Part shown: piece after piece, positions 1 through 64,000 of the stretch
Position numbering within the stretch: the first letter of the stretch is position 1
Layout: each line of letters starts with the position of its first letter
NCBI GenBank assembly: GCA_016195985.1
Contig: JACPYP010000013.1
Span: 12,116 to 76,115 of the forward strand
Reading direction: 5' to 3'
Length of the DNA: 64,000 nt
Origin: Acidobacteriota bacterium
Lineage (GTDB): Bacteria > Acidobacteriota > Holophagae > Holophagales > Holophagaceae
The notes under the pieces: generated by a model
The model's database searches: none
Told to the model about the DNA's origin: nothing
What the model saw: the letters and a program-made list of their open reading frames with translations, nothing else
Made by a program: the position numbers and the translations under genes

Positions 1-408
1 GCGCGGCTCCAGGGGCACCACCCGCCAGCCCCAGGGTTGTTTCTGCAGGGTGCCGGGCAGGGGGACTTCGCCCCGGCCCTTGATCTCCAGCACCCGGGCC
101 TTGAGGCGTCCGTCCCGGCCTTCGCCACTGACTTCGGCCACCACCCGGTCGCCATGGATGGCTCCGCAGGCATCCCGCCAGTCCACGAACAAATCCATGC
201 GGGGCCCCTTGGGGGCGCCCGGTACGCGGAGGAAGCCGCCGGCGCCTTCTGGATGACCCAGGAAGGTGGCTTCGAAGCTTTCGTACGGACGAAGCCCCAG
301 GCCCTGAGACGGGGCGGCCTGGGGCTTCGAGGTCTGGGTTGGGGTCCGGCGGTCGGGCGTGCGTGACGGAGCGCGGACGGGAATGCGGGGGGCTGAGCGT
401 CGGGCCAT
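1..408 (-). CDS. rnr: Ribonuclease R (VacB-like), N-terminal part; gene runs off the window start
   Basis: Own translation of the minus strand from ATG at 408: MARRSAP...YESFEATFLGHPEGAGGFLRVPG...DLFVDWRDACGAIHGDRVVAEVSGEG...LEIKGRGEVPLPGTLQ. This matches the N-terminal OB/cold-shock-like pattern of RNase R. It is open to the edge, so it is absent from the ORF track; the + strand ORF 37..366 is antisense to it. Confidence 0.55.
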   Translation of the reverse strand, partial: MARRSAPRIPVRAPSRTPDRRTPTQTSKPQAAPSQGLGLRPYESFEATFLGHPEGAGGFLRVPGAPKGPRMDLFVDWRDACGAIHGDRVVAEVSGEGRDGRLKARVLEIKGRGEVPLPGTLQKQPWGWRVVPLEPR

Positions 409-442
409 GCCTTCAGGGTACAGGCCCCGGGGGGGATTCGGC

Positions 443-1312
443 CTACTTTCCCTTCTTGCCGGGGGCCGCAGCGGCCTTGCCGTTCAGCACGTCCAGCTGG
501 TGCTGGACCTTCTTGCTGTCCGGGGAGATCACCGCGAGGCGATAGAGCCAGCGGGCTTTGCCGGCGCGGTCGCCCTGAGCCTCCAGGTAGGCGGGGCTGG
601 ACACGACGGCTTCCACCCACTTGAGCCTGTCGCCCTTGCCGGCCTTGTATTCCTCCACCTGGTCCGCCTCGCCCTTGAGCTTGTCTTCCATGACCTTCAC
701 CAGGGGATCGTAGGCCTCGCTCTCGCGTTTGGTGACGTCGATGTAGGTCTGAAAGAACTTCACCCACTTGGCGCTGTCGCCCACTTCCTTCTCCACGCCC
801 ATAGCCAAGTCCAGCTCCTGGCGTTCACCGGGATCGAGCACGCTCTTGGCTTTCAGCTCTTTGATGCGGTCCGCGTTTTCTTCCAGCACCTGCTTGGCCC
901 GGGCGCCGGACTGGGTGTAGTAGGCGACGGTCTGAGCGAAGGGTTCCTTGACACCTGCATAGGCCTCCTGGGCCAGGGACCGGGCGAGCTTGGCGTATTC
1001 CAACGCCTTCTCCCAGGCGCCGGCGGAATCAGCGGTTTCGGCGGCGAGGCGGAGGGCCTCAGCCATCTCCATATTGGCCGTGCAGCTCTGCACCAGAGTC
1101 GTGTTGTCCTTCTTGTCGAAGACGGGCCGGGTGGCGGGCACCAGGGCTTCGGCGCGCTTGTAGGCCTCGGGGTATTTGAGTTCAGCGAGCAACTGCTCAA
1201 TGGCAGGGCGCTCGGCCTTGATTCGTTCACCTAATGATGGGGAGGCAGCCGGGGCCTGCGCGAAGAGGGCCGCTGGCAGCAGGAAGAGGGAAAGGAAGGC
1301 GGTTTTGCGCAT
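443..1312 (-). CDS. Secreted alpha-helical hypothetical protein
   Basis: Internal ATG at 1312 gives MRKTAFLSLFLLPAALFAQA, a signal peptide. The rest is Lys/Glu/Ala-rich and helical. No recognisable family. Confidence 0.6.
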   Translation of the reverse strand: MRKTAFLSLFLLPAALFAQAPAASPSLGERIKAERPAIEQLLAELKYPEAYKRAEALVPATRPVFDKKDNTTLVQSCTANMEMAEALRLAAETADSAGAWEKALEYAKLARSLAQEAYAGVKEPFAQTVAYYTQSGARAKQVLEENADRIKELKAKSVLDPGERQELDLAMGVEKEVGDSAKWVKFFQTYIDVTKRESEAYDPLVKVMEDKLKGEADQVEEYKAGKGDRLKWVEAVVSSPAYLEAQGDRAGKARWLYRLAVISPDSKKVQHQLDVLNGKAAAAPGKKGK

Positions 1313-1462
1313 CGTTTCGACCCGTGGTGAGAAGGGAGGAGTCCCCGGGGGAGAGCCCCCATGTTCCCGGGTTCCGCTTGATTTGGCTAGCCCCGACTCG
1401 GTGAAGGGAAGCACAACCGGTCCGGCAGGGCATCCCTGATGCGCGGCAGGTAGCATGGGGGC

Positions 1463-2446
1463 ATGGATCTGGTTCTGCTCCGCCTCTCAGCTTTGGGTGA
1501 CATCCTCCGGGTGATGCCGGCCTGGGGCAACCTTCATCACGCCTTCCCTGAAGCCCGGCTGCGCGTGGTGGTGGAGGACCGCCACGCCTTCCTGCTGGAG
1601 CCGCTCCCCTGGCTGGAACCGGTGCTGGTCCAGCGCAAGCGGTTGTCCAACCCCCTATCCGCGCTGGGCGAGTTGAAGCGGGTGGCCGGCCTGATCCGGG
1701 GGGCGGAAGTCAGCCTGGATTTCCACGGCATCCTCAAGGCCGCCCTGATTCCACGATTGGCAGGCATTCCCGAGCGCTGGGGGGATGGCGTCACCAAGGA
1801 ATTCTCCAGATCGCTTCAGACCCGCCCCTTGTCCTTCAAACACCAGACCCGCTATGACCAGGCCCTGGGTTTGGCCGAGGCCTTCGGCCGCAGCCAGGGG
1901 GTAGAAGGACTGGGCCGCTTCCGGCCGGTGCTGCGGGAGGTGCCCCTGCCTGACCCCGGCGGCATATGGACTCAAAGCGCCAAACCCAGGGTGGTGCTGG
2001 TTCCGGGAGCCTCCCGCCGCGGCGCCATCAAGCGTTGGCCCCTGGTCCACTGGATATCGTTGGTGGAGCGTTTGAAAAGCCGGTGCGAGCTTCGCTGGTC
2101 GCTGGGGCCGGAAGAAGAGGAATTGCGAAACTGGCTGCCCGAGGCGACCGGCGTGGAGGCCCTCCCCCGGCTGGGGTTCTGGCAGCTGGCGGCGGCCCTG
2201 CGCCAGGCGGACCGGGTGGTCGCCCCAGATACTGGCCTGCTGCACCTGGCCGTGGTGCTGGGAGTTCCTGTCCTGGGAGTCTATGGCTCCAGCGATCCGG
2301 TGGTGGCGGGCCTGCCCGGAGGGTCGGGCCGGGTGTTGCGCACGGGGATCGCCTGCTCGCCCTGCCGGGAGCGGGCCTGCCAGCGGCGGCAGTGCATGTC
2401 GGAACTCCTGCCGGACCAGGTGGCCGCGGCGCTGGCGGAGCGTTGA
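1463..2446 (+). CDS. Glycosyltransferase family 9 (LPS heptosyltransferase-like)
   Basis: N-terminus MDLVLLRLSALGDILRVMPAW and C-terminal DTGLLHLAVVLGVPVLGVYG are typical of the GT9 fold. Confidence 0.75.
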   Translation: MDLVLLRLSALGDILRVMPAWGNLHHAFPEARLRVVVEDRHAFLLEPLPWLEPVLVQRKRLSNPLSALGELKRVAGLIRGAEVSLDFHGILKAALIPRLAGIPERWGDGVTKEFSRSLQTRPLSFKHQTRYDQALGLAEAFGRSQGVEGLGRFRPVLREVPLPDPGGIWTQSAKPRVVLVPGASRRGAIKRWPLVHWISLVERLKSRCELRWSLGPEEEELRNWLPEATGVEALPRLGFWQLAAALRQADRVVAPDTGLLHLAVVLGVPVLGVYGSSDPVVAGLPGGSGRVLRTGIACSPCRERACQRRQCMSELLPDQVAAALAER

Positions 2447-2450
2447 TCCT

Positions 2451-2807
2451 TCAGCGGATGTTGAACGCGTACTTCCCCGCGTGGCATTCCAGGCATTTCA
2501 CCACGGGGGGGCGATGCTGGCGGTGGCATTCGGCGCACGGAATCTCGCCCTGGTGGGAGCCGTGGGGATTGGGCTTCACATTCTTGGTGACGGCCTTCAT
2601 GGCGGGGTAGTCGCCGTGGCAGGTCATGCAGGATTCAGAAGAGGCCTTCTTGGTGGGCTTCTCCTCCTGGTGGCAGTCGAAGCAATGGACCCCCGCCTTG
2701 GCGTGATAGGGCGGAAGGGCGGGGCCCTTCGAATCCTGGGCCGGGGCCGGCAGCGTCAGGAAGGCCGCGAGCAGGAGGGAGGGCGTGCAGGTCGGAAAGG
2801 GTCTCAT
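2451..2807 (-). CDS. Small periplasmic tetrahaem cytochrome c
   Basis: Signal peptide (LLLAAFLTLPAPAQD) followed by four CxxCH motifs (CFDCH, CMTCH, CAECH, CLECH) in 118 aa. Confidence 0.85.
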   Translation of the reverse strand: MRPFPTCTPSLLLAAFLTLPAPAQDSKGPALPPYHAKAGVHCFDCHQEEKPTKKASSESCMTCHGDYPAMKAVTKNVKPNPHGSHQGEIPCAECHRQHRPPVVKCLECHAGKYAFNIR

Positions 2808-3087
2808 GGCGCATTCCCGGGGAGGGGCTGGGCAAGCCGCATGGAGGACCCTCCAGTCTAGCGGGGAGGGTCAGGAGTCACATCCGCACATCCCTTTGCC
2901 GACAGGAATTTGGGGACCCAGCCCCGAACCCGTGACCGGAATCACGATTGCGAGAATGGGGGCAAACGGGGAGCCGGTAAATCGACGATCATGATCAGTT
3001 GGGAATTTCTGTTTTCCCCATGGATCTTCCATGTGCCGATTCGGATCCGTTTCCGCCAAGCCTTGAGTCCAATTGAAAGGATGTTTC

Positions 3088-4086
3088 ATGAAAATCAATC
3101 CCGCACACTTGATCTCAGGGCTGATCTTGGCAGCCGGGATGATGGCCCAGGGCGGGCTCCAGGCTCAGAGCGTCCAGGTTCGCGCCAAGGTTCCAACGGC
3201 CATTCCGTCCTACCTGCCCATGACAGTCATGAAAGGCACCTACGATCTGTTGGGAACCGACGCCCTGTCTGATCTGGGCGAAGAGTGGGCCACCGCCTTC
3301 AGGAAGTTCCATCCGGAAGCGAACCTGGTGTTCAAGTCGAAGCTGACCAAGGATGCCGTGACCGCCTTCGTGGACGGATCGAGCCTGCTCATCATCACCG
3401 CCAGGGAACTCACGCTGGAGGAGGGGAAAGCCTTCCAGGCCAAGTTCGGCTACATGCCCATGCGCATCCCCATCTGCCTGGATGCCAACATCGTGTTCGT
3501 CCACAAGAACAACCCGCTCGCATCCATCTCCATGCAGCAGCTGGACGCCATCTACTCCAAATCCAGGCTGGGCGGGGCGAAAGCGGCCGCCCTGGTTTGG
3601 GGCGATCTGGGGCTCAAAGGCGAGTGGGCCAAGCTGCCCATCCACGCCTATTCGCGGGCTGAGGGAACGGCCACACGGTCCTCCTTCGGCGAGAAGGCTC
3701 TACTCAATGGCGAGTTCCGGGCCGGCATCCTGGACCGGAATGATTCCCCCGCCCTGGCCGAGGCGGTCATGACCGATCCCGCCGGCATTGCCTTTGGCAC
3801 GATGTCGTCCTGGTACTTCGCGAACAAGGTGCTTCCCGTGGCGCCCTACTATGGAGATGGCGCGCGGTTCCCAAACCAGGACAACGTCACGACCAGCAAA
3901 TACCCCATGCCGCGCCTGTACTACGCCTACCTCAACCGCGCCCCTGGTGTGGCGCTGCCAGCGCCGGTCAATGAAGTCATCCAATTCCTGCTGAGCCGGG
4001 AAGGCCAGACCTCCGTGGCGGACGCCGGTCTCCTGCCGGGCCCCCCGGAATTCATCACCATCGCGCTCAAGCGCCTGAACCGATAG
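3088..4086 (+). CDS. Periplasmic substrate-binding protein, PstS/PBP-like (phosphate-binding family)
   Basis: ATG at 3088 preceded by GAAAGGA. Signal peptide, then PBP-like-2 style blocks (LLIITARELT, GTATRSSF, GIAFGTMS). Confidence 0.6.
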   Translation: MKINPAHLISGLILAAGMMAQGGLQAQSVQVRAKVPTAIPSYLPMTVMKGTYDLLGTDALSDLGEEWATAFRKFHPEANLVFKSKLTKDAVTAFVDGSSLLIITARELTLEEGKAFQAKFGYMPMRIPICLDANIVFVHKNNPLASISMQQLDAIYSKSRLGGAKAAALVWGDLGLKGEWAKLPIHAYSRAEGTATRSSFGEKALLNGEFRAGILDRNDSPALAEAVMTDPAGIAFGTMSSWYFANKVLPVAPYYGDGARFPNQDNVTTSKYPMPRLYYAYLNRAPGVALPAPVNEVIQFLLSREGQTSVADAGLLPGPPEFITIALKRLNR

Positions 4087-4094
4087 GAAGGGCT

Positions 4095-4118
4095 GTTTCC
4101 GCGCGAAAGCGCGGAAAC
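4095..4118. terminator. Perfect hairpin between convergent genes (GTTTCCGCGC-GAAA-GCGCGGAAAC)
   Basis: 10-bp perfect stem with a GNRA-type loop between the PstS-like stop and the cysS stop. No clear U-tract on either strand. Confidence 0.5.
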
Positions 4119-4126
4119 GGCGCCCA

Positions 4127-5578
4127 TCACCCTTTGCGCCAGCCCACGGTGCCGTCCTTGCGGTCTTCGAGGACGATGCCCATGGCCTTGAGCTGATCCC
4201 GCACGCGGTCGGCCTCGGCCCACTGCTTCGCGGCCTTGGCGGCGCGGCGGGCTTCGATGAGGGCTTCCACCTCGGAATCGAGGTCGGCTTCCTCCCGGGG
4301 CCAGGCCATGAAGATGCCGTTGGTTTCCTCCAGGAAACCCAGCACCGCATCCCGCTCTTCCCGGGTGAGCGCGCAGTGATCGTCCTGGGCGTTGAGATCG
4401 CTGATGAGCGTGAAGATCGCCGCCAGAGCCTCGGGCGTGTTCAGGTCATCGGCCATGGCCGCCCAGAAGGCCTCGCGGGCTTGATCCAGGCGGGCGAGAG
4501 GATCGATGGCTTCCTTCCAGGGGCCGCTTCCGGCCTGGCCCTCGCCTTCCATGCGCTTGCGGAAGGCCCGGATGCGCTTGAGGGCGTTCTCGGCGGCCCG
4601 GAGGCCCTCGAAGCTGAAGTTGAGAACCTTCCGGTAGTGGTTGCTCTGGATGGCGTACCGCAAGGCGATGGGATCCACGCCCTTGGCGGTCAGATCGCGA
4701 AGGGTGAAAAAATTGCCCAAGCTCTTGGACATTTTCTGGCCTTCCACCAGCAGGAACTCGCCGTGGACCCAGTGGTTCACCCATTGATGGCCCAGGCAGC
4801 CCTCGCTTTGGGCGATCTCGTTCTCGTGGTGGGGGAAGATCAGATCCACTCCGCCGCTGTGGATGTCCATGCGTTCGCCGAGCAGCTCCATGCCCATGGC
4901 CGAGCATTCGATATGCCATCCGGGCCGCCCCTGGCCCCAGGGGCTGTCCCACCATGGCTCGCCGGGTTTGGCGGACTTCCAGAGCACGAAATCCGTCACG
5001 GAATCGCGCTCATACTCGTCGGCGTCCACCGAAGCGCCCGCCTGCATGCCTTCGCGGTCGAGATGCGCCAGGCAGCCGTAGTGAGGCAGGCCCGAAATCC
5101 GGTAGTAGACGCTGCCTTCCCGGACATAGGCCAAGCCCTTGGCCTCGAGGGCCTGGATGAGGCGGATCATCTGAGGGATGTAGGCGGTGGCCCGGGGCAG
5201 GAAGTCCGCTGGCAGAACCCGCAAGGTGGCGAGATCCTCCAGGAAGATGGCAGTGAAGCGTCCAGTCAGCGCCGTCATGGCTTCATGCCGGGCCTCATTG
5301 GATGCATCGGCGGGAAGCCCTCCCTGGGAGTCGCGGATGATCTTGTCCTCGACGTCCGTGATGTTCATGCAGTGCCGCACCTGGTGGCCGGCGGCCAGGA
5401 AAGTGCGCTTGAGGAGATCCTGGAAAAGGAAGGTCCGAAGGTTGCCGATATGGGCGTAGTTGTAAACCGTAGGCCCGCAGGTGTACAAGGAGACCTGCCC
5501 CTCCACCAGGGGAACCACAGGCTCGACCCGCCGCGGCAGGGTGTTGAACAGGGAGAGGGTCCGGCGCTTCAGCTTCAT
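4127..5578 (-). CDS. cysS: Cysteine--tRNA ligase
   Basis: Class I signatures HIGN (YNYAHIGNLRTF) and KMSKS (KMSKSLGNFF), with CysRS-typical length and layout. Confidence 0.95.
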   Translation of the reverse strand: MKLKRRTLSLFNTLPRRVEPVVPLVEGQVSLYTCGPTVYNYAHIGNLRTFLFQDLLKRTFLAAGHQVRHCMNITDVEDKIIRDSQGGLPADASNEARHEAMTALTGRFTAIFLEDLATLRVLPADFLPRATAYIPQMIRLIQALEAKGLAYVREGSVYYRISGLPHYGCLAHLDREGMQAGASVDADEYERDSVTDFVLWKSAKPGEPWWDSPWGQGRPGWHIECSAMGMELLGERMDIHSGGVDLIFPHHENEIAQSEGCLGHQWVNHWVHGEFLLVEGQKMSKSLGNFFTLRDLTAKGVDPIALRYAIQSNHYRKVLNFSFEGLRAAENALKRIRAFRKRMEGEGQAGSGPWKEAIDPLARLDQAREAFWAAMADDLNTPEALAAIFTLISDLNAQDDHCALTREERDAVLGFLEETNGIFMAWPREEADLDSEVEALIEARRAAKAAKQWAEADRVRDQLKAMGIVLEDRKDGTVGWRKG

Positions 5579-5630
5579 GGTTCTAGGAAACCATCATTTT
5601 GCCTTCCGTCCAAAGCCCCCAGGTGCCCTT

Positions 5631-6275
5631 ATGAGCCTCTTCGGCGCGCGAAAGCAGGAACGGGCCCTCGCTCAACACGACGAGCGCCTGCAAGAGCTGG
5701 AGGTTGAGTGCTCGGTTCTACAGAGGCGCATCGATGAGACCCAGGAACTGGTCCGGCATTTGGACCAGGAGCGGGGCCTCTTGCTGAGCGCCGTGGAGCG
5801 CTTGCGGCCTGGGGACCCTGCGGAGGAGCTGGCCCAGGCTCTCCTGGAAGTGGCCTTCAAGCCCATGGGGCTGGCCTGCTTCTTCGTGGCCCTGGCGGAT
5901 TGGGACCGGGACCTGCTCCAGTTTGTGCTGTACCAGGAGGGGGGCCGGGTGCGAAAACACCCTTCCCGCCGGTTATCGGATAGGGCCGGGCTTTCCGAAC
6001 GGGTGCTCACGGGGAAGCGCCCCGTCTACATCCGCACCATGGAGGAGGGGCAAGCCGCGGGAAGCTTTCTCACTGCCGCGGAGCAGGCCACGGGTCTCAT
6101 CCCCCATTCTTGGTACGGCGTGCCGCTGGGGCATGGACCCCGCCCCATCGGGGTGGTGAGCTTCCAGAGCTTCCAGACCGACGCTTTCAGCGAGGACCGG
6201 CGGCGGGTCATGGACGCCCTGGCAGCCCTGCTTTCCACCTGCCTGGAAGCGCGCGGCCGGGTTCAGGATCCCTGA
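5631..6275 (+). CDS. Hypothetical protein, N-terminal coiled coil plus GAF-like C-terminal domain
   Basis: ATG at 5631 (MSLFGARKQ...), chosen because the upstream part of the ORF overlaps cysS. The domain call is tentative. Confidence 0.5.
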   Translation: MSLFGARKQERALAQHDERLQELEVECSVLQRRIDETQELVRHLDQERGLLLSAVERLRPGDPAEELAQALLEVAFKPMGLACFFVALADWDRDLLQFVLYQEGGRVRKHPSRRLSDRAGLSERVLTGKRPVYIRTMEEGQAAGSFLTAAEQATGLIPHSWYGVPLGHGPRPIGVVSFQSFQTDAFSEDRRRVMDALAALLSTCLEARGRVQDP

Positions 6276-6655
6276 ATCAAGGCCAGCAGATCCTCGGGCA
6301 GGGGGCGGGCGCGGTTGTCCGAACTTGCCGCCAGGTGGATGCTTTCGCCCTCCGCCAGCAGAGCGCCGCTCCGCTCGACCCGGTAGCCGAAGGTCACCCG
6401 GCGCCGCCCTGCCTCCTTGAGGAACGTGCGCACTTGCACCAGCTCGTCGTAATAGGCGGGGGCCCGGAACTTCACCCGGATCTCGTTCACCACCAGCCGC
6501 ACACCGCGGGCCTCCCATTCAGCGTAGCTTTGGCCCAGCTCCCTCAGGAAATCGCTGCGGCCCAGCTCCATCCAGACCGGATAGGTCGCGTGGTGGACGA
6601 TGCCCATGGCATCGGTTTCGGCGTAGCGCACTCGGAGCTCGGTCAGCGATTCCAT
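6263..6655 (-). CDS. Acyl-CoA thioesterase, 4HBT/YbgC family
   Basis: LRVRYAETDAMGIVHHATYPVWMELGR is the hot-dog-fold YbgC-type N-terminal motif; 130 aa. Confidence 0.8.
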   Translation of the reverse strand: MESLTELRVRYAETDAMGIVHHATYPVWMELGRSDFLRELGQSYAEWEARGVRLVVNEIRVKFRAPAYYDELVQVRTFLKEAGRRRVTFGYRVERSGALLAEGESIHLAASSDNRARPLPEDLLALIQGS

Positions 6656-6674
6656 GCTTTGAGCCTACACGAAG

Positions 6675-6696
6675 AAGCCCCGCCGGAGCGGGGCTT
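6675..6696 (-). terminator. Hairpin downstream of the 6725..7084 gene (AAGCCCCGC-loop-GCGGGGCTT)
   Basis: 9-bp GC-rich stem followed on the minus strand by CTTCTTCGTG. Confidence 0.45.
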
Positions 6697-6724
6697 GGGC
6701 TGACGCACGGACCGGGGCTCCCGG

Positions 6725-7084
6725 TTACTCGATGGTGACGCGGACGTGATCGCCCTTGTCCGTGGTGATCTCCAAGAGCAGGTCGCCGGCCTTGGCATCG
6801 TTGAGCAGCTTGATGAGCTGTTCAGGCTTCATGCCTTTCTTGGTTTCGCCGTTGACCTTGATTTCCCCTTCGCCGGCCATGTCCAGGACGCCCTTGGCGA
6901 GGCTGATGGGCATGCGCACATGCACTTCAGTGGGGCCTTCTTCGCTCTTGGCCTCGCCCTTCTGCCGGTGGTGGTGGTTGAAGGACTTGGAGACGATGTC
7001 GACCTTGATGAACCGCGCGCTCTGCGCGGCCAGAGGAAGGGTGAGGCTGGCCGCCAGGGCCAGCGGGATCATGATGGCGCGCAT
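6725..7084 (-). CDS. Small secreted hypothetical protein
   Basis: ATG at 7084 gives MRAIMIPLALAASLTLPLAAQS, a signal peptide. About 120 aa, no recognised family. Confidence 0.55.
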   Translation of the reverse strand: MRAIMIPLALAASLTLPLAAQSARFIKVDIVSKSFNHHHRQKGEAKSEEGPTEVHVRMPISLAKGVLDMAGEGEIKVNGETKKGMKPEQLIKLLNDAKAGDLLLEITTDKGDHVRVTIE

Positions 7085-7247
7085 GGGCGGCCTCCTTGGG
7101 TGGGTGGGGTTCGGCACTCGCCGGATTGCATGGGATTACGGGCCTCTTTGGCGACGGATTAGCCAGGTATTCTGGACCGGTCACGGAATCCCTCCGCCCC
7201 TCATCCAAACCGATCTGCGGCCCGCCGGCCGCCACTGGAGTCCGCCC

Positions 7248-7655
7248 ATGAAACCCATCGCCGCCCTCCTGCTTCTCGCCGCGCCACTGCTCGCCCAGGA
7301 CGCGGCCAAGTGGGAACACGACTACCAATCCGCCCTCAAGCGGGCGAAGGCCGAGAACAAGGTCATCTTCATGGACCTCTGGGCCGAATGGTGCGGCCCC
7401 TGCCAGCACCTCCAGAAGAATGTCTTCCCCACCGCCGAAGCCACCGCCGCCCTGGCCAAGGTGGTGCCCTTCTCCTCCCTGGTTCAGAAGAAGGACGGAA
7501 CCCCTCTGGCCGAAGGCACCAAGCTGGCCGAGCAGTTCAAGCTCGACGCCTTCCCTACCCTCGTGATCCTGGATGCCGACGGCAAGGAGTTGCGCCGCAA
7601 GGTGGGCGCCTTCCGCAGCGGGGCCGAGTTCGCCGCCTGGCTGAACGCCAAGTAA
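7248..7655 (+). CDS. Secreted thioredoxin-fold protein
   Basis: ATG at 7248 gives MKPIAALLLLAAPLLAQD, a signal peptide. WCGPC active-site motif (DLWAEWCGPCQHL). Confidence 0.8.
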   Translation: MKPIAALLLLAAPLLAQDAAKWEHDYQSALKRAKAENKVIFMDLWAEWCGPCQHLQKNVFPTAEATAALAKVVPFSSLVQKKDGTPLAEGTKLAEQFKLDAFPTLVILDADGKELRRKVGAFRSGAEFAAWLNAK

Positions 7656-7672
7656 TCGCCCAATCCCTTGAT

Positions 7673-7703
7673 GAGCAGCGGCGGCCTCTGGCCGCCGCTG
7701 CTC
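7673..7703. terminator. Bidirectional hairpin (GAGCAGCGGCGGCC-TCT-GGCCGCCGCTGCTC)
   Basis: 14-bp perfect stem between the convergent thioredoxin-like and VWA/TPR genes. Confidence 0.6.
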
Positions 7704-7709
7704 GTTCAG

Positions 7710-9218
7710 TCAGAGATCCTTCACCCCTCCAGGTGTTTTCGGGGGCTTGGGCAGGCGCTGCTTGAGGCCCTCCAATTCATCCTGCTGGGCGCCCATGCTG
7801 GGGCGGGGCGGGGGTGGCGGAGGCGGCTTCTTGGGGTTGGGGGGAGGCGGCGGCGTGGTGTCCTTGACCAGGGTTTGCAGATCATGGATGGCCTCGGGCT
7901 GACCGGGCTGTTCCAGCAGCAGCCGTTCGAGCAGGGCCCGCGCTTCTTCTGGGCGGTGGGCTTCCACGTGAGCCCGGGCTGCCAGCAGGAGGGCGGGAGC
8001 GCGCCAGGCCGGAACGGGCCGGGGCGTTCCCTGGCCCGCCAGCACGGCCAAGGTCTTCAGGGCCTCCTCCGGGAGGCCCGCGCGCAGATCGATCTGCGCC
8101 GCCAGCAGCACGTGGGCGGGCTTGGCGTCGCGGGGGCGCCAGCGGCGGGCCGCGGTCAGGTTGCCCTCCTCCAGGGCCCGCTGGGCCACCCAGGCCTTGA
8201 CGCCAGGAGGTGCCCAGACGGGGCCGGAGGCTTGGGCGGAGAGTGGGGCCGCCAGGCCAACCAACAGCGCCAGCAGCGGCCGCCAGCGGGCCAGGGGCTT
8301 GCCCGAGAAGAGCAGCCAGAGCGCCAATCCGGCCAGGGCGATCCAGGCGCCCGCTTCCGGGTGGGCGGGCTGGAGCGAGCGGCGCGCGGGGAGAGGCAGT
8401 CTTCCCGCGGCCAGGGCCTGAAGGCCCCCGGCCGCGTCTTCGCCATCTTTGAAGACTTGGCCTCCCGTGGCTTCGGCCAGCTGCGCCAGGAATTCAGGAT
8501 GGGCCGTGCTGCGGGCCGGTTCTGCGGCTGGGGCGGCAGCGTCTTCCCGGTTGGGCACCGCATGGGCCTGGCCATCTCCGAAGGCCATCACGCAAACGGG
8601 GATCCGGGCCTTCTTGAGCGGCGCGACGGCCCGGGCCAGCGCCTCCTCGGGAGCCTCCCAGGTTTCCTCGCCATCGCTGAGCAGGAGGATCACCGCGGGC
8701 AGGTCGCGGTCCACCTGGGCCGCCAACTGTGGCAGGCCGCGGCCCAGGCTGGTGCCGGGGGAGCCCACCTCGCCGGGCAGGGCGGCCCGGAGCGCCTCGC
8801 GCAGCAGGGTCCGGTCCTCGCCGGGCGGCTGCACGGGAATGTCGTCGCCGGTGAGGAAGTCCAGACCCCAGCGGATGCCGGGCTGGGGCCTGGACCAGAT
8901 GCGGTCCAGAGCGCCGACGGCGGCCTCCCAGCGGCTGCGGCCCTGGGCATCGGGCACGGCCATGGAACGGCTGGCATCCAGCGCCACATGCACCGTGAGC
9001 CGGGGGAATTCGGGAAGGCCCCAGCGGGGTTCAGCCAGGCCCAGGCCCAGGCCTGCGGCCATCACCGCCAAGCCAAGCCCCTGCCACAGAGGCCGCTGGC
9101 CCACCACCTGCACCCCCTGGCCGGGCCGCAGATGGGCCCGCAGAGCCAGCGCCAGGGTGACCAGGATGGCCGCGGCCGTGGGGATCAGCACCCAGGGATG
9201 GGAGAAGGGCAGCTTCAT
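7710..9218 (-). CDS. VWA plus TPR-like membrane protein (BatB/BatC-like fusion) with a Pro-rich tail
   Basis: N-terminal TM helices; VWA blocks (VHVALDASRSM, VILLLSDGEE); a second TM; TPR-like helical repeat region; PPPPPNPKKPPPPPPP tail. Confidence 0.7.
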   Translation of the reverse strand: MKLPFSHPWVLIPTAAAILVTLALALRAHLRPGQGVQVVGQRPLWQGLGLAVMAAGLGLGLAEPRWGLPEFPRLTVHVALDASRSMAVPDAQGRSRWEAAVGALDRIWSRPQPGIRWGLDFLTGDDIPVQPPGEDRTLLREALRAALPGEVGSPGTSLGRGLPQLAAQVDRDLPAVILLLSDGEETWEAPEEALARAVAPLKKARIPVCVMAFGDGQAHAVPNREDAAAPAAEPARSTAHPEFLAQLAEATGGQVFKDGEDAAGGLQALAAGRLPLPARRSLQPAHPEAGAWIALAGLALWLLFSGKPLARWRPLLALLVGLAAPLSAQASGPVWAPPGVKAWVAQRALEEGNLTAARRWRPRDAKPAHVLLAAQIDLRAGLPEEALKTLAVLAGQGTPRPVPAWRAPALLLAARAHVEAHRPEEARALLERLLLEQPGQPEAIHDLQTLVKDTTPPPPPNPKKPPPPPPPRPSMGAQQDELEGLKQRLPKPPKTPGGVKDL

Positions 9219-9220
9219 GG

Positions 9221-10621
9221 TCAGCGCTTCCGGGCGCGGCTGAAACGGATCGGCGCCTTCTGCGGAGCCAGAAGGGTTTCAGGCGGTTTGGGCACAAAGC
9301 GGAGGAAGGTACGGTCCACCTTGGCGATCTCGTTGCGGAGGGCCTGGTACAGCTCGCCCAAGGGAAGGGGAAGGGCCTCAAGCAGCGCCTGCCTGTCCAG
9401 GGGCTCGGCGTTGTGCCACAGGGTAAGGGTTCCCCACATCACACCTTGCACCTCGCTCCATTGTTCCCGCAGACGCCGCTGCCACTTCGTGAGGCCGGGC
9501 TCGTCCGGTTCGCCCAGGATGCCCAGATCCACACCCAGAACGGAACCCGCCAGGAACAGGGTGTCCTGATGCCGCCAGAGTATGGCCAAGGCCTCCTCGG
9601 CGCTTTGGAATTCCAGAGTGGGCAGTGGCGGCAGCGGCTGCTCCGTGCCCCAGGCGTGAATGGCGGTGCAAAGGCGGGATAGTTCGCGAGCTTGGGCGGG
9701 GGTCCAGGGGGGCAGGTCCTCTATGCCGGATTCGAACAGGATGAAGGCGCATTCCCGGCCATCCCGCGCGGGAGACCAACACCAGCCCGGATCCAGCCTG
9801 CCTTTGAGCGCGCCATACCACTGCGACAGCGGAAGCAGGGTGGAGAGGGGCCGTTGGCACCGCCGGGCGTCCAGCATGCTCTGCAGATCCTGGGCCAGGG
9901 CCGCGGGCAACGCCGCCCCTCGCGGGCCCTCGGGCAAGGGGTAGGGCCTGGCGAGAAAGGGCCGGTAGTCAGGGATCTGCCATTTCAGTGGATCGGCGCC
10001 GGAAGCCTGAGCCGCCTGATCGAGGCGGGCATGGATTCCCTGAAGGATGTCTGCCAGTTCTTCCGTGTAGTCAAGCGCCGAGGCGCCATGGTTGGTGTAG
10101 GCCCTCAGCATCATCAGCTGGAACTGCGCCAGCAGATCCGCCCCCTCATGCACCAGCCGCCCGACCCGCGCGTCAGGGCCTGCCTCTGGATCGAGGATGC
10201 CTTCGGTTGTGAACCGCAGCACCCGCCAGGCCGCCAGATCCAAGTGGTGCCAGAGCTTGTCGAGCACAGGCCTCGAGAGGGTGGGGCGGGCCGGAAAGGC
10301 GGGCAGAGGCGGCAGGATGGCACGTTGCTCCAATACGATGAGCTGAAGCGCCGCCAACCCCATCTTGGCCTCGGCCTTGGGCCAAGGGGCGGGCGCCATG
10401 CGCCAGTCGCTGAACAGCGCATCCAGCCAGTCATCCTGGTCCATTTCGAGGTACGCGATTCCGGGTTGATCCGAATGGCGGGAGGGCATCGCGGCCAGCC
10501 CTGTGGAAACGGCCCAGGCCAGCGTGGAAGGCGGACGCGAGGCCTGTTTGTGATGCAGCATGCGGGAGGCTGCGTCGGCAGCGGCTGCTGAAAGCCTTGG
10601 GAGTGTTGAGCGCGGGGCCAT
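9221..10621 (-). CDS. Hypothetical protein (466 aa), no recognisable domain, embedded in the Bat-like operon
   Basis: ATG at 10621 lies 3 nt after the stop of the upstream gene. Its own stop lies 2 nt before the next ATG (9218). Trp/Leu-rich, with no TM helix or signal peptide seen. Confidence 0.6.
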   Translation of the reverse strand: MAPRSTLPRLSAAAADAASRMLHHKQASRPPSTLAWAVSTGLAAMPSRHSDQPGIAYLEMDQDDWLDALFSDWRMAPAPWPKAEAKMGLAALQLIVLEQRAILPPLPAFPARPTLSRPVLDKLWHHLDLAAWRVLRFTTEGILDPEAGPDARVGRLVHEGADLLAQFQLMMLRAYTNHGASALDYTEELADILQGIHARLDQAAQASGADPLKWQIPDYRPFLARPYPLPEGPRGAALPAALAQDLQSMLDARRCQRPLSTLLPLSQWYGALKGRLDPGWCWSPARDGRECAFILFESGIEDLPPWTPAQARELSRLCTAIHAWGTEQPLPPLPTLEFQSAEEALAILWRHQDTLFLAGSVLGVDLGILGEPDEPGLTKWQRRLREQWSEVQGVMWGTLTLWHNAEPLDRQALLEALPLPLGELYQALRNEIAKVDRTFLRFVPKPPETLLAPQKAPIRFSRARKR

Positions 10622-10624
10622 GGC

Positions 10625-11581
10625 TTAGTGTCCTTCAATCCAATCCGGTCGCCGCCGGCCTCGCTTGAAGGCGAGATCCACCGCCAGGGGCAGGCCGAGA
10701 AGGGCCGCGGCCAGCAGGAACCAGCGGGCCAGGGGCCGGCCTTCGGTGGGCGGATCCACGGGAAGCAGGGTTTTCTCAAGCTGATCGACGGACGTGAGGC
10801 TGCGTTCGAGGCCCGCAGGATCCTCGGCGCCAAAGGATTCTCCCCCGGTGAGGTGGGCCACCTGCTGGAGGTTGACGTGGTCGACCTCCACCCGAAGCCG
10901 GGCGAAGCCCCCGCCATCCAGGGGCACCAGGCTTTCTCCGTTGGTGCCGATGGCCACGGTATGGATGCGGATGCCCTGGCGGCGCGCCTCCTCGGCGGCC
11001 TCCATGGCGGTCACCCGGCCCCGGTTCTCCACGCCATCGGTGAGGAGCAGGATGACGCGGCTGCGGGCGGGGCTTTCTTCAAGGCGCCGCACGGCGGTCA
11101 TCAGGGCCGATCCGATGGCCGTGCCGTCGTCACGGCTGTCGATGTCGAGCCGGGCCAGCATGCCCAGCAGGCGCTGGTGGTCGGCGGTGAGGGGACTGAG
11201 GGTCACCGGGTGGGCGCTGAAGAGGATGAGGGCGAAGCGGTCTTCCGGGCGCCGCAGGACGAACTGGGCCAGGGTGCGCCGGGCTGCGTGCCAGCGGTCC
11301 TCGTCGGGCCGGTCGAGGATCCGCATGCTGCTGCTGCCGTCCAGCACCACCGCGAAGTCCACGACGGGGGCGGCACCGCGCAGGGCGGTGCGCCATTCCG
11401 GCCCGGTGGCCGCCAGGCCGAGGATCATCGTCACCAGGATGGGCAGCCAGTGGGAGGTGAGCCGGCCCAGGCGGCCGGAGGGCCGGGAAGAGGGAATGCC
11501 CCAACGGTAGCTCACGCGCCAGGCCCATACGACCAGGGGCAGAGCCGCCAGGAGGAGCAGGGGATGGCGCAGGGCGATCAC
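10625..11581 (-). CDS. VWA domain membrane protein (BatA-like)
   Basis: GTG at 11581 overlaps the upstream stop (GTGA). N-terminal TM helices, then VWA blocks (DFAVVLDGSSSM, VILLLTDGVENRG) and a C-terminal TM helix. Confidence 0.75.
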   Translation of the reverse strand: MIALRHPLLLLAALPLVVWAWRVSYRWGIPSSRPSGRLGRLTSHWLPILVTMILGLAATGPEWRTALRGAAPVVDFAVVLDGSSSMRILDRPDEDRWHAARRTLAQFVLRRPEDRFALILFSAHPVTLSPLTADHQRLLGMLARLDIDSRDDGTAIGSALMTAVRRLEESPARSRVILLLTDGVENRGRVTAMEAAEEARRQGIRIHTVAIGTNGESLVPLDGGGFARLRVEVDHVNLQQVAHLTGGESFGAEDPAGLERSLTSVDQLEKTLLPVDPPTEGRPLARWFLLAAALLGLPLAVDLAFKRGRRRPDWIEGH

Positions 11582-12411
11582 CGCGGACTCCGTGCGTCGC
11601 CCCGCGCATCGAGCGCCGCCACCAGGTGCGCCGTGGGGGGGAAGGGGGGTTCGCTCCGGCCGAAACGGGCCGCATCGAGGCTTTTCACCCATTGATCCCA
11701 GGGGCTCAGATTGTGAGCCTCCAGTTCCGCGGGCCCCCAGGCCCGGGCGGCCTCGCCGAAGCGGACCGCGAGGAGGTCGCGCCCCTGGCCGTGGGCCGCG
11801 TCGAGGGAGGTCCGGTCCCGCTGGGCTGGAGGCCACTGGTGATGGAAGGCGTGGATGGCCCTGGCCAGGCGGCGTTTGGGGGAGCCTTTCCGCCAGCGGC
11901 GGATGAGCCAGCCCGCCAGGGCCAGCACCGGCACCAGCAGCAGGCTGGCCCAGGCCCAGGGGAAGGGGATGGCGGGCAGCAGGTCTTCATTGCCGCCCCC
12001 GAAGCCCACCCAGGGGCCTCCGTAGGGAATGCTGCGCGGCACCAGGATCCGCAGTTCCTGGCTGCGCTGGCCGTTGCCCAGATCCAGGGCGGGCACCACC
12101 GCAAGGCCTGGCTCCAGGGCCTGCACCTGGAAGCGCCAACCCCGGCCATCGGGCAGGGGCTCCAGGGCCCGCAGGCGCAGGGGGCCCAGGCGATCTTCCA
12201 CCAAGGGCCTGGGCGGAGCCGGCTTGGCCGGATCTTCTTCACGCAATTCGAGAACCTGCAGGTCGCCGAGCTTCAGCTGCGAAGGTGCTTTCCATGCAGG
12301 GGCGGCGGCCAGGACCACCGCCGAAGCGGCCAGGACCACCGCCGAGGCGGCCAGGACCGGGGCGCAGGCCCATCGCGAAGCAGCGCGCCGCCACCCACGG
12401 GCCATGTTCAT
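11578..12411 (-). CDS. Membrane protein, DUF4381/BatD-like
   Basis: ATG at 12411 overlaps the DUF58 stop (ATGA). N-terminal anchor, a central TM helix followed by RRWRK and a C-terminal helical region. The family call is tentative. Confidence 0.5.
   Translation of the reverse strand: MNMARGWRRAASRWACAPVLAASAVVLAASAVVLAAAPAWKAPSQLKLGDLQVLELREEDPAKPAPPRPLVEDRLGPLRLRALEPLPDGRGWRFQVQALEPGLAVVPALDLGNGQRSQELRILVPRSIPYGGPWVGFGGGNEDLLPAIPFPWAWASLLLVPVLALAGWLIRRWRKGSPKRRLARAIHAFHHQWPPAQRDRTSLDAAHGQGRDLLAVRFGEAARAWGPAELEAHNLSPWDQWVKSLDAARFGRSEPPFPPTAHLVAALDARGDARSPR
12307..12358. repeat. In-frame 21-bp tandem repeat, about 2.5 copies
   Basis: GGCCAGGACCACCGCCGAAGC / GGCCAGGACCACCGCCGAGGC / GGCCAGGACC. 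Encodes LAASAVV-LAASAVV-LAA in the N-terminal hydrophobic segment. Confidence 0.9.
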
Positions 12412-13172
12412 GCGCCACCCGCCCGGAGCCAGCCGTTGAGTTTCACCACGGGATCCTCCATGAGGCTCCAGTTCAGCCTTTCGATGGCCGAGGTGAAGCC
12501 GGGGTCCGGCCAGGCCACGCCGCGGCGCTTCTGGGCCTCCAGGGGCCGGAACCACACCAGCCGGTGCCGCGTGGCCAGGGGTTTCAGCAGGGGGGCCAGC
12601 CCCTGCAGGCCTGCGCCGTTGCTCAGCAGCCACAGGCGGTGTCCCTTGCCGTGCTCGCCCCAATGGCCCAGGGCCTCCCGCCAGGAAGCCTCGGTGGGAA
12701 TAGATGGCCCCCGCTCGGCCAGGGTTTCCAGAATGCGGAGGCCATGGATGCGTCCCCGTTTCGGGGCGATGCGCAGGGCGGGGGTGCGGCCGTCCCCGGG
12801 GACGATGAGGCCCAGGCGGTCTCCGGTGGCCTGAAGCGTGGCGGCGGCAGCCCCGCAGAGTTCCAGGGCCCAGCGCAGAGGAGACACCGGATCCCCCAGG
12901 AACATCGAGGGCGAAGGATCCACCACCAGCCAGAGCACCAGATCGCGGCTGCTTTCGAAGCGCTTCATGATGGGCTCGCCCGTGCGGGCGGTCAGAGGCC
13001 AGTTGATGAAGCGCGGATCATCGCCGGGAACGTAGGGCCGGTTCTCCACGAAGGTGAGCCCCGCGCCCTTGACCTTGGAAGGGTGCAGCCCTTCCGTGCC
13101 TCCGCCCAAGCGCCCCCGCAACCGCAACGGCAGGCGTCGCAGGCGGGCGAGGAAGCGGGCGGGCAGGGGCAT
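12408..13172 (-). CDS. DUF58 domain protein
   Basis: ATG at 13172 (MPLPARFLARL...). Core motif GLTFVENRPYVPGDDPRFINW is the DUF58 signature usually found next to MoxR ATPases. Confidence 0.75.
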   Translation of the reverse strand: MPLPARFLARLRRLPLRLRGRLGGGTEGLHPSKVKGAGLTFVENRPYVPGDDPRFINWPLTARTGEPIMKRFESSRDLVLWLVVDPSPSMFLGDPVSPLRWALELCGAAAATLQATGDRLGLIVPGDGRTPALRIAPKRGRIHGLRILETLAERGPSIPTEASWREALGHWGEHGKGHRLWLLSNGAGLQGLAPLLKPLATRHRLVWFRPLEAQKRRGVAWPDPGFTSAIERLNWSLMEDPVVKLNGWLRAGGA

Positions 13173-13188
13173 GGCTTCTGAGTATGGA

Positions 13189-14925
13189 TCAATTCTGGTC
13201 TTCCAAACCCTCCAGCTCTCCATCCTGGGGGCCGCGGATCTGGGTGCTCAATCGGACTGAGGCCGTCTGGCCTTTTGGGATCTTCAAGGTCCAGGCGAGC
13301 ACTCCAGATGTCCGCTCCACCGCTCCTGGCGTGGTTTCTGGAAGCGCGGCGATTTTCACTGCATCCACTGTTGATTTGAGCATGCGGTCCTGGACCTCGA
13401 CCTCCAGGTTCTCGTTCGTGTCGTTGCTCAACTCAAGGGCCTCTTTGATCGTCCACTGGCGCTGCTTTGTGAAGGTGCCGATGGTTTCGAGTCTGTGGTC
13501 CAGCCTCCTGAAGCTGACGCGGAGGCCCTTCATGGGGCCAAAACTCAACTGGAAAGGTTGTCCTGCGGGCGGGACTTTCAGGGGGGCCTGGCCCAGGCGC
13601 TGTGTTCCCGCGAACTGCACCACGGGAGCCTCTGGAAAGAGAGGGAACCGTTCGGGAGGGGCGAACTGAGCCACCTGGTACGCCGTGGCGTCCAGCCGTG
13701 GCAGGGCGATGAGCTTCATGTGCGGTTGGAGTTCTTGGGTCAACATTTTGAAGCGATGGGGCTCACCGTCTGAGGGAATGTCTTTGGACCCCTCGAGGGA
13801 AAGCGTGGTGGCAAGGCCCGAGGCCTCTTCCAGGGTGGCGGCGGTGGCTTCCACGGCGGCCACGGGAGAAGGGGGTGGCGGTGGGGGTATCACGGCTTCG
13901 CGAGAATAGTCCGTTGCGGTGGCCGGGCCCGCGATGATCCCCCCGACCACGCCCCCCACCACTCCTCCGATGACCCCGCCTGGTACGCCGCCTGGAACCC
14001 CCCTGGGGACACCACCCAGGCTGTGATCCACCGTGGGCAGTGGCAATTGCCAGGAGATTTCCTGAGGGCCCTCAAAGCTGGGCGTGGAGAGGCTTCGGCC
14101 GGGTTTGGCATTGCTGATCTCCAGGCGCACGCCATCCCAGGATTCGCCGGTGGTCTGCACGACCGCGGCATACAGGGTGAATCCAAGGGAAGCGCGGTCT
14201 TCGGAAAGCCGGGCCTCGTAGATGGGCGTCCAACGGGCGCGCCGCTGGCGGTAGCTGACTTCCACCACCACTGGGCCGGCCCCTGGGCTGATCAGTTCCA
14301 CCGTGACGCGGCTAGGGGCGGTGCGTTGCTGGCCCTGCCTTTGCCGCAGTTCCCCGTTGAGCTGCGTTTCCTCAAGGGTCAGCTTCTCGAGATCCCGCTT
14401 GAGCCGCCGGTCTTGGAACATCAGGGCGGAAAGCCGTGTCTGGATGCTGCGAGCCAGCTCGACGATGGGCGCAGCATTGGGCAGGTTGTAGGTCATCCGC
14501 CCCGAGAGTTCCTTGTCCTGTGCGGCCATCAAACCCTTGAGGAAGGCTTGTTCCTGCCGGATGGATTCCAGTTGCGCCTCCAGGGTGTCGCGCCGGACTC
14601 GCATCGCTTCCCGGTCCGCTTCCAGCCGTTTCCATTCCGGTGTTTCCGTGACTTCGCGTGGTTCGGCGCGGACGGCCACATCTCCGAGGCTGGTGCCGGC
14701 GGGGCCTTTGGCGCTGACTTGGATATCCTCGAGGCGAAGGCCGGAGGGGAGATCCGACAACTGGAGGTAATGTGTCCCTGTGGCGGGAAGAGCGGCCTTC
14801 CCGATGCGGGTGATCCACGCCTCGTCGGGATGAAGGCGCACCCGCTGGATGGGTGCTTTCAACTGTATGGGCGCTTGGGCCGAGAGGACGGCCGTCAAGG
14901 GCAAGGTCAACAGGGCAACGCGCAT
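13189..14925 (-). CDS. DUF4140/DUF4139 (MuiA-like) secreted protein with coiled coil and a GGVPGGV low-complexity insert
   Basis: ATG at 14925 gives MRVALLTLPLTAVLSAQ. N-terminal VRLHPDEAWITR...LPSGLRLEDIQV pattern, a long coiled coil and a C-terminal beta-rich domain. Insert is GGVPRGVPGGVPGGVIGGVVGGVVGGIIAG. Confidence 0.65.
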   Translation of the reverse strand: MRVALLTLPLTAVLSAQAPIQLKAPIQRVRLHPDEAWITRIGKAALPATGTHYLQLSDLPSGLRLEDIQVSAKGPAGTSLGDVAVRAEPREVTETPEWKRLEADREAMRVRRDTLEAQLESIRQEQAFLKGLMAAQDKELSGRMTYNLPNAAPIVELARSIQTRLSALMFQDRRLKRDLEKLTLEETQLNGELRQRQGQQRTAPSRVTVELISPGAGPVVVEVSYRQRRARWTPIYEARLSEDRASLGFTLYAAVVQTTGESWDGVRLEISNAKPGRSLSTPSFEGPQEISWQLPLPTVDHSLGGVPRGVPGGVPGGVIGGVVGGVVGGIIAGPATATDYSREAVIPPPPPPSPVAAVEATAATLEEASGLATTLSLEGSKDIPSDGEPHRFKMLTQELQPHMKLIALPRLDATAYQVAQFAPPERFPLFPEAPVVQFAGTQRLGQAPLKVPPAGQPFQLSFGPMKGLRVSFRRLDHRLETIGTFTKQRQWTIKEALELSNDTNENLEVEVQDRMLKSTVDAVKIAALPETTPGAVERTSGVLAWTLKIPKGQTASVRLSTQIRGPQDGELEGLEDQN

Positions 14926-14963
14926 GGAGGCTCCGCGGGGCAATTGCAGCCAACCTCCAGGAT

Positions 14964-16397
14964 CTACCACTTCACCCGGACCCGGTAGCTCAGGGTGGCG
15001 CTGCCTTCGGCGGGCACGGTGACTTTGAACCGGGCCGTTCCGGCCGCCTCCTTGGTGTGGGGGTGGGTGCTCTGCAGCATCTCCCAGTCGCCGGGCATGG
15101 GCTCCAGCAGGTTCACGGTGACAGGTTCCTTCTTGGCGTTTTTCAGCTCCACTTCAAAGGCGGATTCGTGGACATAGCCGTACTTGCCCTGGCGGCCCAG
15201 GCTCTTGTAGTCGGTCTGCTTGCGCTTGGCGGTGACATCAAAGGCTTCGCCCAGCTTGAGGCGCACCAGCTCGTTCTTGGGGGTGTGGTCCACGTTGTCT
15301 TCGCCCACGAACTGGGCCCGGCCCTCGCTGTCGCGCTTGTAGACGCGGATGATGCCCTTGGGCAGGGGCATGCCCAGGCGGCTGGATTCCTTGTTGTCGA
15401 ATTCCACGAAGACGCCCACCTTCTGCTTCTCTCCGAGGTCGCCGTAGCTTCCGGAGTAGTAGTAGCCCTGGCCCTGCAGGAGGTATTCCTTGCGCACGGG
15501 CACCGAGCCCGCGCTCAGGAGGGCCACCTGCTTGGTCTGGTTCACGGCCAGGGTGGTGGGCCGGTCCAGGGTGTAGAGGTGGTATTCGAAGAGGCTTTCC
15601 TCGGCCATTTTGGGAGCGGGCGCGGCCTTGGCCATGGCGCCCGCGGCCATGTAGGCCACGGTTTCCGTCCGCCGGTCCCGGGCCCGGTTCACATCACCGG
15701 CGACGAGCTGCAGCGTGGCGTTGGGATAGGCGGCGCCGCTCTGGTTGGTGAGGGTCACCCAGCCGCTGAGATCGAGGGCCTTTTCATCCGGAGACAGGTT
15801 GGCCACGTAGTCCGCCCGCCAGGAGAGCCCCCCCGTGAGGTAGCTCAGTTCCAGCTGCTGGGCTTTCTCCGCGCCGCTGTTGAGGCTGATGACCAGGGTG
15901 GGCCGGGCCCGCAGGTTGCCCGGAACCTTCGGGAATACCAGGCGCCCGGGGATGCTCGTTTCGATGCGGTCGGCGAACTGCAGCACCGTGCCGTTGTTGG
16001 TGGCCAGCACCGTGGCCTCCTCGCGGATTTCTCTGGAGCCTGCGCCCTCGGCATTGGGCACGCTGCGCACCACGGTCACCTTCTCGCCCACGTACTTCTC
16101 CAGCAGTTTCTGGGGGGTGAGCAGGTCGAAGTCGAAGTTCTGTTCGGCCACCCAGAAATCCTTGGGTGCCGTGAGACTGCGCAACAGAGCCGTCTCCGGC
16201 CGGATCTGGGCCGACACCTCCTGGAAGGCCAGCCGCGCCTCGCCCTTGGGCAGCCGCACCTCCCGGGTATCCTTCACCAGGGCCAGGTTGTCGTTGTAGA
16301 TGGTCACCGCCAGGCCCTTCTGATCCTTCAGCGTGGTGGCGGATTCCTGGGCGGCCAGAAGCGAAGGCAGAACGGCGAGAAGCAGGGTGGGGCGCAT
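14964..16397 (-). CDS. DUF4139 domain secreted protein (paralogue of the downstream gene)
   Basis: ATG at 16397 preceded by GGAGG. Signal peptide MRPTLLLAVLPSLLAAQ. VTIYNDNLALVKD...LPKGEARLAFQEVS pattern. Confidence 0.65.
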   Translation of the reverse strand: MRPTLLLAVLPSLLAAQESATTLKDQKGLAVTIYNDNLALVKDTREVRLPKGEARLAFQEVSAQIRPETALLRSLTAPKDFWVAEQNFDFDLLTPQKLLEKYVGEKVTVVRSVPNAEGAGSREIREEATVLATNNGTVLQFADRIETSIPGRLVFPKVPGNLRARPTLVISLNSGAEKAQQLELSYLTGGLSWRADYVANLSPDEKALDLSGWVTLTNQSGAAYPNATLQLVAGDVNRARDRRTETVAYMAAGAMAKAAPAPKMAEESLFEYHLYTLDRPTTLAVNQTKQVALLSAGSVPVRKEYLLQGQGYYYSGSYGDLGEKQKVGVFVEFDNKESSRLGMPLPKGIIRVYKRDSEGRAQFVGEDNVDHTPKNELVRLKLGEAFDVTAKRKQTDYKSLGRQGKYGYVHESAFEVELKNAKKEPVTVNLLEPMPGDWEMLQSTHPHTKEAAGTARFKVTVPAEGSATLSYRVRVKW

Positions 16398-16617
16398 GGA
16401 ACCTCCGATGGGGTGGCGGGCAGGGCACCTGCCCGATACCTGGTGATGCCGTGAGATGGGAAATCCTTTCATGGAAAAACAGAAATCCGTACATAAGCGG
16501 AGGTTGGCAGAGGGGCGGAGGAAAGCGGAGGAAAAACCACATCCTTTCTCTCCGTTTTCCTCCGCCTCTCCCTTTCCTCTGCTTTTCTGATTTTTCGCTT
16601 GGTTTCCTGCGAAAGGG

Positions 16618-17043
16618 TCAGCTGAGCTTCCCTTCTCCCGCCAGTTCCTGAATCCTTGCCAGGGCGCTGTCCAGCTGGCCTTGCAGCAGTTTCTCGGCAC
16701 CCATCATCTGCATCATCATGGGGAGGTCGGCCTCGTCCACCAGGCGCAGGGTGCTGCCGCCGCCGGCGGCGGCGATCTCGAAGCGCAGCTCGTGATCGAA
16801 CATCTTCTTGGCGCCGGGCACCAGGCTCACCAGCTGGCCCGGGGTGCGGGTCTTGACGACGAGTTCCTGCGGCATCTTCATGCCCATGACTTCGACGGTA
16901 TAGCTGTGCTTGTCGGCGTCACCCTGGAAGTTCATGGCCGCGGGCTCGAGGAAGGCCCGGTGCTTGGACAGGTCCGAAAGGAAGGCGTACAGCGCGTCGG
17001 CGGAGACGGGCAGCGAGGCCGAGGCGGTCTTCAGGGTGGTCAT
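16618..17043 (-). CDS. SRPBCC/START-like small protein
   Basis: ATG at 17043. 141 aa with the layout of a polyketide-cyclase/SRPBCC-like fold. Tentative. Confidence 0.45.
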   Translation of the reverse strand: MTTLKTASASLPVSADALYAFLSDLSKHRAFLEPAAMNFQGDADKHSYTVEVMGMKMPQELVVKTRTPGQLVSLVPGAKKMFDHELRFEIAAAGGGSTLRLVDEADLPMMMQMMGAEKLLQGQLDSALARIQELAGEGKLS

Positions 17044-17118
17044 GGCGACTCCGGGGTGAGGAGCCATCCAACCATGAAGCGGCGGCGGCGGCGAGGCCCT
17101 ACCCGCGGGCAAGGTGGC

Positions 17119-17793
17119 TCAGCGGCTGGTGGTGGCGCGATCACCGAAGAAGGCGGTGCCGATGCGGATCTGATCGGAGCCCGCGGCGATGGCCGCCTCC
17201 AGATCGCCGCTCATGCCCATGCTCAGGCGCAGAGGCTGGCCCAGGTCCTGTTGCAGGCCCTCGCGCAGGAGGTTCATCTGCGTGAAGGCGGCGGCATCTC
17301 CCGGCGGTGGAATGGCCATGAGCCCCCGGAGGGGCAGACGCGCATCGCCGCCCAGGGCGGCAAGCAGGGCGGGCAAGTCGGCCCCGGCGCAACCGCCCTG
17401 CTTGGTGGCTTCGTTCCAGAGATCCACCTGGATCCAGAGGGGGCGGACCACGTCGAGTTCTTCCGCCAGCCGGCGGAGGCGGTCCGCCAGATCGGGCCGG
17501 TCCAGGCTCTGGATTTCAGCAAAATGCTGAAGGGCTGGCTTGGCCTTGTTCCGCTGAAGGGGCCCCAGCAGCACGAACTGCAGGCCGGGCTCGGCCACGG
17601 CTTTGTCGGCGCCCTCCTGTACGTAGTTTTCGCCGAAGCGGATGAAGCCGGAACTGGCTGCCTCGCGAATGAGCGACAGGGGCTGTTTCTTGGACACTGG
17701 CAATAGCTCGACGCCAGCGGGATCCCGTCCGGAGGCTTCGCAGGCCTTCTGGATGCGGGTTCGCAGACCCCCGATGCGATCCAGGAGGCTCAC
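17119..17793 (-). CDS. yggS: YggS-family pyridoxal-phosphate homeostasis protein
   Basis: LLPVSKKQP (PLP lysine), FGENYVQE and SMGMSGDLEAAI blocks. GTG start overlaps the upstream stop (GTGA). Confidence 0.85.
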   Translation of the reverse strand: MSLLDRIGGLRTRIQKACEASGRDPAGVELLPVSKKQPLSLIREAASSGFIRFGENYVQEGADKAVAEPGLQFVLLGPLQRNKAKPALQHFAEIQSLDRPDLADRLRRLAEELDVVRPLWIQVDLWNEATKQGGCAGADLPALLAALGGDARLPLRGLMAIPPPGDAAAFTQMNLLREGLQQDLGQPLRLSMGMSGDLEAAIAAGSDQIRIGTAFFGDRATTSR

Positions 17794-18488
17794 GGCAGAA
17801 AGAGGGTCCGCCCGCAGGACTCACAGGCGATGAGGGTCTTGTTTTCCTTCATCTGGAAGAGGACGGGGCCGCGGAGCCTCACGTTGCAGCCGGAGCAGGC
17901 GCCATTCTCCACGGCGGCCACCGCTTTACCCTGGCGGGCGTTGGCGAGGCGATGGAATCGGGCCACCTCTGAGGAACTGAGCTTGGCTTCCAGCACGGCC
18001 TGCTTGGCCTGGAGCTGTTTGCGCCCTTCCACCTGGTTGGCATGCTCATCCAGGAAGATGGCATGCAGTTCGTCGAATTGCGCCCGGGCGGCGGATAGGT
18101 CCCCTCCGAGGGTGGCTAGAGCCTGTTCCAGGGTCTGTACGGTGGTTTCCAGGGCTTTGAGAGGCTTGGAGACGGCGGCTTTCAGCCTTTCTTTTTCGTC
18201 CAGTTCCCGGATGGCGGCGGTGTATTGCACCTTTTGACTGGTGGATTTCACTGCGGCTCGCGCCCGCTCCTCCTCTTTTTGAGCCAGGACCAATTCCTTG
18301 GACTTGACCTGAATCTGAGCTTGGGCGGTCGCCAGGGCCTTGGTCTTTTCTGCCACCTGCTTCTCGATGGACTTGACCTTGGCATCCAAGGCGGCGAGGT
18401 CCGGAGGGAGGTTCGACAGTTCCCGCTGGATGGTGGCCAGGTAATCCAAGGTGGCCTGCAAATCACGGAGGGTCGTCAGAAGTTCCAT
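17790..18488 (-). CDS. Coiled-coil protein with C-terminal C4 zinc ribbon (DUF164/COG1579-like)
   Basis: Long coiled coil followed by CSGCNVRL...CESCGRTL. Confidence 0.7.
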   Translation of the reverse strand: MELLTTLRDLQATLDYLATIQRELSNLPPDLAALDAKVKSIEKQVAEKTKALATAQAQIQVKSKELVLAQKEEERARAAVKSTSQKVQYTAAIRELDEKERLKAAVSKPLKALETTVQTLEQALATLGGDLSAARAQFDELHAIFLDEHANQVEGRKQLQAKQAVLEAKLSSSEVARFHRLANARQGKAVAAVENGACSGCNVRLRGPVLFQMKENKTLIACESCGRTLFLP

Positions 18489-18630
18489 GATTCGAGGCTA
18501 CACCTCAATTGAGAAAGGGACCCTGCTTTCAGATACATGCTATCTGCGAAGAAAACCTTCCGTTCGTAACGAAGGTTTCACCTTCAAGGGGCAAAATCGC
18601 CTTGACGCGGGCCTTGCTTGGGTGCGAAGC

Positions 18631-18657
18631 TTGGCACTCGCTGTTGATGAGTGCTAA
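18631..18657 (+). promoter_or_regulatory. CIRCE operator (HrcA binding site)
   Basis: TTGGCACTC-N9-GAGTGCTAA, one mismatch to the consensus TTAGCACTC-N9-GAGTGCTAA, 45 nt upstream of the groES ATG. Confidence 0.85.
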
Positions 18658-18701
18658 CAGCCCGAATGGTTTCCAACCTCAATCCTTTCCAAGGAGGTCC
18701 C

Positions 18702-18989
18702 ATGGCCATCCAGCCCCTGTCCGATCGCGTCATGCTGAAGCGCGTCGATCCCGCCGAAGTCGTCAAGGGCGGCATCATCATCCCCGACACCGCCAAGGAG
18801 AAGCCCATGGAGGCTGAAGTGGTGGCCGTGGGAGAGGGCAAGATCAACGAGAACGGCACCCGCAACCCCATGTCCGTCAAGGCCGGCCAGAAGGTGTTGA
18901 TCGGCAAGTACAGCGGCACCGAAGTGAAGATCGACGGCGTCGATCACGTGATCGTGCGCGAGGACGAAATCCTGGCGATCGTGGGCTAG
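18702..18989 (+). CDS. groES: Co-chaperonin GroES
   Basis: ATG at 18702 after AAGGAGG. MAIQPLSDRVMLKRV...GGIIIPDTAKEKP...GDKVL-type pattern. Confidence 0.95.
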   Translation: MAIQPLSDRVMLKRVDPAEVVKGGIIIPDTAKEKPMEAEVVAVGEGKINENGTRNPMSVKAGQKVLIGKYSGTEVKIDGVDHVIVREDEILAIVG

Positions 18990-18993
18990 AACT

Positions 18994-20759
<1,766 letters not shown>

Positions 20760-20782
20760 TCGACCGCGGCTTCGCGGTTCAA

Positions 20783-20816
20783 GCAAAGGCCCTGCGGATG
20801 CGGGGCCTTTGCGTTT
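20783..20816 (+). terminator. Rho-independent terminator after groEL
   Basis: GCAAAGGCCC - 10-nt loop - GGGCCTTTGC followed by GTTT. Confidence 0.6.
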
Positions 20817-20887
20817 CGGGCCCTTGGTCTTCCTGTTGCGGGGGAAGGAACTCCGGTAGCATTCCGGAAACCCCACAAGAGGCACCC

Positions 20888-21394
20888 ATGGCCAGCGGCG
20901 CGGAGTGGCTGAAGGAATTCGATCTGGAAATGTCCCGGACCAGGCGCGTCCTGACGCGGGTTCCCGAGGACCGTCTGGGCTGGCGGCCTCATCCGAAGTC
21001 CTGGACGCTGGCAGAGCTCGCCACGCACGTGGCCTGGATCCCTTCCTGGGCGATGGCCGCTCTGCGCTTCCCAGAGATGGATCTGGCCTCTTCCGACAGC
21101 CCTCCGACGCCCAAGGCCGCGACCAGCACGGCCGACCTGATGGCCCTTTTCGACGGACAGTTGGCAGTGGCCCGGGCTTCGCTGGAAGCCTCCGACGAGG
21201 CGACGTTCGCCATGCCCTGGTCCCTTCGAGCAGGAGAGCAGATCTTCTTCACCCAAACCCGCGGTGAAGTCCTGCGGACTTTCGTGATGAACCACCTCAT
21301 CCACCATCGGGGCCAACTGGAAGTGTACCTGCGCGTGAATGACGTGCCTCTGCCGGCCCTTTACGGGCCCAGTGCGGACGAGGGGGGGATATGA
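20888..21394 (+). CDS. DinB-family protein
   Basis: ATG at 20888. ELATHVAW and HLIHHRGQL histidine motifs of the DinB four-helix-bundle family. Confidence 0.7.
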   Translation: MASGAEWLKEFDLEMSRTRRVLTRVPEDRLGWRPHPKSWTLAELATHVAWIPSWAMAALRFPEMDLASSDSPPTPKAATSTADLMALFDGQLAVARASLEASDEATFAMPWSLRAGEQIFFTQTRGEVLRTFVMNHLIHHRGQLEVYLRVNDVPLPALYGPSADEGGI

Positions 21395-21510
21395 GCGCGG
21401 CGCGAAGGATGATGGGATTTGGTCTCAGGAGCAGTTTTCGACATTGACTGCCAAAACCAGTCGCAGCCTGCTTTATGACTGCCTGACAAACCCCCTCGAT
21501 GTCACGAGAC

Positions 21511-21537
21511 GCCCCGGACCTCCGGGGCTTTTGTCTT
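21511..21537 (+). terminator. Hairpin plus T-tract downstream of the DinB-family gene
   Basis: GCCCCG-GACCTC-CGGGGC followed by TTTTGTCTT. Confidence 0.5.
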
Positions 21538-21560
21538 ACTAATGACAATAAAGTCTTTTT

Positions 21561-21685
21561 TAATTACCACCTATGGGTTGACTATGATCTGAAACAGGCG
21601 GATCCTTCCCTCGAATCCTCCGGAATGTCTTCCCGGGCGGATAGACAGGACCAGGGCCCATGACCACGGAACATCTGCAAGACGG
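21561..21685 (+). repeat. Copy A of a duplicated ~125-nt promoter/leader element
   Basis: Hand alignment to 23731..23857 gives roughly 75% identity with one small indel. Blocks include TAATTAC, GGTTGACTATG, GGCGGATCCTTC, CGGG..GAT.GACAG and CCATGA.CA.GGAAC. Confidence 0.8.
21578..21606 (+). promoter_or_regulatory. Putative sigma-70-type promoter (TTGACT-17 nt-GATCCT) inside copy A
   Basis: The -35-like TTGACT and a hexamer with A2/T6 at exactly 17-nt spacing are conserved in both copies, after an AT-rich stretch. Not experimentally supported. Confidence 0.35.
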
Positions 21686-21748
21686 AGTGAATCCCGCCAT
21701 TCCTGGAACGCATTCAATCGGCTTGTCCCTCTTTGACCGGAGCGTTCG

Positions 21749-22516
21749 ATGATTCAAAAGAAAGCAATGCTGATCGACATTTCGATGTGCGTGGGCTGCA
21801 ACGCCTGCCAGGACGGCTGCAAGGCGGAGAACAAGCTGGCGCCGAGCGAGGAGAAACGCCTGTCTCCCACGGCCTACACGGCCCTGAGCGAACACAACGG
21901 CAAGTTCGTCCGCCACATGTGCCAGCACTGCGACGTGCCCACCTGCGTGTCGGTGTGTCCCGTGGCGGCCTTCACCAAGACGGCCGAGGGGCCGGTGCTT
22001 TACGACGCCAACAAGTGCATCGGCTGCCGGTACTGCATGCAGGCCTGCCCCTTCAAGGTGCCGCGTTACGAGTGGGCCAGCACCAAGCCGCGCGTGCAGA
22101 AATGCATCTTCTGCGCGCCGCGCATCACCAAGGGCCTGCAGCCTGCCTGCGCCGAAGCCTGCCCCACCGGCGCCACGAAGTTCGGCGACCGGGATGAACT
22201 CATTCTGGAAGCCAGCAACCGCATGCAGGCCGAGCCCGGCAAGTATGTCGCCAAGATCTACGGGCAGAAGGACGTGGGGGGGACTTCCATCCTCTTCATC
22301 AGCCCCGTGCCCTTCGAGGAGCTGGGTTTCGACACGCGGCTCGGGGACACGCCCATGCCCCTGCTGACCCTGAGCGCCATGTCGAAGATCCCCAACGTGG
22401 TCAGCATGGGCGGAGTCATGCTCGCGGGCATCTGGTGGATCACCAACCGCCGCGCCGAGGTCCAGCACTACGAAGCTTCCCTGAAACACGACGCCACTTC
22501 CAAGACGCAGGAATAG
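21749..22516 (+). CDS. 4Fe-4S ferredoxin-type subunit, NrfC/HybA/DmsB family, with a C-terminal TM anchor
   Basis: Four Cys clusters (CVGCNACQDGC; CQHCDVPTCVSVCP; CIGCRYCMQACP; CIFC...CAEACP). C-terminal helix VVSMGGVMLAGIWWI. No twin-arginine signal visible. Confidence 0.85.
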   Translation: MIQKKAMLIDISMCVGCNACQDGCKAENKLAPSEEKRLSPTAYTALSEHNGKFVRHMCQHCDVPTCVSVCPVAAFTKTAEGPVLYDANKCIGCRYCMQACPFKVPRYEWASTKPRVQKCIFCAPRITKGLQPACAEACPTGATKFGDRDELILEASNRMQAEPGKYVAKIYGQKDVGGTSILFISPVPFEELGFDTRLGDTPMPLLTLSAMSKIPNVVSMGGVMLAGIWWITNRRAEVQHYEASLKHDATSKTQE

Positions 22517-22518
22517 CC

Positions 22519-23649
22519 ATGGCCTCCTACAAATCCTCTCGCATCACCGTGTGGAGCGTCATCGCCGCCACCTTGATCACCACGGGCGTCGCGGCAGCCA
22601 TCGCCCGGTTCACCCTGGGCCTCGGGGCCACCACCAACCTCAGCGACACCTTCCCCTGGGGCCTCTGGATCGGCTTCGATTTCCTGGGCATCGGCCTGGC
22701 CGCCGCAGGGTTCACCATCGTGGCGGCAGTGCATCTGTTCCACGCCACGGAGTATGAGCCCATCGTGCGGCCCGCCATCCTCACGGCCTTCATCGGCTAC
22801 CTGCTGGTGGTCCTGGTGCTGGTCATCGATCTGGGGCGCCCCGAGCACTTCTGGCATCCGCTGGTGATGTGGAATCCCCACTCGGTGATGTTCGAGATCA
22901 CCTGGTGCGTGATCCTCTACACCACCGTGCTGTCCATGGAGTTCGCGCCCATCGTGCTTGAGAAATTCAACATGCACGCCCCCATCAAGTGGATCCACAG
23001 CGTGTCGCTGCCCCTCATGGTGATGGGAGTCCTTCTGTCCACGCTGCACCAGTCCTCCTTCGGCTCGCTCTACCTGATCGTGCCCAACCGGCTGCATCCG
23101 CTCTGGTACACCCCGCTGCTCCCGGTGCTGTTCTTCGTGTCCTGCATCGCTTCCGGCATCTCCATGGTGCTCATCGAATCCCTGATCTTCTCCCGCAATG
23201 GACGCCGGATCCTGCCCACCGCGCTGCGGGCCAAGCTGGCCAAGATCACCGCCATCGCCCTGGCCATGTACCTCGTGATCCGCGTCCAGGACATGGTTTC
23301 ACGCGGCGTGTTCCACCACGCGAAGCACCTCAGCTACCACAGCATCGCCTTCTGGGCCGAGCTCCTCATCGGATTCGCCGTTCCGCTCGCCCTGCTGCTC
23401 ATCACCAGGGTGCGCACCTCCCGCCGCGGGCTTTACATCGCTTCCCTGATGGTGCTGGCGGGCTTCGCCCTGAACCGCATGAACACGGCCATCACGGGCC
23501 TGGAAGACTGGCCTGCGCGGACCTACTTCCCCTCTCTGTTGGAAGTGCTCATCACCCTGGGCATCGCCGCCATCGGCTTCACGGCCTTCTCGTTCATCGC
23601 CCGCCGCCTCCCGATTTTCGCCCCCGAGCCCCTTCCGCCCCAGGCCTGA
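22519..23649 (+). CDS. NrfD/HybB-family polytopic membrane subunit (quinone-interacting)
   Basis: ATG 2 nt after the upstream stop. About 9-10 predicted TM helices. N-terminal pattern TFPWGLWIGFDFLGIGLAAAG is typical of NrfD/PsrC/HybB. Confidence 0.8.
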   Translation: MASYKSSRITVWSVIAATLITTGVAAAIARFTLGLGATTNLSDTFPWGLWIGFDFLGIGLAAAGFTIVAAVHLFHATEYEPIVRPAILTAFIGYLLVVLVLVIDLGRPEHFWHPLVMWNPHSVMFEITWCVILYTTVLSMEFAPIVLEKFNMHAPIKWIHSVSLPLMVMGVLLSTLHQSSFGSLYLIVPNRLHPLWYTPLLPVLFFVSCIASGISMVLIESLIFSRNGRRILPTALRAKLAKITAIALAMYLVIRVQDMVSRGVFHHAKHLSYHSIAFWAELLIGFAVPLALLLITRVRTSRRGLYIASLMVLAGFALNRMNTAITGLEDWPARTYFPSLLEVLITLGIAAIGFTAFSFIARRLPIFAPEPLPPQA

Positions 23650-23730
23650 ACTGTGGCGTCTCGACCATGCCTTTTCGCAGCCACGTTCGCTTTGATGGGC
23701 CACGGATTGCCGGTTCGTCAAAGCTTGAGC

Positions 23731-23857
23731 TAATTACTACCAAAAGGTTGACTATGCTCCAGCGAGGGCGGATCCTTCACATGAGTCCACCCGGAACTTC
23801 CTTTCGGGCTGGATTGACAGAGCGGGAATCCATGATCATGGAACTTCCTACCGCCCA
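23731..23857 (+). repeat. Copy B of the duplicated ~125-nt promoter/leader element
   Basis: See copy A. Lies 67 nt upstream of the sensor kinase ATG. Confidence 0.8.
23748..23776 (+). promoter_or_regulatory. Putative sigma-70-type promoter (TTGACT-17 nt-GATCCT) inside copy B
   Basis: Same hexamers and spacing as in copy A. Confidence 0.35.
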
Positions 23858-23923
23858 TTTCAACAGCGCCACCAGTGGCACCCGCTGGCCGTTCGCCCAC
23901 GACTCGGAAAAGGGAGCCTGACC

Positions 23924-25450
23924 ATGCGGACCCGCATCGGCACTCGTCTCATCCTTGGCGCCGGCCTGACGACGGCGGCCGTCATCGGCGGAATGGCATT
24001 CACGGTCATCCGTTCGCACACAGCGCAGCTGCTGGCGGAGCGGACCCGAAGCGCCGACCAGCTGAGCGAGACCATCAAGAGCTCCACCCATTTCGACATG
24101 CTTGAGAACCGGCGGGACAACCTCCACCGCCAGATCCGCTCCGTGGGCGGCCTGCAGGGGCAGGGGATCCGCAAGGTGCGGGTGTTCAACAAGGAAGGCC
24201 GGATCATGTTTTCCTCGTCGGCCGAAGAGATCGGCACCAGCCTGGATACCCGGGGCGAGGCCTGCTATGCCTGCCATCAGGAAGGCCGTCCTTTGGAGCG
24301 CCTGGAGATCAACGCGAGGGCCCGAACCTTCAGGACGCCGGATGGTTCCCGGGTGCTGGGGCTTATCGCCCCCATCCCCAACGAGCCTTCTTGTTCCACC
24401 GCCGATTGCCATGCCCACAGCGCCAAGCAAAGCCTCCTGGGTGTTCTGGATGTCAACGTTTCCCTGGACGAAGTGGACCGGGAGATCTCCCGAAGCCGGG
24501 CGGTCATCATCTCGTCGGCGGTCCTGGCCGTTCTGGCGGGCAGTCTCATGCTTTGGTGGCTCAACCGAAGGCTGGTCGTCCGGCCGGTGGCGGCGCTGGT
24601 GGAAGGGACGCGGCGCGTCAGCGAGGGCGACCTTTCGGCGACCATTCCTGTGAACGGGCGGCATGAGCTCAGCCAGTTGGCCCGGGCCTTCAACGACATG
24701 ACCGGCAATCTGGCGGACACGCACCGCCAGCTGGCCCAGGCCGACAAGCTTGCCTCCGTGGGCCGCCTGGCCGCGGGCATCGCCCACGAGATCAACAACC
24801 CGCTGACGGGCGTTCTCAGCTACGCCTCGCTCCTGCGCAAACGCATGGCGGAAGATGTGTCCGCCTGCGAGGACCTGGACGTGATCGTGCGGGAGACGGT
24901 GCGCTGCCGGGGCATCATCCGCGGCCTGCTGGATTTCGCCCGTCCCGCGGCACCCGCCCGCAAGCCCATGGACCTGAACGACGTGGTCCGCCGTTCGGTG
25001 TCCGTGGTGATGACGCAGCTGTCCCTCCATCACGTGGATCTGTCCCTGGGACTGGCGACGGACCTGCCTCTGGTCCAGGCGGATGCGAACCAGATCGAGC
25101 AGGTGGTTGTAAACCTCCTGCTGAATGCTGCCGATGCCATTGGAGAGGCGGGCGGGAACATCCGGGCCACCACCCGTCCGGGCCTCGGGGGCAGCATCGA
25201 GCTCCTCCTTCAAGACAGCGGACACGGCATTCCCGCTGAAGACCTTCCCCGCATCTTTGAACCGTTCTTCACCACCAAGGGCAACCATGGCACCGGTTTG
25301 GGGCTGGCGGTGAGCTGGGGCATCGTGGAGGCCCACGGCGGCGCCCTGGAGGTCCAGAGCGAACTGGGCCAGGGCACCTGCTTCACCCTCCGGTTGCCCA
25401 CCAATCCCGATTCCGAAGGCAGCAAGCCGATTCTTCCCACTCTCACCTAG
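23924..25450 (+). CDS. Sensor histidine kinase (2 TM, periplasmic domain with c-haem binding motifs, HAMP, HisKA, HATPase)
   Basis: TM1 LILGAGLTTAAVIGGMAFTVI. Periplasmic CYACH (nt 24263-24277) and CSTADCH (nt 24392-24412). TM2, HAMP, H-box AAGIAHEINNPLTG, N-box LLLNAADA, G-boxes DSGHGIP and GTGLGLAV. Confidence 0.9.
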   Translation: MRTRIGTRLILGAGLTTAAVIGGMAFTVIRSHTAQLLAERTRSADQLSETIKSSTHFDMLENRRDNLHRQIRSVGGLQGQGIRKVRVFNKEGRIMFSSSAEEIGTSLDTRGEACYACHQEGRPLERLEINARARTFRTPDGSRVLGLIAPIPNEPSCSTADCHAHSAKQSLLGVLDVNVSLDEVDREISRSRAVIISSAVLAVLAGSLMLWWLNRRLVVRPVAALVEGTRRVSEGDLSATIPVNGRHELSQLARAFNDMTGNLADTHRQLAQADKLASVGRLAAGIAHEINNPLTGVLSYASLLRKRMAEDVSACEDLDVIVRETVRCRGIIRGLLDFARPAAPARKPMDLNDVVRRSVSVVMTQLSLHHVDLSLGLATDLPLVQADANQIEQVVVNLLLNAADAIGEAGGNIRATTRPGLGGSIELLLQDSGHGIPAEDLPRIFEPFFTTKGNHGTGLGLAVSWGIVEAHGGALEVQSELGQGTCFTLRLPTNPDSEGSKPILPTLT

Positions 25451-25459
25451 GAGGTCGCC

Positions 25460-26581
25460 ATGACCGCCGTATTGATCCTCTTCATGTTTGCGGCCTTCGT
25501 GGGCATCGATTACCTGATCCGCACGAACCTGCGCCGAATGCAGGAAAAACGGGCCCGGCAAGCCCGTGAAGCCGTGTTGAACACCGCCATTCGCCTGGAT
25601 TTCACCCACGAGGCCAAGAGCCTCAAGCGGGTCGAGGTGCCCAATCCCAAGGCCCGCATCCTCGCCGTGGACGACGAGGGCGTGGTGCTGGATTCCTTCC
25701 GGCGCATCCTCGTGCTGGAAGGCTTCAGCGTGGACACCGTGGAGCACGGACCCGAAGCCCTGGGGCTGGTTCAGCGCAACGACTACGACTTCGTGTTCAC
25801 GGACCTGAAGATGCCGGACATGGACGGCGTGGAAGTGGTGAAGGCCGTCAAGCACCTGCGCCCTGACGTGGACGTGGTCGTCATCACGGGCTACGGCAGC
25901 ATCGAGACCGCTGTCCAGACGCTGCAGCACGGCGCCTGCGAGTACGTGCAGAAGCCCTTCACCGCCGACGAGCTGGGCGAGTTCGCGCGCAAGCTGGTCA
26001 TCAAGCGCGAAGCCCGCATCCAGGCCGCCAGCCAGCCCAATGTCCGGGTGGTTTCGCCTGAAATGGCGGAGGTGATGCCCGCCTCCGAATTCTGCGTGCC
26101 TGGCGGCGCCTTCATTTCCCCGGGCCACGCCTGGGTTCGCATTGAGCCCGAAGGCCAGGTGCGCATCGGCATCGATGACTTCATCCGGAAGGCCCTGGGC
26201 TCCGTGAAGGAAATCAGCCTGCCCGAGCGCGGCAAGACCGTGAAGCAGGGCGAGACGCTCTTCACCCTCAAGAGCGCGGCGGGAACCGTCCATGTGGCCG
26301 CGCCGGTCTCAGGCCGGGTCGAGCACGACAACGCAGGCCTGAAATCCGACCCGGGAGAGCTCATCCACAGCCCCTACGACCGAGGCTGGGTCTGCCTGCT
26401 GACCCCCACGGACCTCGCGACCGAACTGCCCGGCCTGAAGATCGGCAAGCCGGTCATCGAGTGGTACCAGGAGGAGATCACCCGGCTGCGGGCGAACAAG
26501 GGCCCCGAAGGCACGGGCACCCTGGATTGGGCGGCCTTCGAACAGCAGTTCCTGGGCGGTCACGCTTCCGCGCAGGCCTGA
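25460..26581 (+). CDS. Membrane-anchored response regulator: TM helix, REC domain, glycine-cleavage-H-like C-terminal domain
   Basis: N-terminal helix MTAVLILFMFAAFVGIDYLI. REC (ILAVDDEG, FTDLKMPDMDG with D115, VITGYG, VQKPF). C-terminal HAWVRIEPEGQVRIGIDDFIRKALGSV...APVSGRVEHDN...SPYDRGW matches the GcvH fold pattern. Confidence 0.8.
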   Translation: MTAVLILFMFAAFVGIDYLIRTNLRRMQEKRARQAREAVLNTAIRLDFTHEAKSLKRVEVPNPKARILAVDDEGVVLDSFRRILVLEGFSVDTVEHGPEALGLVQRNDYDFVFTDLKMPDMDGVEVVKAVKHLRPDVDVVVITGYGSIETAVQTLQHGACEYVQKPFTADELGEFARKLVIKREARIQAASQPNVRVVSPEMAEVMPASEFCVPGGAFISPGHAWVRIEPEGQVRIGIDDFIRKALGSVKEISLPERGKTVKQGETLFTLKSAAGTVHVAAPVSGRVEHDNAGLKSDPGELIHSPYDRGWVCLLTPTDLATELPGLKIGKPVIEWYQEEITRLRANKGPEGTGTLDWAAFEQQFLGGHASAQA

Positions 26582-26592
26582 TCCGGAATGAA

Positions 26593-26629
26593 GCGAAGGC
26601 CACGGAGGCTCAGCTTCCGTGGCCTTCGC
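26593..26629 (+). terminator. Hairpin after the response regulator, overlapping the lipA 3' end
   Basis: GCGAAGGCCACGGA - loop - TCCGTGGCCTTCGC (14-bp stem). No strong U-tract. Confidence 0.45.
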
Positions 26630-27566
26630 CTGCATGGTAGCTGGAACGCACCAGGGGAGCGGATTCCACCCGCTGGAAACCCATCTCCCGCCCCTTCTGC
26701 TTGTAGAAGTCGAACTCGGCGGGCTCCACGAAGCGGTGCAGCGGCAGGTGCAGCTCCGACGGGGGGAGATACTGTCCGATGGTGGCGATGTCCACCCGGT
26801 TTGTCCGCCAATCGGCCATCAGCTCCAGCACCTGGTCGGAGGTTTCGCCCAGGCCCACCATGATGCCGCTCTTCACGCGCATGGCCGGGGCATGCTGGTC
26901 CCGCCATTCCGCCGTGCGGCGCAGGAGCGCCAGGCTCTGGGCGTAGTCCGCATCGGGCCGCACGCGCTTGTAGAGGTGGGGGACGGTCTCCACATTGTGG
27001 TTCAGCACGTCCGGTCCGGCTTCCAGGACCGCGGCCAGGGCCGCTTCGTTGCCCCGGAAATCGGGGATGAGCACTTCGATGCCGCAGTGGGGCGACAGCG
27101 TGCGGATCCACCGGATGGTGGCGGCGAAATGGGCGGAGCCGCCATCGGGCAGGTCGTCGCGGTTGACGGAGGTGACCACGGCGAACTTGAGGCCCAGGCG
27201 CGCCACGGCCTCGGCCACGCGCTGGGGCTCCCCGGGGTCCAACTCGCCCGGCTTGCCTTTGCCCACGTTGCAGAAGCCGCAGTGGCGCGTGCAGATATCG
27301 CCCATGAGCATGAAGGTGGCCGTGCGGTGGATGCCCCAGCACTCATGCAGGTTGGGGCAGCGGGCCTCTTCGCAGACCGTCACCAGGCGCTGCTCTCGGA
27401 TGAGGCCCTCCACCTCGGCCACCACCTCCGGGGCCGGGACGCGGATCTTCAGCCATTCGGGACGGGGGCCGGGAAGGACGGGAGGGCGAGCCATAGCCTT
27501 CCATTGTGAGGGATGAATGCGGCTGTATGGACGGGCTGGGCTCCATTCTTTTTTATCGGTGTTCAT
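26610..27566 (-). CDS. lipA: Lipoyl synthase
   Basis: CEEARCPNLHECW and radical-SAM CTRHCGFCNV motifs. Start is uncertain (ATG 27566 or ATG 27494). Confidence 0.92.
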   Translation of the reverse strand: MNTDKKEWSPARPYSRIHPSQWKAMARPPVLPGPRPEWLKIRVPAPEVVAEVEGLIREQRLVTVCEEARCPNLHECWGIHRTATFMLMGDICTRHCGFCNVGKGKPGELDPGEPQRVAEAVARLGLKFAVVTSVNRDDLPDGGSAHFAATIRWIRTLSPHCGIEVLIPDFRGNEAALAAVLEAGPDVLNHNVETVPHLYKRVRPDADYAQSLALLRRTAEWRDQHAPAMRVKSGIMVGLGETSDQVLELMADWRTNRVDIATIGQYLPPSELHLPLHRFVEPAEFDFYKQKGREMGFQRVESAPLVRSSYHAGEGHGS

Positions 27567-27622
27567 TCGTGGCCAAACTTGCCTTTTTACCTTCGCGGTG
27601 GGCCCCCGGGTAGAATGGAGCC

Positions 27623-28438
27623 ATGTCCGAAAACCCTCAGGAAGTCCCTGAATCCGTGGCCGAAGTTCTGTCGGCGCCCGAGGCTCCCAAGGCCTTCGAG
27701 CCCCCCAAGGGCTTCGAAACGAAATTCGTGGGGCTGGCGTTGCACCTGTCCTCTTTCGATGGCCCCCTGGATCTCCTCCTGCATCTCATCCACGAGCAGA
27801 AGCTGGACATCCTGAATCTGCCCATGGCCGATGTGACGCGGCAGTACATGGACTACCTGAAGCTCATGGAGGAGCTGAACCTGGAGATCGCCGCGGAATT
27901 CGTGGCCATGGCGGCCCAGCTGCTTCAGATCAAGTCGCGGCTCATGCTGCCCCGGCCGCCCCAGGAATGCGGGGAGGAAGATCCGCGCGAGGCCCTGGTA
28001 CAGCGCCTACTGGACTACCAGCAGGTGAAGGCCGCGGCCCTGGCACTGTCGGACCGCGAATCCGATTGGCAGAAGGTGGCCTTTGCGCCGGGCATCGATC
28101 TGGACGATCACAAGCGCGTGGAGGACGAACCCATCCGCGCGACCCTTTTCGATCTGCTCGGGGCCTACCGCGAGGCTCTCAAGCGGCTCATGCCTCCCCC
28201 GCCGGTGCAGGTGCGCACCCAGCCGAAAACCCTGGAACAGCGCGTCATGGAAGTCCTCAGCAACCTCCAGGATGGCCTCTGGAAGCCCTTCCAGGGCCTG
28301 CTGGGTCAGGTGCGCACCCGGGAGGAGCTGGTGCTTACGTTCCTGGCCTTGCTTGAACTGGTGCGCACGGGGCGCATCTCCTTGGTGCAGGGCGAGACCT
28401 TCGGGGAGATCCGGGTCAAGGCTTCCGAGGCCGCGTGA
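27623..28438 (+). CDS. scpA: Segregation and condensation protein A (kleisin)
   Basis: FDGPLDLLLHLIHEQKLDILNLPMADVTRQYMDYL and the C-terminal winged-helix block LVLTFLALLELVR. Confidence 0.85.
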   Translation: MSENPQEVPESVAEVLSAPEAPKAFEPPKGFETKFVGLALHLSSFDGPLDLLLHLIHEQKLDILNLPMADVTRQYMDYLKLMEELNLEIAAEFVAMAAQLLQIKSRLMLPRPPQECGEEDPREALVQRLLDYQQVKAAALALSDRESDWQKVAFAPGIDLDDHKRVEDEPIRATLFDLLGAYREALKRLMPPPPVQVRTQPKTLEQRVMEVLSNLQDGLWKPFQGLLGQVRTREELVLTFLALLELVRTGRISLVQGETFGEIRVKASEAA

Positions 28439-28890
28439 ACGATCCGATGGACTCTCTCCGGTCGGCCCATCGCAAGGCCTATGGGTTGGGTTTGGCCCTG
28501 TGCTTGGGAACTCCCACCTTTCTCGCGGTCCTGATGGCGGCCCGGGTGGTGCCCCCCGGCCCTCTGGCGCCCGAGGGCCTAGTCCAGCAGGTGGGTTACC
28601 TCTTCACGGGCCTGGTGTTCCTCTCGGGTGCCTGGGCCTGGGGCCGCCGGGGGCGGATGCTGCGCGGATTCAACGCCGTCGCCGAAGCCCAGCGGCCGGC
28701 CCTGGTCCTGAGGGAAAGCCTGCTCTTCGCCGCGGCCTTCGAGGCCAGTTCGGTTTGGGGTTTGATCTACTGGACGCTGGCGGGCGCCCAGGCGGGACGC
28801 CATGCTTGGGGCTTCCTGGCCCTGACGCCCATGCTCTTCCTGGCCCTGGCGCCCCGCTTCAGCCACTGGGCGAAAGGCTTGGAGGCCTGA
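28435..28890 (+). CDS. Hypothetical 4-TM membrane protein, translationally coupled to scpA
   Basis: GTG overlaps the scpA stop (GTGA). Hydrophobic segments throughout. Does not look like ScpB. Confidence 0.5.
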   Translation: MNDPMDSLRSAHRKAYGLGLALCLGTPTFLAVLMAARVVPPGPLAPEGLVQQVGYLFTGLVFLSGAWAWGRRGRMLRGFNAVAEAQRPALVLRESLLFAAAFEASSVWGLIYWTLAGAQAGRHAWGFLALTPMLFLALAPRFSHWAKGLEA

Positions 28891-28934
28891 AGCATCCAGG
28901 TATCCTGGGAGATCCCGTCCGCTGAGGAGGGTTC

Positions 28935-29573
28935 ATGCCCGAATCCGAGCCCCATGATCCGACCCAGCCCGGCCTCTCGCCGGACGCCACCGTGCGTCTG
29001 CCCATCGGGATACCAGAGGACCCCCGCGCCACCGTTCCCTTGAAGGTGGGCGACTACCTTTCGCTGGACAGCACCCAGAAGCTGCCCCTGGGCGTGCCCA
29101 AGCCAACCGCCGAACAGACCCAGAAAATCACACTGTCCGGGCCGGGCGAAGCTCCTCTCCGGACCCAGTGGGTGGCCGCCCCAACGGAAGCTGAAGGCCA
29201 GACCCAGTCCATCCCCGTGGCTCCCCGCGTCCGGAAGCCCCTCGGCTGGAAGCTTCCGGCGATCCTGGTGGGCATTGTGGCCCTGGCCGCCGCGGCCTCC
29301 TACGCGGTGCTGACCCAGGGGCCCGCGCCCCAGGCTTCACGCTCTGAATGGGCGGTGAGCCCGCCGGAGAAGATTCCCCCCGAGGTGCAGGTCTACCTGG
29401 ACCAGGCCAAGGCCGGCGACACCCATGCCATGCGCATGCTCGGCGCCATGTATCTTCAGGGGCTGAACGTGCCCAAGGACCGGGAGAAGGGCCTCTATTG
29501 GTACCGCAAAGCCGCCGAGAAAGGCAGTGACGCGGCGCGGACAGAGCTGAGGCAGATCGAGGGCAGGAACTGA
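28935..29573 (+). CDS. Membrane-anchored Sel1-repeat protein
   Basis: GAGGAGG before the ATG. Central TM LPAILVGIVALAAAASYAVL. C-terminal GDTHAMRMLGAMYLQGLNVPKDREKGLYWYRKAAEKG Sel1 repeat. Confidence 0.7.
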   Translation: MPESEPHDPTQPGLSPDATVRLPIGIPEDPRATVPLKVGDYLSLDSTQKLPLGVPKPTAEQTQKITLSGPGEAPLRTQWVAAPTEAEGQTQSIPVAPRVRKPLGWKLPAILVGIVALAAAASYAVLTQGPAPQASRSEWAVSPPEKIPPEVQVYLDQAKAGDTHAMRMLGAMYLQGLNVPKDREKGLYWYRKAAEKGSDAARTELRQIEGRN

Positions 29574-31397
29574 CTACTCCCGCCCAGGGGAGCCGGGGGC
29601 CTGCCAGGCGAGAACCTTCCGGGAGGCCGCAGGCCCGATGGCCTGCGCCAGGTCGGCCTCGGCGGCTTCCCGCACCTTGGTGACGCTGCCGAAAGTCTGA
29701 AGCAGCTTCTTGGCGGTGGCGGGTCCGATGCCCGGAATCTGCGTGAGCTCCGTCTGTAGCGTGCGCTTGGCGCGCAGGGCGCGATGGTAGGTGATGGCGA
29801 AGCGGTGGGCTTCGTCCCGGATGCGCTGGAGCAGCTGCAACACCGGCGAGGATTTCGGGATCCGCAGCGGTTCGCTGGAGCCAGGCCGGAAGACCAGCTC
29901 CTCCTTCTTGGCCAGGCTGGCCAGCTCCAGGTGTTCCAGCCCCAGTTCTTTGAGCGCGGCTTCAGCCGCGTGCAACTGCCCCAGCCCCCCGTCGATGATC
30001 ACCAGATTGGGGAACTCCTGGCCCTCGTCTCGCATCCGCTTGTAGCGGCGGGTGACGGCTTCGAACATGTTGGCGAAATCGTCGTTCTGCTCATTGCTCA
30101 TCTTGAAGCGGCGATAGCGGGCCTTGTCGGGCGCGCCATCACTGAACACCACGCAGCTGGCCACCACCTCGCGGCCCTGGCCGTGGCTGATGTCGAAGCA
30201 TTCCAGACGGCGGGGCAGGTGGCTGAGGCCCAGGAAGGCCTGGAGGCCCTCCAGCACGGCCTCGTTGAGCCGCGCGGGTTCGAATTTGCGCTCCAGGGCC
30301 AGGCGGGCGTTTTCCTGGGCCATGGCCAGCAGGTCGACCTTTTCGCCCTTCTGGGGAACGTGGAGCCGGGCCTTGGACCCGCGCAGCTCTGAAAGCCACT
30401 GCAGGATCAAGTCGCTGTCCTCGGGTTCGACTTCGGCGAGGATCTTCGCGGGCACGGGATCGGCGCTGTAGACGCGCTGCAGCACCTGGGCCAGCACGGC
30501 GCCGTCGAAGGCTTCGATGTCTTCCAGCAGGTACTCCTGACGCCCCACCATGCGCCCTTCCCGAAGCATGAGGCGGTGCACGCAGGCCCGGCCGTCCAGC
30601 ACGGCGCTGCCGTAGACATCCGTGTCGTCCATATCCGCGCTGGCGGCCTTCTGGCGGGTGAACCAGGCATCCACCTGCTGGAGGGCGTCCCGGTGCTGGG
30701 CGGCCTGTTCATAGGCGGCAGCCTCGGCGGCCTTCCACATGGCCGCCTCCAGCCTGGCCTTCAGCTCGTCGCGCTTGCCCTCCAGGAACAGGCGCGCTTC
30801 CTTGGCCTGCTCCCGGTAGGCTTCCTGGCCCACGGCGGCGATGCAGGGGGCCGTGCAGCGGTGCAGCTGGTACTTCAGGCAGGCCCGGCCCCGCTTGCCG
30901 TCGATGTCGATGTCGCAGTCGCGGATCTGGAAGAACCGGTAGACCAGCTCGGCGGTACGGTAGGCGGTGCTGGCCGGGAAGAAGGGGCCGAAATAGAGGC
31001 TGCCATCCTTGCGCACCTTGCGGGTGACGTAGACCTTGGGGAAAGCCTCCTTCCAGGTGAGCTTCACGTAGGGATAGCTCTTGTCGTCCTTCAGCAGGAT
31101 GTTGAAGGGCGGCCAGTGCTCCTTGATGAGGTTGTTCTCAAGGATGAGTGCTTCCAGTTCCGTTTCGCAAACGATGAGCTCGATGTCCCAGATGCGGGCC
31201 ACCAGGCGGCGGGTCTTGGCGTCCAGGCGTTTCTGCTGGAAGTAGGATTTCACGCGGTTGCGCAGCACCTTGGCCTTGCCCACGTAGAGCAGGTTGCCGC
31301 CCTCGTCCCGGTACAGGTAGCAGCCTGGCCGCAGGGGCAGGTCTCCCAGCTTGCGCAGGAGGAAGGGGGACTTGTCGAGGTTAGTGCGGATGGCCAC
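29574..31397 (-). CDS. uvrC: Excinuclease ABC subunit C
   Basis: GIY-YIG N-terminus (GCYLYRDEGGNLLYVGKAKVLRNRVKSYF), UvrBC domain and C-terminal (HhH)2 (IPGIGPATAKKLL). Confidence 0.95.
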   Translation of the reverse strand: MAIRTNLDKSPFLLRKLGDLPLRPGCYLYRDEGGNLLYVGKAKVLRNRVKSYFQQKRLDAKTRRLVARIWDIELIVCETELEALILENNLIKEHWPPFNILLKDDKSYPYVKLTWKEAFPKVYVTRKVRKDGSLYFGPFFPASTAYRTAELVYRFFQIRDCDIDIDGKRGRACLKYQLHRCTAPCIAAVGQEAYREQAKEARLFLEGKRDELKARLEAAMWKAAEAAAYEQAAQHRDALQQVDAWFTRQKAASADMDDTDVYGSAVLDGRACVHRLMLREGRMVGRQEYLLEDIEAFDGAVLAQVLQRVYSADPVPAKILAEVEPEDSDLILQWLSELRGSKARLHVPQKGEKVDLLAMAQENARLALERKFEPARLNEAVLEGLQAFLGLSHLPRRLECFDISHGQGREVVASCVVFSDGAPDKARYRRFKMSNEQNDDFANMFEAVTRRYKRMRDEGQEFPNLVIIDGGLGQLHAAEAALKELGLEHLELASLAKKEELVFRPGSSEPLRIPKSSPVLQLLQRIRDEAHRFAITYHRALRAKRTLQTELTQIPGIGPATAKKLLQTFGSVTKVREAAEADLAQAIGPAASRKVLAWQAPGSPGRE

Positions 31398-31452
31398 GTT
31401 GCTCCGGTCAGGCCTTGGACGGCGGTGAGAGCTGATTCAAGCGACGCATGAG

Positions 31453-32715
31453 CTAAGATTCTTCCGGACGGAGGCGGAAGCCCGCCACGGGTGCATGAGT
31501 GCCGTGTCCTGGCGGGAGGGCGGCGTCATGGCCATCCCGAAGCTGGGCGTAGTGGGGACTGAGAATTTCCACGCCCGCTTCGGCGAAGGCGTCCTGGATG
31601 TGACGGTGCAGCTCGGAGTAGAGCCAGGGGAGGCGCTCCGGATGGCGCGTGGCGACGTTGAGTTCGTAGGTGATGTAGAAATCGTTCAGGGCGGTCTGGA
31701 GCACGAAGGGAGCGGGTGCCTTCTCCACCAGTTCGGCGCGGCCGGCCGCTTCCAGCAACAGGCCGTGGACCTGCCGCCAAGGGGTGCCATAGCCGATGCT
31801 CACCGTGGTATGCAGCAGCAGGCCCCCGTTGCCGATGCGGGCGCTGTAGTTCTGGATGGGGCCGCCGAGCACTGTTGCGTTGCTGAGGACGATCTCTTCC
31901 TGCTTGAAGGTGAGGAGGCGCGTGATGACCAGGGTGTGTTCCACCACGGTACCGGTGTGTTCTCCCAGTTTCACCACGTCGCCCGTGCGGTAGGCGCGCA
32001 TGTAGGTGAGCACCCCGCCCGAGATGAAATTGCCGATGGTGCCGCTGGAGCCCAGCGAGACCAGCACGCCGACGAAGAGCGAGACCGCCTTGAAGGCCTC
32101 GGAACCTGATCCGGGCAGGTAGGGCACGGCCAGCACCAGGGCGAAGGCCAGCACCCCCAGGCGCACCAGCGTGTACGTGGGTTTGGCCCATTCGGCATCA
32201 AAGCCCTCCGCCCGGGTTTCACCTCGGCCCAGGGTTTCGAAGAGGGGTTTGAGGAGGCCGAGGAGCATGCGGGTGCCCAGCACGATGAGGACCAGGACCA
32301 GGCCCCGGGGCAGGTAGTCGAGCAGGGCCCAGGCAAACCGGCCCAGAGGCTCTTTGAGGCTGACCAGCAGGCGCCCGGCCAGACCCTGGGTGGTCGTGAA
32401 GAGGCCGAAGGCCAGGGATAGCAGGATGTAGGCGAGGATCAGGGATACCAGGGCCAGGAACCACTTCGCCACCCGATGGAGCAAGGCGCCCAGCCGCTCG
32501 GCGGGCAGCACTTCCAGACCACCCAGGCGGAGTGTGGGAAGGTGGGCCTTCCAGTCGCCCTGGAGCCGGGCCTGGAGCGCCTTGCCGCTGCGCCGGAGAC
32601 GGTCCAGGAGGAAGCCCCCCACCAGGAGGACGAGCCCCAGGACGAGCAGGCGATGGAGCAAAGGAGCGCTCTCGGGAAGCAGGGCCCAAGCACGGAGGGC
32701 GGGGGTCGGAGTCAT
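31453..32715 (-). CDS. Mechanosensitive ion channel (MscS family)
   Basis: Several TM helices, then the MscS beta-domain motif GDVVKLGEHTGTVVEHTLVITRLLTFKQEEIVLSN. Confidence 0.85.
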   Translation of the reverse strand: MTPTPALRAWALLPESAPLLHRLLVLGLVLLVGGFLLDRLRRSGKALQARLQGDWKAHLPTLRLGGLEVLPAERLGALLHRVAKWFLALVSLILAYILLSLAFGLFTTTQGLAGRLLVSLKEPLGRFAWALLDYLPRGLVLVLIVLGTRMLLGLLKPLFETLGRGETRAEGFDAEWAKPTYTLVRLGVLAFALVLAVPYLPGSGSEAFKAVSLFVGVLVSLGSSGTIGNFISGGVLTYMRAYRTGDVVKLGEHTGTVVEHTLVITRLLTFKQEEIVLSNATVLGGPIQNYSARIGNGGLLLHTTVSIGYGTPWRQVHGLLLEAAGRAELVEKAPAPFVLQTALNDFYITYELNVATRHPERLPWLYSELHRHIQDAFAEAGVEILSPHYAQLRDGHDAALPPGHGTHAPVAGFRLRPEES

Positions 32716-32801
32716 GGGCTCACTTTAGATGCCCCGAGGGGCAAAGGGAATGGTCCGAGCCGTTTCTCCCCCATCGGCGTTGAATTTGAGACACTGGAAC
32801 C

Positions 32802-33425
32802 ATGCTGAATCTGGAAACCTTCCCCGTGGGGCCCCTGGGCTGCAACTGTTCCCTGCTGTGGGATGCGGACACCGGCCAGGGCGTGGTGGTGGATCCCGGA
32901 GGCGACGGCGCGAAGATCCGCCAGCGGGTGGAGAAGCTGGGCTTCAAGGTCACGGCCCTCCTGCACACCCACGCCCATTTCGACCATGTGGGGGCCACCC
33001 GCGAGCTGCAGGATCTGTGGCAGTGTCCGGCCCACCTGCACGGCGACGACGGCTTCCTCATCGAGGCGCTGCCCCAGCAGACCGGCATGTTCGGCATGCC
33101 TGCCATTCCCCAGCCGGACATGGCCGCGCTGAACGCTGGCGACCGGCACCTGGACCTCACCACGCTGCACACGCCGGGCCATACGCCGGGTTCCTGCTGC
33201 TTCCATGGCGCCTTCGCCAAGGGACAGGTGCTTTTGGCGGGCGACACGCTCTTCCGCGGCGGCGTGGGGCGCACGGACCTTTGGGGCGGCAGCTGGGATC
33301 TGCTGGAGCAGAGCATCCGCCGGGAACTCTACACGCTGAATGGCGCCACCCTGGTCATCCCCGGGCACGGGCCGGCCACCACCATCGCCGATGAGGCCCA
33401 GGGAAATCCCTTCGTCCACCTTTGA
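32802..33425 (+). CDS. MBL-fold metallo-hydrolase (glyoxalase II-like)
   Basis: LHTHAHFDHVGA motif and TPGHTPGS; 207 aa. Confidence 0.85.
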   Translation: MLNLETFPVGPLGCNCSLLWDADTGQGVVVDPGGDGAKIRQRVEKLGFKVTALLHTHAHFDHVGATRELQDLWQCPAHLHGDDGFLIEALPQQTGMFGMPAIPQPDMAALNAGDRHLDLTTLHTPGHTPGSCCFHGAFAKGQVLLAGDTLFRGGVGRTDLWGGSWDLLEQSIRRELYTLNGATLVIPGHGPATTIADEAQGNPFVHL

Positions 33426-33470
33426 GGCCGGAAGCGTAGACTGGGGCCGACTCTTACCTGGAGGTCCTCC

Positions 33471-34241
33471 ATGGACGCCCTGCTCACACCCTTCGGCTGT
33501 CTTGGCCCCATTGCCTTGTTCTTCGTCGTCTACCTGTTCTCCTGCCTCAAGGTGGTGAACGAGTACGAACGGCTGGTGATCTTCACCCTGGGCAAGGTGG
33601 ACGAGCATCCCAAGGGCCCAGGCCTCTGCTTCGTGTGGCGCCCCTTCCAGACCGCCGTCACCGTGAGCCTGCGCACCACGGTGCTCGAGGTGCCCAGCCA
33701 GGATGTGATCACCCGCGACAACGTGAGCCTGAAGGTGAGCGCCGTGGTCTACTCCCGGGTGCTGGATCCCAAGCAGGCCATCATCGGCGTGGAGAACTAC
33801 TACTACGCCACCAGCCAGATCGCGCAAACCACCCTGCGCTCCATCCTGGGCGAAGTGAGCCTCGACGAACTGCTGGCGGACCGCGAAAAACTGAGCGCCC
33901 GCCTGCGGGAGATCATCGACCGCTCCACCGAACCCTGGGGCGTGGAAGTGAGCAGTGTGGAACTGAAGAGCGTGGACCTGCCCGAGCAGATCCAGCGCGC
34001 CATGGGCAAGCAGGCCGAGGCCGAGCGCGAAAAGCGCGCGAAGATCATCGCCGCCGAGGGCGAACTGATGGCCTCCCAGCAGCTGCTGGAAGCCGCCAAC
34101 AAGATCAGCCAGAACCCCACGGCCATCCAGATGCGCTACCTGCAAACCCTCACGGAAATCGCCGTGGAGAAGAACAGCACCATCGTCTTCCCGCTGCCCA
34201 TGGAGCTCATGAAGGCCCTGGAGAAGATCAGCGAGCGCTAG
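33471..34241 (+). CDS. SPFH/band-7 (stomatin/slipin-like) membrane protein
   Basis: N-terminal TM, then VNEYERLVIFTLGK...TRDNVSLKVSAVVYSRV...AEREKRAKIIAAEGE. Confidence 0.9.
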   Translation: MDALLTPFGCLGPIALFFVVYLFSCLKVVNEYERLVIFTLGKVDEHPKGPGLCFVWRPFQTAVTVSLRTTVLEVPSQDVITRDNVSLKVSAVVYSRVLDPKQAIIGVENYYYATSQIAQTTLRSILGEVSLDELLADREKLSARLREIIDRSTEPWGVEVSSVELKSVDLPEQIQRAMGKQAEAEREKRAKIIAAEGELMASQQLLEAANKISQNPTAIQMRYLQTLTEIAVEKNSTIVFPLPMELMKALEKISER

Positions 34242-36195
34242 GTTTCCATCGCCGCCACGCCGCGGCCTCCGCTTTGGCCAAGGCGGGGGCCGCGTCGGCT
34301 CCGGAACCATAGGCCAGGGCGTCCGTGGCATCAGCGAGGGTTTGGAGGGCCTCCCGCCGCTCGGGGCGGAGTCCGCCCAGGCGTTGGAGCCAGGCGCGGG
34401 CTGTTTCGCCCTGGAGGGGCGGCGCGCTCCGGCAGGTGGCCGCCAGCAGGGGCCGCAGGGCGCGGATGAGCCCTGGGCCCGTGGGTGCGGGCTGCCACCG
34501 CGCCCGGGTACGCCAGACCAGGTAGGCAGACACGATGGCGCCGAGTCCCCACAGGACACCGGGGCGGGGCGCCTTCCAGTGCCACTCCCAGTCTTGAACC
34601 TGGTTCTGGAGCCAGGAGAGGCCAGCCTGCTGATCCTGGTCCGAGAATCGCACCACGTAACGGTCCCAGCGGTACCTGACCGCGTCGGCCCAGCGCTCGA
34701 CGAGGTTCAGACCGCCCAGCCGCGAAGCCTCTGGCCCCGTGCCCAGCGGAGTGGGATCTGCCGTCCACCAGCGTCCCTCATCCCAGTACTCCACCCAGCT
34801 GTGGGCCTCGTTCTGGCTCACCCGGAAATAGCCGCCTTCGGGGACCCAGGGGCCCAGCCGGTAGCCGTTCACCACCCGCGAAGGCACGCCCCGGGCGCGG
34901 AGCATGAGGGCCAGGCTGGAGGCGAAGTATTCGCAGTGGCCAGCCCGGGTGTGTTCGAGGAAATCCTGCAGCGGATTGGGCGCCTTGCCGGAGGGATTGT
35001 CCAGCGTGTAGGTGAACCCCCGCAGGTTTTTTTCGAGGGCGGCGGCAAGCTGCCTGGGCGGCGGGGCGCCCGGGGCCCATTGCTGGCTGGCGCGGCGGGC
35101 GGCCTCGTGCTCGGGCCCCAATTGGGTGAGGAGGTCCCAACGGCGAGGCGACAACCGGGATTCGCGCGGTTCTCCCAGGCCGGGGTTCCAACTGGCCGTG
35201 ACGGGTTGGGTGCGCGCCCGGACCGAGCGCCAGCGGATGCTTCCGCCGCTCCCCGTGGTCAGGTAGGGATCCCAAGGATCCAGCTGGGTAAGGCCTGACG
35301 GCAACGCCAACAGGCCTTGGGGGTTCGGAGCGAAGAGGAATTCGGCTTTCCGGTTCCCTCTGGCCGAGCCCAGGGCATCGAAGGTGGTCGAGCGGTATTC
35401 GGAGGGCTCCCACCGGAAACCCCGCACGGTTTCCAGCGTGATGCCCCGGAGCAGGCCAAGGCCCTTGCTCCAGCTGGGTTCCAGGGTTGGGTCCACACCA
35501 GGGGGTGGGGTGATTCGGAGGGCCACCTCAGGGTTGGGGACGATGGGCCCGTCAATCGACAGGTCAAGGCGGTCCCCCAGGCCCGCCTTTCCGAAGGATT
35601 GGGACGCGCCGAGGAGGAAGCGGGGCCTCAGGCCGAGGCTCAGGCGCGGCATGATGACAAACGAGCCGCCGGCCAGCAGCAGGGCGCCACCTATCCAGAG
35701 GGGCACCCGGCGGTAGGGGGGGCGCGAGAGGGCTCCCCGCCGCAGAGCCGCAGAGGGTTCCCAGCTTTGCTGCAACAGGGCCGCAGCGGCGGCGCAAAAC
35801 CATGCCAGGGCCCACAGGAGGAAGGTCACGTCGCTGGGGCCCATGGCCGTGGTCAGGAACAGCACGAATCCGATCAGAACCACTTGACGGCGCTGGGCGG
35901 CCTCCCGGGGCAGGGCGAGGCGGATGGCGCCCAGCATGTACAAGGTGTGGATGGCCACCATGAAGGGGCCGCGGCCCCAGGCCAGATGGGCCAGGAAGTA
36001 GAACAGGGCGCCCAGTTCCAGCCAGCGGTGGCGGGAGCCGAGATCCCAGCGGAAGGCCCCGACCACGGCCGCCGCCAGGAGCGGCAGGGCCATGAGCTCC
36101 AATTCGACCGGTTCGTAAACACCTGCGGAAACGGTGGCGCCAAGGGCGGCCCAAAGGGGCATGTGGTCGATCCAGCGGCCCCACCTCACGGCCAC
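34228..36195 (-). CDS. Transglutaminase-like membrane protein (TgpA-like: DUF3488 TMs, transglutaminase core, DUF4129-like tail)
   Basis: N-terminal multi-TM region. Cys-protease-like core GHCEYFASSLALMLRARGVPSRVVNGY...HSWVEYW. GTG 36195 is preceded by GGGAG; ATG 36162 is an alternative start. Confidence 0.8.
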   Translation of the reverse strand: MAVRWGRWIDHMPLWAALGATVSAGVYEPVELELMALPLLAAAVVGAFRWDLGSRHRWLELGALFYFLAHLAWGRGPFMVAIHTLYMLGAIRLALPREAAQRRQVVLIGFVLFLTTAMGPSDVTFLLWALAWFCAAAAALLQQSWEPSAALRRGALSRPPYRRVPLWIGGALLLAGGSFVIMPRLSLGLRPRFLLGASQSFGKAGLGDRLDLSIDGPIVPNPEVALRITPPPGVDPTLEPSWSKGLGLLRGITLETVRGFRWEPSEYRSTTFDALGSARGNRKAEFLFAPNPQGLLALPSGLTQLDPWDPYLTTGSGGSIRWRSVRARTQPVTASWNPGLGEPRESRLSPRRWDLLTQLGPEHEAARRASQQWAPGAPPPRQLAAALEKNLRGFTYTLDNPSGKAPNPLQDFLEHTRAGHCEYFASSLALMLRARGVPSRVVNGYRLGPWVPEGGYFRVSQNEAHSWVEYWDEGRWWTADPTPLGTGPEASRLGGLNLVERWADAVRYRWDRYVVRFSDQDQQAGLSWLQNQVQDWEWHWKAPRPGVLWGLGAIVSAYLVWRTRARWQPAPTGPGLIRALRPLLAATCRSAPPLQGETARAWLQRLGGLRPERREALQTLADATDALAYGSGADAAPALAKAEAAAWRRWKPSAR

Positions 36196-37307
36196 ACCCA
36201 GCTCCCCAGCACGGCAGGCCTTGAGGCACCGGTGACTTCTGGCAGATTGCCGGGAATGCCCAGGGCGCTGGCGGCGCCCAGCAGGGCCCAGCTCACGGCC
36301 TCCCGGGCGCCGGAGGGGAAGGCGGCATCATCCTCCAGCCGCAGCGGGAGGCGCTGCGCCAATTCCTGGCGCAGCCTTTGGTGCCGGGCGCCGCCGCCGC
36401 TCACCACCCCACGCAGGTTCGGAGGACAGGGCTGGAGGCGGTCCATTTCCTGCGCCACGGAGGCGGCCGTGAACGCGGCTAGGGTGGCCAGGCGATCGGG
36501 CAGGGCCAGGGCTTCCAGCGCCTCGGCTTCCCCGGCCAGCCAGGCCTCGCCGAATGCTTCGCGGCCCGTGGATTTGGGCGGTAGAAGCTGGAAGTAGGGA
36601 TGGCGGAGCCAGCGATCGAGCAGGGCCCGGGCCACCTGGCCGGTGGCGGCGGCTCCTTCCGGATCGAAGGGCGAGCCCAGCCATCGCCGGGCCGCCAGAT
36701 CCAGCAGAGACATGGCCGGACCTGTGTCCCAGGCCCGGGTGCGCTGTCCATCCCAGAAGGTCAGATTAGCGATGCCGCCCAGGTTCAAGGCCAACCAGGG
36801 CGGCGCGCCATGGAGCCAGCGCTCCGGCAGAGGCACCAGGGGCGCCCCCTGGCCGCCCAGGGCCAGGTCGCGGCGTCGCAGATCCCAAACCACCGGGCAA
36901 CCCAGGCGTTCGGCCAGCACGTAGGGATCCGCCAGTTGGAGGCTGGCGCCCTCGGCGGGATGGTGCTGCACCGTCTGGCCATGGAGGCTGGCCAGATCCG
37001 GGCGGAGAGAGAGGCGCTCGCAAAGGTGGCCGGCGGCTTGGGCGTGGTGGTCGCCCAGCCTCCGCTGAAGGATGCAGAGATCGGCGGGAGGCAGCTGGTT
37101 GGAGGCCGCGGCCAGCACCGGATCCCGGAGGGAGATGGGGTAGGCCAGAGAATGGTGCCCCAAGAGGCCAAGGAAGGGGGATCCACCCCCAAAACCGGCG
37201 GGAGCCACTTCGATGAGGACTGCGTCCACGCCATCGGCGCTGGTGCCCGACATCAGGCCCAGCACGCGCCAGGGCCGGTCTCCCGGAAGCGGAAAGCGTG
37301 GCTGCAT
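36186..37307 (-). CDS. anmK: Anhydro-N-acetylmuramic acid kinase
   Basis: ATG at 37307. VLGLMSGTSADGVDAVLIE N-terminal motif. The upstream part of the long ORF was rejected. Confidence 0.85.
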   Translation of the reverse strand: MQPRFPLPGDRPWRVLGLMSGTSADGVDAVLIEVAPAGFGGGSPFLGLLGHHSLAYPISLRDPVLAAASNQLPPADLCILQRRLGDHHAQAAGHLCERLSLRPDLASLHGQTVQHHPAEGASLQLADPYVLAERLGCPVVWDLRRRDLALGGQGAPLVPLPERWLHGAPPWLALNLGGIANLTFWDGQRTRAWDTGPAMSLLDLAARRWLGSPFDPEGAAATGQVARALLDRWLRHPYFQLLPPKSTGREAFGEAWLAGEAEALEALALPDRLATLAAFTAASVAQEMDRLQPCPPNLRGVVSGGGARHQRLRQELAQRLPLRLEDDAAFPSGAREAVSWALLGAASALGIPGNLPEVTGASRPAVLGSWVWP

Positions 37308-37484
37308 GCTGCTGATGATGCCAGCAAGTGCCGTGGAACGCCGAGGCCGGGATGGGCGGCTGTTCGGAACATGCTCTTTCGGGATCCAGAAGGAAGTTCC
37401 TGCTACGCTTCCCCTCGCATGCACCGTAGCCCTTGCGTGGCACTTTCCACGCCGAGCGGCGCGGAACTTCCATAGGTTCCCCCC

Positions 37485-38069
37485 ATGACCATGCTTCTCA
37501 TCCTCCTCATCATCGGCGCCGGGCTTTACATGGTGCTCCGGGGCAAGCAGGACCGCCCCGAGCAGCTGGGCGCCTCCCGCCGGGCTCTGCCCACGGGGCC
37601 ATTGGAACCCCACACCTTTCCCTGTCCCTACCCCAAGTGCCCCACCTGCGGCGCCTCCGGCGACAAGATGAAACAGGACTGGGACGGCCAGCGCTCCGTG
37701 AAATGGACCTGCGGCTACTGCGGAGCCCTGGCCGGTGTGCAGTCTCTCAAAGATGAGGAGTTGCCTCCTTCAGCCCGGCGCCAGCTGGGTTTGGATGGCG
37801 GTTCGATGCAGGGATCGATGCCCATGCAGCAGGGTGGTTATGGCCAACCCGGCGGCGGCATGGGCGGTCTGCTGACAGGCATGATGATCGGCAGCATGAT
37901 GGGCGGCGGAAGCCACCATCACCATGATCATTCGGACAGCGATGGCTGGGGCGGGGGGTCGAGCGACAGCTCTTCCAGCGATTGGGGCGAATCTAATTCC
38001 GGCGACTGGGGTGATTCCGGCGGCGGCGGCGATTGGGGTGGCGGCGATTCGGGCGGGGGCGACTGGTAG
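37485..38069 (+). CDS. Small membrane protein: TM, Cys4 zinc ribbon, Gly/Met-rich, His-rich, then acidic DWG-repeat tail
   Basis: MTMLLILLIIGAGLYMVL; CPYPKCPTC...CGYC; GGSHHHHDHSDSDGWGGGSSDSSSSDWGESNSGDWGDSGGGGDWGGGDSGGGDW. Confidence 0.55.
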   Translation: MTMLLILLIIGAGLYMVLRGKQDRPEQLGASRRALPTGPLEPHTFPCPYPKCPTCGASGDKMKQDWDGQRSVKWTCGYCGALAGVQSLKDEELPPSARRQLGLDGGSMQGSMPMQQGGYGQPGGGMGGLLTGMMIGSMMGGGSHHHHDHSDSDGWGGGSSDSSSSDWGESNSGDWGDSGGGGDWGGGDSGGGDW

Positions 38070-38093
38070 ATCCCGCCTGTCCTGAACCGGGCC

Positions 38094-38378
38094 CTACAGA
38101 ACTTTCGGCACCACGAAGTAGCCGCGATCCTGGGCCGGGGCATTGGCCAGGGCCTGGGCCTGGGTGAAACTGTCCCTGGGAATATCCTCCCGGCGGGGTA
38201 GGGGACGGCCCAGGCCCGCCAGCATCGGTTCCACCTGGTCCAAAGAAAGCTCATCGAGGCTGGCCGCGTGGGTGAGCATGCGCTCCATGGCCAGGCGCAT
38301 GGGCTCGATCTCTTCCTCATGGAGGCTCAGCTGGGTGAGCGCGGCACAGCGCAAGACATCGGCTCGGGTCACTTCCAT
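38094..38378 (-). CDS. gatC: Asp/Glu-tRNA amidotransferase subunit C
   Basis: 94 aa with VLRCAALTQLSLHEEEI...LDELSLDQVEPM, the GatC pattern. Confidence 0.85.
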   Translation of the reverse strand: MEVTRADVLRCAALTQLSLHEEEIEPMRLAMERMLTHAASLDELSLDQVEPMLAGLGRPLPRREDIPRDSFTQAQALANAPAQDRGYFVVPKVL

Positions 38379-38379
38379 G

Positions 38380-39402
38380 TCAGGCTCCCAGTTTCAGATC
38401 GGCATCGGCGTTCTGGCTCCAAGGATCCGGCTCGGGCGTGAGCAGCGCTCCGGCGGCGGCGATCATGGCGCCATTGTCCGTGCAGAGTTTTGGCTCGGGG
38501 ATGGCCAGGGCCAGACCAATTCGTTTCGCCAGGGCCGCGGCTTCGGAACGCAGACGGGAATTGCAGGCCACGCCACCGCTGATCACCAGGCTGCGCGCGC
38601 CATGGATCTCCGCCAAGCCTGGCACCGGCTTTAAAAGCCAGGCGGCGATGGCCTCCTGCAAGCTGCGGCAGAGGCCTTGCACTGAGGGGTCCCCGGCGCC
38701 GGCCTCGGCCAGCCGTGGATCCCTCTCCACCCTCAACTTCACTCCTGTTTTCAGGCCGGAGAAGCTCCAGGAGGCCTTGCCGTCGCGGAACTTGGGTGGG
38801 GTGAAGGGGTCTGCGGCCTGCTTCGCAGCCCTGGCGCAGGCGTCCACCAGGGGACCGCCGGGATAGCCCAAGTTCAGCATGCGGGCGGTCTTGTCGAAGG
38901 CCTCGCCGGCCGCGTCGTCCCGGGTTTTCTGGAGCAGCTGGAGCGAAATCCAATCCTGGGCCAGGTAGAGGTGCGTGTGGCCGCCGGACACCAGCAGCAC
39001 CAAGGCTGGAAAGGCCAGGTCCGGCGAGGCGAAGCGCGCCGCGTTGAGGTGTCCCAGCAGGTGGTGGACGCCCACCCAATCGAGGCCCTCGCGCCAGGCC
39101 ACCGCCTTGCTGGCGCTGAAGGTGGCCAGCAGGCTGCCCACCAGGCCGGGGCCCCGGGTCACTGCGAGACGGTCCAGATCCTTCAGCCCCGCCCCTGCCT
39201 GGGCCAGGGCCCCGGCCATGACGGCACGCACCTGGAGCAGGTGTTCGCGGGCCGCCAATTCAGGCACCACGCCGCCGAAGGGCCCGTGGATGGCGTCCTG
39301 GCTTTCGCGGACCAGGGAGCGGAGCACGGGGCCAGCGACGGTCTCCTCCACCACCGCGGCGGAGCAGTCGTCGCAGGATGATTCCAGACCCAGGACCAGC
39401 AT
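38380..39402 (-). CDS. tsaD: tRNA N6-adenosine threonylcarbamoyltransferase
   Basis: ATG at 39402 gives MLVLGLESSCDDCSAAVV. HHLLGH metal motif and VSGGVACN. Confidence 0.92.
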   Translation of the reverse strand: MLVLGLESSCDDCSAAVVEETVAGPVLRSLVRESQDAIHGPFGGVVPELAAREHLLQVRAVMAGALAQAGAGLKDLDRLAVTRGPGLVGSLLATFSASKAVAWREGLDWVGVHHLLGHLNAARFASPDLAFPALVLLVSGGHTHLYLAQDWISLQLLQKTRDDAAGEAFDKTARMLNLGYPGGPLVDACARAAKQAADPFTPPKFRDGKASWSFSGLKTGVKLRVERDPRLAEAGAGDPSVQGLCRSLQEAIAAWLLKPVPGLAEIHGARSLVISGGVACNSRLRSEAAALAKRIGLALAIPEPKLCTDNGAMIAAAGALLTPEPDPWSQNADADLKLGA

Positions 39403-39436
39403 GGGGATAGTGTAACTTGGCAACCGGAGCCTTCCC

Positions 39437-40654
39437 ATGCGCAGTCCGTTGCTGATGTTGATGCCGGCCATCCTGATGGCCCAGCGGTCAGCCCTTCCCC
39501 CGCAGGAGGCGTTCAACCGCGAGTTGAAGCGGAATCGCCTGGGCACGTGGCTGGTGTTGGAGGATGAGGGCGCCGCCTGGGGGGCTGCCGTGCGCGCGGC
39601 CCTGGATGCTGACGGACTGGTTCAGCTGAACCTGCCGCTGAGGGTGAGTTCGGGAGGGAAGAAGCCGGATGGCCTGAGCGGGATCTTGCGCGACCGCTAC
39701 AACTGGCCCAAAGGACCGCACTGGGCCCTGGTGGACGGCAAGGGCAGGATCCTGGTGGAGGGTGCCTCGCTGCCCACGGCGCCCATCCTGGTTTCCGCCG
39801 CGGAGCAGGCAGGCGTGAAGTCGAGGGCGCAGGAGCTGGAGGCCTTTCTAAAGCAGAACCCCGATCATCTGGAAGCCCGGGTGGCCCTGCTGGGGGAATT
39901 GATCGCCGTGGCCAACCGGCGCACCAACCGGGCCCTGGCCGGCGCCCCTGCATCCAAGGACAAGCTTTCTGAAACCGCCGGGCAGCCGGAACCGGTCCGC
40001 ATGTTGGAGGCCGGCCCGGACGAGAGCATCTGGTCCGCCGCCGTCCAGCAGCTGGATCAGATCCTCCAGGGGCGATGGGAATCCATGGGCCTGGAGCTGG
40101 GAATCCGCCTGAGGAGCTCCGAGGCGGAACACTCCCCGGCCATGCTGGCCTTGCTGAACCGCTACCGCAGCGATCTGGAGGAAGCGGTGCGGCGGTGGCC
40201 CACCGGCCCTGAGCCCTGGATGCTTTGGCTGCAGGCCTCCCAGAAGAGCGGCGGCTGGCCCTTGATGCCCCTGCTCCAAACCCTGCAGCCCCTTCCCGGC
40301 ACCTCGCCCGGGGATTGGCCTCCGGCCATGGCTTTGAATGAGTTCGTGAAGGATGCCAGGGCGCGAAAGGATTGGCAGGCCATCCGCGAAGTCATGGAGG
40401 CCCGCTGGGAGGAGGTGCGGTCCGGGGAATACCGCTGGGGCGGCGGCGAGGTGATCTGGAGCCGCATGGTTTCCCCCCTGCTGGAGGCCCTCGTATCTAT
40501 GGGTGACGTGGGCGCCGCCGACCAGCTGATGAACGAGGTTGTGGGCCTGGAAACCTGGTCCGGCCTGCCCGCGCAGGCCAAGGATCTGGCCACACGGTTG
40601 AACCGCCCCGACCTGGCCGCCCGCTGGGGCGCCCTGTCCGTGAAGGGCCGATGA
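39437..40654 (+). CDS. Secreted hypothetical protein (405 aa)
   Basis: Signal-like N-terminus MRSPLLMLMPAILMAQ, helical repeat-like C-terminal half. Its stop overlaps the priA ATG (ATGA). Confidence 0.55.
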   Translation: MRSPLLMLMPAILMAQRSALPPQEAFNRELKRNRLGTWLVLEDEGAAWGAAVRAALDADGLVQLNLPLRVSSGGKKPDGLSGILRDRYNWPKGPHWALVDGKGRILVEGASLPTAPILVSAAEQAGVKSRAQELEAFLKQNPDHLEARVALLGELIAVANRRTNRALAGAPASKDKLSETAGQPEPVRMLEAGPDESIWSAAVQQLDQILQGRWESMGLELGIRLRSSEAEHSPAMLALLNRYRSDLEEAVRRWPTGPEPWMLWLQASQKSGGWPLMPLLQTLQPLPGTSPGDWPPAMALNEFVKDARARKDWQAIREVMEARWEEVRSGEYRWGGGEVIWSRMVSPLLEALVSMGDVGAADQLMNEVVGLETWSGLPAQAKDLATRLNRPDLAARWGALSVKGR

Positions 40655-42921
40655 GCCTCGTACCCACCCGCATCCAGCTCAACCGGCCCCTCCCACCGCT
40701 GACCTACCTGGCCCCAGAGGGGCTTCCAGAAGGGGTGCGGGTGCGGGTGAAGGTGCGCAACAGCGTGGCCGTGGGCTTGGCCATGGGCATGGATCCCGCG
40801 CCTCCCTCGGCGAAGCTCCGTCCCATCGAGGCCGTCCTGGATCCCTTCCCGCTCCTGCCTTCAAAGCTCAGGGAACTGCAGGCCTTCGCCGCCCGCTACT
40901 ACGGCTGCCTGGAAGCCCATCTGCTGCCCCTGAGCCTGCCCCAGGCCCTGCTGCCCCACTGGGAGGCGGACGAGGACGGACAGCGGTTGTCCTTCCACCG
41001 CGACCGCGGCGCCTGGGGCGTGCTGGTGGACCTTGGCGAGGCCTGGCACCGGGACCCTTCCATTCTGCCCACGCTGCTGCACCGGTCCGCCCTGCGCGGC
41101 TCGGGCTTCACTGAAGTGCGCCTCACGGGTGCGCCGCATCCCCCCCGGGTGACGCCCGCCCAGGCCAAGATCCTCCTGGCGCTGGAGGAGGCCGGGGGCG
41201 CCCTGATGGAGCCCGAGCTGTTGGAATCCGCCGGCGTGGGCGCTTCCGTGCTGGGAACCCTGGAGAAGCGGGGCCTCGTCGCGCGCATGAAGCGGGTGGA
41301 CCTGCTGGCCCAGCGGCGGGAGGCGGGCGCCGACCGCACCGTGGTGCTCAGCGGAGAGCAGTCGGCGGCCTTGGAGGCAGTGACGCTTGGCGCCTTCGGG
41401 GTGCACCTGCTTCAGGGTGTCACGGGTTCCGGCAAGACCGAGGTCTACCTCGCGCTGGCCGAACGCGCGTTGGCCATCGGGCGCCGCGTGCTCTGGCTGG
41501 TGCCCGAGATCGGTCTCACGGCCCGGCTGCTGGACCGCCTCGAGGCGCGTTTTCCTGGCCGCGTGGCGGTGGGGCACGCGGGGCTCAATGCCGGAGAGAA
41601 GCACGGCGACGTAGTGCGCCTGCTCTTCAACGGCGCGGATCTTTTTGTGGGCGTCCGCAACGCCGTCATGGCTCCCCTGCGCGACATCGGGCTCATTGTC
41701 GTGGACGAAGAGCACGAAGGATCCTACAAATCCGAGGAGCACCCCCGCATCCATGCCCGTGACCTGGCCATCAAGCGGGCCCAGCTGGAGGAATGCCCCA
41801 TCGTGCTGGGCAGCGCCACACCCAGCCTGGAAAGCTGGCAGGCGGCGAAGGCGGGGCGTTACCGGTTGATCCAGCTGAGGCAGCGGCCCGTGGGCGTCAC
41901 CCTTCCGAAAGTCGAAACCGTCGATCTTCGCGATACCTACCGGCAGTTGCGGCGCAAGGTGATCCTCTCGCCCACCCTTCAGCAGGCCCTCACGGACACC
42001 CTGGCCAAGGGAGAGCAGGCCCTGCTTCTGCTGAACCGCCGTGGCTACGAGAATTTCTGGATGTGCCGGGCCTGCGGGAAGACGCTGGGATGCCCGCACT
42101 GCGCCATCTCACTCACTTACCACCGGGGTGATTACCGTCTGCGTTGCCACCTCTGCGGCCATGAAACCGTGCCGCCCGAGGCCTGCCCGGATTGCGGCGC
42201 CGACCACCTGCGTGGCGTCGGCGAGGGCACCGAACAGGTGGAGGAGCACCTGGTCCAGCTGTTCCCCGGGGCGCGCATCCTTCGCCTGGACCGGGACACC
42301 ACCCGGCGCCGCGGCTCCCTGGAAGCGGGACTGCTGGCTGCCGAGGCCGGGCAGGTGGACATCCTGGTGGGCACGCAGATGCTGGCCAAGGGGCATACCT
42401 TTCCAGGCCTCACCCTCGTGGGGGTGCTCAACGCCGACCAGGGGCTCAAGGTGGCGGATTTCAGGGCCTCCGAACGCACCTTCCAGTTGCTCATCCAGGT
42501 GGCCGGCCGGGCCGGCCGGGCCGAGCGGGCCGGCCGTGTGATCCTCCAAACCTATTCGCCGGACCACCCCGCCATCAGCTTCGCCCTGGCCCAGGATTTC
42601 GAGGGCTTCGCCGCTTCTGAGCTCCCTTTCCGCGAGGGATTGGGCTATCCCCCCTTCACGGCCTTGTCCCTCTACCGGGCCGAAGCGGATTCCCTCGCCG
42701 AAGCCCGCCAAGCCCTGGAAGGTTTCCGGCAGCGGCTGTCCGTGCCAGGCCTCCGCGTGCTGGGCCCCCTCGAAGCCCCCGTACCAAGAATCCGCGACCG
42801 CTGGCGCATGCATCTCCTGCTGAAAGGAACCCGCGGCGCCCTGGGCGAAGTCCTGGCCCGGCAACCCCTGAACCCGGCAGGGGCGATCAGCTTGGATCGG
42901 GACCCGCTGCAGTTTGGGTGA
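40651..42921 (+). CDS. priA: Primosomal protein N' (replication restart helicase)
   Basis: Walker A GVTGSGKTEVYL, DEEH box, Cys-rich zinc region (CRACG...CPHC...CHLCG...CPDCG). Confidence 0.93.
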   Translation: MSLVPTRIQLNRPLPPLTYLAPEGLPEGVRVRVKVRNSVAVGLAMGMDPAPPSAKLRPIEAVLDPFPLLPSKLRELQAFAARYYGCLEAHLLPLSLPQALLPHWEADEDGQRLSFHRDRGAWGVLVDLGEAWHRDPSILPTLLHRSALRGSGFTEVRLTGAPHPPRVTPAQAKILLALEEAGGALMEPELLESAGVGASVLGTLEKRGLVARMKRVDLLAQRREAGADRTVVLSGEQSAALEAVTLGAFGVHLLQGVTGSGKTEVYLALAERALAIGRRVLWLVPEIGLTARLLDRLEARFPGRVAVGHAGLNAGEKHGDVVRLLFNGADLFVGVRNAVMAPLRDIGLIVVDEEHEGSYKSEEHPRIHARDLAIKRAQLEECPIVLGSATPSLESWQAAKAGRYRLIQLRQRPVGVTLPKVETVDLRDTYRQLRRKVILSPTLQQALTDTLAKGEQALLLLNRRGYENFWMCRACGKTLGCPHCAISLTYHRGDYRLRCHLCGHETVPPEACPDCGADHLRGVGEGTEQVEEHLVQLFPGARILRLDRDTTRRRGSLEAGLLAAEAGQVDILVGTQMLAKGHTFPGLTLVGVLNADQGLKVADFRASERTFQLLIQVAGRAGRAERAGRVILQTYSPDHPAISFALAQDFEGFAASELPFREGLGYPPFTALSLYRAEADSLAEARQALEGFRQRLSVPGLRVLGPLEAPVPRIRDRWRMHLLLKGTRGALGEVLARQPLNPAGAISLDRDPLQFG

Positions 42922-43067
42922 TGTATAAAAAAAATACACACGTATTGAATCTTCCGGCGCAGATCGATGGCGCCATTTATAAATATTTTGGTTGTAACAA
43001 TTAAAACAAATGGCTGTTTTGGAGGGGGGCGCCGATTCTTTTCAGGTCAACTGTGAGGTGGAAGCTG

Positions 43068-43736
43068 ATGAGCCGAGTCAACAGGGGTTTCTCTATCTTG
43101 GAACTGCTGGTTGTCGTCGTGATTGTGGGCATCGTCGTCGCGGTCACGGGTAATTGGTATTCCGTTTCCCAGCCAGCGGCTGTGAAGGGCACGGTGAATG
43201 CCCTGGTGGGCTTCCTTTCCGAAGCCCGTTCCGTCGCTCGAACCACCGGACGCACGGTCACACTGACGACGAGCGGGGCCCAGGCCAACCTGATGGTCAC
43301 CTTCCCAACCCAGGGAAATGTCACTCCCGTCCCGGCCGGACAAGAATTAACCACCTGGCGGAGGGATGCGGCTGGGACGGAAGTGGCCAGGTATTCCGGG
43401 ATAGATTCGTCTGGAGCCTGGCCGATTTATACTCAGGCTGCTCCAGTCCCCAATCCGTTGACAGGTGGTGTTGCATCTGTTTCCGCTTTGTTTACCAATG
43501 GGGTGCAGCCCACCGCCACCGCGAAGCTTTTCAAAGGAGTAGCGGATACCAGTTTCTCCTTTGATTCGACGGGCCGGATCAACCGCGACCTTTGGATTTA
43601 TGTCGGAGGCATGCGAAATGGCGCCTCCTATCCGAGTGCTCCTGTTGGGTTGGTGCTCGTGACTCGTTCCAATGGCATTCACAGCTTTTACAAACCCAAT
43701 GCGGGTGACCCCGCTGCGCCCTGGCAGCGCCTGTAG
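43068..43736 (+). CDS. Type IV minor pilin / pseudopilin, FimT/GspH-like
   Basis: Prepilin N-terminus NRGFSILELLVVVVIVGIVVAV (G/F cleavage-methylation motif with Glu+5). Confidence 0.75.
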   Translation: MSRVNRGFSILELLVVVVIVGIVVAVTGNWYSVSQPAAVKGTVNALVGFLSEARSVARTTGRTVTLTTSGAQANLMVTFPTQGNVTPVPAGQELTTWRRDAAGTEVARYSGIDSSGAWPIYTQAAPVPNPLTGGVASVSALFTNGVQPTATAKLFKGVADTSFSFDSTGRINRDLWIYVGGMRNGASYPSAPVGLVLVTRSNGIHSFYKPNAGDPAAPWQRL

Positions 43737-43747
43737 GAGTCCACGCC

Positions 43748-44281
43748 ATGCATCGTCGAGCCACACATCAAACCGGGTTTTCGCTAATTGAACTGCTGGT
43801 GACCGCCCTTATCTTCGGAATCGGCCTGCTCGGATTGGCTGCGCTTCAGGTTTCGACCATGCGCAGCAATTCCGGAGGGAGGAACCGAGTGACTGCCTCC
43901 GCCCTGGCAGAGGGGTGCCTCAGTGCCATTCAAGCCGAAGGGAGTCTGACTTGGTCTTATTCGGCTGGGGTCATGGGATCAAGTACTGTCTTCGTTGGAA
44001 CTCGCACCTTCACCCAGAGCGGCACGGCAAACGGGACATACGGGATATTTGATATCAACGGACAGCCTCTCCCCCCGGGCGACCCGAACCAAGTGTTTTC
44101 GGTGGGCTGGGTCCGGAGGCCCACCACGGCCGCCACACCTTCTGCTCCGATTACGAATATGAACATGAATGAGTTCGTCGTGACTGTCACCTGGAAGGAC
44201 CAGGAGAAGGCTGCAGATGGTGTTACAAATCTGGCCTCATCCACTCTGAGTGTCAGTCGACTCATTCGGTACGGGGTCTAG
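43748..44281 (+). CDS. pilV: Type IV minor pilin PilV-like
   Basis: QTGFSLIELLVTALIFGIGLLGLAALQ is the PilV-type N-terminus. Confidence 0.7.
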   Translation: MHRRATHQTGFSLIELLVTALIFGIGLLGLAALQVSTMRSNSGGRNRVTASALAEGCLSAIQAEGSLTWSYSAGVMGSSTVFVGTRTFTQSGTANGTYGIFDINGQPLPPGDPNQVFSVGWVRRPTTAATPSAPITNMNMNEFVVTVTWKDQEKAADGVTNLASSTLSVSRLIRYGV

Positions 44282-44283
44282 CC

Positions 44284-45435
44284 ATGATGCTCCAATCCTT
44301 CCGGCGGGTTCGCCCCCTTCAACACGGATTCTCGCTGATCGAGATGCTGGTGGCAGTCATGTTCATCGGCATTCTTTCTGCGGGCATGATGCGCATATAT
44401 TCTGCGAACCTGTCAGGCTTCCAACGCGTCAACGATACAATCGCCAGCCAGCGGCGCGGCCGTTGGGCGCTCTCGTCCCTTCAAGATGATGTGGCGTCCG
44501 TGGGCTTTTTCGCATTTGTTCCCTTCAACCAACCCGCTGGTTATTCCGTGGTTTCGGGGAGTCAGGAACCTTTCATGATTCTCCCGTCGCCGACTGCGGT
44601 TTCGGTGACAGGTCCCGATCCCACCAATCCCACGGTAATGCTCACAGCGAACTTAAGTCCTAATCCCGACGAGCTGCAGTTCGTGGGGGACATTCCATTG
44701 CCTATTCAGGCGACGGTCCTATCGACCTCGGGGACCGCCCTTGGTCTTAACGTAAGCAGTGGCAATATGGCAGATATCGAAGCAGGGGACATTGTGGCGA
44801 TCCTGGACCCCACCTTCGAGCAGGTCAAGGTTGCGACCAAGCCTTCCAGCACCACCCTTAGCATTTCCGCCACAGGGGCGAGCGAACAGGCTAGTCGACA
44901 GGTGGCGGGTTATGCCCTGTCACCCACACTCTCTGCTCACGCAGTGGGCGTTCCTGTGGTCGTTTTCCGCCCCAACGTGGTGACCCGCTACTCCATCCAA
45001 GCACGTGCTTGGGACCCATCGAATGCAGGCACCATCCCGTGTCTGGTTCGCCAGCAGACGCCGTACCCGGATGGAGGTGCCTTGATCGATTGGACGGGCG
45101 TTCAGGCGGATGTGATCGCAGAGAACATCGATGGTTTCCGGGTGGACATCAGCTTCGACGGTGGAACCACTTGGTTGCGGCAGGCCGCTGGAAGTTGGGA
45201 CGCCATCGTCTCAAGCATGCAAGGGCTCAGCCCCGGCGGGGTCGTTTTGAATCCAAGGGATGCCTCGAATCCGCTCTGGTACCGCAATTTCCCCTGCTTG
45301 ATTCGTATGGACATAACAGCGCGCTCTGCAGCCCCCAAGGCCGCCAATTCGGATATTACCGGCCAGGCGGCCTATGTGCGTAGAACGCAGACGCTGATGG
45401 TGACCCCTCGCAATTTCGGTTTGCCCCTCTTCTGA
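44284..45435 (+). CDS. pilW: Type IV minor pilin PilW-like
   Basis: QHGFSLIEMLVAVMFIGILSAGM prepilin motif. Size and position after the pilV-like gene fit. Confidence 0.65.
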   Translation: MMLQSFRRVRPLQHGFSLIEMLVAVMFIGILSAGMMRIYSANLSGFQRVNDTIASQRRGRWALSSLQDDVASVGFFAFVPFNQPAGYSVVSGSQEPFMILPSPTAVSVTGPDPTNPTVMLTANLSPNPDELQFVGDIPLPIQATVLSTSGTALGLNVSSGNMADIEAGDIVAILDPTFEQVKVATKPSSTTLSISATGASEQASRQVAGYALSPTLSAHAVGVPVVVFRPNVVTRYSIQARAWDPSNAGTIPCLVRQQTPYPDGGALIDWTGVQADVIAENIDGFRVDISFDGGTTWLRQAAGSWDAIVSSMQGLSPGGVVLNPRDASNPLWYRNFPCLIRMDITARSAAPKAANSDITGQAAYVRRTQTLMVTPRNFGLPLF

Positions 45436-45445
45436 GGAGATCCTT

Positions 45446-46051
45446 GTGACTAAACGTCGTAATTCCACTCGTATTCGGCAGCAGGGCGGTCTGACTATTA
45501 TCCTCGCTCTGGTGCTTGTGGGGGTTATGGGAGCCGCCACCTTCAGCTTAAGTCGCAACGCGATTCGGGAGTTGTCGACTGCTGGCGCCATCATTCAGGG
45601 CGGTAAAGCTGCTGCTGCGGCCGACGCAGGGCTGGATTGGGTGATCATTTGGGGTCAGGGGGGTGTGAAGTTTTCTGATTTCACTGCTGCGGCTCCCCAC
45701 GCCGAACAATCAGCCTTGATAAGCAAAATGAAGGATAGCATCTCGCCCACTTTGGCTTATCCGATCTTTACTCTTTCAGGCAATGGAGTTGACGCCATGT
45801 CCATGAACGTTGGCTCTGCTACCACGAACCAGAATTTTGATATCGAGTTCCGATTCTTAGGCAATCTGCCCTCTGGCCGCCAGAGCGGAGGCAGTTCCGA
45901 TAACGCTGGTGCCTCGGGTGGAACGAAAGGCGGTGCGGGAGGGGTCGGCGACTATGTCTGGCGTATCCTCGCGACGGGACGTGCCACACCCCAGAACGGC
46001 CAAACCTACCAGGCCCAACGCGAACTCATCAGCACTCTGCCTCCCTTCTAA
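45446..46051 (+). CDS. pilX: PilX-like minor pilin
   Basis: GTG start after GAGGAGA. QQGGLTIILALVLVGVMGAATFSL is a PilX N-terminal-type segment. Confidence 0.6.
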   Translation: MTKRRNSTRIRQQGGLTIILALVLVGVMGAATFSLSRNAIRELSTAGAIIQGGKAAAAADAGLDWVIIWGQGGVKFSDFTAAAPHAEQSALISKMKDSISPTLAYPIFTLSGNGVDAMSMNVGSATTNQNFDIEFRFLGNLPSGRQSGGSSDNAGASGGTKGGAGGVGDYVWRILATGRATPQNGQTYQAQRELISTLPPF

Positions 46052-46079
46052 TGAACCCGATCCATCACCGGGAGAACCC

Positions 46080-49000
46080 ATGAACGGCTCATTCATGCAT
46101 CGGCTCAAGGCTTTCTGCTTCACGGCGCTCGCTGCAGCTTGTCTCTTTGGGCAGGTGGACAAGAACCTCGTCATGAGCACCGACCTGCTCGATGTTTACT
46201 CCAGTGGAAAGATCAAGCCGGAGGTGCTCACCATCTTCGATTTCTCCGGCTCCATGGAGAATACGTTTTGGCACAAAGACTACTGGACGGATCAAAACAG
46301 CGACTGGGGTTATGCCATACGCTATAACGGCAGTGCGTTGAAATTTGTCAAGCCGTCTGGTTCGTCTGCAGCAGCTCTTTCGAATAACCTTGCCAACGCC
46401 ACTGGGTTTCTGGTTGATCCCGCAGGGAACGCCATCAGTGGGACGCCGACGGCGGCCCTCGTCAAGCAGGCCAGTCACGCCCGTATGACCGCCACCCTAA
46501 CCTCTGGCGGCAAAACCTACACTCGGACTGTCGATATCCCACTTCCGTGGACCATCCTCCAGGTCCCGGCGAGTCTGCCGGTGTCTGCTGGGACCCCGCC
46601 TGTTCCCGACTACATCATGGACCCAGCAAGTGCAACTGCGACTCTCCCACCCACCACCAAAGTCGAGTTTGACAAGGTGTATTCTCTTAGCAACACCAAC
46701 ATCTACAACACGAGCAATGGCCAGATCGGTCTGTTTGCCTACAACCCCGACTATCTGAACTGGATCTTCTGGGGAACCGTCGCCAAGGCGGCGGATGGAA
46801 ACAGCTTCAATGCCGCGACCGTCACAGGTTATCTGGATGACCGCAAACAATCCGCCCCCAGCAACACTCTGACGAGTCCCGTCGCCGGTCTGGGAGGTTA
46901 TTTCCCTGGGGGTGGGGGATATGTTATTCCTGGCGCTTACGATCCCAGTTCAGGTTCCTCATCGACGCCAAGCACCACTGTGTGGAATACAGGTAAGACT
47001 TTTGCCAACGGCCTTCCTGTAGGGACCCGTTGCCACTTTCTGAAGCGAGCCGTGCTCTCCACCTGGTTCGGGACCCAGGGGGGGGCGCAGACCCAGAAGT
47101 CCGTGCTCTGGGCTTACCGGTTCCTCGATGCCAGTGGCACTGAACAGAGCATTTCTCCAAGAACGAACATCAACACCGACAACGAAATTGGAGGCAGCAG
47201 CCAGCGGGCACTGACCCAGCTCAAGAGTGTGACGAGCGGCATCCATGCTTCCGTGTCGGCCATTCAGACGAAGTCGCCCGCCAACGGAACACCCCTGACC
47301 TACGCTTTGGCAAATGCCTACGCACAGTTGGTGATCAACGATTCGGGATCGAGCGTCTTCGATTCGGGCAACGCAAAGGATGGCAAGTCACCTTGCCGAA
47401 CGTCCTTCGTCATTCTCTTCACCGACGGCCTTGGCAACGATGACAACGGCGGGAGCGTGGTGGGCACGGCGGAGGTCGCAACCAATGCGTTGACGGCCGT
47501 AAATACGGAAGCTGACATTCGGGCCATCTCCTTTTCCAAGTTGAATCCAACAACTTCATCGCTTTCCAGCTCGAACTTCAACATTTGGAGCTTGGCGGCC
47601 GTGGCTGCCCATGCCACCGATGCCTCGGCATCCGCCCAATTGACGAGCGGCATCGCATCCGTCAGCTCCTTCGCGCCATTCCGGATCATGTCCCGGGGAG
47701 CCAGTGCGAGTAAGCCAAGGAAGATCACTACCTTTACTGTGGGGTTGTCTTTGGCGGGTTCCAATACGTCAAGCTTCACCGTGGGCGGCAAGGGACCGCT
47801 GCTGCGCACCGCATTGTATGGCGATCCGGAGGTTACCAAATTTGATTTGGCCCACTCCGTGGCCAATGACAAGGGCAGCCAGATCAACAAGACCTTGTAT
47901 CCCGACGCCATCGCCACCGGATTTTATGATGCAACCGACCCCCAGGGGCTCACTAACAGCCTGATTTCACTGTTCTCCCGCATCACTCGAGCTGATACGG
48001 GTATTACGGCACCGGCCGCGCCTCTGGTGGGACTGAACCTGGGCAATCGCGCCTACCTGGGACGTTTCGCCACGGGGATTACCGACAAAGACAACCCCAG
48101 TTCCGTTTGGAGCGGTGATCTGCTCATGGCCGGTCTTGGCATTCAGGGCGACGGATCCGTTGGCTTGAAAGATAAAGATGGGAACTTTCAACAGGATATC
48201 AACGAGAACAATGCGGTGGCTTCCGCTGCCAAAGTTCTGAAGGTCACGGGATGGGCCAATGGAAAGCGCAATGTTTACACGATGATTCCTGGCACCAGCA
48301 TTCCGGCAGGCGGATTAGACCTCACCCTGCCTGCCCAGGCTTTCAGCGACCAGAATGCTGCCCTCCGCGATCCAAAGGTGATGGGGACCTCCAGCGCGAC
48401 CGAGGCCATCAGCCTCATTCGCTTCATCCGTGGGGCAGATCTGGCTGCGCAAACGGACCCGGTGAACCCGACAACCAAAACCGGCACACGGCTCGACATC
48501 ATGGGCGATGTGATCAACAGTTCGCCCGCCGCAGTTGAGTACGATGCAGGCCTGCTGTCCTCGGTCGGTTTTACTGGAACCTATACTGGCGACACGGACC
48601 TGCGGTACCAAGTGATATTCGTGGGTGACAACCAGGGGCATTTCCACGCCTTCGCTGAGAAGAGCGGCATCACTGGTGGCGGATTGCTGCATGGTGAACT
48701 GGTGGAGCTATGGAGCTTCGTGCCACCCGAATTGCTGAACAACCCCAGTGTCAGCACCACGGTCTCCAAGTTGAGCCGCCTGCAATCCAAGGGCAATGCC
48801 CATATCTATACCGTGGACGGTTCCCCTTTTATCTACTTCGATGACTCGGCGACGAAGAACCGCAAGGTCGATAGCGCAGATAAGGTCCGGGTGATTTTCG
48901 GCATGCGCAAGGGCGGGCGCAGTTACTACGCCTTGGACGTGGCGGATCCCGTCAAGCCGAAGCTGGTGTGGATGCTCGACCCCAACACCTCAACGGACCC

Positions 49001-50363
49001 CACCATCCGAACCATGGGGCTGGCCACCTCTGCGCCAGCGGTAGCCAGAGTGGAGATCGGCAGCCCCGCCTCTGTCCAAGACTTGGTGCTCTTGGGAGGC
49101 GGAATGAGCAACAACGAACTAGACGCCAATACCATCGGGAATAATGCCAGTGCCACCAAGCTAGGCCGATCTCTCTTGGCGCTTGATGTCCTGACTGGCG
49201 CGCCCGTTAAGGTTTACGATTTCATTAATAATAGCGCTCTGGCTGCGGCCTTCCCCAACATGGGCGCCATTGGCGCAGGCGCCTTCCCCCTGGAATTCTT
49301 TGTGGGCTCTCGGAAGGCGCAGCGAGTCTATTTCGGCGACTACTCTGGTGGCGTCTACGCCCTTGGTTCGATGAAGCAGTTCACGACCTCGCCAGTGGGT
49401 TGGCGAATTGACAGCTCCAACATCGACGAGTGGACCTCAGATGGCAGTGCGAACGTCAGCACGACACCCGGAAATGCAGGCATGCGCTGGATCTACAAGG
49501 GCCAGGTGACAGTGGATGGGACGGGCATGCTGACCGGAGCTTCTCCCGTGACCTCATTACCGGTTGCCTATCGGTTGCCCAGGGCCATCCCCGAGTTCCG
49601 CCGCCCTGCGGCGAGCACTAACGCGCCCAACATGATCCCGCCCGTGGTTGGAGTTACCTTCGGGACTGGAGACCGGAACGATCCTATGGACCTTGATAAA
49701 TCCATTGGCGGCCCAGTCTCTGGAATTCCCTATCGCCAGATCATGGTCTTTGATCGGCAAGACAGTGCCGACTTGCCCACGGTGGGGGGGCTACCAAGCG
49801 ATGTCAATACTCTCGCAGGAGCCATCACCGACGCCCAGCTCTCTAACCAGACTGGCACAAGCCTCCCAGGGAACACGAGCTATCTGGGCAACAACGTCAA
49901 TTTGGGCTACTACTTGTCCTTCAGCAAGACCACGGATACCACTGTAATTCCCAATATCACCTCCTACGAGAAATCCTACCTGGCTTCCATGGTGATGAAC
50001 GGCGGCTTGATTTTCTCCACCTTCAAGCCTTCGACCTCCGCCGCGGCAGGTACCACCGGCTGCGGTGGTGCGGGAAATACCTATACATTCCGCATGTGCG
50101 ATGCTCTTGCGCCAGTCTTCAATAGCGGCGCCGCCGCCGTCGCTGGGGTGAACGATAAGAAACAGGCCGGATGCAATGGTTATGTCTTCAGCTGGACCAA
50201 CCTCGCCGGTGATCTAACTGCCATCGGCAGCCGCATGATTCTGCAGAGCGGTCAAGACACACCCACCGGTACAGCGACTGCCAGCAACGTCAAGATTCAG
50301 GATCTCGTCGTTGAAGGTGGCACGAATGCTTTCGCTCCCCGGGCTTGGCGCACCGTTCGCTGA
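46080..50363 (+). CDS. pilY1: PilY1-like pilus tip-associated adhesin (N-terminal VWA, C-terminal PilY1-type beta-propeller)
   Basis: ATG at 46080 after GGGAGA. Signal peptide. MIDAS-like DFSGSM and FVILFTDGLGNDD. C-terminal VIFVGDNQGHFHAF and VYFGDYSGGVYAL resemble PilY1 propeller motifs. Confidence 0.78.
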   Translation: MNGSFMHRLKAFCFTALAAACLFGQVDKNLVMSTDLLDVYSSGKIKPEVLTIFDFSGSMENTFWHKDYWTDQNSDWGYAIRYNGSALKFVKPSGSSAAALSNNLANATGFLVDPAGNAISGTPTAALVKQASHARMTATLTSGGKTYTRTVDIPLPWTILQVPASLPVSAGTPPVPDYIMDPASATATLPPTTKVEFDKVYSLSNTNIYNTSNGQIGLFAYNPDYLNWIFWGTVAKAADGNSFNAATVTGYLDDRKQSAPSNTLTSPVAGLGGYFPGGGGYVIPGAYDPSSGSSSTPSTTVWNTGKTFANGLPVGTRCHFLKRAVLSTWFGTQGGAQTQKSVLWAYRFLDASGTEQSISPRTNINTDNEIGGSSQRALTQLKSVTSGIHASVSAIQTKSPANGTPLTYALANAYAQLVINDSGSSVFDSGNAKDGKSPCRTSFVILFTDGLGNDDNGGSVVGTAEVATNALTAVNTEADIRAISFSKLNPTTSSLSSSNFNIWSLAAVAAHATDASASAQLTSGIASVSSFAPFRIMSRGASASKPRKITTFTVGLSLAGSNTSSFTVGGKGPLLRTALYGDPEVTKFDLAHSVANDKGSQINKTLYPDAIATGFYDATDPQGLTNSLISLFSRITRADTGITAPAAPLVGLNLGNRAYLGRFATGITDKDNPSSVWSGDLLMAGLGIQGDGSVGLKDKDGNFQQDINENNAVASAAKVLKVTGWANGKRNVYTMIPGTSIPAGGLDLTLPAQAFSDQNAALRDPKVMGTSSATEAISLIRFIRGADLAAQTDPVNPTTKTGTRLDIMGDVINSSPAAVEYDAGLLSSVGFTGTYTGDTDLRYQVIFVGDNQGHFHAFAEKSGITGGGLLHGELVELWSFVPPELLNNPSVSTTVSKLSRLQSKGNAHIYTVDGSPFIYFDDSATKNRKVDSADKVRVIFGMRKGGRSYYALDVADPVKPKLVWMLDPNTSTDPTIRTMGLATSAPAVARVEIGSPASVQDLVLLGGGMSNNELDANTIGNNASATKLGRSLLALDVLTGAPVKVYDFINNSALAAAFPNMGAIGAGAFPLEFFVGSRKAQRVYFGDYSGGVYALGSMKQFTTSPVGWRIDSSNIDEWTSDGSANVSTTPGNAGMRWIYKGQVTVDGTGMLTGASPVTSLPVAYRLPRAIPEFRRPAASTNAPNMIPPVVGVTFGTGDRNDPMDLDKSIGGPVSGIPYRQIMVFDRQDSADLPTVGGLPSDVNTLAGAITDAQLSNQTGTSLPGNTSYLGNNVNLGYYLSFSKTTDTTVIPNITSYEKSYLASMVMNGGLIFSTFKPSTSAAAGTTGCGGAGNTYTFRMCDALAPVFNSGAAAVAGVNDKKQAGCNGYVFSWTNLAGDLTAIGSRMILQSGQDTPTGTATASNVKIQDLVVEGGTNAFAPRAWRTVR

Positions 50364-50385
50364 TCTCTGCATCAACTGCACCCCT

Positions 50386-50408
50386 GGGGCCCTTCGGGGC
50401 CCCTTTTT
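50386..50408 (+). terminator. Rho-independent terminator after the pilY1-like gene
   Basis: GGGGCCC-TTCG-GGGCCCC followed by TTTTT. Confidence 0.75.
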
Positions 50409-50425
50409 CGTGCTGGCCGCCGTCG

Positions 50426-51262
50426 GTGGTACGCTGGCTTGTGTCGGAACCTTCGCCCATCGCCCGCCTTCGCCCCAAAAAGGCCTTCGGCCAGAACTTC
50501 CTGGTGAACGAGGGGGCCATCGCGGCCATTGTGAACTCGGCGCTTGGTTCGAGCGCACCGCGTCTTCTGGAGATCGGGCCGGGGCCGGGGGTGTTGACGG
50601 AGCGGCTGCTGGCGGATGGGCGGCCTCTGTGGGCGGTGGATCTGGATCCCGAAGCCTGTGACCTGCTGAGGGATCGGTTTGGCTCCGAATCCCATTTCCA
50701 TCTGCTGCATGGCGATGCGGTGCGGCTGCCTTTGCCTGATGGAGGAGAGGCCTGGTCGGTCATCGGGAACTTGCCCTACAACGCCGCCACGCCCATCCTG
50801 GCCCGGCTGCTCACTGAGGGCATTCCCTGGGACCGCATGGTGCTCATGTTCCAACTGGAAGTGGCGCAGAAACTCATGGGGGTGCCGGGTACCAAGGCTT
50901 ATGGTCCGCTGTCGGTGCTGGCCCAGCTCTGCGCGCGGCTCACCCGGCTCGTGAAGCTGGGGCCCGGTTCATTCCGTCCGGCGCCCAAGGTGGATTCGGC
51001 GGTGGTGCTCTTCGAGCCGTTGCAGGAGCCGCCCTCGTTGGCGGAACGCCGGGCCCTGCTGATGGTGCTGCATCGTTCCTTCGCCCATCGGCGCAAGACT
51101 TTGGCCAACAACTGGCAGGGGACCCTGCCCGCGGCGGCCTTGCTGGAGGCGGGGCTTGAACCCGCGCTCCGCTCCGAAGTGGTCGCACCGGCCGCCTGGC
51201 TGAAGGCCACCCGAACCCTGTTGTTCCATCATCCGGAGGTGTTCCCATCGTCACGCCCGTAG
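50426..51262 (+). CDS. rsmA: 16S rRNA (adenine1518/1519-N6)-dimethyltransferase
   Basis: PKKAFGQNFLVNEG, LEIGPGPGVLT (SAM site), GNLPYN. GTG 50426 was chosen because it lies downstream of the terminator; GTG 50441 is also possible. Confidence 0.85.
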   Translation: MVRWLVSEPSPIARLRPKKAFGQNFLVNEGAIAAIVNSALGSSAPRLLEIGPGPGVLTERLLADGRPLWAVDLDPEACDLLRDRFGSESHFHLLHGDAVRLPLPDGGEAWSVIGNLPYNAATPILARLLTEGIPWDRMVLMFQLEVAQKLMGVPGTKAYGPLSVLAQLCARLTRLVKLGPGSFRPAPKVDSAVVLFEPLQEPPSLAERRALLMVLHRSFAHRRKTLANNWQGTLPAAALLEAGLEPALRSEVVAPAAWLKATRTLLFHHPEVFPSSRP

Positions 51263-51306
51263 CTCCTGAATTCGAAGCCTGGACCGAAGCCCCCGCCGCC
51301 GGAGAA

Positions 51307-52962
51307 TTGCGGCTGATTCCCATCGGGGGACTCGGCGAATTCGGCATGAACGCGCTGGTGGTGCACGATGCGCGGAGCCTCTTCCTCGTGGATTGCGGGC
51401 AGCTGTTTCCATCGGATGACCAGCCGGGCATCGACTCCATCGTGCCGGACTTCGCCTATCTGGAACCTTTCGCGGATCAGCTGCAGGCGGTGCTCCTAAC
51501 TCACGGCCACGAGGATCACATCGGAGCGCTGCCCTACTTCCTCCGCCGCTGGCCCGTGCCCGTGTATGGCACGGCCTTTACCCTGGGACTCGTGGAAGGC
51601 AAGCTTCGCGAGCACGGTCTCGATCCAGAGCTGCTGCGTCCCGTGAAGGATTATGGCCGAGTGAAGGTGGGTGATATCGAGGCCGAGTGGATTCCCGTCA
51701 CCCATAGCATTCCGGATGCCTGCGCCCTGGCACTGCATACGCCCCAGGGGGTGCTGGTGCATTCCGGCGACTTCAAGCTGGATCCCGAACCCTTGGATGG
51801 CCGCCTCACGGGGCTGGAGCGCCTGAATGCGCTCGGCGATGCGGGGGTGCGCCTGCTCATGGCGGATTCCACCAATGTGGGACGGCCAGGGCGGTCACCA
51901 TCCGAATCCGTTTGCCGGGGCGGTTTGGAAGCGGCCTTTGAACAGACCCAAGGACGACTCTTTGTCGCGACTTTCAGCTCGAACATCCACCGGCTCCAGA
52001 CACTGGTCGATCTCGCCTATGAGTTCCGCCGGAGGGTGGTGATTCTGGGGCGGAGCCTGGATCGCAACATGGCCCTGGCCCGGTCCCTCAAGCATCTACA
52101 GCTTCCGGACGACATTCTCGTGGACGCGAAGGATGCCCATCTCTATGACAAGGGCGAGCTGCTGGTGCTTTGCACGGGCAGTCAGGGCGAGCCCATGAGC
52201 GGTCTCGCCCGGCTGTTGCGGCGCGAAGTGAAGGGCCTGCCCATGGAGCCCGGCGACCGTCTCGTGGTGAGCGCCCGGGCCATTCCCGGAAACGAAGTGG
52301 CCATTTCCCGCATGCTGGATGATGCGGAGCGCTTGGGCGCGGAGACCTCTCTTGAAAACCTTGGCCCAGTCCACGCCTCTGGCCACGGCAGCCGCGATGA
52401 ATTGGCCGATCTCATCCGGGCGGTGCGGCCCGATCACATGGTGCCCGTGCATGGCACCTACCGAAACCTCCGCGCCCATGGCGCCCTGGCCGCCTCGCTG
52501 GGCTGGCCGCCGGAGCGGATTTCGCTGTTGGATGGCGGCCTTTGTCTGCGCTTGCTTGAGGGCGATCGGGTGGACATGGCTGGCGCCGTCCCGGTGGGCA
52601 AATGTTTTGTGCACGAAGGCGTCGATCACATGGTGGATGCCCGGGTGGTGAAGGACCGCCTCATCCTGCAGGAGGATGGCGTGGTGTTCGCGACGCTTCT
52701 GGTGGATCCGCAAACCGGTGAACTGGCTGCCAATCCCACCATCCTCAGCCGAGGGTTCGTCATGCTGTCGGACGACGATGCCTATGCCGAGCTGTTAGCG
52801 GGCGTGGCGCGGCAGACCTATGAGCAGGCCCCTGCTGCAGTGCGGGCGGATGGAGAGGCGCTGCGCGACACCCTGCGTCTGGCCTTGCGCAGGATCATCC
52901 GGAAGACCACCCAGACCCGGCCCCTGGTGATCCCCGTCATCCTGAAGGCACCCCAGGTGTAG
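51307..52962 (+). CDS. rnj: Ribonuclease J
   Basis: IPIGGLGEFGMN, LLTHGHEDHIGALPYF (MBL), beta-CASP layout, HASGHGSRDEL. TTG start. Confidence 0.9.
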   Translation: MRLIPIGGLGEFGMNALVVHDARSLFLVDCGQLFPSDDQPGIDSIVPDFAYLEPFADQLQAVLLTHGHEDHIGALPYFLRRWPVPVYGTAFTLGLVEGKLREHGLDPELLRPVKDYGRVKVGDIEAEWIPVTHSIPDACALALHTPQGVLVHSGDFKLDPEPLDGRLTGLERLNALGDAGVRLLMADSTNVGRPGRSPSESVCRGGLEAAFEQTQGRLFVATFSSNIHRLQTLVDLAYEFRRRVVILGRSLDRNMALARSLKHLQLPDDILVDAKDAHLYDKGELLVLCTGSQGEPMSGLARLLRREVKGLPMEPGDRLVVSARAIPGNEVAISRMLDDAERLGAETSLENLGPVHASGHGSRDELADLIRAVRPDHMVPVHGTYRNLRAHGALAASLGWPPERISLLDGGLCLRLLEGDRVDMAGAVPVGKCFVHEGVDHMVDARVVKDRLILQEDGVVFATLLVDPQTGELAANPTILSRGFVMLSDDDAYAELLAGVARQTYEQAPAAVRADGEALRDTLRLALRRIIRKTTQTRPLVIPVILKAPQV

Positions 52963-52992
52963 GTCCCCGGTGCAGAGTATCAGGCGCAGGCT

Positions 52993-53490
52993 TCAGGGCC
53001 GCTGGAGGCCTTTCCGGAAAAGGCGTCCAGGGCGGCTGATGAATCCCTGCTTGATGGCGTCGGCCATGCGCCGCTGCATGTCCTCCACCTGGAGGATCAG
53101 GCGGACCTGTTGCGCGGGGTTGAGCTTCGCGCGGATGTCATCCTCGAATTTCAGCTTCAATTCCATCTGCTGGCGCCGCAGTTCGACATACTGATCCAGC
53201 AGGGGCCTGACCTTGGCGCTTTTATCCTCTTCCGCGCCGGGGCCCAGCAGGATGTCGTTGAAGCGGCGCCGCAGCTGCTGGATCTGTTTCGTTTTTTCAA
53301 ACTGGTCCTGGTCGTAGCGGGACCAGCGATCGACCACGGCCCTGGCCTGGGGTTCCGGCAGCCCCACCGTCTGCTGCAATTGATCCATCCGGAAGTGCAC
53401 GAGAGGGCGATCCTCCTCGCCTTGGGCCCAATTGGGGAGGGCCGCGACGCAAAGGGCGGAGGCGAGGGCGAATGGGCGGAACATGATCAC
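52993..53490 (-). CDS. Periplasmic Spy/CpxP-like helical protein
   Basis: Signal peptide MFRPFALASALCVAALPNWAQG. Helical and Gln/Arg-rich with repeated LxxxQ-type segments. Last gene of the ECF operon. Family call is tentative. Confidence 0.5.
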   Translation of the reverse strand: MIMFRPFALASALCVAALPNWAQGEEDRPLVHFRMDQLQQTVGLPEPQARAVVDRWSRYDQDQFEKTKQIQQLRRRFNDILLGPGAEEDKSAKVRPLLDQYVELRRQQMELKLKFEDDIRAKLNPAQQVRLILQVEDMQRRMADAIKQGFISRPGRLFRKGLQRP

Positions 53491-53984
53491 CTCGGAGAGG
53501 GCTGGGGCGTGCCGAGACGCTTCAGGAGTGCCTTCATTTCATCAGGGTCAAGCGTCTGGACCTGGGCGGCGTCCTCTTCATGATCATGGAAAGGCGTGTC
53601 GGGCTCGGCGGTTTCGATGTTTTCGGGCTGCCGGGCGGCTTCCGCATAGGGGGTGCGGTTGGCCAGTCCCGCCCAGAAGGCGCCGCCACCCACGGCCAGA
53701 AGCAGGGCCGCGGCCGCCATCCAGGTGAAGGGCGTGATCCGGTGATGCATGGCGGGGCGGGCGGGCAGCTTGCGCAGAATCCGATCGGGCAAGCGATCAA
53801 AGTAGCCGATGGGGGCGAGAACCTCGGGGGTATCCTCCTGGGCCAGATAGGCCACCCGGGCCTCGGAACAGGCGCGGCAGGTGCGCATGTGGGCCTCCGC
53901 ATTGGGGCCGGGATCGAAGGGATCCATGAGCACGGCATCCAAGGTCCGGGCGCAGGCTTCGGGGGCGGGAAGGGGCGGGGTCAA
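53487..53984 (-). CDS. Anti-sigma factor (zf-HC2-like N-terminus, single TM)
   Basis: H-x3-C-x2-C motif (HMRTCRACSE), TM ITPFTWMAAAALLLAVGGGAFWA. TTG start overlaps the sigma factor stop. Confidence 0.7.
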   Translation of the reverse strand: MTPPLPAPEACARTLDAVLMDPFDPGPNAEAHMRTCRACSEARVAYLAQEDTPEVLAPIGYFDRLPDRILRKLPARPAMHHRITPFTWMAAAALLLAVGGGAFWAGLANRTPYAEAARQPENIETAEPDTPFHDHEEDAAQVQTLDPDEMKALLKRLGTPQPSPR

Positions 53985-54628
53985 GGCCGGCCTCCTTTCA
54001 CGTATCGGGTCAGGTTCTGGATGGCATGGAAGATGTGAGCCTTCACGCTGCCCACGGAGGTGCCCATTTCCTGGGCGATCTGTTCATATTTCCAATCGTG
54101 CTGGAGCTTCAGGGTGAGGGCTTCCTTCTGGCGCTTGGGCAGTTTGGGCAGGGCTTCCCGCAGCAACCGGCGGGCCTCCTGATCCAGCGTGGCGGTGATC
54201 TGCGTCTCCTCCACTCGCAGGGCCGCGTGGTCCGCGATCCCATCCGGGCCCTCGAGGCTTTCATGCTCCTTGATCACCCGCTCCCGGTAGTTCAGGGCCT
54301 GCCGGGTGGCGATGGTGATGAGCCACGTACGGAAAGAGGATTCGAACCGGAAGCCGGGCAGGGCGCGGAAGACTCGGATGAAGGTTTCCTGCACCACGTC
54401 ATCGGCATCCTGGTGGTTCTTCAGGATGGAAAAGGCTTTGCCGTAGACATCCCGGGAAAAGAGCCGCACCAGGGAGCCGAAGGCGGCTTGATCGCCCCGC
54501 TGGGCTTCTTCCACCCAGGCCCGGACTTCCGGAGTGTGGTACGGCGAGGCCGCATCGGGCGTCCGGTCGCCGGGCAGGGGTGCCGTCAGGGTCATCAGGG
54601 GCTCGCTCAATGTGGCAACCGCCATCAT
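53981..54628 (-). CDS. ECF-type RNA polymerase sigma factor
   Basis: Region 2 (DADDVVQETFIRVFRAL...FRTWLITIA) and region 4 (LTLKLQHDWKYEQIAQEMGTSVGSVKAHIFHA). Confidence 0.9.
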   Translation of the reverse strand: MMAVATLSEPLMTLTAPLPGDRTPDAASPYHTPEVRAWVEEAQRGDQAAFGSLVRLFSRDVYGKAFSILKNHQDADDVVQETFIRVFRALPGFRFESSFRTWLITIATRQALNYRERVIKEHESLEGPDGIADHAALRVEETQITATLDQEARRLLREALPKLPKRQKEALTLKLQHDWKYEQIAQEMGTSVGSVKAHIFHAIQNLTRYVKGGRP

Positions 54629-54751
54629 GTTAGGCTCCGATGGCGGGGATCAAGCCAAATCCGCCCTCAGTGGATGGACCCGGGGCGGGCACCTGGGGTT
54701 GAATGGACGAAGGACACGGGGCCCCGAATCATCCCGTTCCCAGGAGCTTCC

Positions 54752-55273
54752 ATGCGTGACCGCATCACCCCTTTGCTGTCTGAGGCGCAGATCCGGGACC
54801 GGGTCCAGCAACTCGGCGCCCAATTGGCGGAGGACTACGCGGGCAAGGATCTCGTGGTGGTGGGCCTGCTGAATGGCGTGTTCCCCTTCTTCGCGGACCT
54901 GGTGCGGGCCATGGCGATGGACTTCGACATCAGCTTCATGCAGGTTTCCAGCTATGGCGGCGGTTTGGAGAGCACGGGCGAGGTGCACATCCTCAAGGAT
55001 CTGGACCGCAGCATCCAAGGCCGCCACGCCTTGGTGGTGGAGGACATCGTGGATACCGGGCTGACGCTCTTCAAGGTCAGCAACCTGTTGAAGGACCGGG
55101 AACCCCTCAGCCTGAAGATCTGCACCCTGCTGGACAAGCCGTCCCGGCGCAAGGTCGCGGTTCCAGTGAACTACGTGGGTTTCACCATCGAGGATCATTT
55201 CGTCGTCGGCTACGGGCTGGATCTCGACGGCAAGCTCCGCAACCTGCCCTACGTGGGGGTCTACCACCCGTGA
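54752..55273 (+). CDS. hpt: Hypoxanthine phosphoribosyltransferase
   Basis: ATG at 54752. LVVVGLLNGVFPFFADL and PRPP motif ALVVEDIVDTGLTL. Confidence 0.9.
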   Translation: MRDRITPLLSEAQIRDRVQQLGAQLAEDYAGKDLVVVGLLNGVFPFFADLVRAMAMDFDISFMQVSSYGGGLESTGEVHILKDLDRSIQGRHALVVEDIVDTGLTLFKVSNLLKDREPLSLKICTLLDKPSRRKVAVPVNYVGFTIEDHFVVGYGLDLDGKLRNLPYVGVYHP

Positions 55274-55824
55274 CCGCCTTTCGTGCTGGGGCCTTGTGCT
55301 TCTCTCTCATGCTAGCCTCCGGTTGCGGGTACCACCGCCTGGACCGGCAGCAACGGCCTGCGGCGTGGGCCAAGCGGGGGGAGACCATCCGCCTGGCGCG
55401 CTTCCGCAACCGCACCCCGCGCCTAGGCCTGGAGGACCGCTTCACCCGGGCCCTGGAAAACCGCCTGGTGGCCGCCAGCCCCTGGCGCCTGGTGGCCCAG
55501 GGGGAATCCTCCCGCTGGGTGCTGCAGGGCACCCTCGAGGATTACAAGTCCCGGCCCATCGGGCTGACTCTCGGCAATGACAAGACCAAGGCCAGCGCGG
55601 GCTCCGCCTCCCGCGTGGAGGTGGCGGTGGTGGCCAGCGTCGAGTTGCTGGATGGCCAGACGGGCGCGCTGGTGCTGTCCCGCCGGGGGCTCACATTCTC
55701 GAACCAGTACCGCGTGGATCAAAACTTCGCCAGCTTCGAAAGCCGCGAAGTGCAGATCATCGAAAGCCTGGCGGACGATTTCGCCGAAAGCTTCCTCACC
55801 CAGTTGCTGGAAGGATCGGATTGA
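55270..55824 (+). CDS. lptE: LptE-like outer-membrane lipoprotein
   Basis: Lipobox LMLASGC. Size and its position directly upstream of holA, as in the proteobacterial lptE-holA arrangement. Confidence 0.6.
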   Translation: MTAFRAGALCFSLMLASGCGYHRLDRQQRPAAWAKRGETIRLARFRNRTPRLGLEDRFTRALENRLVAASPWRLVAQGESSRWVLQGTLEDYKSRPIGLTLGNDKTKASAGSASRVEVAVVASVELLDGQTGALVLSRRGLTFSNQYRVDQNFASFESREVQIIESLADDFAESFLTQLLEGSD

Positions 55825-56846
55825 TGGCGGCGCCGGCGGCCTGGCTGAACCAGAGCTTCGCCCTCGTCCATGGAGAGGATGGCGACGCGCGCCGCGCCGC
55901 TGTGGCGGACTGGAAGCAGAAACATGTGGACCCGGAATGGGCCGATTTCTCGCTAACCGTTTGCACGGAGGGCTGCCCCTGGGCCGAAGTGATGGCCGCC
56001 CTGCAAGAGGCCGCGCCTCTGGGAGCCGAGGTCCGCACCGTGTTGGTGCCCGCCGCCGACAACCTGTTCAATCGGGCCAAGGAACTGCCGCCCACGGTGA
56101 AGGGCGCGCTGGAGAAACCGCCCTCGGGCGTGAATCTCCTCCTGGTGGCCTGGTCCACCTTGCCGGCGGCCCCTGGAAAGGCCCTGGGCGCCAAGCCCTG
56201 GACAGACTGGACCAAGGCTGGCCGTGTGCTGAAAGTGGGAGCTCTGGAGCCTCTGGAGGTCGCGGGGTTCATCGAAACGGAGGCCAGGCGGTTGGGGCTG
56301 GTGCTGCAGGGAGCCGCAGGCAGCCTGCTGGCCCAACGGCAGGGCGGCAACCCGGGGATGCTCAAGCGGGCCCTGGAAGTGCTGGATTTGCTGGCCGAAG
56401 ACCGCCGGGTGAACGAGGTCATGGTGGACCAGGTGACCTTCCGTCTGGCCGAGCAGAAGGCCTTTGCTTGGTCCGGGGCCTGGCAGAAGGGCGATGCGGC
56501 TGGGGCCCTCAAAGCGCTGCGGACGGCCCTGGAAGATGGTGACGAGCCCCTGATGATGCTGGGGCAGGTGCGCCGCGAGGTGGACCGCTTGCTGAGGCTG
56601 GCGGAGGCGGAGGCTGCCGGGCTCAAGGGCAGCGAGGTGCTCACGGCTCTGGGCTTGTCGCCCAAACAAGCCTTCCTCTTGGATGGTTACCGCGGGGCCA
56701 TGGCCAAGCTCAGGCCCCGGGGGGCCAAAGCCCTTCTGGCACGGGTCAACCAGTGCGAAAAAGATCTGAAAGGCATGGCGCTTTCCCGCAGCGAAGCGCC
56801 GCTGATGGACCTGACTTTAGCTCTCTGCCGTGCCTGGGGCCGCTGA
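55824..56846 (+). CDS. holA: DNA polymerase III subunit delta
   Basis: About 340 aa with the HolA-like layout (LVHGED..., C-terminal helical domain) and synteny with lptE. Confidence 0.72.
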   Translation: MAAPAAWLNQSFALVHGEDGDARRAAVADWKQKHVDPEWADFSLTVCTEGCPWAEVMAALQEAAPLGAEVRTVLVPAADNLFNRAKELPPTVKGALEKPPSGVNLLLVAWSTLPAAPGKALGAKPWTDWTKAGRVLKVGALEPLEVAGFIETEARRLGLVLQGAAGSLLAQRQGGNPGMLKRALEVLDLLAEDRRVNEVMVDQVTFRLAEQKAFAWSGAWQKGDAAGALKALRTALEDGDEPLMMLGQVRREVDRLLRLAEAEAAGLKGSEVLTALGLSPKQAFLLDGYRGAMAKLRPRGAKALLARVNQCEKDLKGMALSRSEAPLMDLTLALCRAWGR

Positions 56847-56929
56847 GTTCCAGCCAGGGCCGGGCCATTGACCACTTGAGCGTGAGGTTCGCTGGGCGGA
56901 TCATGGAAGTCCGGTTCCCGGAGGGTCCC

Positions 56930-57913
56930 ATGTCTGAATGCATCATCCCCACCCTGACCTCCAGCGAGGTTGTGGAATCCAAATCTGTGCTGCCCAAGGG
57001 ATGGAAGGCGGATCTATCGAACCTGAAGGCCCTTGACCTGACCCAGCCTGTTCTCGAACTGCTGCGGCGCACCACCAGCCGCCTCCCCCAGGATGTCATC
57101 GAGGCGATCGTGAAGGGCCGCGATGAGGAGGAGGACGGCAGCCGCGCCTTCAACACCCTGAACGACATGGTGCGCAACATCAACCTGTCTGATGGCCAGG
57201 TGACGCCCCTCTGCCAGGACACCGGCTCCATCATCTTCTGGGTGCGCCATCCCTTCGGGTTGAGCCAGCGCGCCGCCAAGAAGCAGATCCGGGAAGCCGT
57301 GGCCCGGGCCACCAAGAATGTCTGGTTGCGCCCCAACTGCGTGGAGTCCCTCAGCGGCAAGAACAGCGGCAACAACATGGACCCTTTCCATGAGCACCAC
57401 CCTGCCATCCACTTTGAAGAGTGGGACCGGCCGGAGATCGAAATCTCCGTCATGCAAAAGGGAGGCGGCTGCGAGAACGTGGGGGCCCAGTACCGCCTTC
57501 CCGATGCCGCCATCGGCGCCGGCCGCGACATCAAGGGGGTGCGGAAATGCATCATCGATGCCGTGGTCAAGGCCCAGGGCCAGGGCTGCAGCCCCGGCAT
57601 TCTCGGCGTGGCCATCGGGGGGGACCGCGTCACCGGCTACGAAAAGAGCAAGGAGCTCATCCTCCGCAAACTCGGCACCCCGAACGCTGATCCCAAGCTG
57701 GATGCCCTGGAGAAGGAACTCACCAAGGACCTGAATACCTTGGGCATCGGCCCCATGGGCTACGGCGGCCACACCACGGTGCTGGGCCTCATGGTGGAGG
57801 AGATGTACCGCCATCCCGCGAGTTTCTACGTGAGCATCAGCTACATGTGCTGGAGCAGCCGTCGCGGCACCCTCACACTCGCGGCCAGCGGCCAGCCCTC
57901 CTACGATCTGTGA
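56930..57913 (+). CDS. Fe-S hydro-lyase alpha subunit (class I fumarate hydratase / tartrate dehydratase type)
   Basis: LPQDVIEAI..., PLCQDTGSIIFWV, GGGCEN. Start is ATG 56930 or 56903. Confidence 0.8.
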   Translation: MSECIIPTLTSSEVVESKSVLPKGWKADLSNLKALDLTQPVLELLRRTTSRLPQDVIEAIVKGRDEEEDGSRAFNTLNDMVRNINLSDGQVTPLCQDTGSIIFWVRHPFGLSQRAAKKQIREAVARATKNVWLRPNCVESLSGKNSGNNMDPFHEHHPAIHFEEWDRPEIEISVMQKGGGCENVGAQYRLPDAAIGAGRDIKGVRKCIIDAVVKAQGQGCSPGILGVAIGGDRVTGYEKSKELILRKLGTPNADPKLDALEKELTKDLNTLGIGPMGYGGHTTVLGLMVEEMYRHPASFYVSISYMCWSSRRGTLTLAASGQPSYDL

Positions 57914-57920
57914 GGCTCCC

Positions 57921-58499
57921 ATGATCCGACTCACCACCCCCATCACCGAAGACCAGATCCGTCAGCTCAAGGTGGGCGACGAGGTGCTGCTCAATGGCCG
58001 CGTCGTTCTCAGCCGCGATATCGGCCACAAGTACATGAAGGAACAGAAGCCCGAGTGGCTCAAGCCCATTCTGGAAAACATGGTCATCTACCATTGCGGG
58101 CCCGTGGTCCGGAAGAACGAGGACGGCAGCTGGTCCTTCGTGGCGGCCGGCCCCACCACCAGCATCCGCGAAGAGCCCTACCAGGCCGAGGTCATCGACA
58201 CCTACAAGGTGCGTGGCGTCATCGGCAAGGGCGGCATGGGCAAAAAGACCAGCGAGGGTCTGCGGAAGACCGGCGCCGTCTACCTCCATGCCACCGGCGG
58301 TGCCGGCAGCCTGCTGGCCGAACGCGTGAAGCGCGTGGTGGACGTGAAGATGCTTGAGGAATTCGGCAGCCCCGAGGCGTTCTGGATCATCGAGGTGGAA
58401 GATTTCCCCCTGGTGGTGACCATGGACAGTCATGGCGGCAGCCTCCACGAGATCGTGGCCCAGCAGAGCCAGGAACGGGCCAAGACCCTTATGGCCTGA
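57921..58499 (+). CDS. Fe-S hydro-lyase beta subunit (class I fumarate hydratase C-terminal domain)
   Basis: LKVGDEVLLNGRVVLSRDIGHK, AAGPTTS, IGKGGMG. Confidence 0.85.
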   Translation: MIRLTTPITEDQIRQLKVGDEVLLNGRVVLSRDIGHKYMKEQKPEWLKPILENMVIYHCGPVVRKNEDGSWSFVAAGPTTSIREEPYQAEVIDTYKVRGVIGKGGMGKKTSEGLRKTGAVYLHATGGAGSLLAERVKRVVDVKMLEEFGSPEAFWIIEVEDFPLVVTMDSHGGSLHEIVAQQSQERAKTLMA

Positions 58500-58542
58500 A
58501 ACCGGACATTTTTCGGCCTCCGGCCCGGGATAACCTGGGGGG

Positions 58543-59373
58543 ATGGTTCAGACTTACCTTCAGCTCCGCCTCGATCTGGCCACGGCCCTGGCCGTGTTTC
58601 TGGATCCCGAGGAGGCCCATGCGGAGTGCGTCCGCTGGTTCGAGGAAGGGCTCGGCCTCTCCCGCAGCTGGATGGCCGTCCACGGGGCTGAACCGGTTCC
58701 CGGGGAGGTGCGCCTACAGGTCAGCGCCTGGGTCCGTCGACGCCGCAAGGGAGAGCCCTGGGCTTACATCCTGGGCTGGAGCCAGTTCCGTGATCGGCGC
58801 TTCAAAGTCACCCCCGCCACCCTCATCCCCAGGCCCGAAACCGAACTGCTGGTGGAAGCTGCGCTGGATGTGGGGCGGCGGTTGAAGGTGGAGCGCTGCG
58901 TGGATGTGGGCACTGGCAGCGGCATCATCGCCGTAAGTCTGGCCTTGGAAACCGCTTGGCAGGTATCGGCTTCGGATTTGAGCCCCGGCGCTCTGACCGT
59001 GGCGGCACAAAATGCGAAGGCCCTGGGTGCCCTGGTCCGGTTCCACCAAGGGAGCCTTCTCGATCCCATCCCGAACCCGATGGGGCTGGTGGTGGCCAAC
59101 CTGCCCTATGTGGACCCGGCCGATGAACCCGCGCTCCAGCGGGAGTTGGCCTTTGAACCACGCTCGGCCCTCTTTGCGCCGGACCGGGGCCTGGCCTTGT
59201 CTGAAGCCCTCCTGATTCAGGCCAGGGCGCGGAGGGCACCGGCCTGTCTTCTGGAAATTGGCGCCGGGCAGGGTGGGGAGCTCTGCCGGAGGGCCCTGGG
59301 GGCAGGCTGGGCCAAGGCCATGGTTCATCAGGATTTTGCGGGACACGACCGGATCCTGGTGACCCTGGCCTGA
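58543..59373 (+). CDS. prmC: Release factor glutamine methyltransferase
   Basis: VDVGTGSGIIAV SAM motif and VVANLPYV (NPPY-type) motif. Confidence 0.88.
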   Translation: MVQTYLQLRLDLATALAVFLDPEEAHAECVRWFEEGLGLSRSWMAVHGAEPVPGEVRLQVSAWVRRRRKGEPWAYILGWSQFRDRRFKVTPATLIPRPETELLVEAALDVGRRLKVERCVDVGTGSGIIAVSLALETAWQVSASDLSPGALTVAAQNAKALGALVRFHQGSLLDPIPNPMGLVVANLPYVDPADEPALQRELAFEPRSALFAPDRGLALSEALLIQARARRAPACLLEIGAGQGGELCRRALGAGWAKAMVHQDFAGHDRILVTLA

Positions 59374-59417
59374 GCGATTGGCACCATCCTCGCTCCAGCC
59401 AAGCCTGGAGGTGCTTC

Positions 59418-60089
59418 ATGAGGAAAATGCTGCCCATCGCCCTGTTTTTGGTGGGATTCGGCTGCTCCATTCCCAAGCGCCATGATGCCAATCTGGTCAA
59501 AAAGCCCGCCATTCCCTATGTGGACGAGGCGCCAGCCATGCAGCCCTTGAACGAGGGCAGCTTGTGGCGGGATCGCCCCATGGTGGCGGATCTCAGGGCC
59601 TTCCGGGTCAACGACTTGGTGACGCTGAAGATCAGCGAAAGCACCAACGCCATCACCAAGGCGGATGTGACCACCAACCGTACAGGAAGCAACAAGCTGA
59701 GCAGCCCGAACCTTTTCAGCGCTCTGGCCGGCTTCGGCATCGGCAGCAGCACCTCGGACAAGTCCACGGGAACCGCCAGCAAGTACGCGGGAACCGGAAC
59801 CACCGGGCGCAGCGCCACGTTCACCACCACGGTCACGGCCCGGGTGGTCAAGGTGGTAGGCAATGGCAACCTCATTTTCGAGGGCTTCAGGGACATTCAG
59901 CTGAACAACGAAACCCAGCGCCTGTATGTGGCTGGAATGCTCGATCCCCACATGCTGGACGCCAGCAACAGCATCGCTTCCGGTCAGGTGGCGGAGCTTC
60001 GCATTGGCTACGGCGGGCAGGGGGTGGTGGATGAAACCCTCAAGCCGGGCTTCATCAGCAGGCTTCTGGCATATGTCTGGCCGTTCTAG
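59418..60089 (+). CDS. flgH: Flagellar L-ring lipoprotein
   Basis: Lipobox LVGFGCS. GSLW...DLRAFRVNDLVTLKISEST, GNGNLIFEGFRDIQLNNE. Confidence 0.9.
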   Translation: MRKMLPIALFLVGFGCSIPKRHDANLVKKPAIPYVDEAPAMQPLNEGSLWRDRPMVADLRAFRVNDLVTLKISESTNAITKADVTTNRTGSNKLSSPNLFSALAGFGIGSSTSDKSTGTASKYAGTGTTGRSATFTTTVTARVVKVVGNGNLIFEGFRDIQLNNETQRLYVAGMLDPHMLDASNSIASGQVAELRIGYGGQGVVDETLKPGFISRLLAYVWPF

Positions 60090-60098
60090 GAGATTCCC

Positions 60099-61208
60099 AT
60101 GCGCTTCGCAGCTATCTTTCTGGCGGCTCTCACCCTTTGCGGGGCGGATCTCGCCAAGGCGGACAAGAAGATCGAATCCAAACTCCGGGATGTGGCCCGC
60201 CTCCAAGGCGTGCGGGGCAACCAGCTGCTGGGCTATGGCGTGGTGGTGGGATTGGATGGCACTGGCGACAAGGACCAGACCAAGTTCACGGTGCAGTCGC
60301 TCACGAACCTCATGTCCCGCCAAGGGTTGACGGTGAACCCCACCACCGTGAAGGTGAAGAACGTGGCGGCGGTCATGGTGACGGCGGAACTGCCGCCTTT
60401 CGCCCGGGCCGGTTCGCGCCTGGATGTCACGGTTTCCAGCACCGGCGACGCCAAGTCCTTGGCCGGCGGCACCCTGCTCATGACAGCCATGCAGGGGCCT
60501 GACGGCCAGACCTACGCCGTGGCCCAAGGCCCTCTGCTGGTGGGCGGATTCAGCGCTTCAGCCGGCGGCGCCTCGGTGACCAAGAACCACCCCACCGTGG
60601 GACGGGTGCCGGACGGCGGCATCATCGAGCGGGAAGTGGGCGGCGATTTCAATGCCCGCTCAACACTGCGCTACAACCTGATGGAAGAGGACTTCACCAC
60701 CGCCATTCGGGTGGTCCACACCATTAACGAGGAACTGGGAGAAAAGGCGGCCCGGCCCCTGGATGCCCGTACGGTGGAATTGACCATTCCCAAGGAATTC
60801 CAAGGCCGCGCCGTGGAATTGGTGGCGAGGCTGGAGAACTTGAACGTGCAGCTTCAGCCCAAGGCCCGGGTGGTGGTGAACGAACGTACCGGCACGGTGA
60901 TTCTGGGCTCCGACGTGCGGATCGGCGCAGTGAGCATTATCCAGGGCGGCCTGAGCATCATGGTGAGTTCGACCCCGCTGGTGAGCCAGCCCGCACCCTT
61001 CAGCCAGGGCAAAACGGTCCAAGCCACGAAGAAGGATGTGACCGCCGTGGAGGATAAGCCCAAGACGGTGACCGTTGAACCAGGCGTAAGCGTGGGCAAG
61101 ATGGCCGAAATGCTGAACAGCATGGGCGTGAGCCCCCGGGACCTGGTAGCCATTCTGCAGGCCATCAAGGATGCGGGGGCCCTCCAGGCTGAACTGAGGG
61201 TGCTGTGA
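60099..61208 (+). CDS. flgI: Flagellar P-ring protein
   Basis: NQLLGYGVVVGLDGTGD, VTVSSTGDAKSLAGGTLL, LQAIKDAGALQAEL. Confidence 0.95.
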   Translation: MRFAAIFLAALTLCGADLAKADKKIESKLRDVARLQGVRGNQLLGYGVVVGLDGTGDKDQTKFTVQSLTNLMSRQGLTVNPTTVKVKNVAAVMVTAELPPFARAGSRLDVTVSSTGDAKSLAGGTLLMTAMQGPDGQTYAVAQGPLLVGGFSASAGGASVTKNHPTVGRVPDGGIIEREVGGDFNARSTLRYNLMEEDFTTAIRVVHTINEELGEKAARPLDARTVELTIPKEFQGRAVELVARLENLNVQLQPKARVVVNERTGTVILGSDVRIGAVSIIQGGLSIMVSSTPLVSQPAPFSQGKTVQATKKDVTAVEDKPKTVTVEPGVSVGKMAEMLNSMGVSPRDLVAILQAIKDAGALQAELRVL

Positions 61209-61540
61209 TCGCCCAGGGGCTGCCCACCCTGAATCCCGTGGCCCAGGCCCAGGGAGCCCAGGCGCTGCCCGGAACCGATGAGAAGACGGAGAAAGCGGCC
61301 CGGCAATTCGAGGGCCTGCTGATGGGCCTGCTCTTCCAGACCATGCGCAAGACGGTGCAGCCCTCTGGGCTGTTCGGGGATTCGGGCCAGTCCAGGTCCA
61401 CCTACGAGTACCTCATGGATCAGGCCGTGGTGGATCGAGCCGTTTCCTCTGGCCATGGCTGGGGGTTGGCCGATCGGCTGAAGGCGGCATGGTCCCAGGC
61501 TGAAAAAAACGGCCTCGAAAAAGAACTCCCAAGGGGTTGA
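61205..61540 (+). CDS. flgJ: Rod-binding protein (FlgJ N-terminal-domain-only)
   Basis: AARQFEGLLMGLLFQTMRKT rod-binding motif. Only 111 aa, with no muramidase domain. Confidence 0.72.
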   Translation: MIAQGLPTLNPVAQAQGAQALPGTDEKTEKAARQFEGLLMGLLFQTMRKTVQPSGLFGDSGQSRSTYEYLMDQAVVDRAVSSGHGWGLADRLKAAWSQAEKNGLEKELPRG

Positions 61541-61582
61541 AGGTTCTTGGCAAACTGCCGATAGAGCCTTGTCGAGGTCATC

Positions 61583-61885
61583 ATGCGCATCAGCGGCAAA
61601 TCAAGTGGTGTGGGCAGCGCCCAGGGGGTGACGGGTGCCAAGGCATCCGGCGTTTCCTCGTCTGGTCCTGTCTCCGCGGCTTCCTCGACGGATGCGGTCC
61701 AGGTTTCCTCTGCGGCCCGCCTGGTGGCGGTGGCGCAGGAGGCCTTGGCCGTGGTCCCGGATGTCCGGATGGAGAAGGTGGAAGCCATCAAGAACCAGCT
61801 GGACGCCGATTCCTACAACCCCGATGGAGAGGCCGTGGCCGAAGGGCTCATCAAGGAACACCTGGCGCAAGGGCGCCATTCCTAG
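61583..61885 (+). CDS. flgM: Anti-sigma-28 factor FlgM
   Basis: 100 aa. Ser/Gly-rich N-terminus and C-terminal VEAIKNQLDADSYNPDGEAVAEGLI, typical of FlgM. Confidence 0.7.
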   Translation: MRISGKSSGVGSAQGVTGAKASGVSSSGPVSAASSTDAVQVSSAARLVAVAQEALAVVPDVRMEKVEAIKNQLDADSYNPDGEAVAEGLIKEHLAQGRHS

Positions 61886-61909
61886 CTCTTGGGCCCTCGA
61901 GGTGAGGGC

Positions 61910-62236
61910 ATGATCAGTCCCCTGGGACAGCGCCAGATCCTTCAGACCGCTGCGGTCGAGACGGTGAGGCAGGCCATGGAGGGGGGCTTCCAAGTGCAGC
62001 GGGAGCAGGCCCGGCGGCAGGCCTTTGACGCCAAGCTGGTTGAAGCCATGGATGATGTTTCGGATGTGAACGGGACGGACGGACTGAAGCTGTCCGAGCA
62101 CGGTGCGCAGGAGCAGGCAAGCCACCGCCAGCATGGAACCGGCGCCTCCGGAGAGCCCGAGACCGAACCCGAGGCCGAGGAAGAAGGCGGGACCCAGGCA
62201 GAGGGTGCCCGTCTGCACCTGGATCTCTTGGCCTGA
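61910..62236 (+). CDS. Hypothetical acidic protein in the flagellar cluster
   Basis: ATG at 61910. No recognisable family. Coding status is inferred only from position and frame. Confidence 0.4.
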   Translation: MISPLGQRQILQTAAVETVRQAMEGGFQVQREQARRQAFDAKLVEAMDDVSDVNGTDGLKLSEHGAQEQASHRQHGTGASGEPETEPEAEEEGGTQAEGARLHLDLLA

Positions 62237-62268
62237 GGCTTGCCCAAAGGCTCCGGAGGAGGTCTTCC

Positions 62269-62565
62269 ATGCTGCATGCCGTGCCCGAACTACTGGATGC
62301 CCTTGAACGCAAATTGATGGAAGGCGAAGATCCTTCGCCCCTTCTCTCCAACATCCGGTGGTCCGAATTGGTGTGGTGGCCCGAAGATCTGAAGAGCGCC
62401 CAGACTCTGAAGCAGCGCATCGCCTCCATCCAGACCCTCCTTATCGGGCTTCAGGCGCCTCTGCGCGCCACCCTCGTGGGCCTCTCCACCGCACCTTCCT
62501 ACGGGCGCAGTGGCATTCCCGCAGACGCCCCCATGCTCGCTCCCCGTCTGCACGAAAAGGTGTAA
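62269..62565 (+). CDS. Hypothetical small protein immediately upstream of flgK (possible FlgN-like chaperone)
   Basis: 98 aa, helical, with its stop 2 nt before the flgK ATG. The FlgN assignment rests on position only. Confidence 0.4.
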   Translation: MLHAVPELLDALERKLMEGEDPSPLLSNIRWSELVWWPEDLKSAQTLKQRIASIQTLLIGLQAPLRATLVGLSTAPSYGRSGIPADAPMLAPRLHEKV

Positions 62566-62567
62566 CC

Positions 62568-64000
62568 ATGCCCGGCCTCAACGCAAGTCTCTACATCGGC
62601 CTTTCCGGCATGCAGGCCCAGCAGGCCGCCCTTGGGGTGGTGGGGCACAACATCGCGAACGTGAATACCCCGGGGTACACCCGGCAACGGGCGGACCTGG
62701 CGGCGAACCAGTCCCTGATCCAGGGGGATGTCTACTTCGGCTCGGGCGTGTCGCTGAACACGGTGACCGGCATCCGGGACCGCTTCCTGGATCTCCAGAT
62801 CTACCGCGAGACAGCCAAGGGAGCGGGCGCTTCGACGCGCTACTCGGGGGTGGATGCCATTGCCTCCAGCGTAGGCGATACCGGAAGCACCGGGATCTCG
62901 GCCCAGATCCAGGGTTTTTTCCAGAGCTTCCAGACTTTGGCCACCCACCCGGAGGATCCTGCCCTCCGGACCAACGTGATCGGCAAGGCCCAGACCATGA
63001 TCACCGGCCTGCAGTCCAGATACAGCCTGCTGGACGCGCAGCGCAACATCGCGGATCAGTCGGTGGGAAGCCTCGTGACCGCCGTGAACACCCTCACCAG
63101 CCAGATCGCCAATCTGAACCAGCAGATCACCACGGAAACCGTGCCCGGCGCCAACAACGATGCCCGGGACCAGCGCAAGGCCCTGACCGACAAGCTGGCC
63201 GAACTGGTGGGCATCAACGTTTTTGAAGGGTCCAACGGGGAATACCAGATCACGCTGGACAGCGGCGCGGCGGTCCTCGTGAGCGGGAACAGCTCCTACA
63301 ACCTGCAAACCACGCCCGGCGGCGCCGCCCTGGACAACCATCTGAGGGTTAGCTCCGTCATGGGCGGATCCACGGTTGACGTGACCAACGGCATCAAGGA
63401 TGGCCAACTGGGAGCCAAGCTCGATCTTCGCGACAACATTCTGGTGGGCTTCCAGCGGCAGCTTGACCAGATCGCTGCGGGCGTGGCCCGGCAAGTGAAC
63501 CAGCTGCACCGCACCGGCTACGCAGCCGATGGCGTCACCACCGGCAACGACTTCTTCCAGGGCGGTGTGGCCAATGGCGGAACGGGCCTTCCCACGACAG
63601 TCTCCGCGGCCACCTTCTACAAAGGCATGGTGAATGCCCTTTCCGTGAATGCCACCGTGGCGGGCAACCCTTCTCTCATCGCCGCGGCTTCGACCGCGGG
63701 CATCAAGGGCGACAACGCCCGGGCCAACGCCATCGGAAACCTCCAGTCCGCCACCGCCTCGGTGGACACCAATGGGGATGGCGTGCCGGATGCGGGCCCC
63801 TTCAGCAACATGGTGGGCAGCCTGGTGAGCGACGTGGGCACCCAATCCCAGACCTATCGCGCCCAGACCGACACTCAGCAGAACCTGGTCTCGGCGCTTC
63901 AGACCCAGCGGGACAGCATTTCAGGCGTGGATCTGAACGAGGAAGCCGCAAACATGATGAACCTGCAGCGGGGGTACCAGGCTTCCGCGCGGTTTCTCAG
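62568..64000 (+). CDS. flgK: Flagellar hook-associated protein 1, partial (runs off the window end)
   Basis: Own translation from ATG 62568: MPGLNASLYIGLSGMQAQQAALGVVGHNIANVNTPGYTRQRADL. This is the conserved flagellar rod/hook N-terminal motif with FlgK-type continuation. Confidence 0.9.
   Translation, partial: MPGLNASLYIGLSGMQAQQAALGVVGHNIANVNTPGYTRQRADLAANQSLIQGDVYFGSGVSLNTVTGIRDRFLDLQIYRETAKGAGASTRYSGVDAIASSVGDTGSTGISAQIQGFFQSFQTLATHPEDPALRTNVIGKAQTMITGLQSRYSLLDAQRNIADQSVGSLVTAVNTLTSQIANLNQQITTETVPGANNDARDQRKALTDKLAELVGINVFEGSNGEYQITLDSGAAVLVSGNSSYNLQTTPGGAALDNHLRVSSVMGGSTVDVTNGIKDGQLGAKLDLRDNILVGFQRQLDQIAAGVARQVNQLHRTGYAADGVTTGNDFFQGGVANGGTGLPTTVSAATFYKGMVNALSVNATVAGNPSLIAAASTAGIKGDNARANAIGNLQSATASVDTNGDGVPDAGPFSNMVGSLVSDVGTQSQTYRAQTDTQQNLVSALQTQRDSISGVDLNEEAANMMNLQRGYQASARFL

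Follow-up and report, generated by a model that had tools for sequence, protein, structure and literature searches.

The stretch of a Geothrix-like Acidobacteria MAG considered here encodes, one after another on the same strand, an iron-sulfur protein and a membrane protein of the NrfC/NrfD type, a sensor histidine kinase and an unusual response regulator, which raises the question whether the four products work together and, if so, on what the regulator acts. The module genes span nucleotides 21749–26581 of the window (the whole 64,000-nt stretch of DNA that was analysed), and the genes and features that the initial annotation had placed in this region were confirmed at or near the same positions. 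The genes and the hairpin at their 3' end are:

21749–22516, + strand: nrfC, NrfC/HybA/HmcB-like protein with four [4Fe-4S] clusters, 'type A'
22519–23649, + strand: nrfD, NrfD/HybB/HmcC-like integral membrane protein with a putative quinone site
23924–25450, + strand: sensor histidine kinase (TM helix 1, periplasmic domain, TM helix 2, HAMP, HisKA, HATPase_c)
25460–26581, + strand: response regulator (TM helix, receiver domain, H-protein (GcvH) fold)
26593–26629, no strand assigned: 3' hairpin with a 17-bp stem, reaching from the regulator stop (26579–26581) to the last lipA codons
26610–27566, − strand: lipA, canonical lipoyl synthase, convergent with the regulator gene

Conservation of the four-gene neighbourhood

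The orphan NrfC-like and NrfD/HybB-like pair is co-inherited with the kinase and regulator genes. The full set is present in 58 of the 59 loci from related genomes with sufficient flanking sequence, and the taxa that carry it include Holophagaceae, Binatia, Eisenbacteria, Vicinamibacteria and Solibacteraceae. The order NrfC-NrfD-kinase-regulator was counted 66 times, kinase-regulator-NrfC-NrfD three times and an inverted downstream NrfD-NrfC once; the four genes remain linked in the four rearranged loci too. A fifth conserved gene family was sought in the flanks of the related loci and none was found, nor was a catalytic subunit found within 10 kb of the module in about 60 loci, while in one locus (L081) the kinase and regulator genes have no redox gene nearby. 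Because the four neighbours are kept linked in several bacterial phyla, NrfC, NrfD, the kinase and the regulator probably constitute an undescribed redox-signalling unit. The initial proposal that the two gene pairs belong together is thus upheld by the 58 complete loci with no other conserved neighbour, and the linkage also recurs, through all four reorderings, in genomes that carry the membrane-tethered regulator. All support for a functional link between NrfCD and the two-component pair comes from synteny.

The putative haem sensor kinase and its membrane-tethered regulator

The kinase had been described as a haem sensor, and its periplasmic domain (164 aa, single-Cache-like) indeed contains two haem motifs, C114-x2-C117-H118 (CxxCH, residues 114–118) and C157-x4-C162-H163 (Cx4CH-x-H, residues 157–165), both conserved in at least 90–98% of 78 orthologues and invariant in 17 diverse kinase sequences. 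The profile comparison matched the domain to 3B42, the haem-c sensor of GSU0935 (E = 5.8e-4), with sub-threshold matches to Mcp40H-20_sensor in 16 of the 17 kinase members and to sCache_3_2 in 12 of them. The domain appears to be related to the haem-c Cache sensors (GSU0582/GSU0935, PDB 3B47/3B42; Tll0287/DUF3365), with which it shares the periplasmic single-Cache-like domain and a covalent-haem motif, C157..C162-H163 being aligned with the CxxCH of GSU0935. Like many members of that family, which binds NO, it is joined to an output of the HAMP-kinase type (PMC12889525). However, where the family strictly conserves CxxCH the kinase has Cx4CH, its canonical CxxCH is an additional motif 40 residues further upstream, and the scores for the haem-c Cache Pfam families stay below threshold (PF21563, 23 bits against 27; PF11845, one of 17 kinases only). 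From these motifs we infer that the kinase would bind haem covalently and pass its phosphate to the regulator.

The regulator starts with a TM helix (residues 2–20, with F13, D17 and R21 conserved), followed by an intact receiver (D71, D72, D115, T143, K165; Response_reg, 97.7 bits) and a complete GcvH fold at about residues 211–316 (GCV_H, 69.3 bits). Neither the domain search nor the AF2 model (pLDDT 87) revealed a DNA-binding domain, in agreement with the earlier view of a membrane-tethered protein with no transcriptional output. Foldseek matched the C-terminal domain to the T. thermophilus H-protein (1onl; TM 0.93, rmsd 1.3 A over 127 residues, about 30% identity), and the PF01597 score is above threshold, as for GcvH itself. 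Unlike GcvH, the domain shares its polypeptide with a TM helix and a receiver, scores 64.7 bits where the GcvH equivalog model requires 115.85, has no gcvTHP context and lacks the lipoyl lysine: gapless alignments to the pea, Thermus and Mycobacterium H-proteins put the canonical position at Ala274, which varies among orthologues (A, T, S, E, K or L), so that the domain should not be lipoylatable. The literature searched holds no described regulator that combines an H-protein fold, a membrane tether and co-inheritance with a quinone module.

ArcB/ArcA and RegB/RegA are redox two-component systems that act transcriptionally and in which the kinase itself senses quinones, while CheY, RssB and PorX are response regulators with protein-binding outputs. 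The pair in the window resembles the former in its apparent tie to the respiratory or redox state and the latter in that its receiver would control an output other than DNA binding; in contrast to Arc and Reg, its regulator has no DNA-binding domain.

The adjacency of lipA had been taken as a hint at lipoate chemistry. One could imagine that the GcvH-like domain, lipoylated via the neighbouring LipA, serves as a carrier of electrons or sulfur that links NrfC to another partner, in the manner of the LbpA proteins, which reportedly serve as a lipoate-based shuttle in sHdr systems; the complete H-protein fold, the position of lipA as the next gene and the 3' hairpin common to both genes would fit, and K271, three residues ahead of the canonical site, is kept in 59 of 82 orthologues. 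However, the other 23 have R, H, Q, V or E instead of this lysine, distant family members have a hairpin without any lysine, and the canonical site is the variable position 274. The lipA gene itself (TIGR00510, 365.7 bits, cutoff 310) is a housekeeping gene next to scpA and uvrC, which adjoins the module in 29 of 59 loci, all from the Geothrix clade and none beyond about 75% regulator identity. The chance of such a lipoate shuttle is close to negligible, the hint was not sustained, and lipA is judged a bystander outside the module. The hairpin across the two 3' ends is present as annotated; the TCA of its loop corresponds to the lipA stop codon read on the other strand, it folds at −42.3 kcal/mol (z = −3.65, none of 200 shuffles as stable) and has no T-run, and it is likely a bidirectional terminator.

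Paired leaders and the exchange of the NrfCD cassette

The region upstream of nrfC and the gap between nrfD and the kinase gene contain the following elements:

21511–21528, + strand: terminator-like hairpin, GCCCCGGACCTCCGGGGC followed by TTTT
21561–21735, + strand: leader copy 1, predicted native operon promoter, 5'UTR and relic nrfC ribosome site and start
21660–21752, + strand: uORF 1, 30 codons, its start a relic of the type-B nrfC start codon
23731–23905, + strand: leader copy 2, duplicate of the −35 (23748–23753), −10 (23771–23776), 5'UTR and relic start
23832–23921, + strand: uORF 2, 29 codons, its start the second relic start codon

The terminator-like hairpin closes the upstream DinB unit and sets the 5' boundary of the module. 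Leader copy 1 comprises an A/T tract (TTTTTAATT), a −35 element TTGACT (21578–21583), a 17-nt spacer and a −10 element GATCCT (21601–21606). In 23 aligned leaders these blocks are conserved at fixed spacing, which points to a promoter; a simple consensus promoter scan did not call it. Copy 2 is about 70% identical to copy 1 over about 175 nt (21561–~21735 against 23731–~23905), lacks the upstream A/T tract and the palindrome, and was seen in the lineage of the window only. A 33-nt degenerate leader pattern occurs exactly twice in the window and never in 100 shuffles. The stop codon of uORF 1 (TGA) and the start codon of the resident nrfC (ATG) overlap in the sequence ATGA, an arrangement that would imply translational coupling, and uORF 2 stops 2 nt ahead of the kinase ATG. 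Both uORF starts align with RBS-ATGGGCATGGGCCTTCTC, the start of the type-B nrfC.

Geothrix-clade relatives (30+ loci) have a single leader, upstream of nrfC; in one of the loci compared, L001, the four genes form one operon with a gap of 26 nt between NrfD and the kinase. The second leader arose by a duplication, specific to this lineage, of the operon promoter, 5'UTR and start region, and the uORFs are start-codon relics. Of the earlier claim of a shared leader with matching uORFs, the presence of both copies stands and the idea of a conserved design does not, as the relatives have one leader. The duplication of this sigma-70-type region probably occurred when a type A NrfCD cassette displaced the ancestral type B, and the remnants of the old nrfC start probably now couple translation into nrfC and the kinase gene. 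In keeping with such a displacement, the kinase and regulator of the window are far closer to those of type-B-linked systems (83–89% identity) than its NrfCD is. A dedicated cis-regulatory RNA (riboswitch or attenuator), with functional leader peptides co-regulating both pairs, could also account for the similarity of the two copies and the equivalent placement of their short ORFs, and a short GC hairpin of the 5'UTR recurs in relatives. This we find very improbable: the leaders have no Rfam match at E <= 1, RNAalifold on 20 leaders gave −2.1 kcal/mol with almost no covariation, copy 2 is confined to one lineage, the uORF peptide is not conserved (30 codons against 54 in L001, with unrelated sequence), and the replaced gene has a start homologous to those of the uORFs. 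A riboswitch identity was rejected on the grounds of the promoter/5'UTR duplication, the missing Rfam match and the minimal covariation.

The quinone module and the possible target of the regulator

The NrfC of the window retains 16 of 16 cluster cysteines (Fer4_11, 85 bits; HmcB, 249 bits and HybA, 188 bits, both below cutoff) and has a C-terminal TM helix serving as a tail anchor, after which comes the conserved motif WITxRRxxV. A Tat signal is lacking, and an in-frame N-terminal extension was looked for and is absent, which leaves the side of the membrane it occupies uncertain. NrfD is predicted to have 10 TM helices and N-in topology (PF03916, 104 bits; HybB, 292 bits and HmcC, 287 bits, both below cutoff); its periplasmic loops are the conserved ones, while the cytoplasmic loops are poorly conserved.

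The best-scoring curated families for the pair are HmcB/HmcC of the Desulfovibrio Hmc complex and HybA/HybB of E. coli hydrogenase-2. As in the window, a response-regulator gene lies alongside the hmc operon, whose downstream regulators are rrf1 and rrf2, with rrf1 following the operon (PMC10924467). The window differs from Hmc and Hyb in that none of its scores reaches the equivalog cutoff, NrfC lacks a Tat signal, and neither HmcA/D/E/F nor a hydrogenase is encoded near the module. Desulfovibrio Rrf1 possibly carries a GcvH-like domain. A closer parallel in composition is offered by Cbc4 of Geobacter (CbcS/CbcT/CbcU), a cytochrome c-NrfC-NrfD quinol:cytochrome module for which no REC-GcvH-type regulator is described (10.1101/2025.04.14.648717), and by three-protein modules of a tail-anchored ferredoxin, a HybB-like protein and a c-cytochrome (PMC10924467). 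The window shares with them the 4x[4Fe-4S] protein with its C-terminal TM tail and the NrfD/HybB-like subunit; unlike them, it has no cytochrome c subunit, no Tat signal on NrfC and a hard link to a two-component pair.

Exactly the three-protein form occurs beside the same kinase/regulator family in distant relatives (L086, L087 and L094). More generally, membrane-tethered REC-GcvH relatives (about 30–50% identity) adjoin cytochrome c-NrfC-NrfD, CbcL-like or NapC-like quinol modules. L086 and L094 encode a cytochrome, Tat-NrfC, NrfD, the same di-haem kinase and REC-GcvH; TM-REC-GcvH lies beside Tat-NrfC, NrfD and a cytochrome in L087 and beside Tat-NrfC and NrfD in L092; and in L091 the kinase and two REC-GcvH genes precede CbcL-like multihaem/cytochrome b proteins. 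In L085, NrfD and a 12-haem cytochrome are followed by a TM-pseudoREC-GcvH protein, and in L088 a pseudo-REC TM-GcvH gene starts 5 nt past a 35-haem TM-anchored cytochrome; since no kinase was seen in either, the association tracks the regulator. Elsewhere, soluble REC-GcvH regulators form pairs with Cache kinases, and NrfCD is absent from their surroundings, so the predicted synteny holds for the membrane-tethered forms and fails for the soluble ones.

Taken together, it is quite possible, if short of probable, that the four proteins form a self-contained, horizontally widespread membrane redox-signalling module in which the regulator acts on the quinone module. Through its haems the kinase would sense how oxidized or reduced the periplasm is, or else bind a ligand, for example NO, and it would phosphorylate D115; the tethered H-protein-like domain would then contact the co-encoded quinone module directly at the inner membrane (in the relatives, the co-encoded cytochrome c-NrfCD, CbcL-like or NapC-like module). 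In this way it would control the passage of electrons between menaquinone pool and periplasm and serve as a rapid feedback valve, not as a transcriptional switch. Also in favour of this reading, REC and GCV_H are naturally fused to an HdrC-type Fe-S domain in P0155. The redox-free locus L081 and the soluble regulators speak against NrfCD as the target, as do the poorly conserved cytoplasmic loops of NrfD. Moreover, NrfCD of the window and of type-B systems are about 46–52% identical, while the corresponding kinases and regulators are 83–89% identical; the exchange of one NrfCD type for the other with no matching change in the two-component pair argues against an extensive specific interface.

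Or perhaps NrfCD is the input? Electrons would pass from menaquinol through NrfD and periplasmic NrfC clusters to the kinase haems, the kinase would thereby signal how reduced the quinone pool is, and the regulator would have a target encoded elsewhere. In the minimal form the di-haem domain is the sole co-encoded periplasmic redox partner of NrfCD, taking the place of the cytochrome c subunit of the cytochrome c-NrfC-NrfD modules; the canonical N-in topology of NrfD and the conservation of its periplasmic loops would also agree with this route, and the tail of NrfC, with WITxRR behind its TM helix, would suit a periplasmic Fe-S domain. We consider this route rather unlikely, as NrfC has no Tat signal and no conserved carrier protein nearby, the same kinase occurs without NrfCD (L081, L089–L091) and beside NrfCD complexes with cytochromes of their own (L086, L094), and the pseudo-receiver proteins accompany electron-transfer modules where no kinase was seen.

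It is also conceivable, but improbable, that the linkage reflects shared expression conditions and not physical coupling, with the two-component pair signalling through its H-protein-like domain to unlinked targets and NrfCD serving a Tat-exported hydrogenase, formate dehydrogenase or molybdoenzyme that is encoded elsewhere and carries NrfC across the membrane. HybA/FdnH-type proteins with a tail anchor and no signal usually cross the membrane attached to a catalytic subunit, as hitch-hikers (PMC10924467), and the HybA/HybB and HmcB/HmcC scores, the swappable cassette and the occurrence of REC-GcvH regulators in unrelated contexts would agree with mere co-location. Against it stand the linkage across phyla and rearrangements with no other conserved neighbour, the lack of a catalytic subunit within 10 kb in about 60 loci, and the membrane tether of the regulator.

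Gene order in the window and its conservation

The four genes analyzed here, from a Geothrix-like Acidobacteria MAG, lie on the forward strand, between a chaperonin-containing stretch and the convergent lipA gene.

Genes of the module and its flanks in the window
Upstream of the module: groES, groEL and a DinB-family gene, with a terminator-like hairpin (21511-21528) at the end
21749-22516, +, NrfC/HybA/HmcB-like Fe-S protein (nrfC)
22519-23649, +, NrfD/HybB/HmcC-like membrane protein (nrfD)
23924-25450, +, histidine kinase
25460-26581, +, response regulator
26610-27566, -, lipA, convergent; then scpA and, further on, uvrC

In the public records the four proteins of the module bear generic names only ('4Fe-4S dicluster domain-containing protein', 'Ni/Fe-hydrogenase cytochrome b subunit', 'HAMP domain-containing protein' and 'response regulator'), and none of the curated NCBIfam models names any of them. 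The genome scan, restricted to one genome per species, identified 80 loci with regulator identity from 56% to 88%, labelled on the records as Holophagaceae, Candidatus Binatia, Eisenbacteria, Vicinamibacteria, Solibacteraceae and others; the module is also found in Geothrix fermentans DSM 14018 (L016). The initial annotation had treated the genes as one integrated system with lipA alongside, and the conserved neighborhood that this implies was indeed found: all four genes occur together in 58 of the 59 loci with sufficient flanking sequence (at least 4 kb upstream and at least 3.5 kb downstream), across rearranged gene orders, the lone exception being a locus (L081) whose flanks contain no redox genes. 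The order NrfC-NrfD-kinase-regulator is observed in 66 loci and kinase-regulator-NrfC-NrfD in three (L062, L064 and L065), while L060 exhibits an inverted NrfD-NrfC pair downstream of the kinase and the regulator. Clustering of all flanking ORFs from the 40 most distant loci revealed no fifth conserved family. The distance between lipA and the regulator is at most 300 nt in 29 of the 59 loci, all from the close Geothrix clade, in which groEL, scpA and uvrC are likewise syntenic. Because of the synteny of the four genes, the lack of a fifth family and the limitation of lipA to the Geothrix clade, we conclude that the four genes are one unit and that lipA is a bystander; a mere co-location of the two-component pair and NrfCD we regard as quite improbable. 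Neither REC-GcvH regulators nor an NrfCD-linked two-component pair turned up in full-text literature searches, and in PMC3333781 there is no mention of Rrf1, encoded by the Desulfovibrio hmc operon, as a possible REC-GcvH relative. This conserved redox-signalling module of four genes is real, and apparently undescribed. The observations of the initial annotation are confirmed and its interpretation is supported in part: the four-gene unit stands, and its link to lipA and the significance it gave to a duplicated leader are not supported.

The hairpin reported at the convergent 3' ends was confirmed as a 17-bp stem (26593-26629; -42.3 kcal/mol, z = -3.65) between the regulator stop codon and the final lipA codons. 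The lipA product is a canonical LipA (TIGR00510: 365.7 bits vs. the cutoff of 310.25), not of the LipS1/LipS2 type (LipS2: 28.6 bits vs. 270), which is the lipoyl synthase type that accompanies LbpA systems.

The flanks of the module exhibit several other features. The DinB-family gene between groEL and the module (20798-21394, +) is shared by the window and L018 alone, its place in other Geothrix loci being taken by an intergenic gap of 350-900 nt. Two paralogous DUF4139 genes, one of them also with DUF4140, lie side by side at 13189-16700 (-), and the DUF4139 family also adjoins groES in Geothrix sp. 21YS21S-4 (L001). The stretch 44284-50363 (+), with ORFs of 383 aa (44284-45435) and 1484 aa (45909-50363) that show no Pfam match at 1e-5, has a G+C content of 0.57-0.58 vs. 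0.64-0.70 elsewhere and may be a foreign island.

The predicted quinone module and the adjoining sensor kinase

NrfC possesses four CxxCxxCxxxC(P)-type [4Fe-4S] motifs (Fer4_11: 85 bits), with 16 of 16 Cys residues retained in at least 98% of 70 orthologues, and NrfD is matched by PF03916 (104.1 bits vs. the gathering threshold of 25.8). The best-scoring families are HmcB/HybA for NrfC and HybB/HmcC for NrfD, with all scores below the curated NCBIfam equivalog cutoffs (NrfC: HmcB 249.3 bits vs. 420, HybA 188.2 vs. 263; NrfD: HybB 292.1 vs. 450, HmcC 287.4 vs. 550). The pair can be likened to the CbcT/CbcU part of Geobacter Cbc4, or to HmcB/HmcC and HybA/HybB, but it is an equivalog of none of them and has neither their cytochrome or catalytic partner nor their Tat signal. 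The NrfC start codon is only 13 residues ahead of the first Cys, with an in-frame stop 15 nt upstream, and a twin-arginine signal is absent from all 24 inspected orthologues and loci of both NrfCD kinds (type A, carried by the window, and type B, about 50% identical to it). Comparison of the flanks identified no conserved Tat-bearing carrier or catalytic partner gene near NrfC. A hidden Tat signal, provided by an in-frame upstream extension or by joining to the short ORF ahead of nrfC, was rejected on account of the in-frame stop and of the same layout in L001 and 22 other loci. RR signals do occur on the NrfC proteins of the distant relatives L086, L087 and L092; in distant relatives with multihaem cytochrome genes, NrfC does bear Tat signals.

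The C-terminal tail of NrfC comprises a hydrophobic segment (aa 215-232), missed by a 19-residue hydropathy scan at the threshold of 1.5, followed by a conserved WITxRRxxV motif, and aligns with the tail anchors of the Tat-bearing relatives. NrfD has 10 hydrophobic segments with the canonical N-in topology predicted (14 K/R inside vs. 5 outside), and its most conserved parts are the periplasmic loops. On the grounds of the transmembrane tail with its motif, the NrfD topology and the conserved loops, sequence features would place the Fe-S domain of NrfC in the periplasm despite the missing signal, a topology paradox. A signal-less HybA-like protein with features indicative of the periplasm presents a clear cell-biological puzzle. 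An inverted topology of NrfD, which would account for a cytoplasmic NrfC, found no support in the hydropathy and charge analysis. The juxtamembrane tail of signal-less NrfC (aa ~226-238) exhibits a near-invariant G-x-x-W-I-T-x-R-R-x-x-V in both type A and type B, which is much weaker in the Tat-bearing relatives and is the sole strongly conserved feature of the NrfCD pair on the cytoplasmic side.

The kinase comprises a 164-residue periplasmic domain between two TM helices, followed by HAMP, HisKA and HATPase_c domains, all above threshold (57.9, 57.3 and 87.7 bits). The periplasmic domain exhibits two candidate haem motifs, C114-x2-C117-H118 and C157-x4-C162-H163 (then H165), conserved at 90-98% or more among 78 orthologues and invariant in 17 diverse sequences down to 42% identity. 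The profile of the sensor domain matched PDB 3B42 (E = 5.8e-4), the haem-c periplasmic sensor of Geobacter GSU0935, with the kinase Cx4CH aligned to its CxxCH. Sub-threshold matches to PF21563 were detected in 16 of the 17 family members and weak matches to a single-Cache family in 12 of the 17; the single-sequence AF2 model of the kinase (pLDDT 37) was of too low confidence to be used. In a recent reclassification, the GSU0935-type sensor family was assigned to NO-binding haem-c Cache domains (PMC12889525). Combination of the haem motifs, the 3B42 match, the Pfam matches and this reclassification suggests that the sensor is of the Cache type, divergent and probably di-haem, and detects redox state or a haem ligand; the haem attachment is deduced from the motifs. 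In the sCache_haem domains (GSU0582/GSU0935, Tll0287-like) a strictly conserved CxxCH is located in a helical insertion of the Cache fold; the kinase sensor resembles them, but exhibits a variant motif (Cx4CH) and an additional second one.

Kinase orthologues from outside the Geothrix clade are longer (~630 aa) and contain a Cys-rich, zinc-ribbon-like insertion of ~120 residues (ACPxC...CxxCGAP...WCxRxGC) within HATPase_c (L052:8081-9973, L072:7686-9989, L081:7836-10001, L059, L064 and L086:5306-7171), which is missing from the 508-aa kinase of the window.

The regulator, its relatives and its possible mode of action

The regulator consists of a single N-terminal TM helix, a receiver domain (PF00072: 97.7 bits) and a GCV_H domain; the domain search identified no DNA-binding domain, in agreement with the proposal that the protein is membrane-tethered and has no transcriptional output. 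Since the receiver residues D71, D72, D115, T143 and K165 are retained in at least 98% of 82 orthologues, the regulator should be a real phospho-acceptor. In the AlphaFold model built from 61 sequences (pLDDT 87), the C-terminal domain matches the H-protein of Thermus thermophilus (Foldseek, 1onl: TM 0.93, 1.3 A over 127 residues). Gapless alignments with three solved H-proteins revealed that the lipoyl lysine, at the tip of the E-S-V-K hairpin, corresponds to A274 of the regulator, a position occupied by A, T, S, E, K or L in the orthologues. The nearby K271 is substituted in 23 of the 82 orthologues, and more distant family members have no lysine in the hairpin. The score against the GcvH equivalog model TIGR00527 is 64.7 bits vs. 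the cutoff of 115.85, and the neighborhood of the regulator contains no gcv genes (gcvT/gcvP context). Because A274 is variable, K271 is often replaced and the distant relatives are free of lysine, the output domain has the H-protein fold and cannot be a conserved lipoylation substrate; it shares the fold of the glycine-cleavage H-protein, but without the defining lysine. The position of the lysine and an adjacency confined to the Geothrix clade both speak against lipoylation of the regulator and its coupling to lipA, and this reading was rejected; the initial annotation had called the neighbouring lipA suggestive, but possibly a coincidence. The module also adds a function-free instance in which the GcvH fold is employed without lipoate.

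Cache-type kinases precede the soluble REC-GcvH proteins (~260 aa) of WOR-3 and Eisenbacteria, whose surroundings lack NrfCD, so the REC-GcvH architecture alone does not imply the NrfCD-containing module. Membrane-tethered relatives at ~30-50% identity are again found beside inner-membrane electron-export machinery.

Loci with membrane-tethered relatives of the regulator
L085 (Chloroflexota): NrfD and a 12-haem cytochrome, followed by a TM-GcvH protein whose receiver is degenerate
L086: CbcL-like multihaem/cytochrome b protein, Tat-NrfC, NrfD, 13-haem cytochrome, the same putatively di-haem kinase, soluble REC-GcvH, TM-REC-GcvH, more cytochromes
L087 and L092: TM-REC-GcvH adjoining Tat-NrfC and NrfD; 5-haem cytochrome in L087
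L094: gene set as in L087 and L092, plus the kinase
L091: kinase and two REC-GcvH genes, then two CbcL-like proteins; no NrfCD
L088: pseudo-receiver TM-GcvH gene 5 nt downstream of a 35-haem, TM-anchored NapC-like cytochrome

The association with electron-export genes tracks the regulator more closely than the kinase, and is still seen where the catalytic residues of the receiver are gone. Both observations count against a model in which the quinone module serves only as the input of the kinase, which we consider unlikely. Because of them, we favour the view that the regulator acts on, or is part of, the quinol module. The best-supported reading, possible if somewhat short of probable, is that the kinase would drive a post-translational action of the H-protein-like domain on the quinone module. 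A broader and more speculative proposal, to which we give less credence, is that membrane-tethered, lipoate-free regulators of the H-protein fold constitute an unrecognised class of post-translational regulators or regulatory subunits of inner-membrane quinol:periplasm electron-export modules (NrfCD, CbcL-like, NapC-like), with a di-haem periplasmic Cache kinase as the driver, sensing the degree of reduction of the periplasm.

The outputs of two-component systems are almost always transcription, second messengers or motility. A tethered output of the H-protein fold, co-inherited across phyla with an Fe-S quinone module, suggests instead that phosphorylation directly controls the flow of respiratory electrons. 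Bacteria that respire iron or electrodes route electrons via different inner-membrane quinol oxidases according to the acceptor potential, as exemplified by ImcH, CbcL and CbcBA of Geobacter. If the broader proposal is true, a phosphorylation-controlled 'valve' could explain how metal- and electrode-respirers switch or throttle quinol oxidases by acceptor potential without new transcription. The module offers a concrete, genetically testable candidate for how such routing is set. The three Geobacter systems have been linked to potential-dependent pathways in a preprint on CbcS (10.1101/2025.04.14.648717).

Further observations concern the individual domains. In the TM helix of the regulator (25460-25540, aa 1-27), F13, D17 and R21 are retained in at least 98% of the orthologues. 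The D/E-x3-R pattern is kept at ~30-50% identity, including L091, and Asn replaces the acidic residue in the pseudo-receiver group. A salt bridge between D17 and the RR motif of NrfC was considered, and is weakened by the retention of D-x3-R in L091, where no NrfC is nearby. Response_reg, GCV_H and an HdrC-type 4Fe-4S dicluster domain (Fer4_8/Fer4_17) are naturally fused in P0155, a protein from the representative search, an arrangement which hints that the H-protein-like output may work with Fe-S electron-transfer proteins. In two WOR-3-type contigs (L082:6132-10028 and L084:5008-9928), the kinase and a soluble REC-GcvH gene are followed by a shared trio encoding FAA_hydrolase, 2-phosphosulfolactate phosphatase and a UbiE-type methyltransferase.

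Leaders and short ORFs ahead of nrfC and the kinase gene

The paired leaders with short ORFs noted initially are present: the regions 21561-~21735 and 23731-~23905 are ~70% identical, and a degenerate 33-mer derived from them occurs twice in the window vs. none in 100 shuffles.

Short ORFs ending the two leader copies
21660-21752, +, uORF 1, with its TGA overlapping the nrfC ATG
23832-23921, +, uORF 2, with its stop 2 nt ahead of the kinase ATG

The motif GGTTGACTAT is found as a single copy upstream of nrfC in all Geothrix-clade loci, and as two copies in the window only. Only 26 nt separate NrfD from the kinase in L001, where the four genes therefore make up a single operon. Alignment of 23 leaders revealed fixed-position elements: a variable palindrome, an A/T tract, TTGACT separated by a 17-nt spacer from (G/C)AT(G/C)CT, a short GC hairpin, AGGAG and ATGGGCATGGGCCTTCTC, with which the nrfC of the common type B begins (MGMGLLFD...). 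The starts of the window uORFs, CCCATGACCACGGAACATC and TCCATGATCATGGAACTTC, align to the start codon region of type B nrfC. The kinase and regulator of the window share 83-89% identity with their counterparts in type-B loci, and its type A NrfCD, shared with L001, L052-54, L060, L062, L064 and L065, is only ~46-52% identical to type-B NrfCD. Geothrix sp. PMB-07 has nearly identical type-A genes. We infer from these comparisons that the ancestral NrfCD cassette was exchanged for one of type A, behind the previous promoter, 5'UTR and start, that the second leader copy ahead of the kinase gene arose in the lineage of the window, and that the uORFs are relics which would now couple translation into the downstream genes. 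A riboswitch or another structured leader was rejected on the basis of the Rfam search (E <= 1), in which no leader matched and the only three matches, due to chance, were all on the 3' hairpin, and of RNAalifold, which found no supported structure in 20 leaders (-2.1 kcal/mol, any compensatory change in 3 of 9 pairs). The regulatory significance ascribed to the duplicated leader was not supported. A sigma-54 promoter, sought in the leaders by eye, was dismissed for misfits in the spacing and in the -12 GC.

The palindrome that precedes the A/T tract and the -35 element (21541-21560 in the window, with equivalents in L002-L041) keeps its position, and its sequence depends on the lineage: TGACA-N4-TGTCA in L002, CCCACC-AATA-GGTGGG in L038, L039 and L041, and a weak version in the window. 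Possible interpretations are an operator of changed specificity, or a DNA or RNA hairpin. In type B nrfC, the start region CCCATGGGCATGGG likewise forms a palindrome, of 14 nt and with the start codons at its centre (L002-L041, ~95 nt past the -35 element, e.g. L002:6540-6555), and the second relic in the window retains it as TCCATGATCATGGA (23830-23843).

Follow-up and report, generated by a model that had tools for sequence, protein, structure and literature searches.

The great majority of response-regulator outputs act on transcription or are second-messenger enzymes. The locus described here lies within a 64,000-nt stretch of DNA (the window) and raises the question of what a two-component system might control through an output domain that has the fold of the H-protein GcvH and lacks its lipoyl lysine. 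The gene encodes a 373-aa response regulator (RR), starts 9 nt past the stop of a histidine kinase gene (25450) and lies downstream of genes for an iron–sulfur (FeS) protein and an NrfD-family membrane protein. What is new here is this genomic context, a four-gene module with kinase, FeS and NrfD that occurs across many phyla. Coordinates are positions in the window, and residue numbers are those of the 373-aa protein of the ORF at 25460–26581 (Table 1).

Table 1. Features of the RR gene and its upstream neighbours, with positions in the window
Feature	Positions	Strand	Basis
Upstream element copy 1 (promoter or leader region of the FeS–NrfD unit)	21560–21680	+	Self-alignment
HmcB/HybA-like 4Fe-4S protein, 255 aa, C-terminal hydrophobic tail, no signal peptide	21749–22516	+	
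HmcC/HybB-like NrfD-family integral membrane protein (quinone-interacting subunit)	22519–23649	+	Pfam NrfD 1.8e-29
Upstream element copy 2 (before the kinase gene)	23730–23855	+	Self-alignment
Sensor histidine kinase, 508 aa: periplasmic sensor, HAMP, HisKA, HATPase_c	23924–25450	+	Pfam
TM–REC–GcvH-like response regulator, 373 aa	25460–26581	+	ATG start
N-terminal TM helix, aa 2–20, conserved face F13/D17/R21	25463–25519	+	Hydrophobicity scan, conservation
Juxtamembrane motif, aa 45–60, RLDFTHEAKSLKRVEV	25592–25639	+	Conservation
Receiver and long alpha-5 linker helix, aa 66–190	25655–26029	+	Pfam Response_reg
GcvH-fold domain without lipoyl lysine, aa 211–325	26090–26434	+	Pfam, PDB alignments, Foldseek
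Hairpin tip A273–A274, the lipoyl-Lys position of true H-proteins	26276–26281	+	Alignments, AF2 model
C-terminal helices, aa 330–365, particular to the TM form: LKIG, WY, terminal W..F..FL	26447–26554	+	

Architecture of the response regulator

Pfam assigns residues 67–173 of the RR to Response_reg (E 5.8e-28, 97.7 bits against a cut-off of 30.2) and residues 223–321 to GCV_H (E 3.6e-19, 69.3 bits against 22.2); a weak match to NQRA_N falls below its cut-off (E 0.0021). No DNA-binding, AAA+, GGDEF or HD family was found in the same scan, and the protein contains the motifs HAWVRIEPEGQVRIGIDDF, APVSGRVEHDN and SPYDRGW. A first-pass annotation had proposed this arrangement, namely a gene opening just behind the kinase, a single N-terminal TM helix, a complete REC domain, a GcvH-like C-terminal domain and none of the usual outputs. 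Each of these points is supported by the ORF positions, the hydrophobicity scan, the receiver residues, the Pfam matches or the structural comparison given below. The annotation had also matched the output type to no characterised regulator, and in the searchable literature we found neither a paper describing the TM–REC–GcvH architecture nor a characterised regulator that has it. The family is large, with the long (TM-containing) form in hundreds of genomes and the short form in at least 120 REC + GCV_H proteins, and at present is annotated merely as ‘response regulator’ or ‘CheY-like/GcvH’.

The hydrophobic segment at residues 2–20 is followed by a basic run (R21, R25, R26, K30, R31 and R33), which fits a single-pass anchor with an N-out, C-in orientation. 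In the AF2 model of the RR (pLDDT 84), this segment is part of a helix spanning residues 2–44. One face of the TM helix is conserved among 91 long forms, with F13 present in 88, D17 in 84 (and Glu in 4 more) and R21 in 87. The adjoining juxtamembrane motif is near-invariant in the same set (L55 91/91, R57 90/91, E51 86/91, K56 83/91); AF2 confidence is low for residues 43–48. Together, the conserved face and the juxtamembrane motif favor specific docking over passive tethering. At the other end of the protein, the C-terminal helices (residues 330–347 and 357–365 in the AF2 model) are missing from the short forms, and the long forms conserve I328 (86/91), G329 (91/91), Y336 (82/91) and F364 (85/91) in this region.

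The receiver pocket is intact, with D71, D72, D115, T143 and K165 all present; D71, D115, T143 and K165 do not vary across a 58-sequence alignment. By both family and structure, the receiver comes nearest to the AtoC/NtrC/NtrX/NtrC1 type, and Foldseek matches include NtrC1, NtrX and Spo0F. The best NCBIfam matches of the kinase are AtoS and ZraS, all below cut-off. The receiver is thus of the NtrC/AtoC type and the kinase of the AtoS/ZraS type, with a different output standing in place of AAA+/HTH.

Foldseek superposes the C-terminal domain on H-proteins of known structure with TM scores of 0.90–0.93 and rmsd values of 1.4–1.9 Å. Most of the H-protein fold determinants are kept (HxW, G232, G237, PVSG..N and PY..GW), and the lysine hairpin alone has diverged. 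In ungapped phmmer alignments to the pea, Thermus and M. tuberculosis H-proteins, Ala274 occupies the lipoyl-Lys column, as the first-pass annotation had placed it, and Lys271 aligns with the Glu that is conserved in the ESVK motif. The AF2 model contains strands at residues 266–272 and 275–280, so that A273–A274 form the hairpin tip and K271 lies inside a strand. Among 91 long and 30 short forms, Lys is conserved in neither column 274 nor column 271. In the long forms, position 274 varies freely (A15 S15 T14 G10 D8 E6 N6 K4), and column 271 (K49/R22/Q5/H3/T3 and others) has R, Q, H, T, V, S or E in place of K271 in 42 of the 91. Scores against the GcvH equivalog models also fall short (TIGR00527, 64.7 vs 115.85 bits; NF002270, 67.9 vs 117 bits). 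The lack of a conserved lysine at either position among the long-form relatives argues that the domain is not a lipoyl carrier, and with the lipoyl lysine lost we read it as a protein-binding module. The alignments, Pfam matches and AF2 model therefore uphold the earlier description of a membrane RR with a lysine-less GcvH-fold output. They contradict two suggestions made with it, a domain ‘modified in an unusual register’ and a ‘swinging arm’, since K271 is neither conserved nor at the hairpin tip and position 274 is free to vary. The accompanying ‘adaptor’ reading is plausible as a candidate role.

Several invariant residues in the GcvH-fold domain are particular to the RR family (G216, H223, D239, L267/F268 and C312). 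The core pattern here pairs L267/F268 with C312, where E. coli GcvH has C/A with F and the short forms have C/A with Y. This looks like a compensatory core swap rather than an active site, and a redox role for the conserved Cys312 was rejected in favor of such repacking as the more likely explanation.

Linkage to an FeS–NrfD module

The FeS protein encoded in the window matches Fer4_11 (Pfam, 4.1e-24), and its best NCBIfam matches are HmcB (249 bits, cut-off 420) and HybA (188 bits, cut-off 263). The ORF starts MIQKKAMLIDISMCVGC and has no Tat signal; an in-frame TGA at 21734–21736 makes any N-terminal extension impossible. It represents a signal-less class A, and related loci contain class B versions with a Tat signal. 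The NrfD protein scores best against HybB (292 bits, cut-off 450) and HmcC (287 bits, cut-off 550) in NCBIfam, and its hydrophobic segments number about nine, their K/R bias being consistent with N-in. The remaining window ORFs that were scanned include no hydrogenase, cytochrome or further redox partner, and no multihaem cytochrome c is encoded beside the cluster.

Related loci were collected by a genome scan with a 6-sequence close alignment, as a 19-sequence diverse alignment contained no stretch conserved enough, and linkage was counted in the 47 loci with at least 6 kb of flank on both sides. The RR gene is linked to the kinase (HK) and to NrfD in all 47 and to FeS in 46 by clustering, the 47th being recovered by tblastn. 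The four genes are co-directional throughout, in at least four gene orders, and the loci span Acidobacteriota, Eisenbacteria, KSB1, Ignavibacteria/Melioribacter, Calditrichota and Beta-, Gamma- and Deltaproteobacteria. Unbiased clustering of neighboring ORFs within 8 kb in 80 loci returned RR, HK, NrfD and FeS alone as recurrent; no transcription factor family recurs within that distance. Many loci encode two REC–GcvH proteins, one soluble and one membrane-bound, after a single kinase, and a multihaem c3-type cytochrome is present in L049 and L086–L091.

Divergent members of the family have lost the receiver in part or altogether. Two have degenerate receivers (P0154, with D71S, D72P and K165R; P0163, with D115G) and two have no Response_reg match (P0243 and P0245), and the genes of all four lie tightly within FeS–NrfD–cytochrome c3 operons. 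No kinase is found near any of them in the flanks recovered, which extend to the full 9 kb for L087. Together with the 47/47 linkage, these operon members indicate that the GcvH-like protein is better seen as a partner of the module, with phospho-control as an addition. The first-pass annotation had listed NrfC/NrfD-like proteins as possible pull-down targets, and the constant linkage extends that view.

The association is not exclusive. Soluble short REC–GcvH paralogues occur without any NrfD module (L081 and L084), and the GcvH-like domain is therefore not restricted to an NrfD partner. In WOR-3 loci, genes for a kinase and an NtrC-type activator precede those for REC–GcvH proteins, and REC–GcvH–HdrC fusions lie beside CCG/HdrB-like genes. 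The FeS–NrfD proteins of the window are 46–50% identical to those in the cassette of the closest RR relatives, and the RR itself is 80–86% identical. The window lineage has exchanged its FeS–NrfD cassette for another subtype, which argues against tight co-adaptation with an RR that stayed so similar.

An element of ~120 nt precedes both the FeS–NrfD unit and the kinase gene. The two copies align with a mean column identity of 76%, and a 30-nt core occurs at two places only in the window (0 expected). In the Geothrix loci L001, L004, L005, L007, L009, L012 and L015, the element recurs ahead of the FeS gene with ~75% conservation. Copy 2 is specific to the window lineage, because the NrfD–HK gap of the closest relatives is merely ~37 bp. 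A known RNA element was rejected on the basis that the region matches no Rfam family. The placement of the element before both units is a hint that some factor coordinates their transcription.

A proposed role and its alternatives

The reading that we prefer, and to which we give an even chance, is that the RR is a phospho-switchable, membrane-docked partner of the NrfD-type quinone module and acts post-translationally. The RR would be a single-pass, N-out, C-in membrane protein with its NtrC-type receiver, long helix and GcvH-fold domain in the cytoplasm. RR, kinase, FeS and NrfD, joined in many lineages by a multihaem cytochrome c, would constitute one conserved module, with the TM helix and juxtamembrane motif docking the RR onto the NrfD-type complex. 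The RR would be the cognate regulator of the adjacent HAMP–HisKA kinase, and phosphotransfer between them is predicted as part of the same explanation: the kinase would sense a periplasmic signal and phosphorylate D115. Phosphorylation would then reposition the GcvH-like domain, acting as a protein-binding module, at the cytoplasmic face, where it may modulate the activity or coupling of the quinone-linked electron-transfer module. A bolder form, which we regard as possible but hold more tentatively, sees in the TM–(REC)–GcvH-like protein the cytoplasmic-side subunit that is missing from a widespread Hmc/Nhc-like FeS–NrfD(–cytochrome c) quinone module, kinase-switched in lineages like that of the window. 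In most NrfD complexes that have been characterised, the FeS subunit sits in the periplasm, where a cytoplasmic domain could not reach it, which counts against docking. An inverted, cytoplasm-facing class A FeS–NrfD module, in which FeS and the GcvH-like domain could touch directly, is not supported, as a crude positive-inside count comparing class A with class B NrfD proteins gave no sign of inversion and assigned N-in to both classes.

The RR probably controls the FeS/NrfD complex directly rather than via transcription. In an indirect scheme, which we consider unlikely, the phosphorylated domain would capture or release, at the membrane, a transcription, sigma or anti-sigma factor and so control FeS–NrfD expression. 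The shared upstream element, with its conservation before Geothrix FeS genes, and the NtrC-type activator of the WOR-3 loci both speak for this, as does the position of rrf1 and rrf2 next to the Desulfovibrio hmc operon (10.1101/2023.11.02.564894), on which a genetic effect of rrf1–rrf2 has been reported that such a scheme would resemble. The 80-locus survey, however, contains no recurrent transcription factor, and receiver-dead, kinase-less operon versions are ill-suited to a role in signaling only. Nor is the GcvH fold known to bind DNA or sigma factors. We give little credence to the idea that the RR is a phosphate sink or kinase scaffold at the membrane with a vestigial GcvH fold that has no specific function. 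Two regulators after one kinase is an arrangement typical of sink/competitor pairs, and the paired soluble and membrane REC–GcvH proteins conform to it, but the GcvH-like domain and C-terminal helices are conserved beyond what a vestige would lead one to expect (G216, H223 and G329 in 91/91), and members with a decayed receiver and no kinase still keep the domain.

Two other explanations look to the H-protein cleft or hairpin. We think it quite unlikely that the cleft binds a small molecule or the lipoyl arm of another protein, making the domain a second input rather than an output. Such binding would suit the retention of most fold determinants around a diverged lysine hairpin; moreover, lipoate-binding proteins work with Hdr-like complexes, and the HdrC fusions near CCG/HdrB-like genes recall them. 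The kept residues are, however, mostly core or fold positions with no ligand-specific motif identified, the apparent C312 core swap points the same way, and a gene of lipoate metabolism is linked in Geothrix only. That gene (26610–27566) encodes a LipA-like radical SAM protein, is convergent with the RR gene and lies 29 nt downstream of it. It invites the further proposal, which we regard as highly improbable, of a genuine acyl/lipoyl carrier that would use K271, in a shifted register, as its modified residue and be served by the neighboring lipoyl synthase. K271 is conserved in close Geothrix relatives; in the structure model and column statistics described above it is neither at the hairpin tip nor generally retained, which together with the TIGR00527 shortfall led us to reject shifted-register lipoylation. 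LipA adjacency occurs in 15 of 80 loci, all inside the Geothrix/Holophagaceae syntenic block (L001–L016) and in no other lineage, and for this reason a functional link between the RR and lipoyl synthase was rejected as well.

If the preferred reading is correct, a two-component system would gate a respiratory quinone oxidoreductase directly and post-translationally via a repurposed, lysine-less H-protein fold, a new way of adjusting respiration or extracellular electron transfer that needs no new gene expression. Since Geothrix reduces Fe(III), the RR may bear on that physiology. The kinase-less, receiver-dead relatives would then provide a natural series showing how a structural subunit acquires phospho-control.

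Comparison with known systems

The RR domain has the whole fold of GcvH (PF01597, TIGR00527) in common, C-terminal helix included, and keeps the motifs HxW, VGI(D/T), PVSG..N and PY..GW. It differs from GcvH in having Ala274, LKSAA in place of ESVK, and a fused TM helix and receiver. No gcvT or gcvP gene was found among the neighboring genes or the other window ORFs scanned, also unlike GcvH. RssB, CheY and CpdR are response regulators with protein-binding or degenerate-enzyme outputs. Like these, the RR combines an intact receiver with an output showing neither a DNA-binding nor a catalytic signature, here also with an adjacent kinase, and it likely acts through phospho-dependent protein–protein interaction. 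It is distinguished from them by its membrane anchor and by the NtrC/AtoC–AtoS ancestry of receiver and kinase. In the searchable literature, a lysine-less barrel-sandwich hybrid output is described for no characterised regulator that we found.

The Desulfovibrio Hmc/Nhc complexes may be the nearest counterpart of the FeS and NrfD proteins of the window, which score best against HmcB/HybA and HmcC/HybB, all below the equivalog cut-offs; related loci add a c3-type multihaem cytochrome to give an Nhc-like trio. Unlike the Hmc system, the window encodes no HmcA, D, E or F and its FeS protein has no Tat signal. The response-regulator gene rrf1 also adjoins the hmc operon (10.1101/2023.11.02.564894). 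An indirect hint that D. vulgaris Rrf1 (DVU0530, UniProt P33394) may be without a GcvH-like domain comes from the ‘Rrf1 homologs’ of the CstR preprint (PMC13344952), which matched a 381-nt single-domain receiver. A short-form profile search returned no protein named Rrf1. DVU0530 is not mentioned in the text or supplements of Rajeev 2011. The cytoplasmic partner of Hmc and Tmc has been stated to be unknown (PMC4215793), and the RR family, if our reading holds, is a concrete candidate for that unidentified partner in Hmc/Nhc-type complexes.

No Hdr, Nqr or Rnf component is encoded in the window. The N-terminal domains of NqrA and RnfC are lysine-less barrel-sandwich hybrids in respiratory complexes, both proteins being large soluble subunits without receivers, and LbpA is the lipoylated lipoate-binding protein of Hdr-like systems in sulfur oxidisers. 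The RR is like all three in placing a lipoyl/GcvH-like fold alongside membrane or Hdr-type redox machinery.

Architecture and fold of the regulator

The response-regulator ORF is a real, well-supported feature. Third-position GC in its frame is 0.88, which marks the coding frame in a window of 65% GC, and its start follows the kinase stop as closely as the first-pass annotation had stated. Profile searches placed Response_reg at residues 67–173 (E = 5.8e-28) and GCV_H at residues 223–321 (E = 3.6e-19), both far above the curated Pfam cut-offs, bearing out the proposed receiver (REC) and GcvH-like C-terminus. No further output family was found by Pfam, in keeping with the claimed lack of a DNA-binding, AAA+, GGDEF or HD output. 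The predicted N-terminal transmembrane (TM) helix corresponds to a single hydrophobic segment (residues 2–20) followed by an Arg/Lys cluster, an arrangement that fits an N-out, C-in anchor. In an AlphaFold2 model (58 sequences in the alignment; pLDDT 84), the C-terminal domain and solved H-proteins align with TM-scores of 0.90–0.93; no PDB entry contains a receiver and an H-protein fold together. Every sequence statement of the first-pass annotation about the regulator is thus confirmed.

Coordinates of the regulator and associated features in the window
Feature	Position	Strand	Details
HmcB/HybA-like four-cluster FeS protein	21749-22516	+	neighbour of regulator
HmcC/HybB-like NrfD membrane protein	22519-23649	+	neighbour of regulator
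HAMP-HisKA kinase	23924-25450	+	neighbour of regulator
Regulator ORF	25460-26581	+	373 aa; ATG start; opens 9 nt past kinase stop
Lipoyl-synthase-like radical SAM gene	26610-27566	-	Radical_SAM + LIAS_N; convergent, 29 nt downstream of regulator
Upstream element (~120 nt), copy 1	21560-21680		before FeS gene; mean column identity of the copies 76%
Upstream element (~120 nt), copy 2	23730-23855		before kinase gene

In line with the domain-architecture census suggested by the first-pass annotation, all of the best 120 matches listed for the regulator combine REC and GCV_H. An exhaustive search over 50%-identity representatives separated two forms: a long form of ~370 residues with the TM helix, and a soluble short form of ~260–270 residues consisting of REC-GcvH only. 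The short form is abundant; all of the best 120 matches listed for its profile carry REC and GCV_H, and their source names are no more than generic (‘response regulator’, ‘CheY-like/GcvH’). Scanning species-representative genomes gave 525 or more related loci. The best 80 match at least 86% of the query length and are distributed over Acidobacteriota, Eisenbacteria, KSB1, Ignavibacteria/Melioribacter, Bacteroidota, Calditrichota and Beta-, Gamma- and Deltaproteobacteria. The window itself belongs to a Geothrix/Holophagaceae relative.

Less common variants include REC-GcvH-HdrC-like fusions. Those at two WOR-3 loci (L082, L083; protein P0155) are ~442 residues long with two CxxCxxC-type clusters, and are preceded by a Cache-HAMP kinase, an NtrC-type activator and a short REC-GcvH and followed by a CCG (HdrB-like) gene. 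These loci are a second redox context of the lysine-less GcvH domain.

The lipoyl-lysine position

In ungapped alignments to the H-proteins of pea, Thermus and M. tuberculosis, the lipoyl-lysine column falls on Ala274, as first proposed, and Lys271, singled out earlier as the nearby lysine, pairs with the conserved Glu of ESVK. In the AlphaFold2 model, A273–A274 form the hairpin tip and K271 lies within the preceding strand. Among 91 long forms, position 274 is variable (A15, S15, T14, G10, D8, E6, N6, K4), and position 271 (K49, R22, Q5, H3, T3 and others) favors a basic residue, though not lysine in particular; both columns are just as variable among 30 short forms. The regulator scores 64.7 bits against a GcvH equivalog cut-off of 115.85. 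The neighboring lipoyl-synthase-like gene is incidental, because this adjacency occurs in 15 of the best 80 loci, all within one Geothrix/Holophagaceae synteny block (L001–L016), and is absent from the remainder. On this evidence the GcvH-like domain is not a lipoyl carrier. The alternatives raised earlier are thereby separated: the non-lipoylated module stands, and the carrier modified in an unusual register does not, with true lipoylation at K271 extremely improbable.

A conserved FeS–NrfD–kinase–regulator module

The main new result is the linkage of four genes. Of the related loci, 47 have 6 kb or more of sequence on either side of the regulator gene; in these, clustering recovered the kinase in 47/47, NrfD in 47/47 and the FeS protein in 46/47; the missing FeS gene (L036) was found by tblastn. 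The four genes are co-directional in every case, in at least four orders (FeS-NrfD-HK-RR, HK-RR-FeS-NrfD, RR-FeS-NrfD-HK-RR and two-RR versions, where HK is the kinase and RR the regulator). When every ORF within 8 kb was clustered without bias, no other family recurred, the leftover clusters being antisense artefacts or lineage-specific genes. The genomic context of the regulator is conserved and unusually informative. A Melioribacter cluster (Tat-FeS, NrfD, multihaem cytochrome c3, kinase, short REC-GcvH, TM-REC-GcvH) resembles Nhc/Hmc-type modules.

Elsewhere in the window, a 600-residue ORF (19083-20885, minus strand) antisense to groEL (19086-20759, plus) matches neither Pfam nor NCBIfam families and is dismissed as a spurious shadow ORF due to high GC. 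Another long ORF (23777-26293, minus) faces the kinase and regulator genes. A 1484-residue ORF (45909-50363, plus) without a Pfam match may encode a pilus or secretion-associated giant protein; upstream lie a protein whose N-terminus bears a methylation motif like that of type IV pilins and an ORF without a match (43053-43736 and 44284-45435).

In the most divergent long forms, receiver residues are lost (D71S, D72P and K165R in P0154; D115G in P0163) or Response_reg is not matched (P0243, P0245). Their genes lie tightly within FeS-NrfD-cytochrome c3 operons, in fourth place in L087–L090 and in first place in L091. The flanks recovered for L086–L091 contain no histidine kinase; they reach the full 9 kb in both directions for L087 and fall short in at least one direction for the others. 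On these grounds the TM-GcvH-like protein behaves like an intrinsic component of the FeS-NrfD membrane module; the functional receiver and the kinase resemble a layer of regulation found in lineages such as that of the window.

Conserved residues in the 91 long forms give signs of specific membrane docking. One face of the TM helix carries F13 (88/91), D17 (84 Asp, 4 Glu) and R21 (87/91) at i, i+4 and i+8, and a near-invariant juxtamembrane motif comprises E51, L55 (91/91), K56 and R57 (90/91). Long-form-specific invariants of the GcvH domain are G216, H223, D239, L267/F268, C312 and I328-G329, and two additional C-terminal helices are lacking in short forms. Cys312 (nt 26393-26395; 87/91) is Tyr in short forms and Phe in E. 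coli GcvH. It varies together with L267/F268, two positions that are Cys/Ala both in short forms and in E. coli GcvH. The pattern probably reflects core repacking and, less probably, a thiol role.

Candidate mechanism and known systems

The architecture and linkage parts of our model are near-certain. The composite phospho-switch and docking mechanism, the likeliest of those considered, is a proposition on which we are evenly divided: the kinase would sense a periplasmic signal and phosphorylate D115; the TM and juxtamembrane segments would dock the regulator on the NrfD-type complex; and the NtrC-type receiver and long α5 helix would shift the GcvH-like domain on the cytoplasmic side of that complex, modulating quinone-linked electron transfer post-translationally. 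Against this stand soluble short forms found without any NrfD module and the divergence of the window's FeS-NrfD cassette, which is 46–50% identical to that of the closest regulator relatives (FeS/NrfD 38–50%, L001–L015), where the regulator is 80–86% identical (regulator plus kinase 78–86%). FeS and NrfD are instead 72–78% identical to Holophaga/Mesoterricola loci (L019, L022–L024), whose regulator is only 62–67% identical. This incongruence implies, as judged from identities, cassette exchange between two signal-less subtypes without a matching change in the regulator. Related FeS proteins split into signal-less (class A) and Tat-signal (class B) groups, the latter often with cytochrome c; that of the window has no signal peptide, a C-terminal hydrophobic tail and an in-frame stop 15 nt upstream. 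A crude charge-bias test gave no sign of inversion of class A NrfD.

Indirect transcriptional control, with the regulator sequestering a factor, is unlikely, although the duplicated element before both transcription units speaks for it; no recurrent transcription factor emerged from the unbiased ORF clustering within 8 kb. The copies share cores (GGTTGACTATG..GGCGGATCC, GGAT.GACAG, CCATGA.CA.GGAAC), are restricted to these two sites in the window and have no Rfam match. Geothrix relatives keep the element 5′ of the FeS gene and lack a spacer of this kind upstream of the kinase gene. Each copy holds a mini-ORF of ~30 codons (21660-21752, 23832-23921) starting at the conserved CCATGA, the first terminating at an ATGA that overlaps the start codon of the FeS gene and the second just before the kinase start; the peptides are dissimilar past the first residues, and the mini-ORFs may be due to chance. 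We give still less credence to a retained H-protein cleft serving as a ligand-binding input, and slightly less again to the regulator as a phosphate sink or scaffold.

Among known systems, GcvH has the same fold, but two features that define GcvH fail in the regulator, which has no lipoyl lysine and scores below the equivalog cut-off. The window FeS and NrfD proteins are similar to HmcBC/NhcBC/HybAB, but every score is below cut-off. The rrf1 regulator gene adjoins the Desulfovibrio hmc operon (10.1101/2023.11.02.564894); there are indirect indications that proteins bearing the Rrf1 name consist of a lone receiver domain. Full-text literature searches returned nothing relevant on the REC-GcvH combination, in line with the earlier view that the output matches no characterized regulator. 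The protein is a response regulator of an uncharacterized output class, whose closest functional likeness is to adaptor-type response regulators with non-catalytic outputs.
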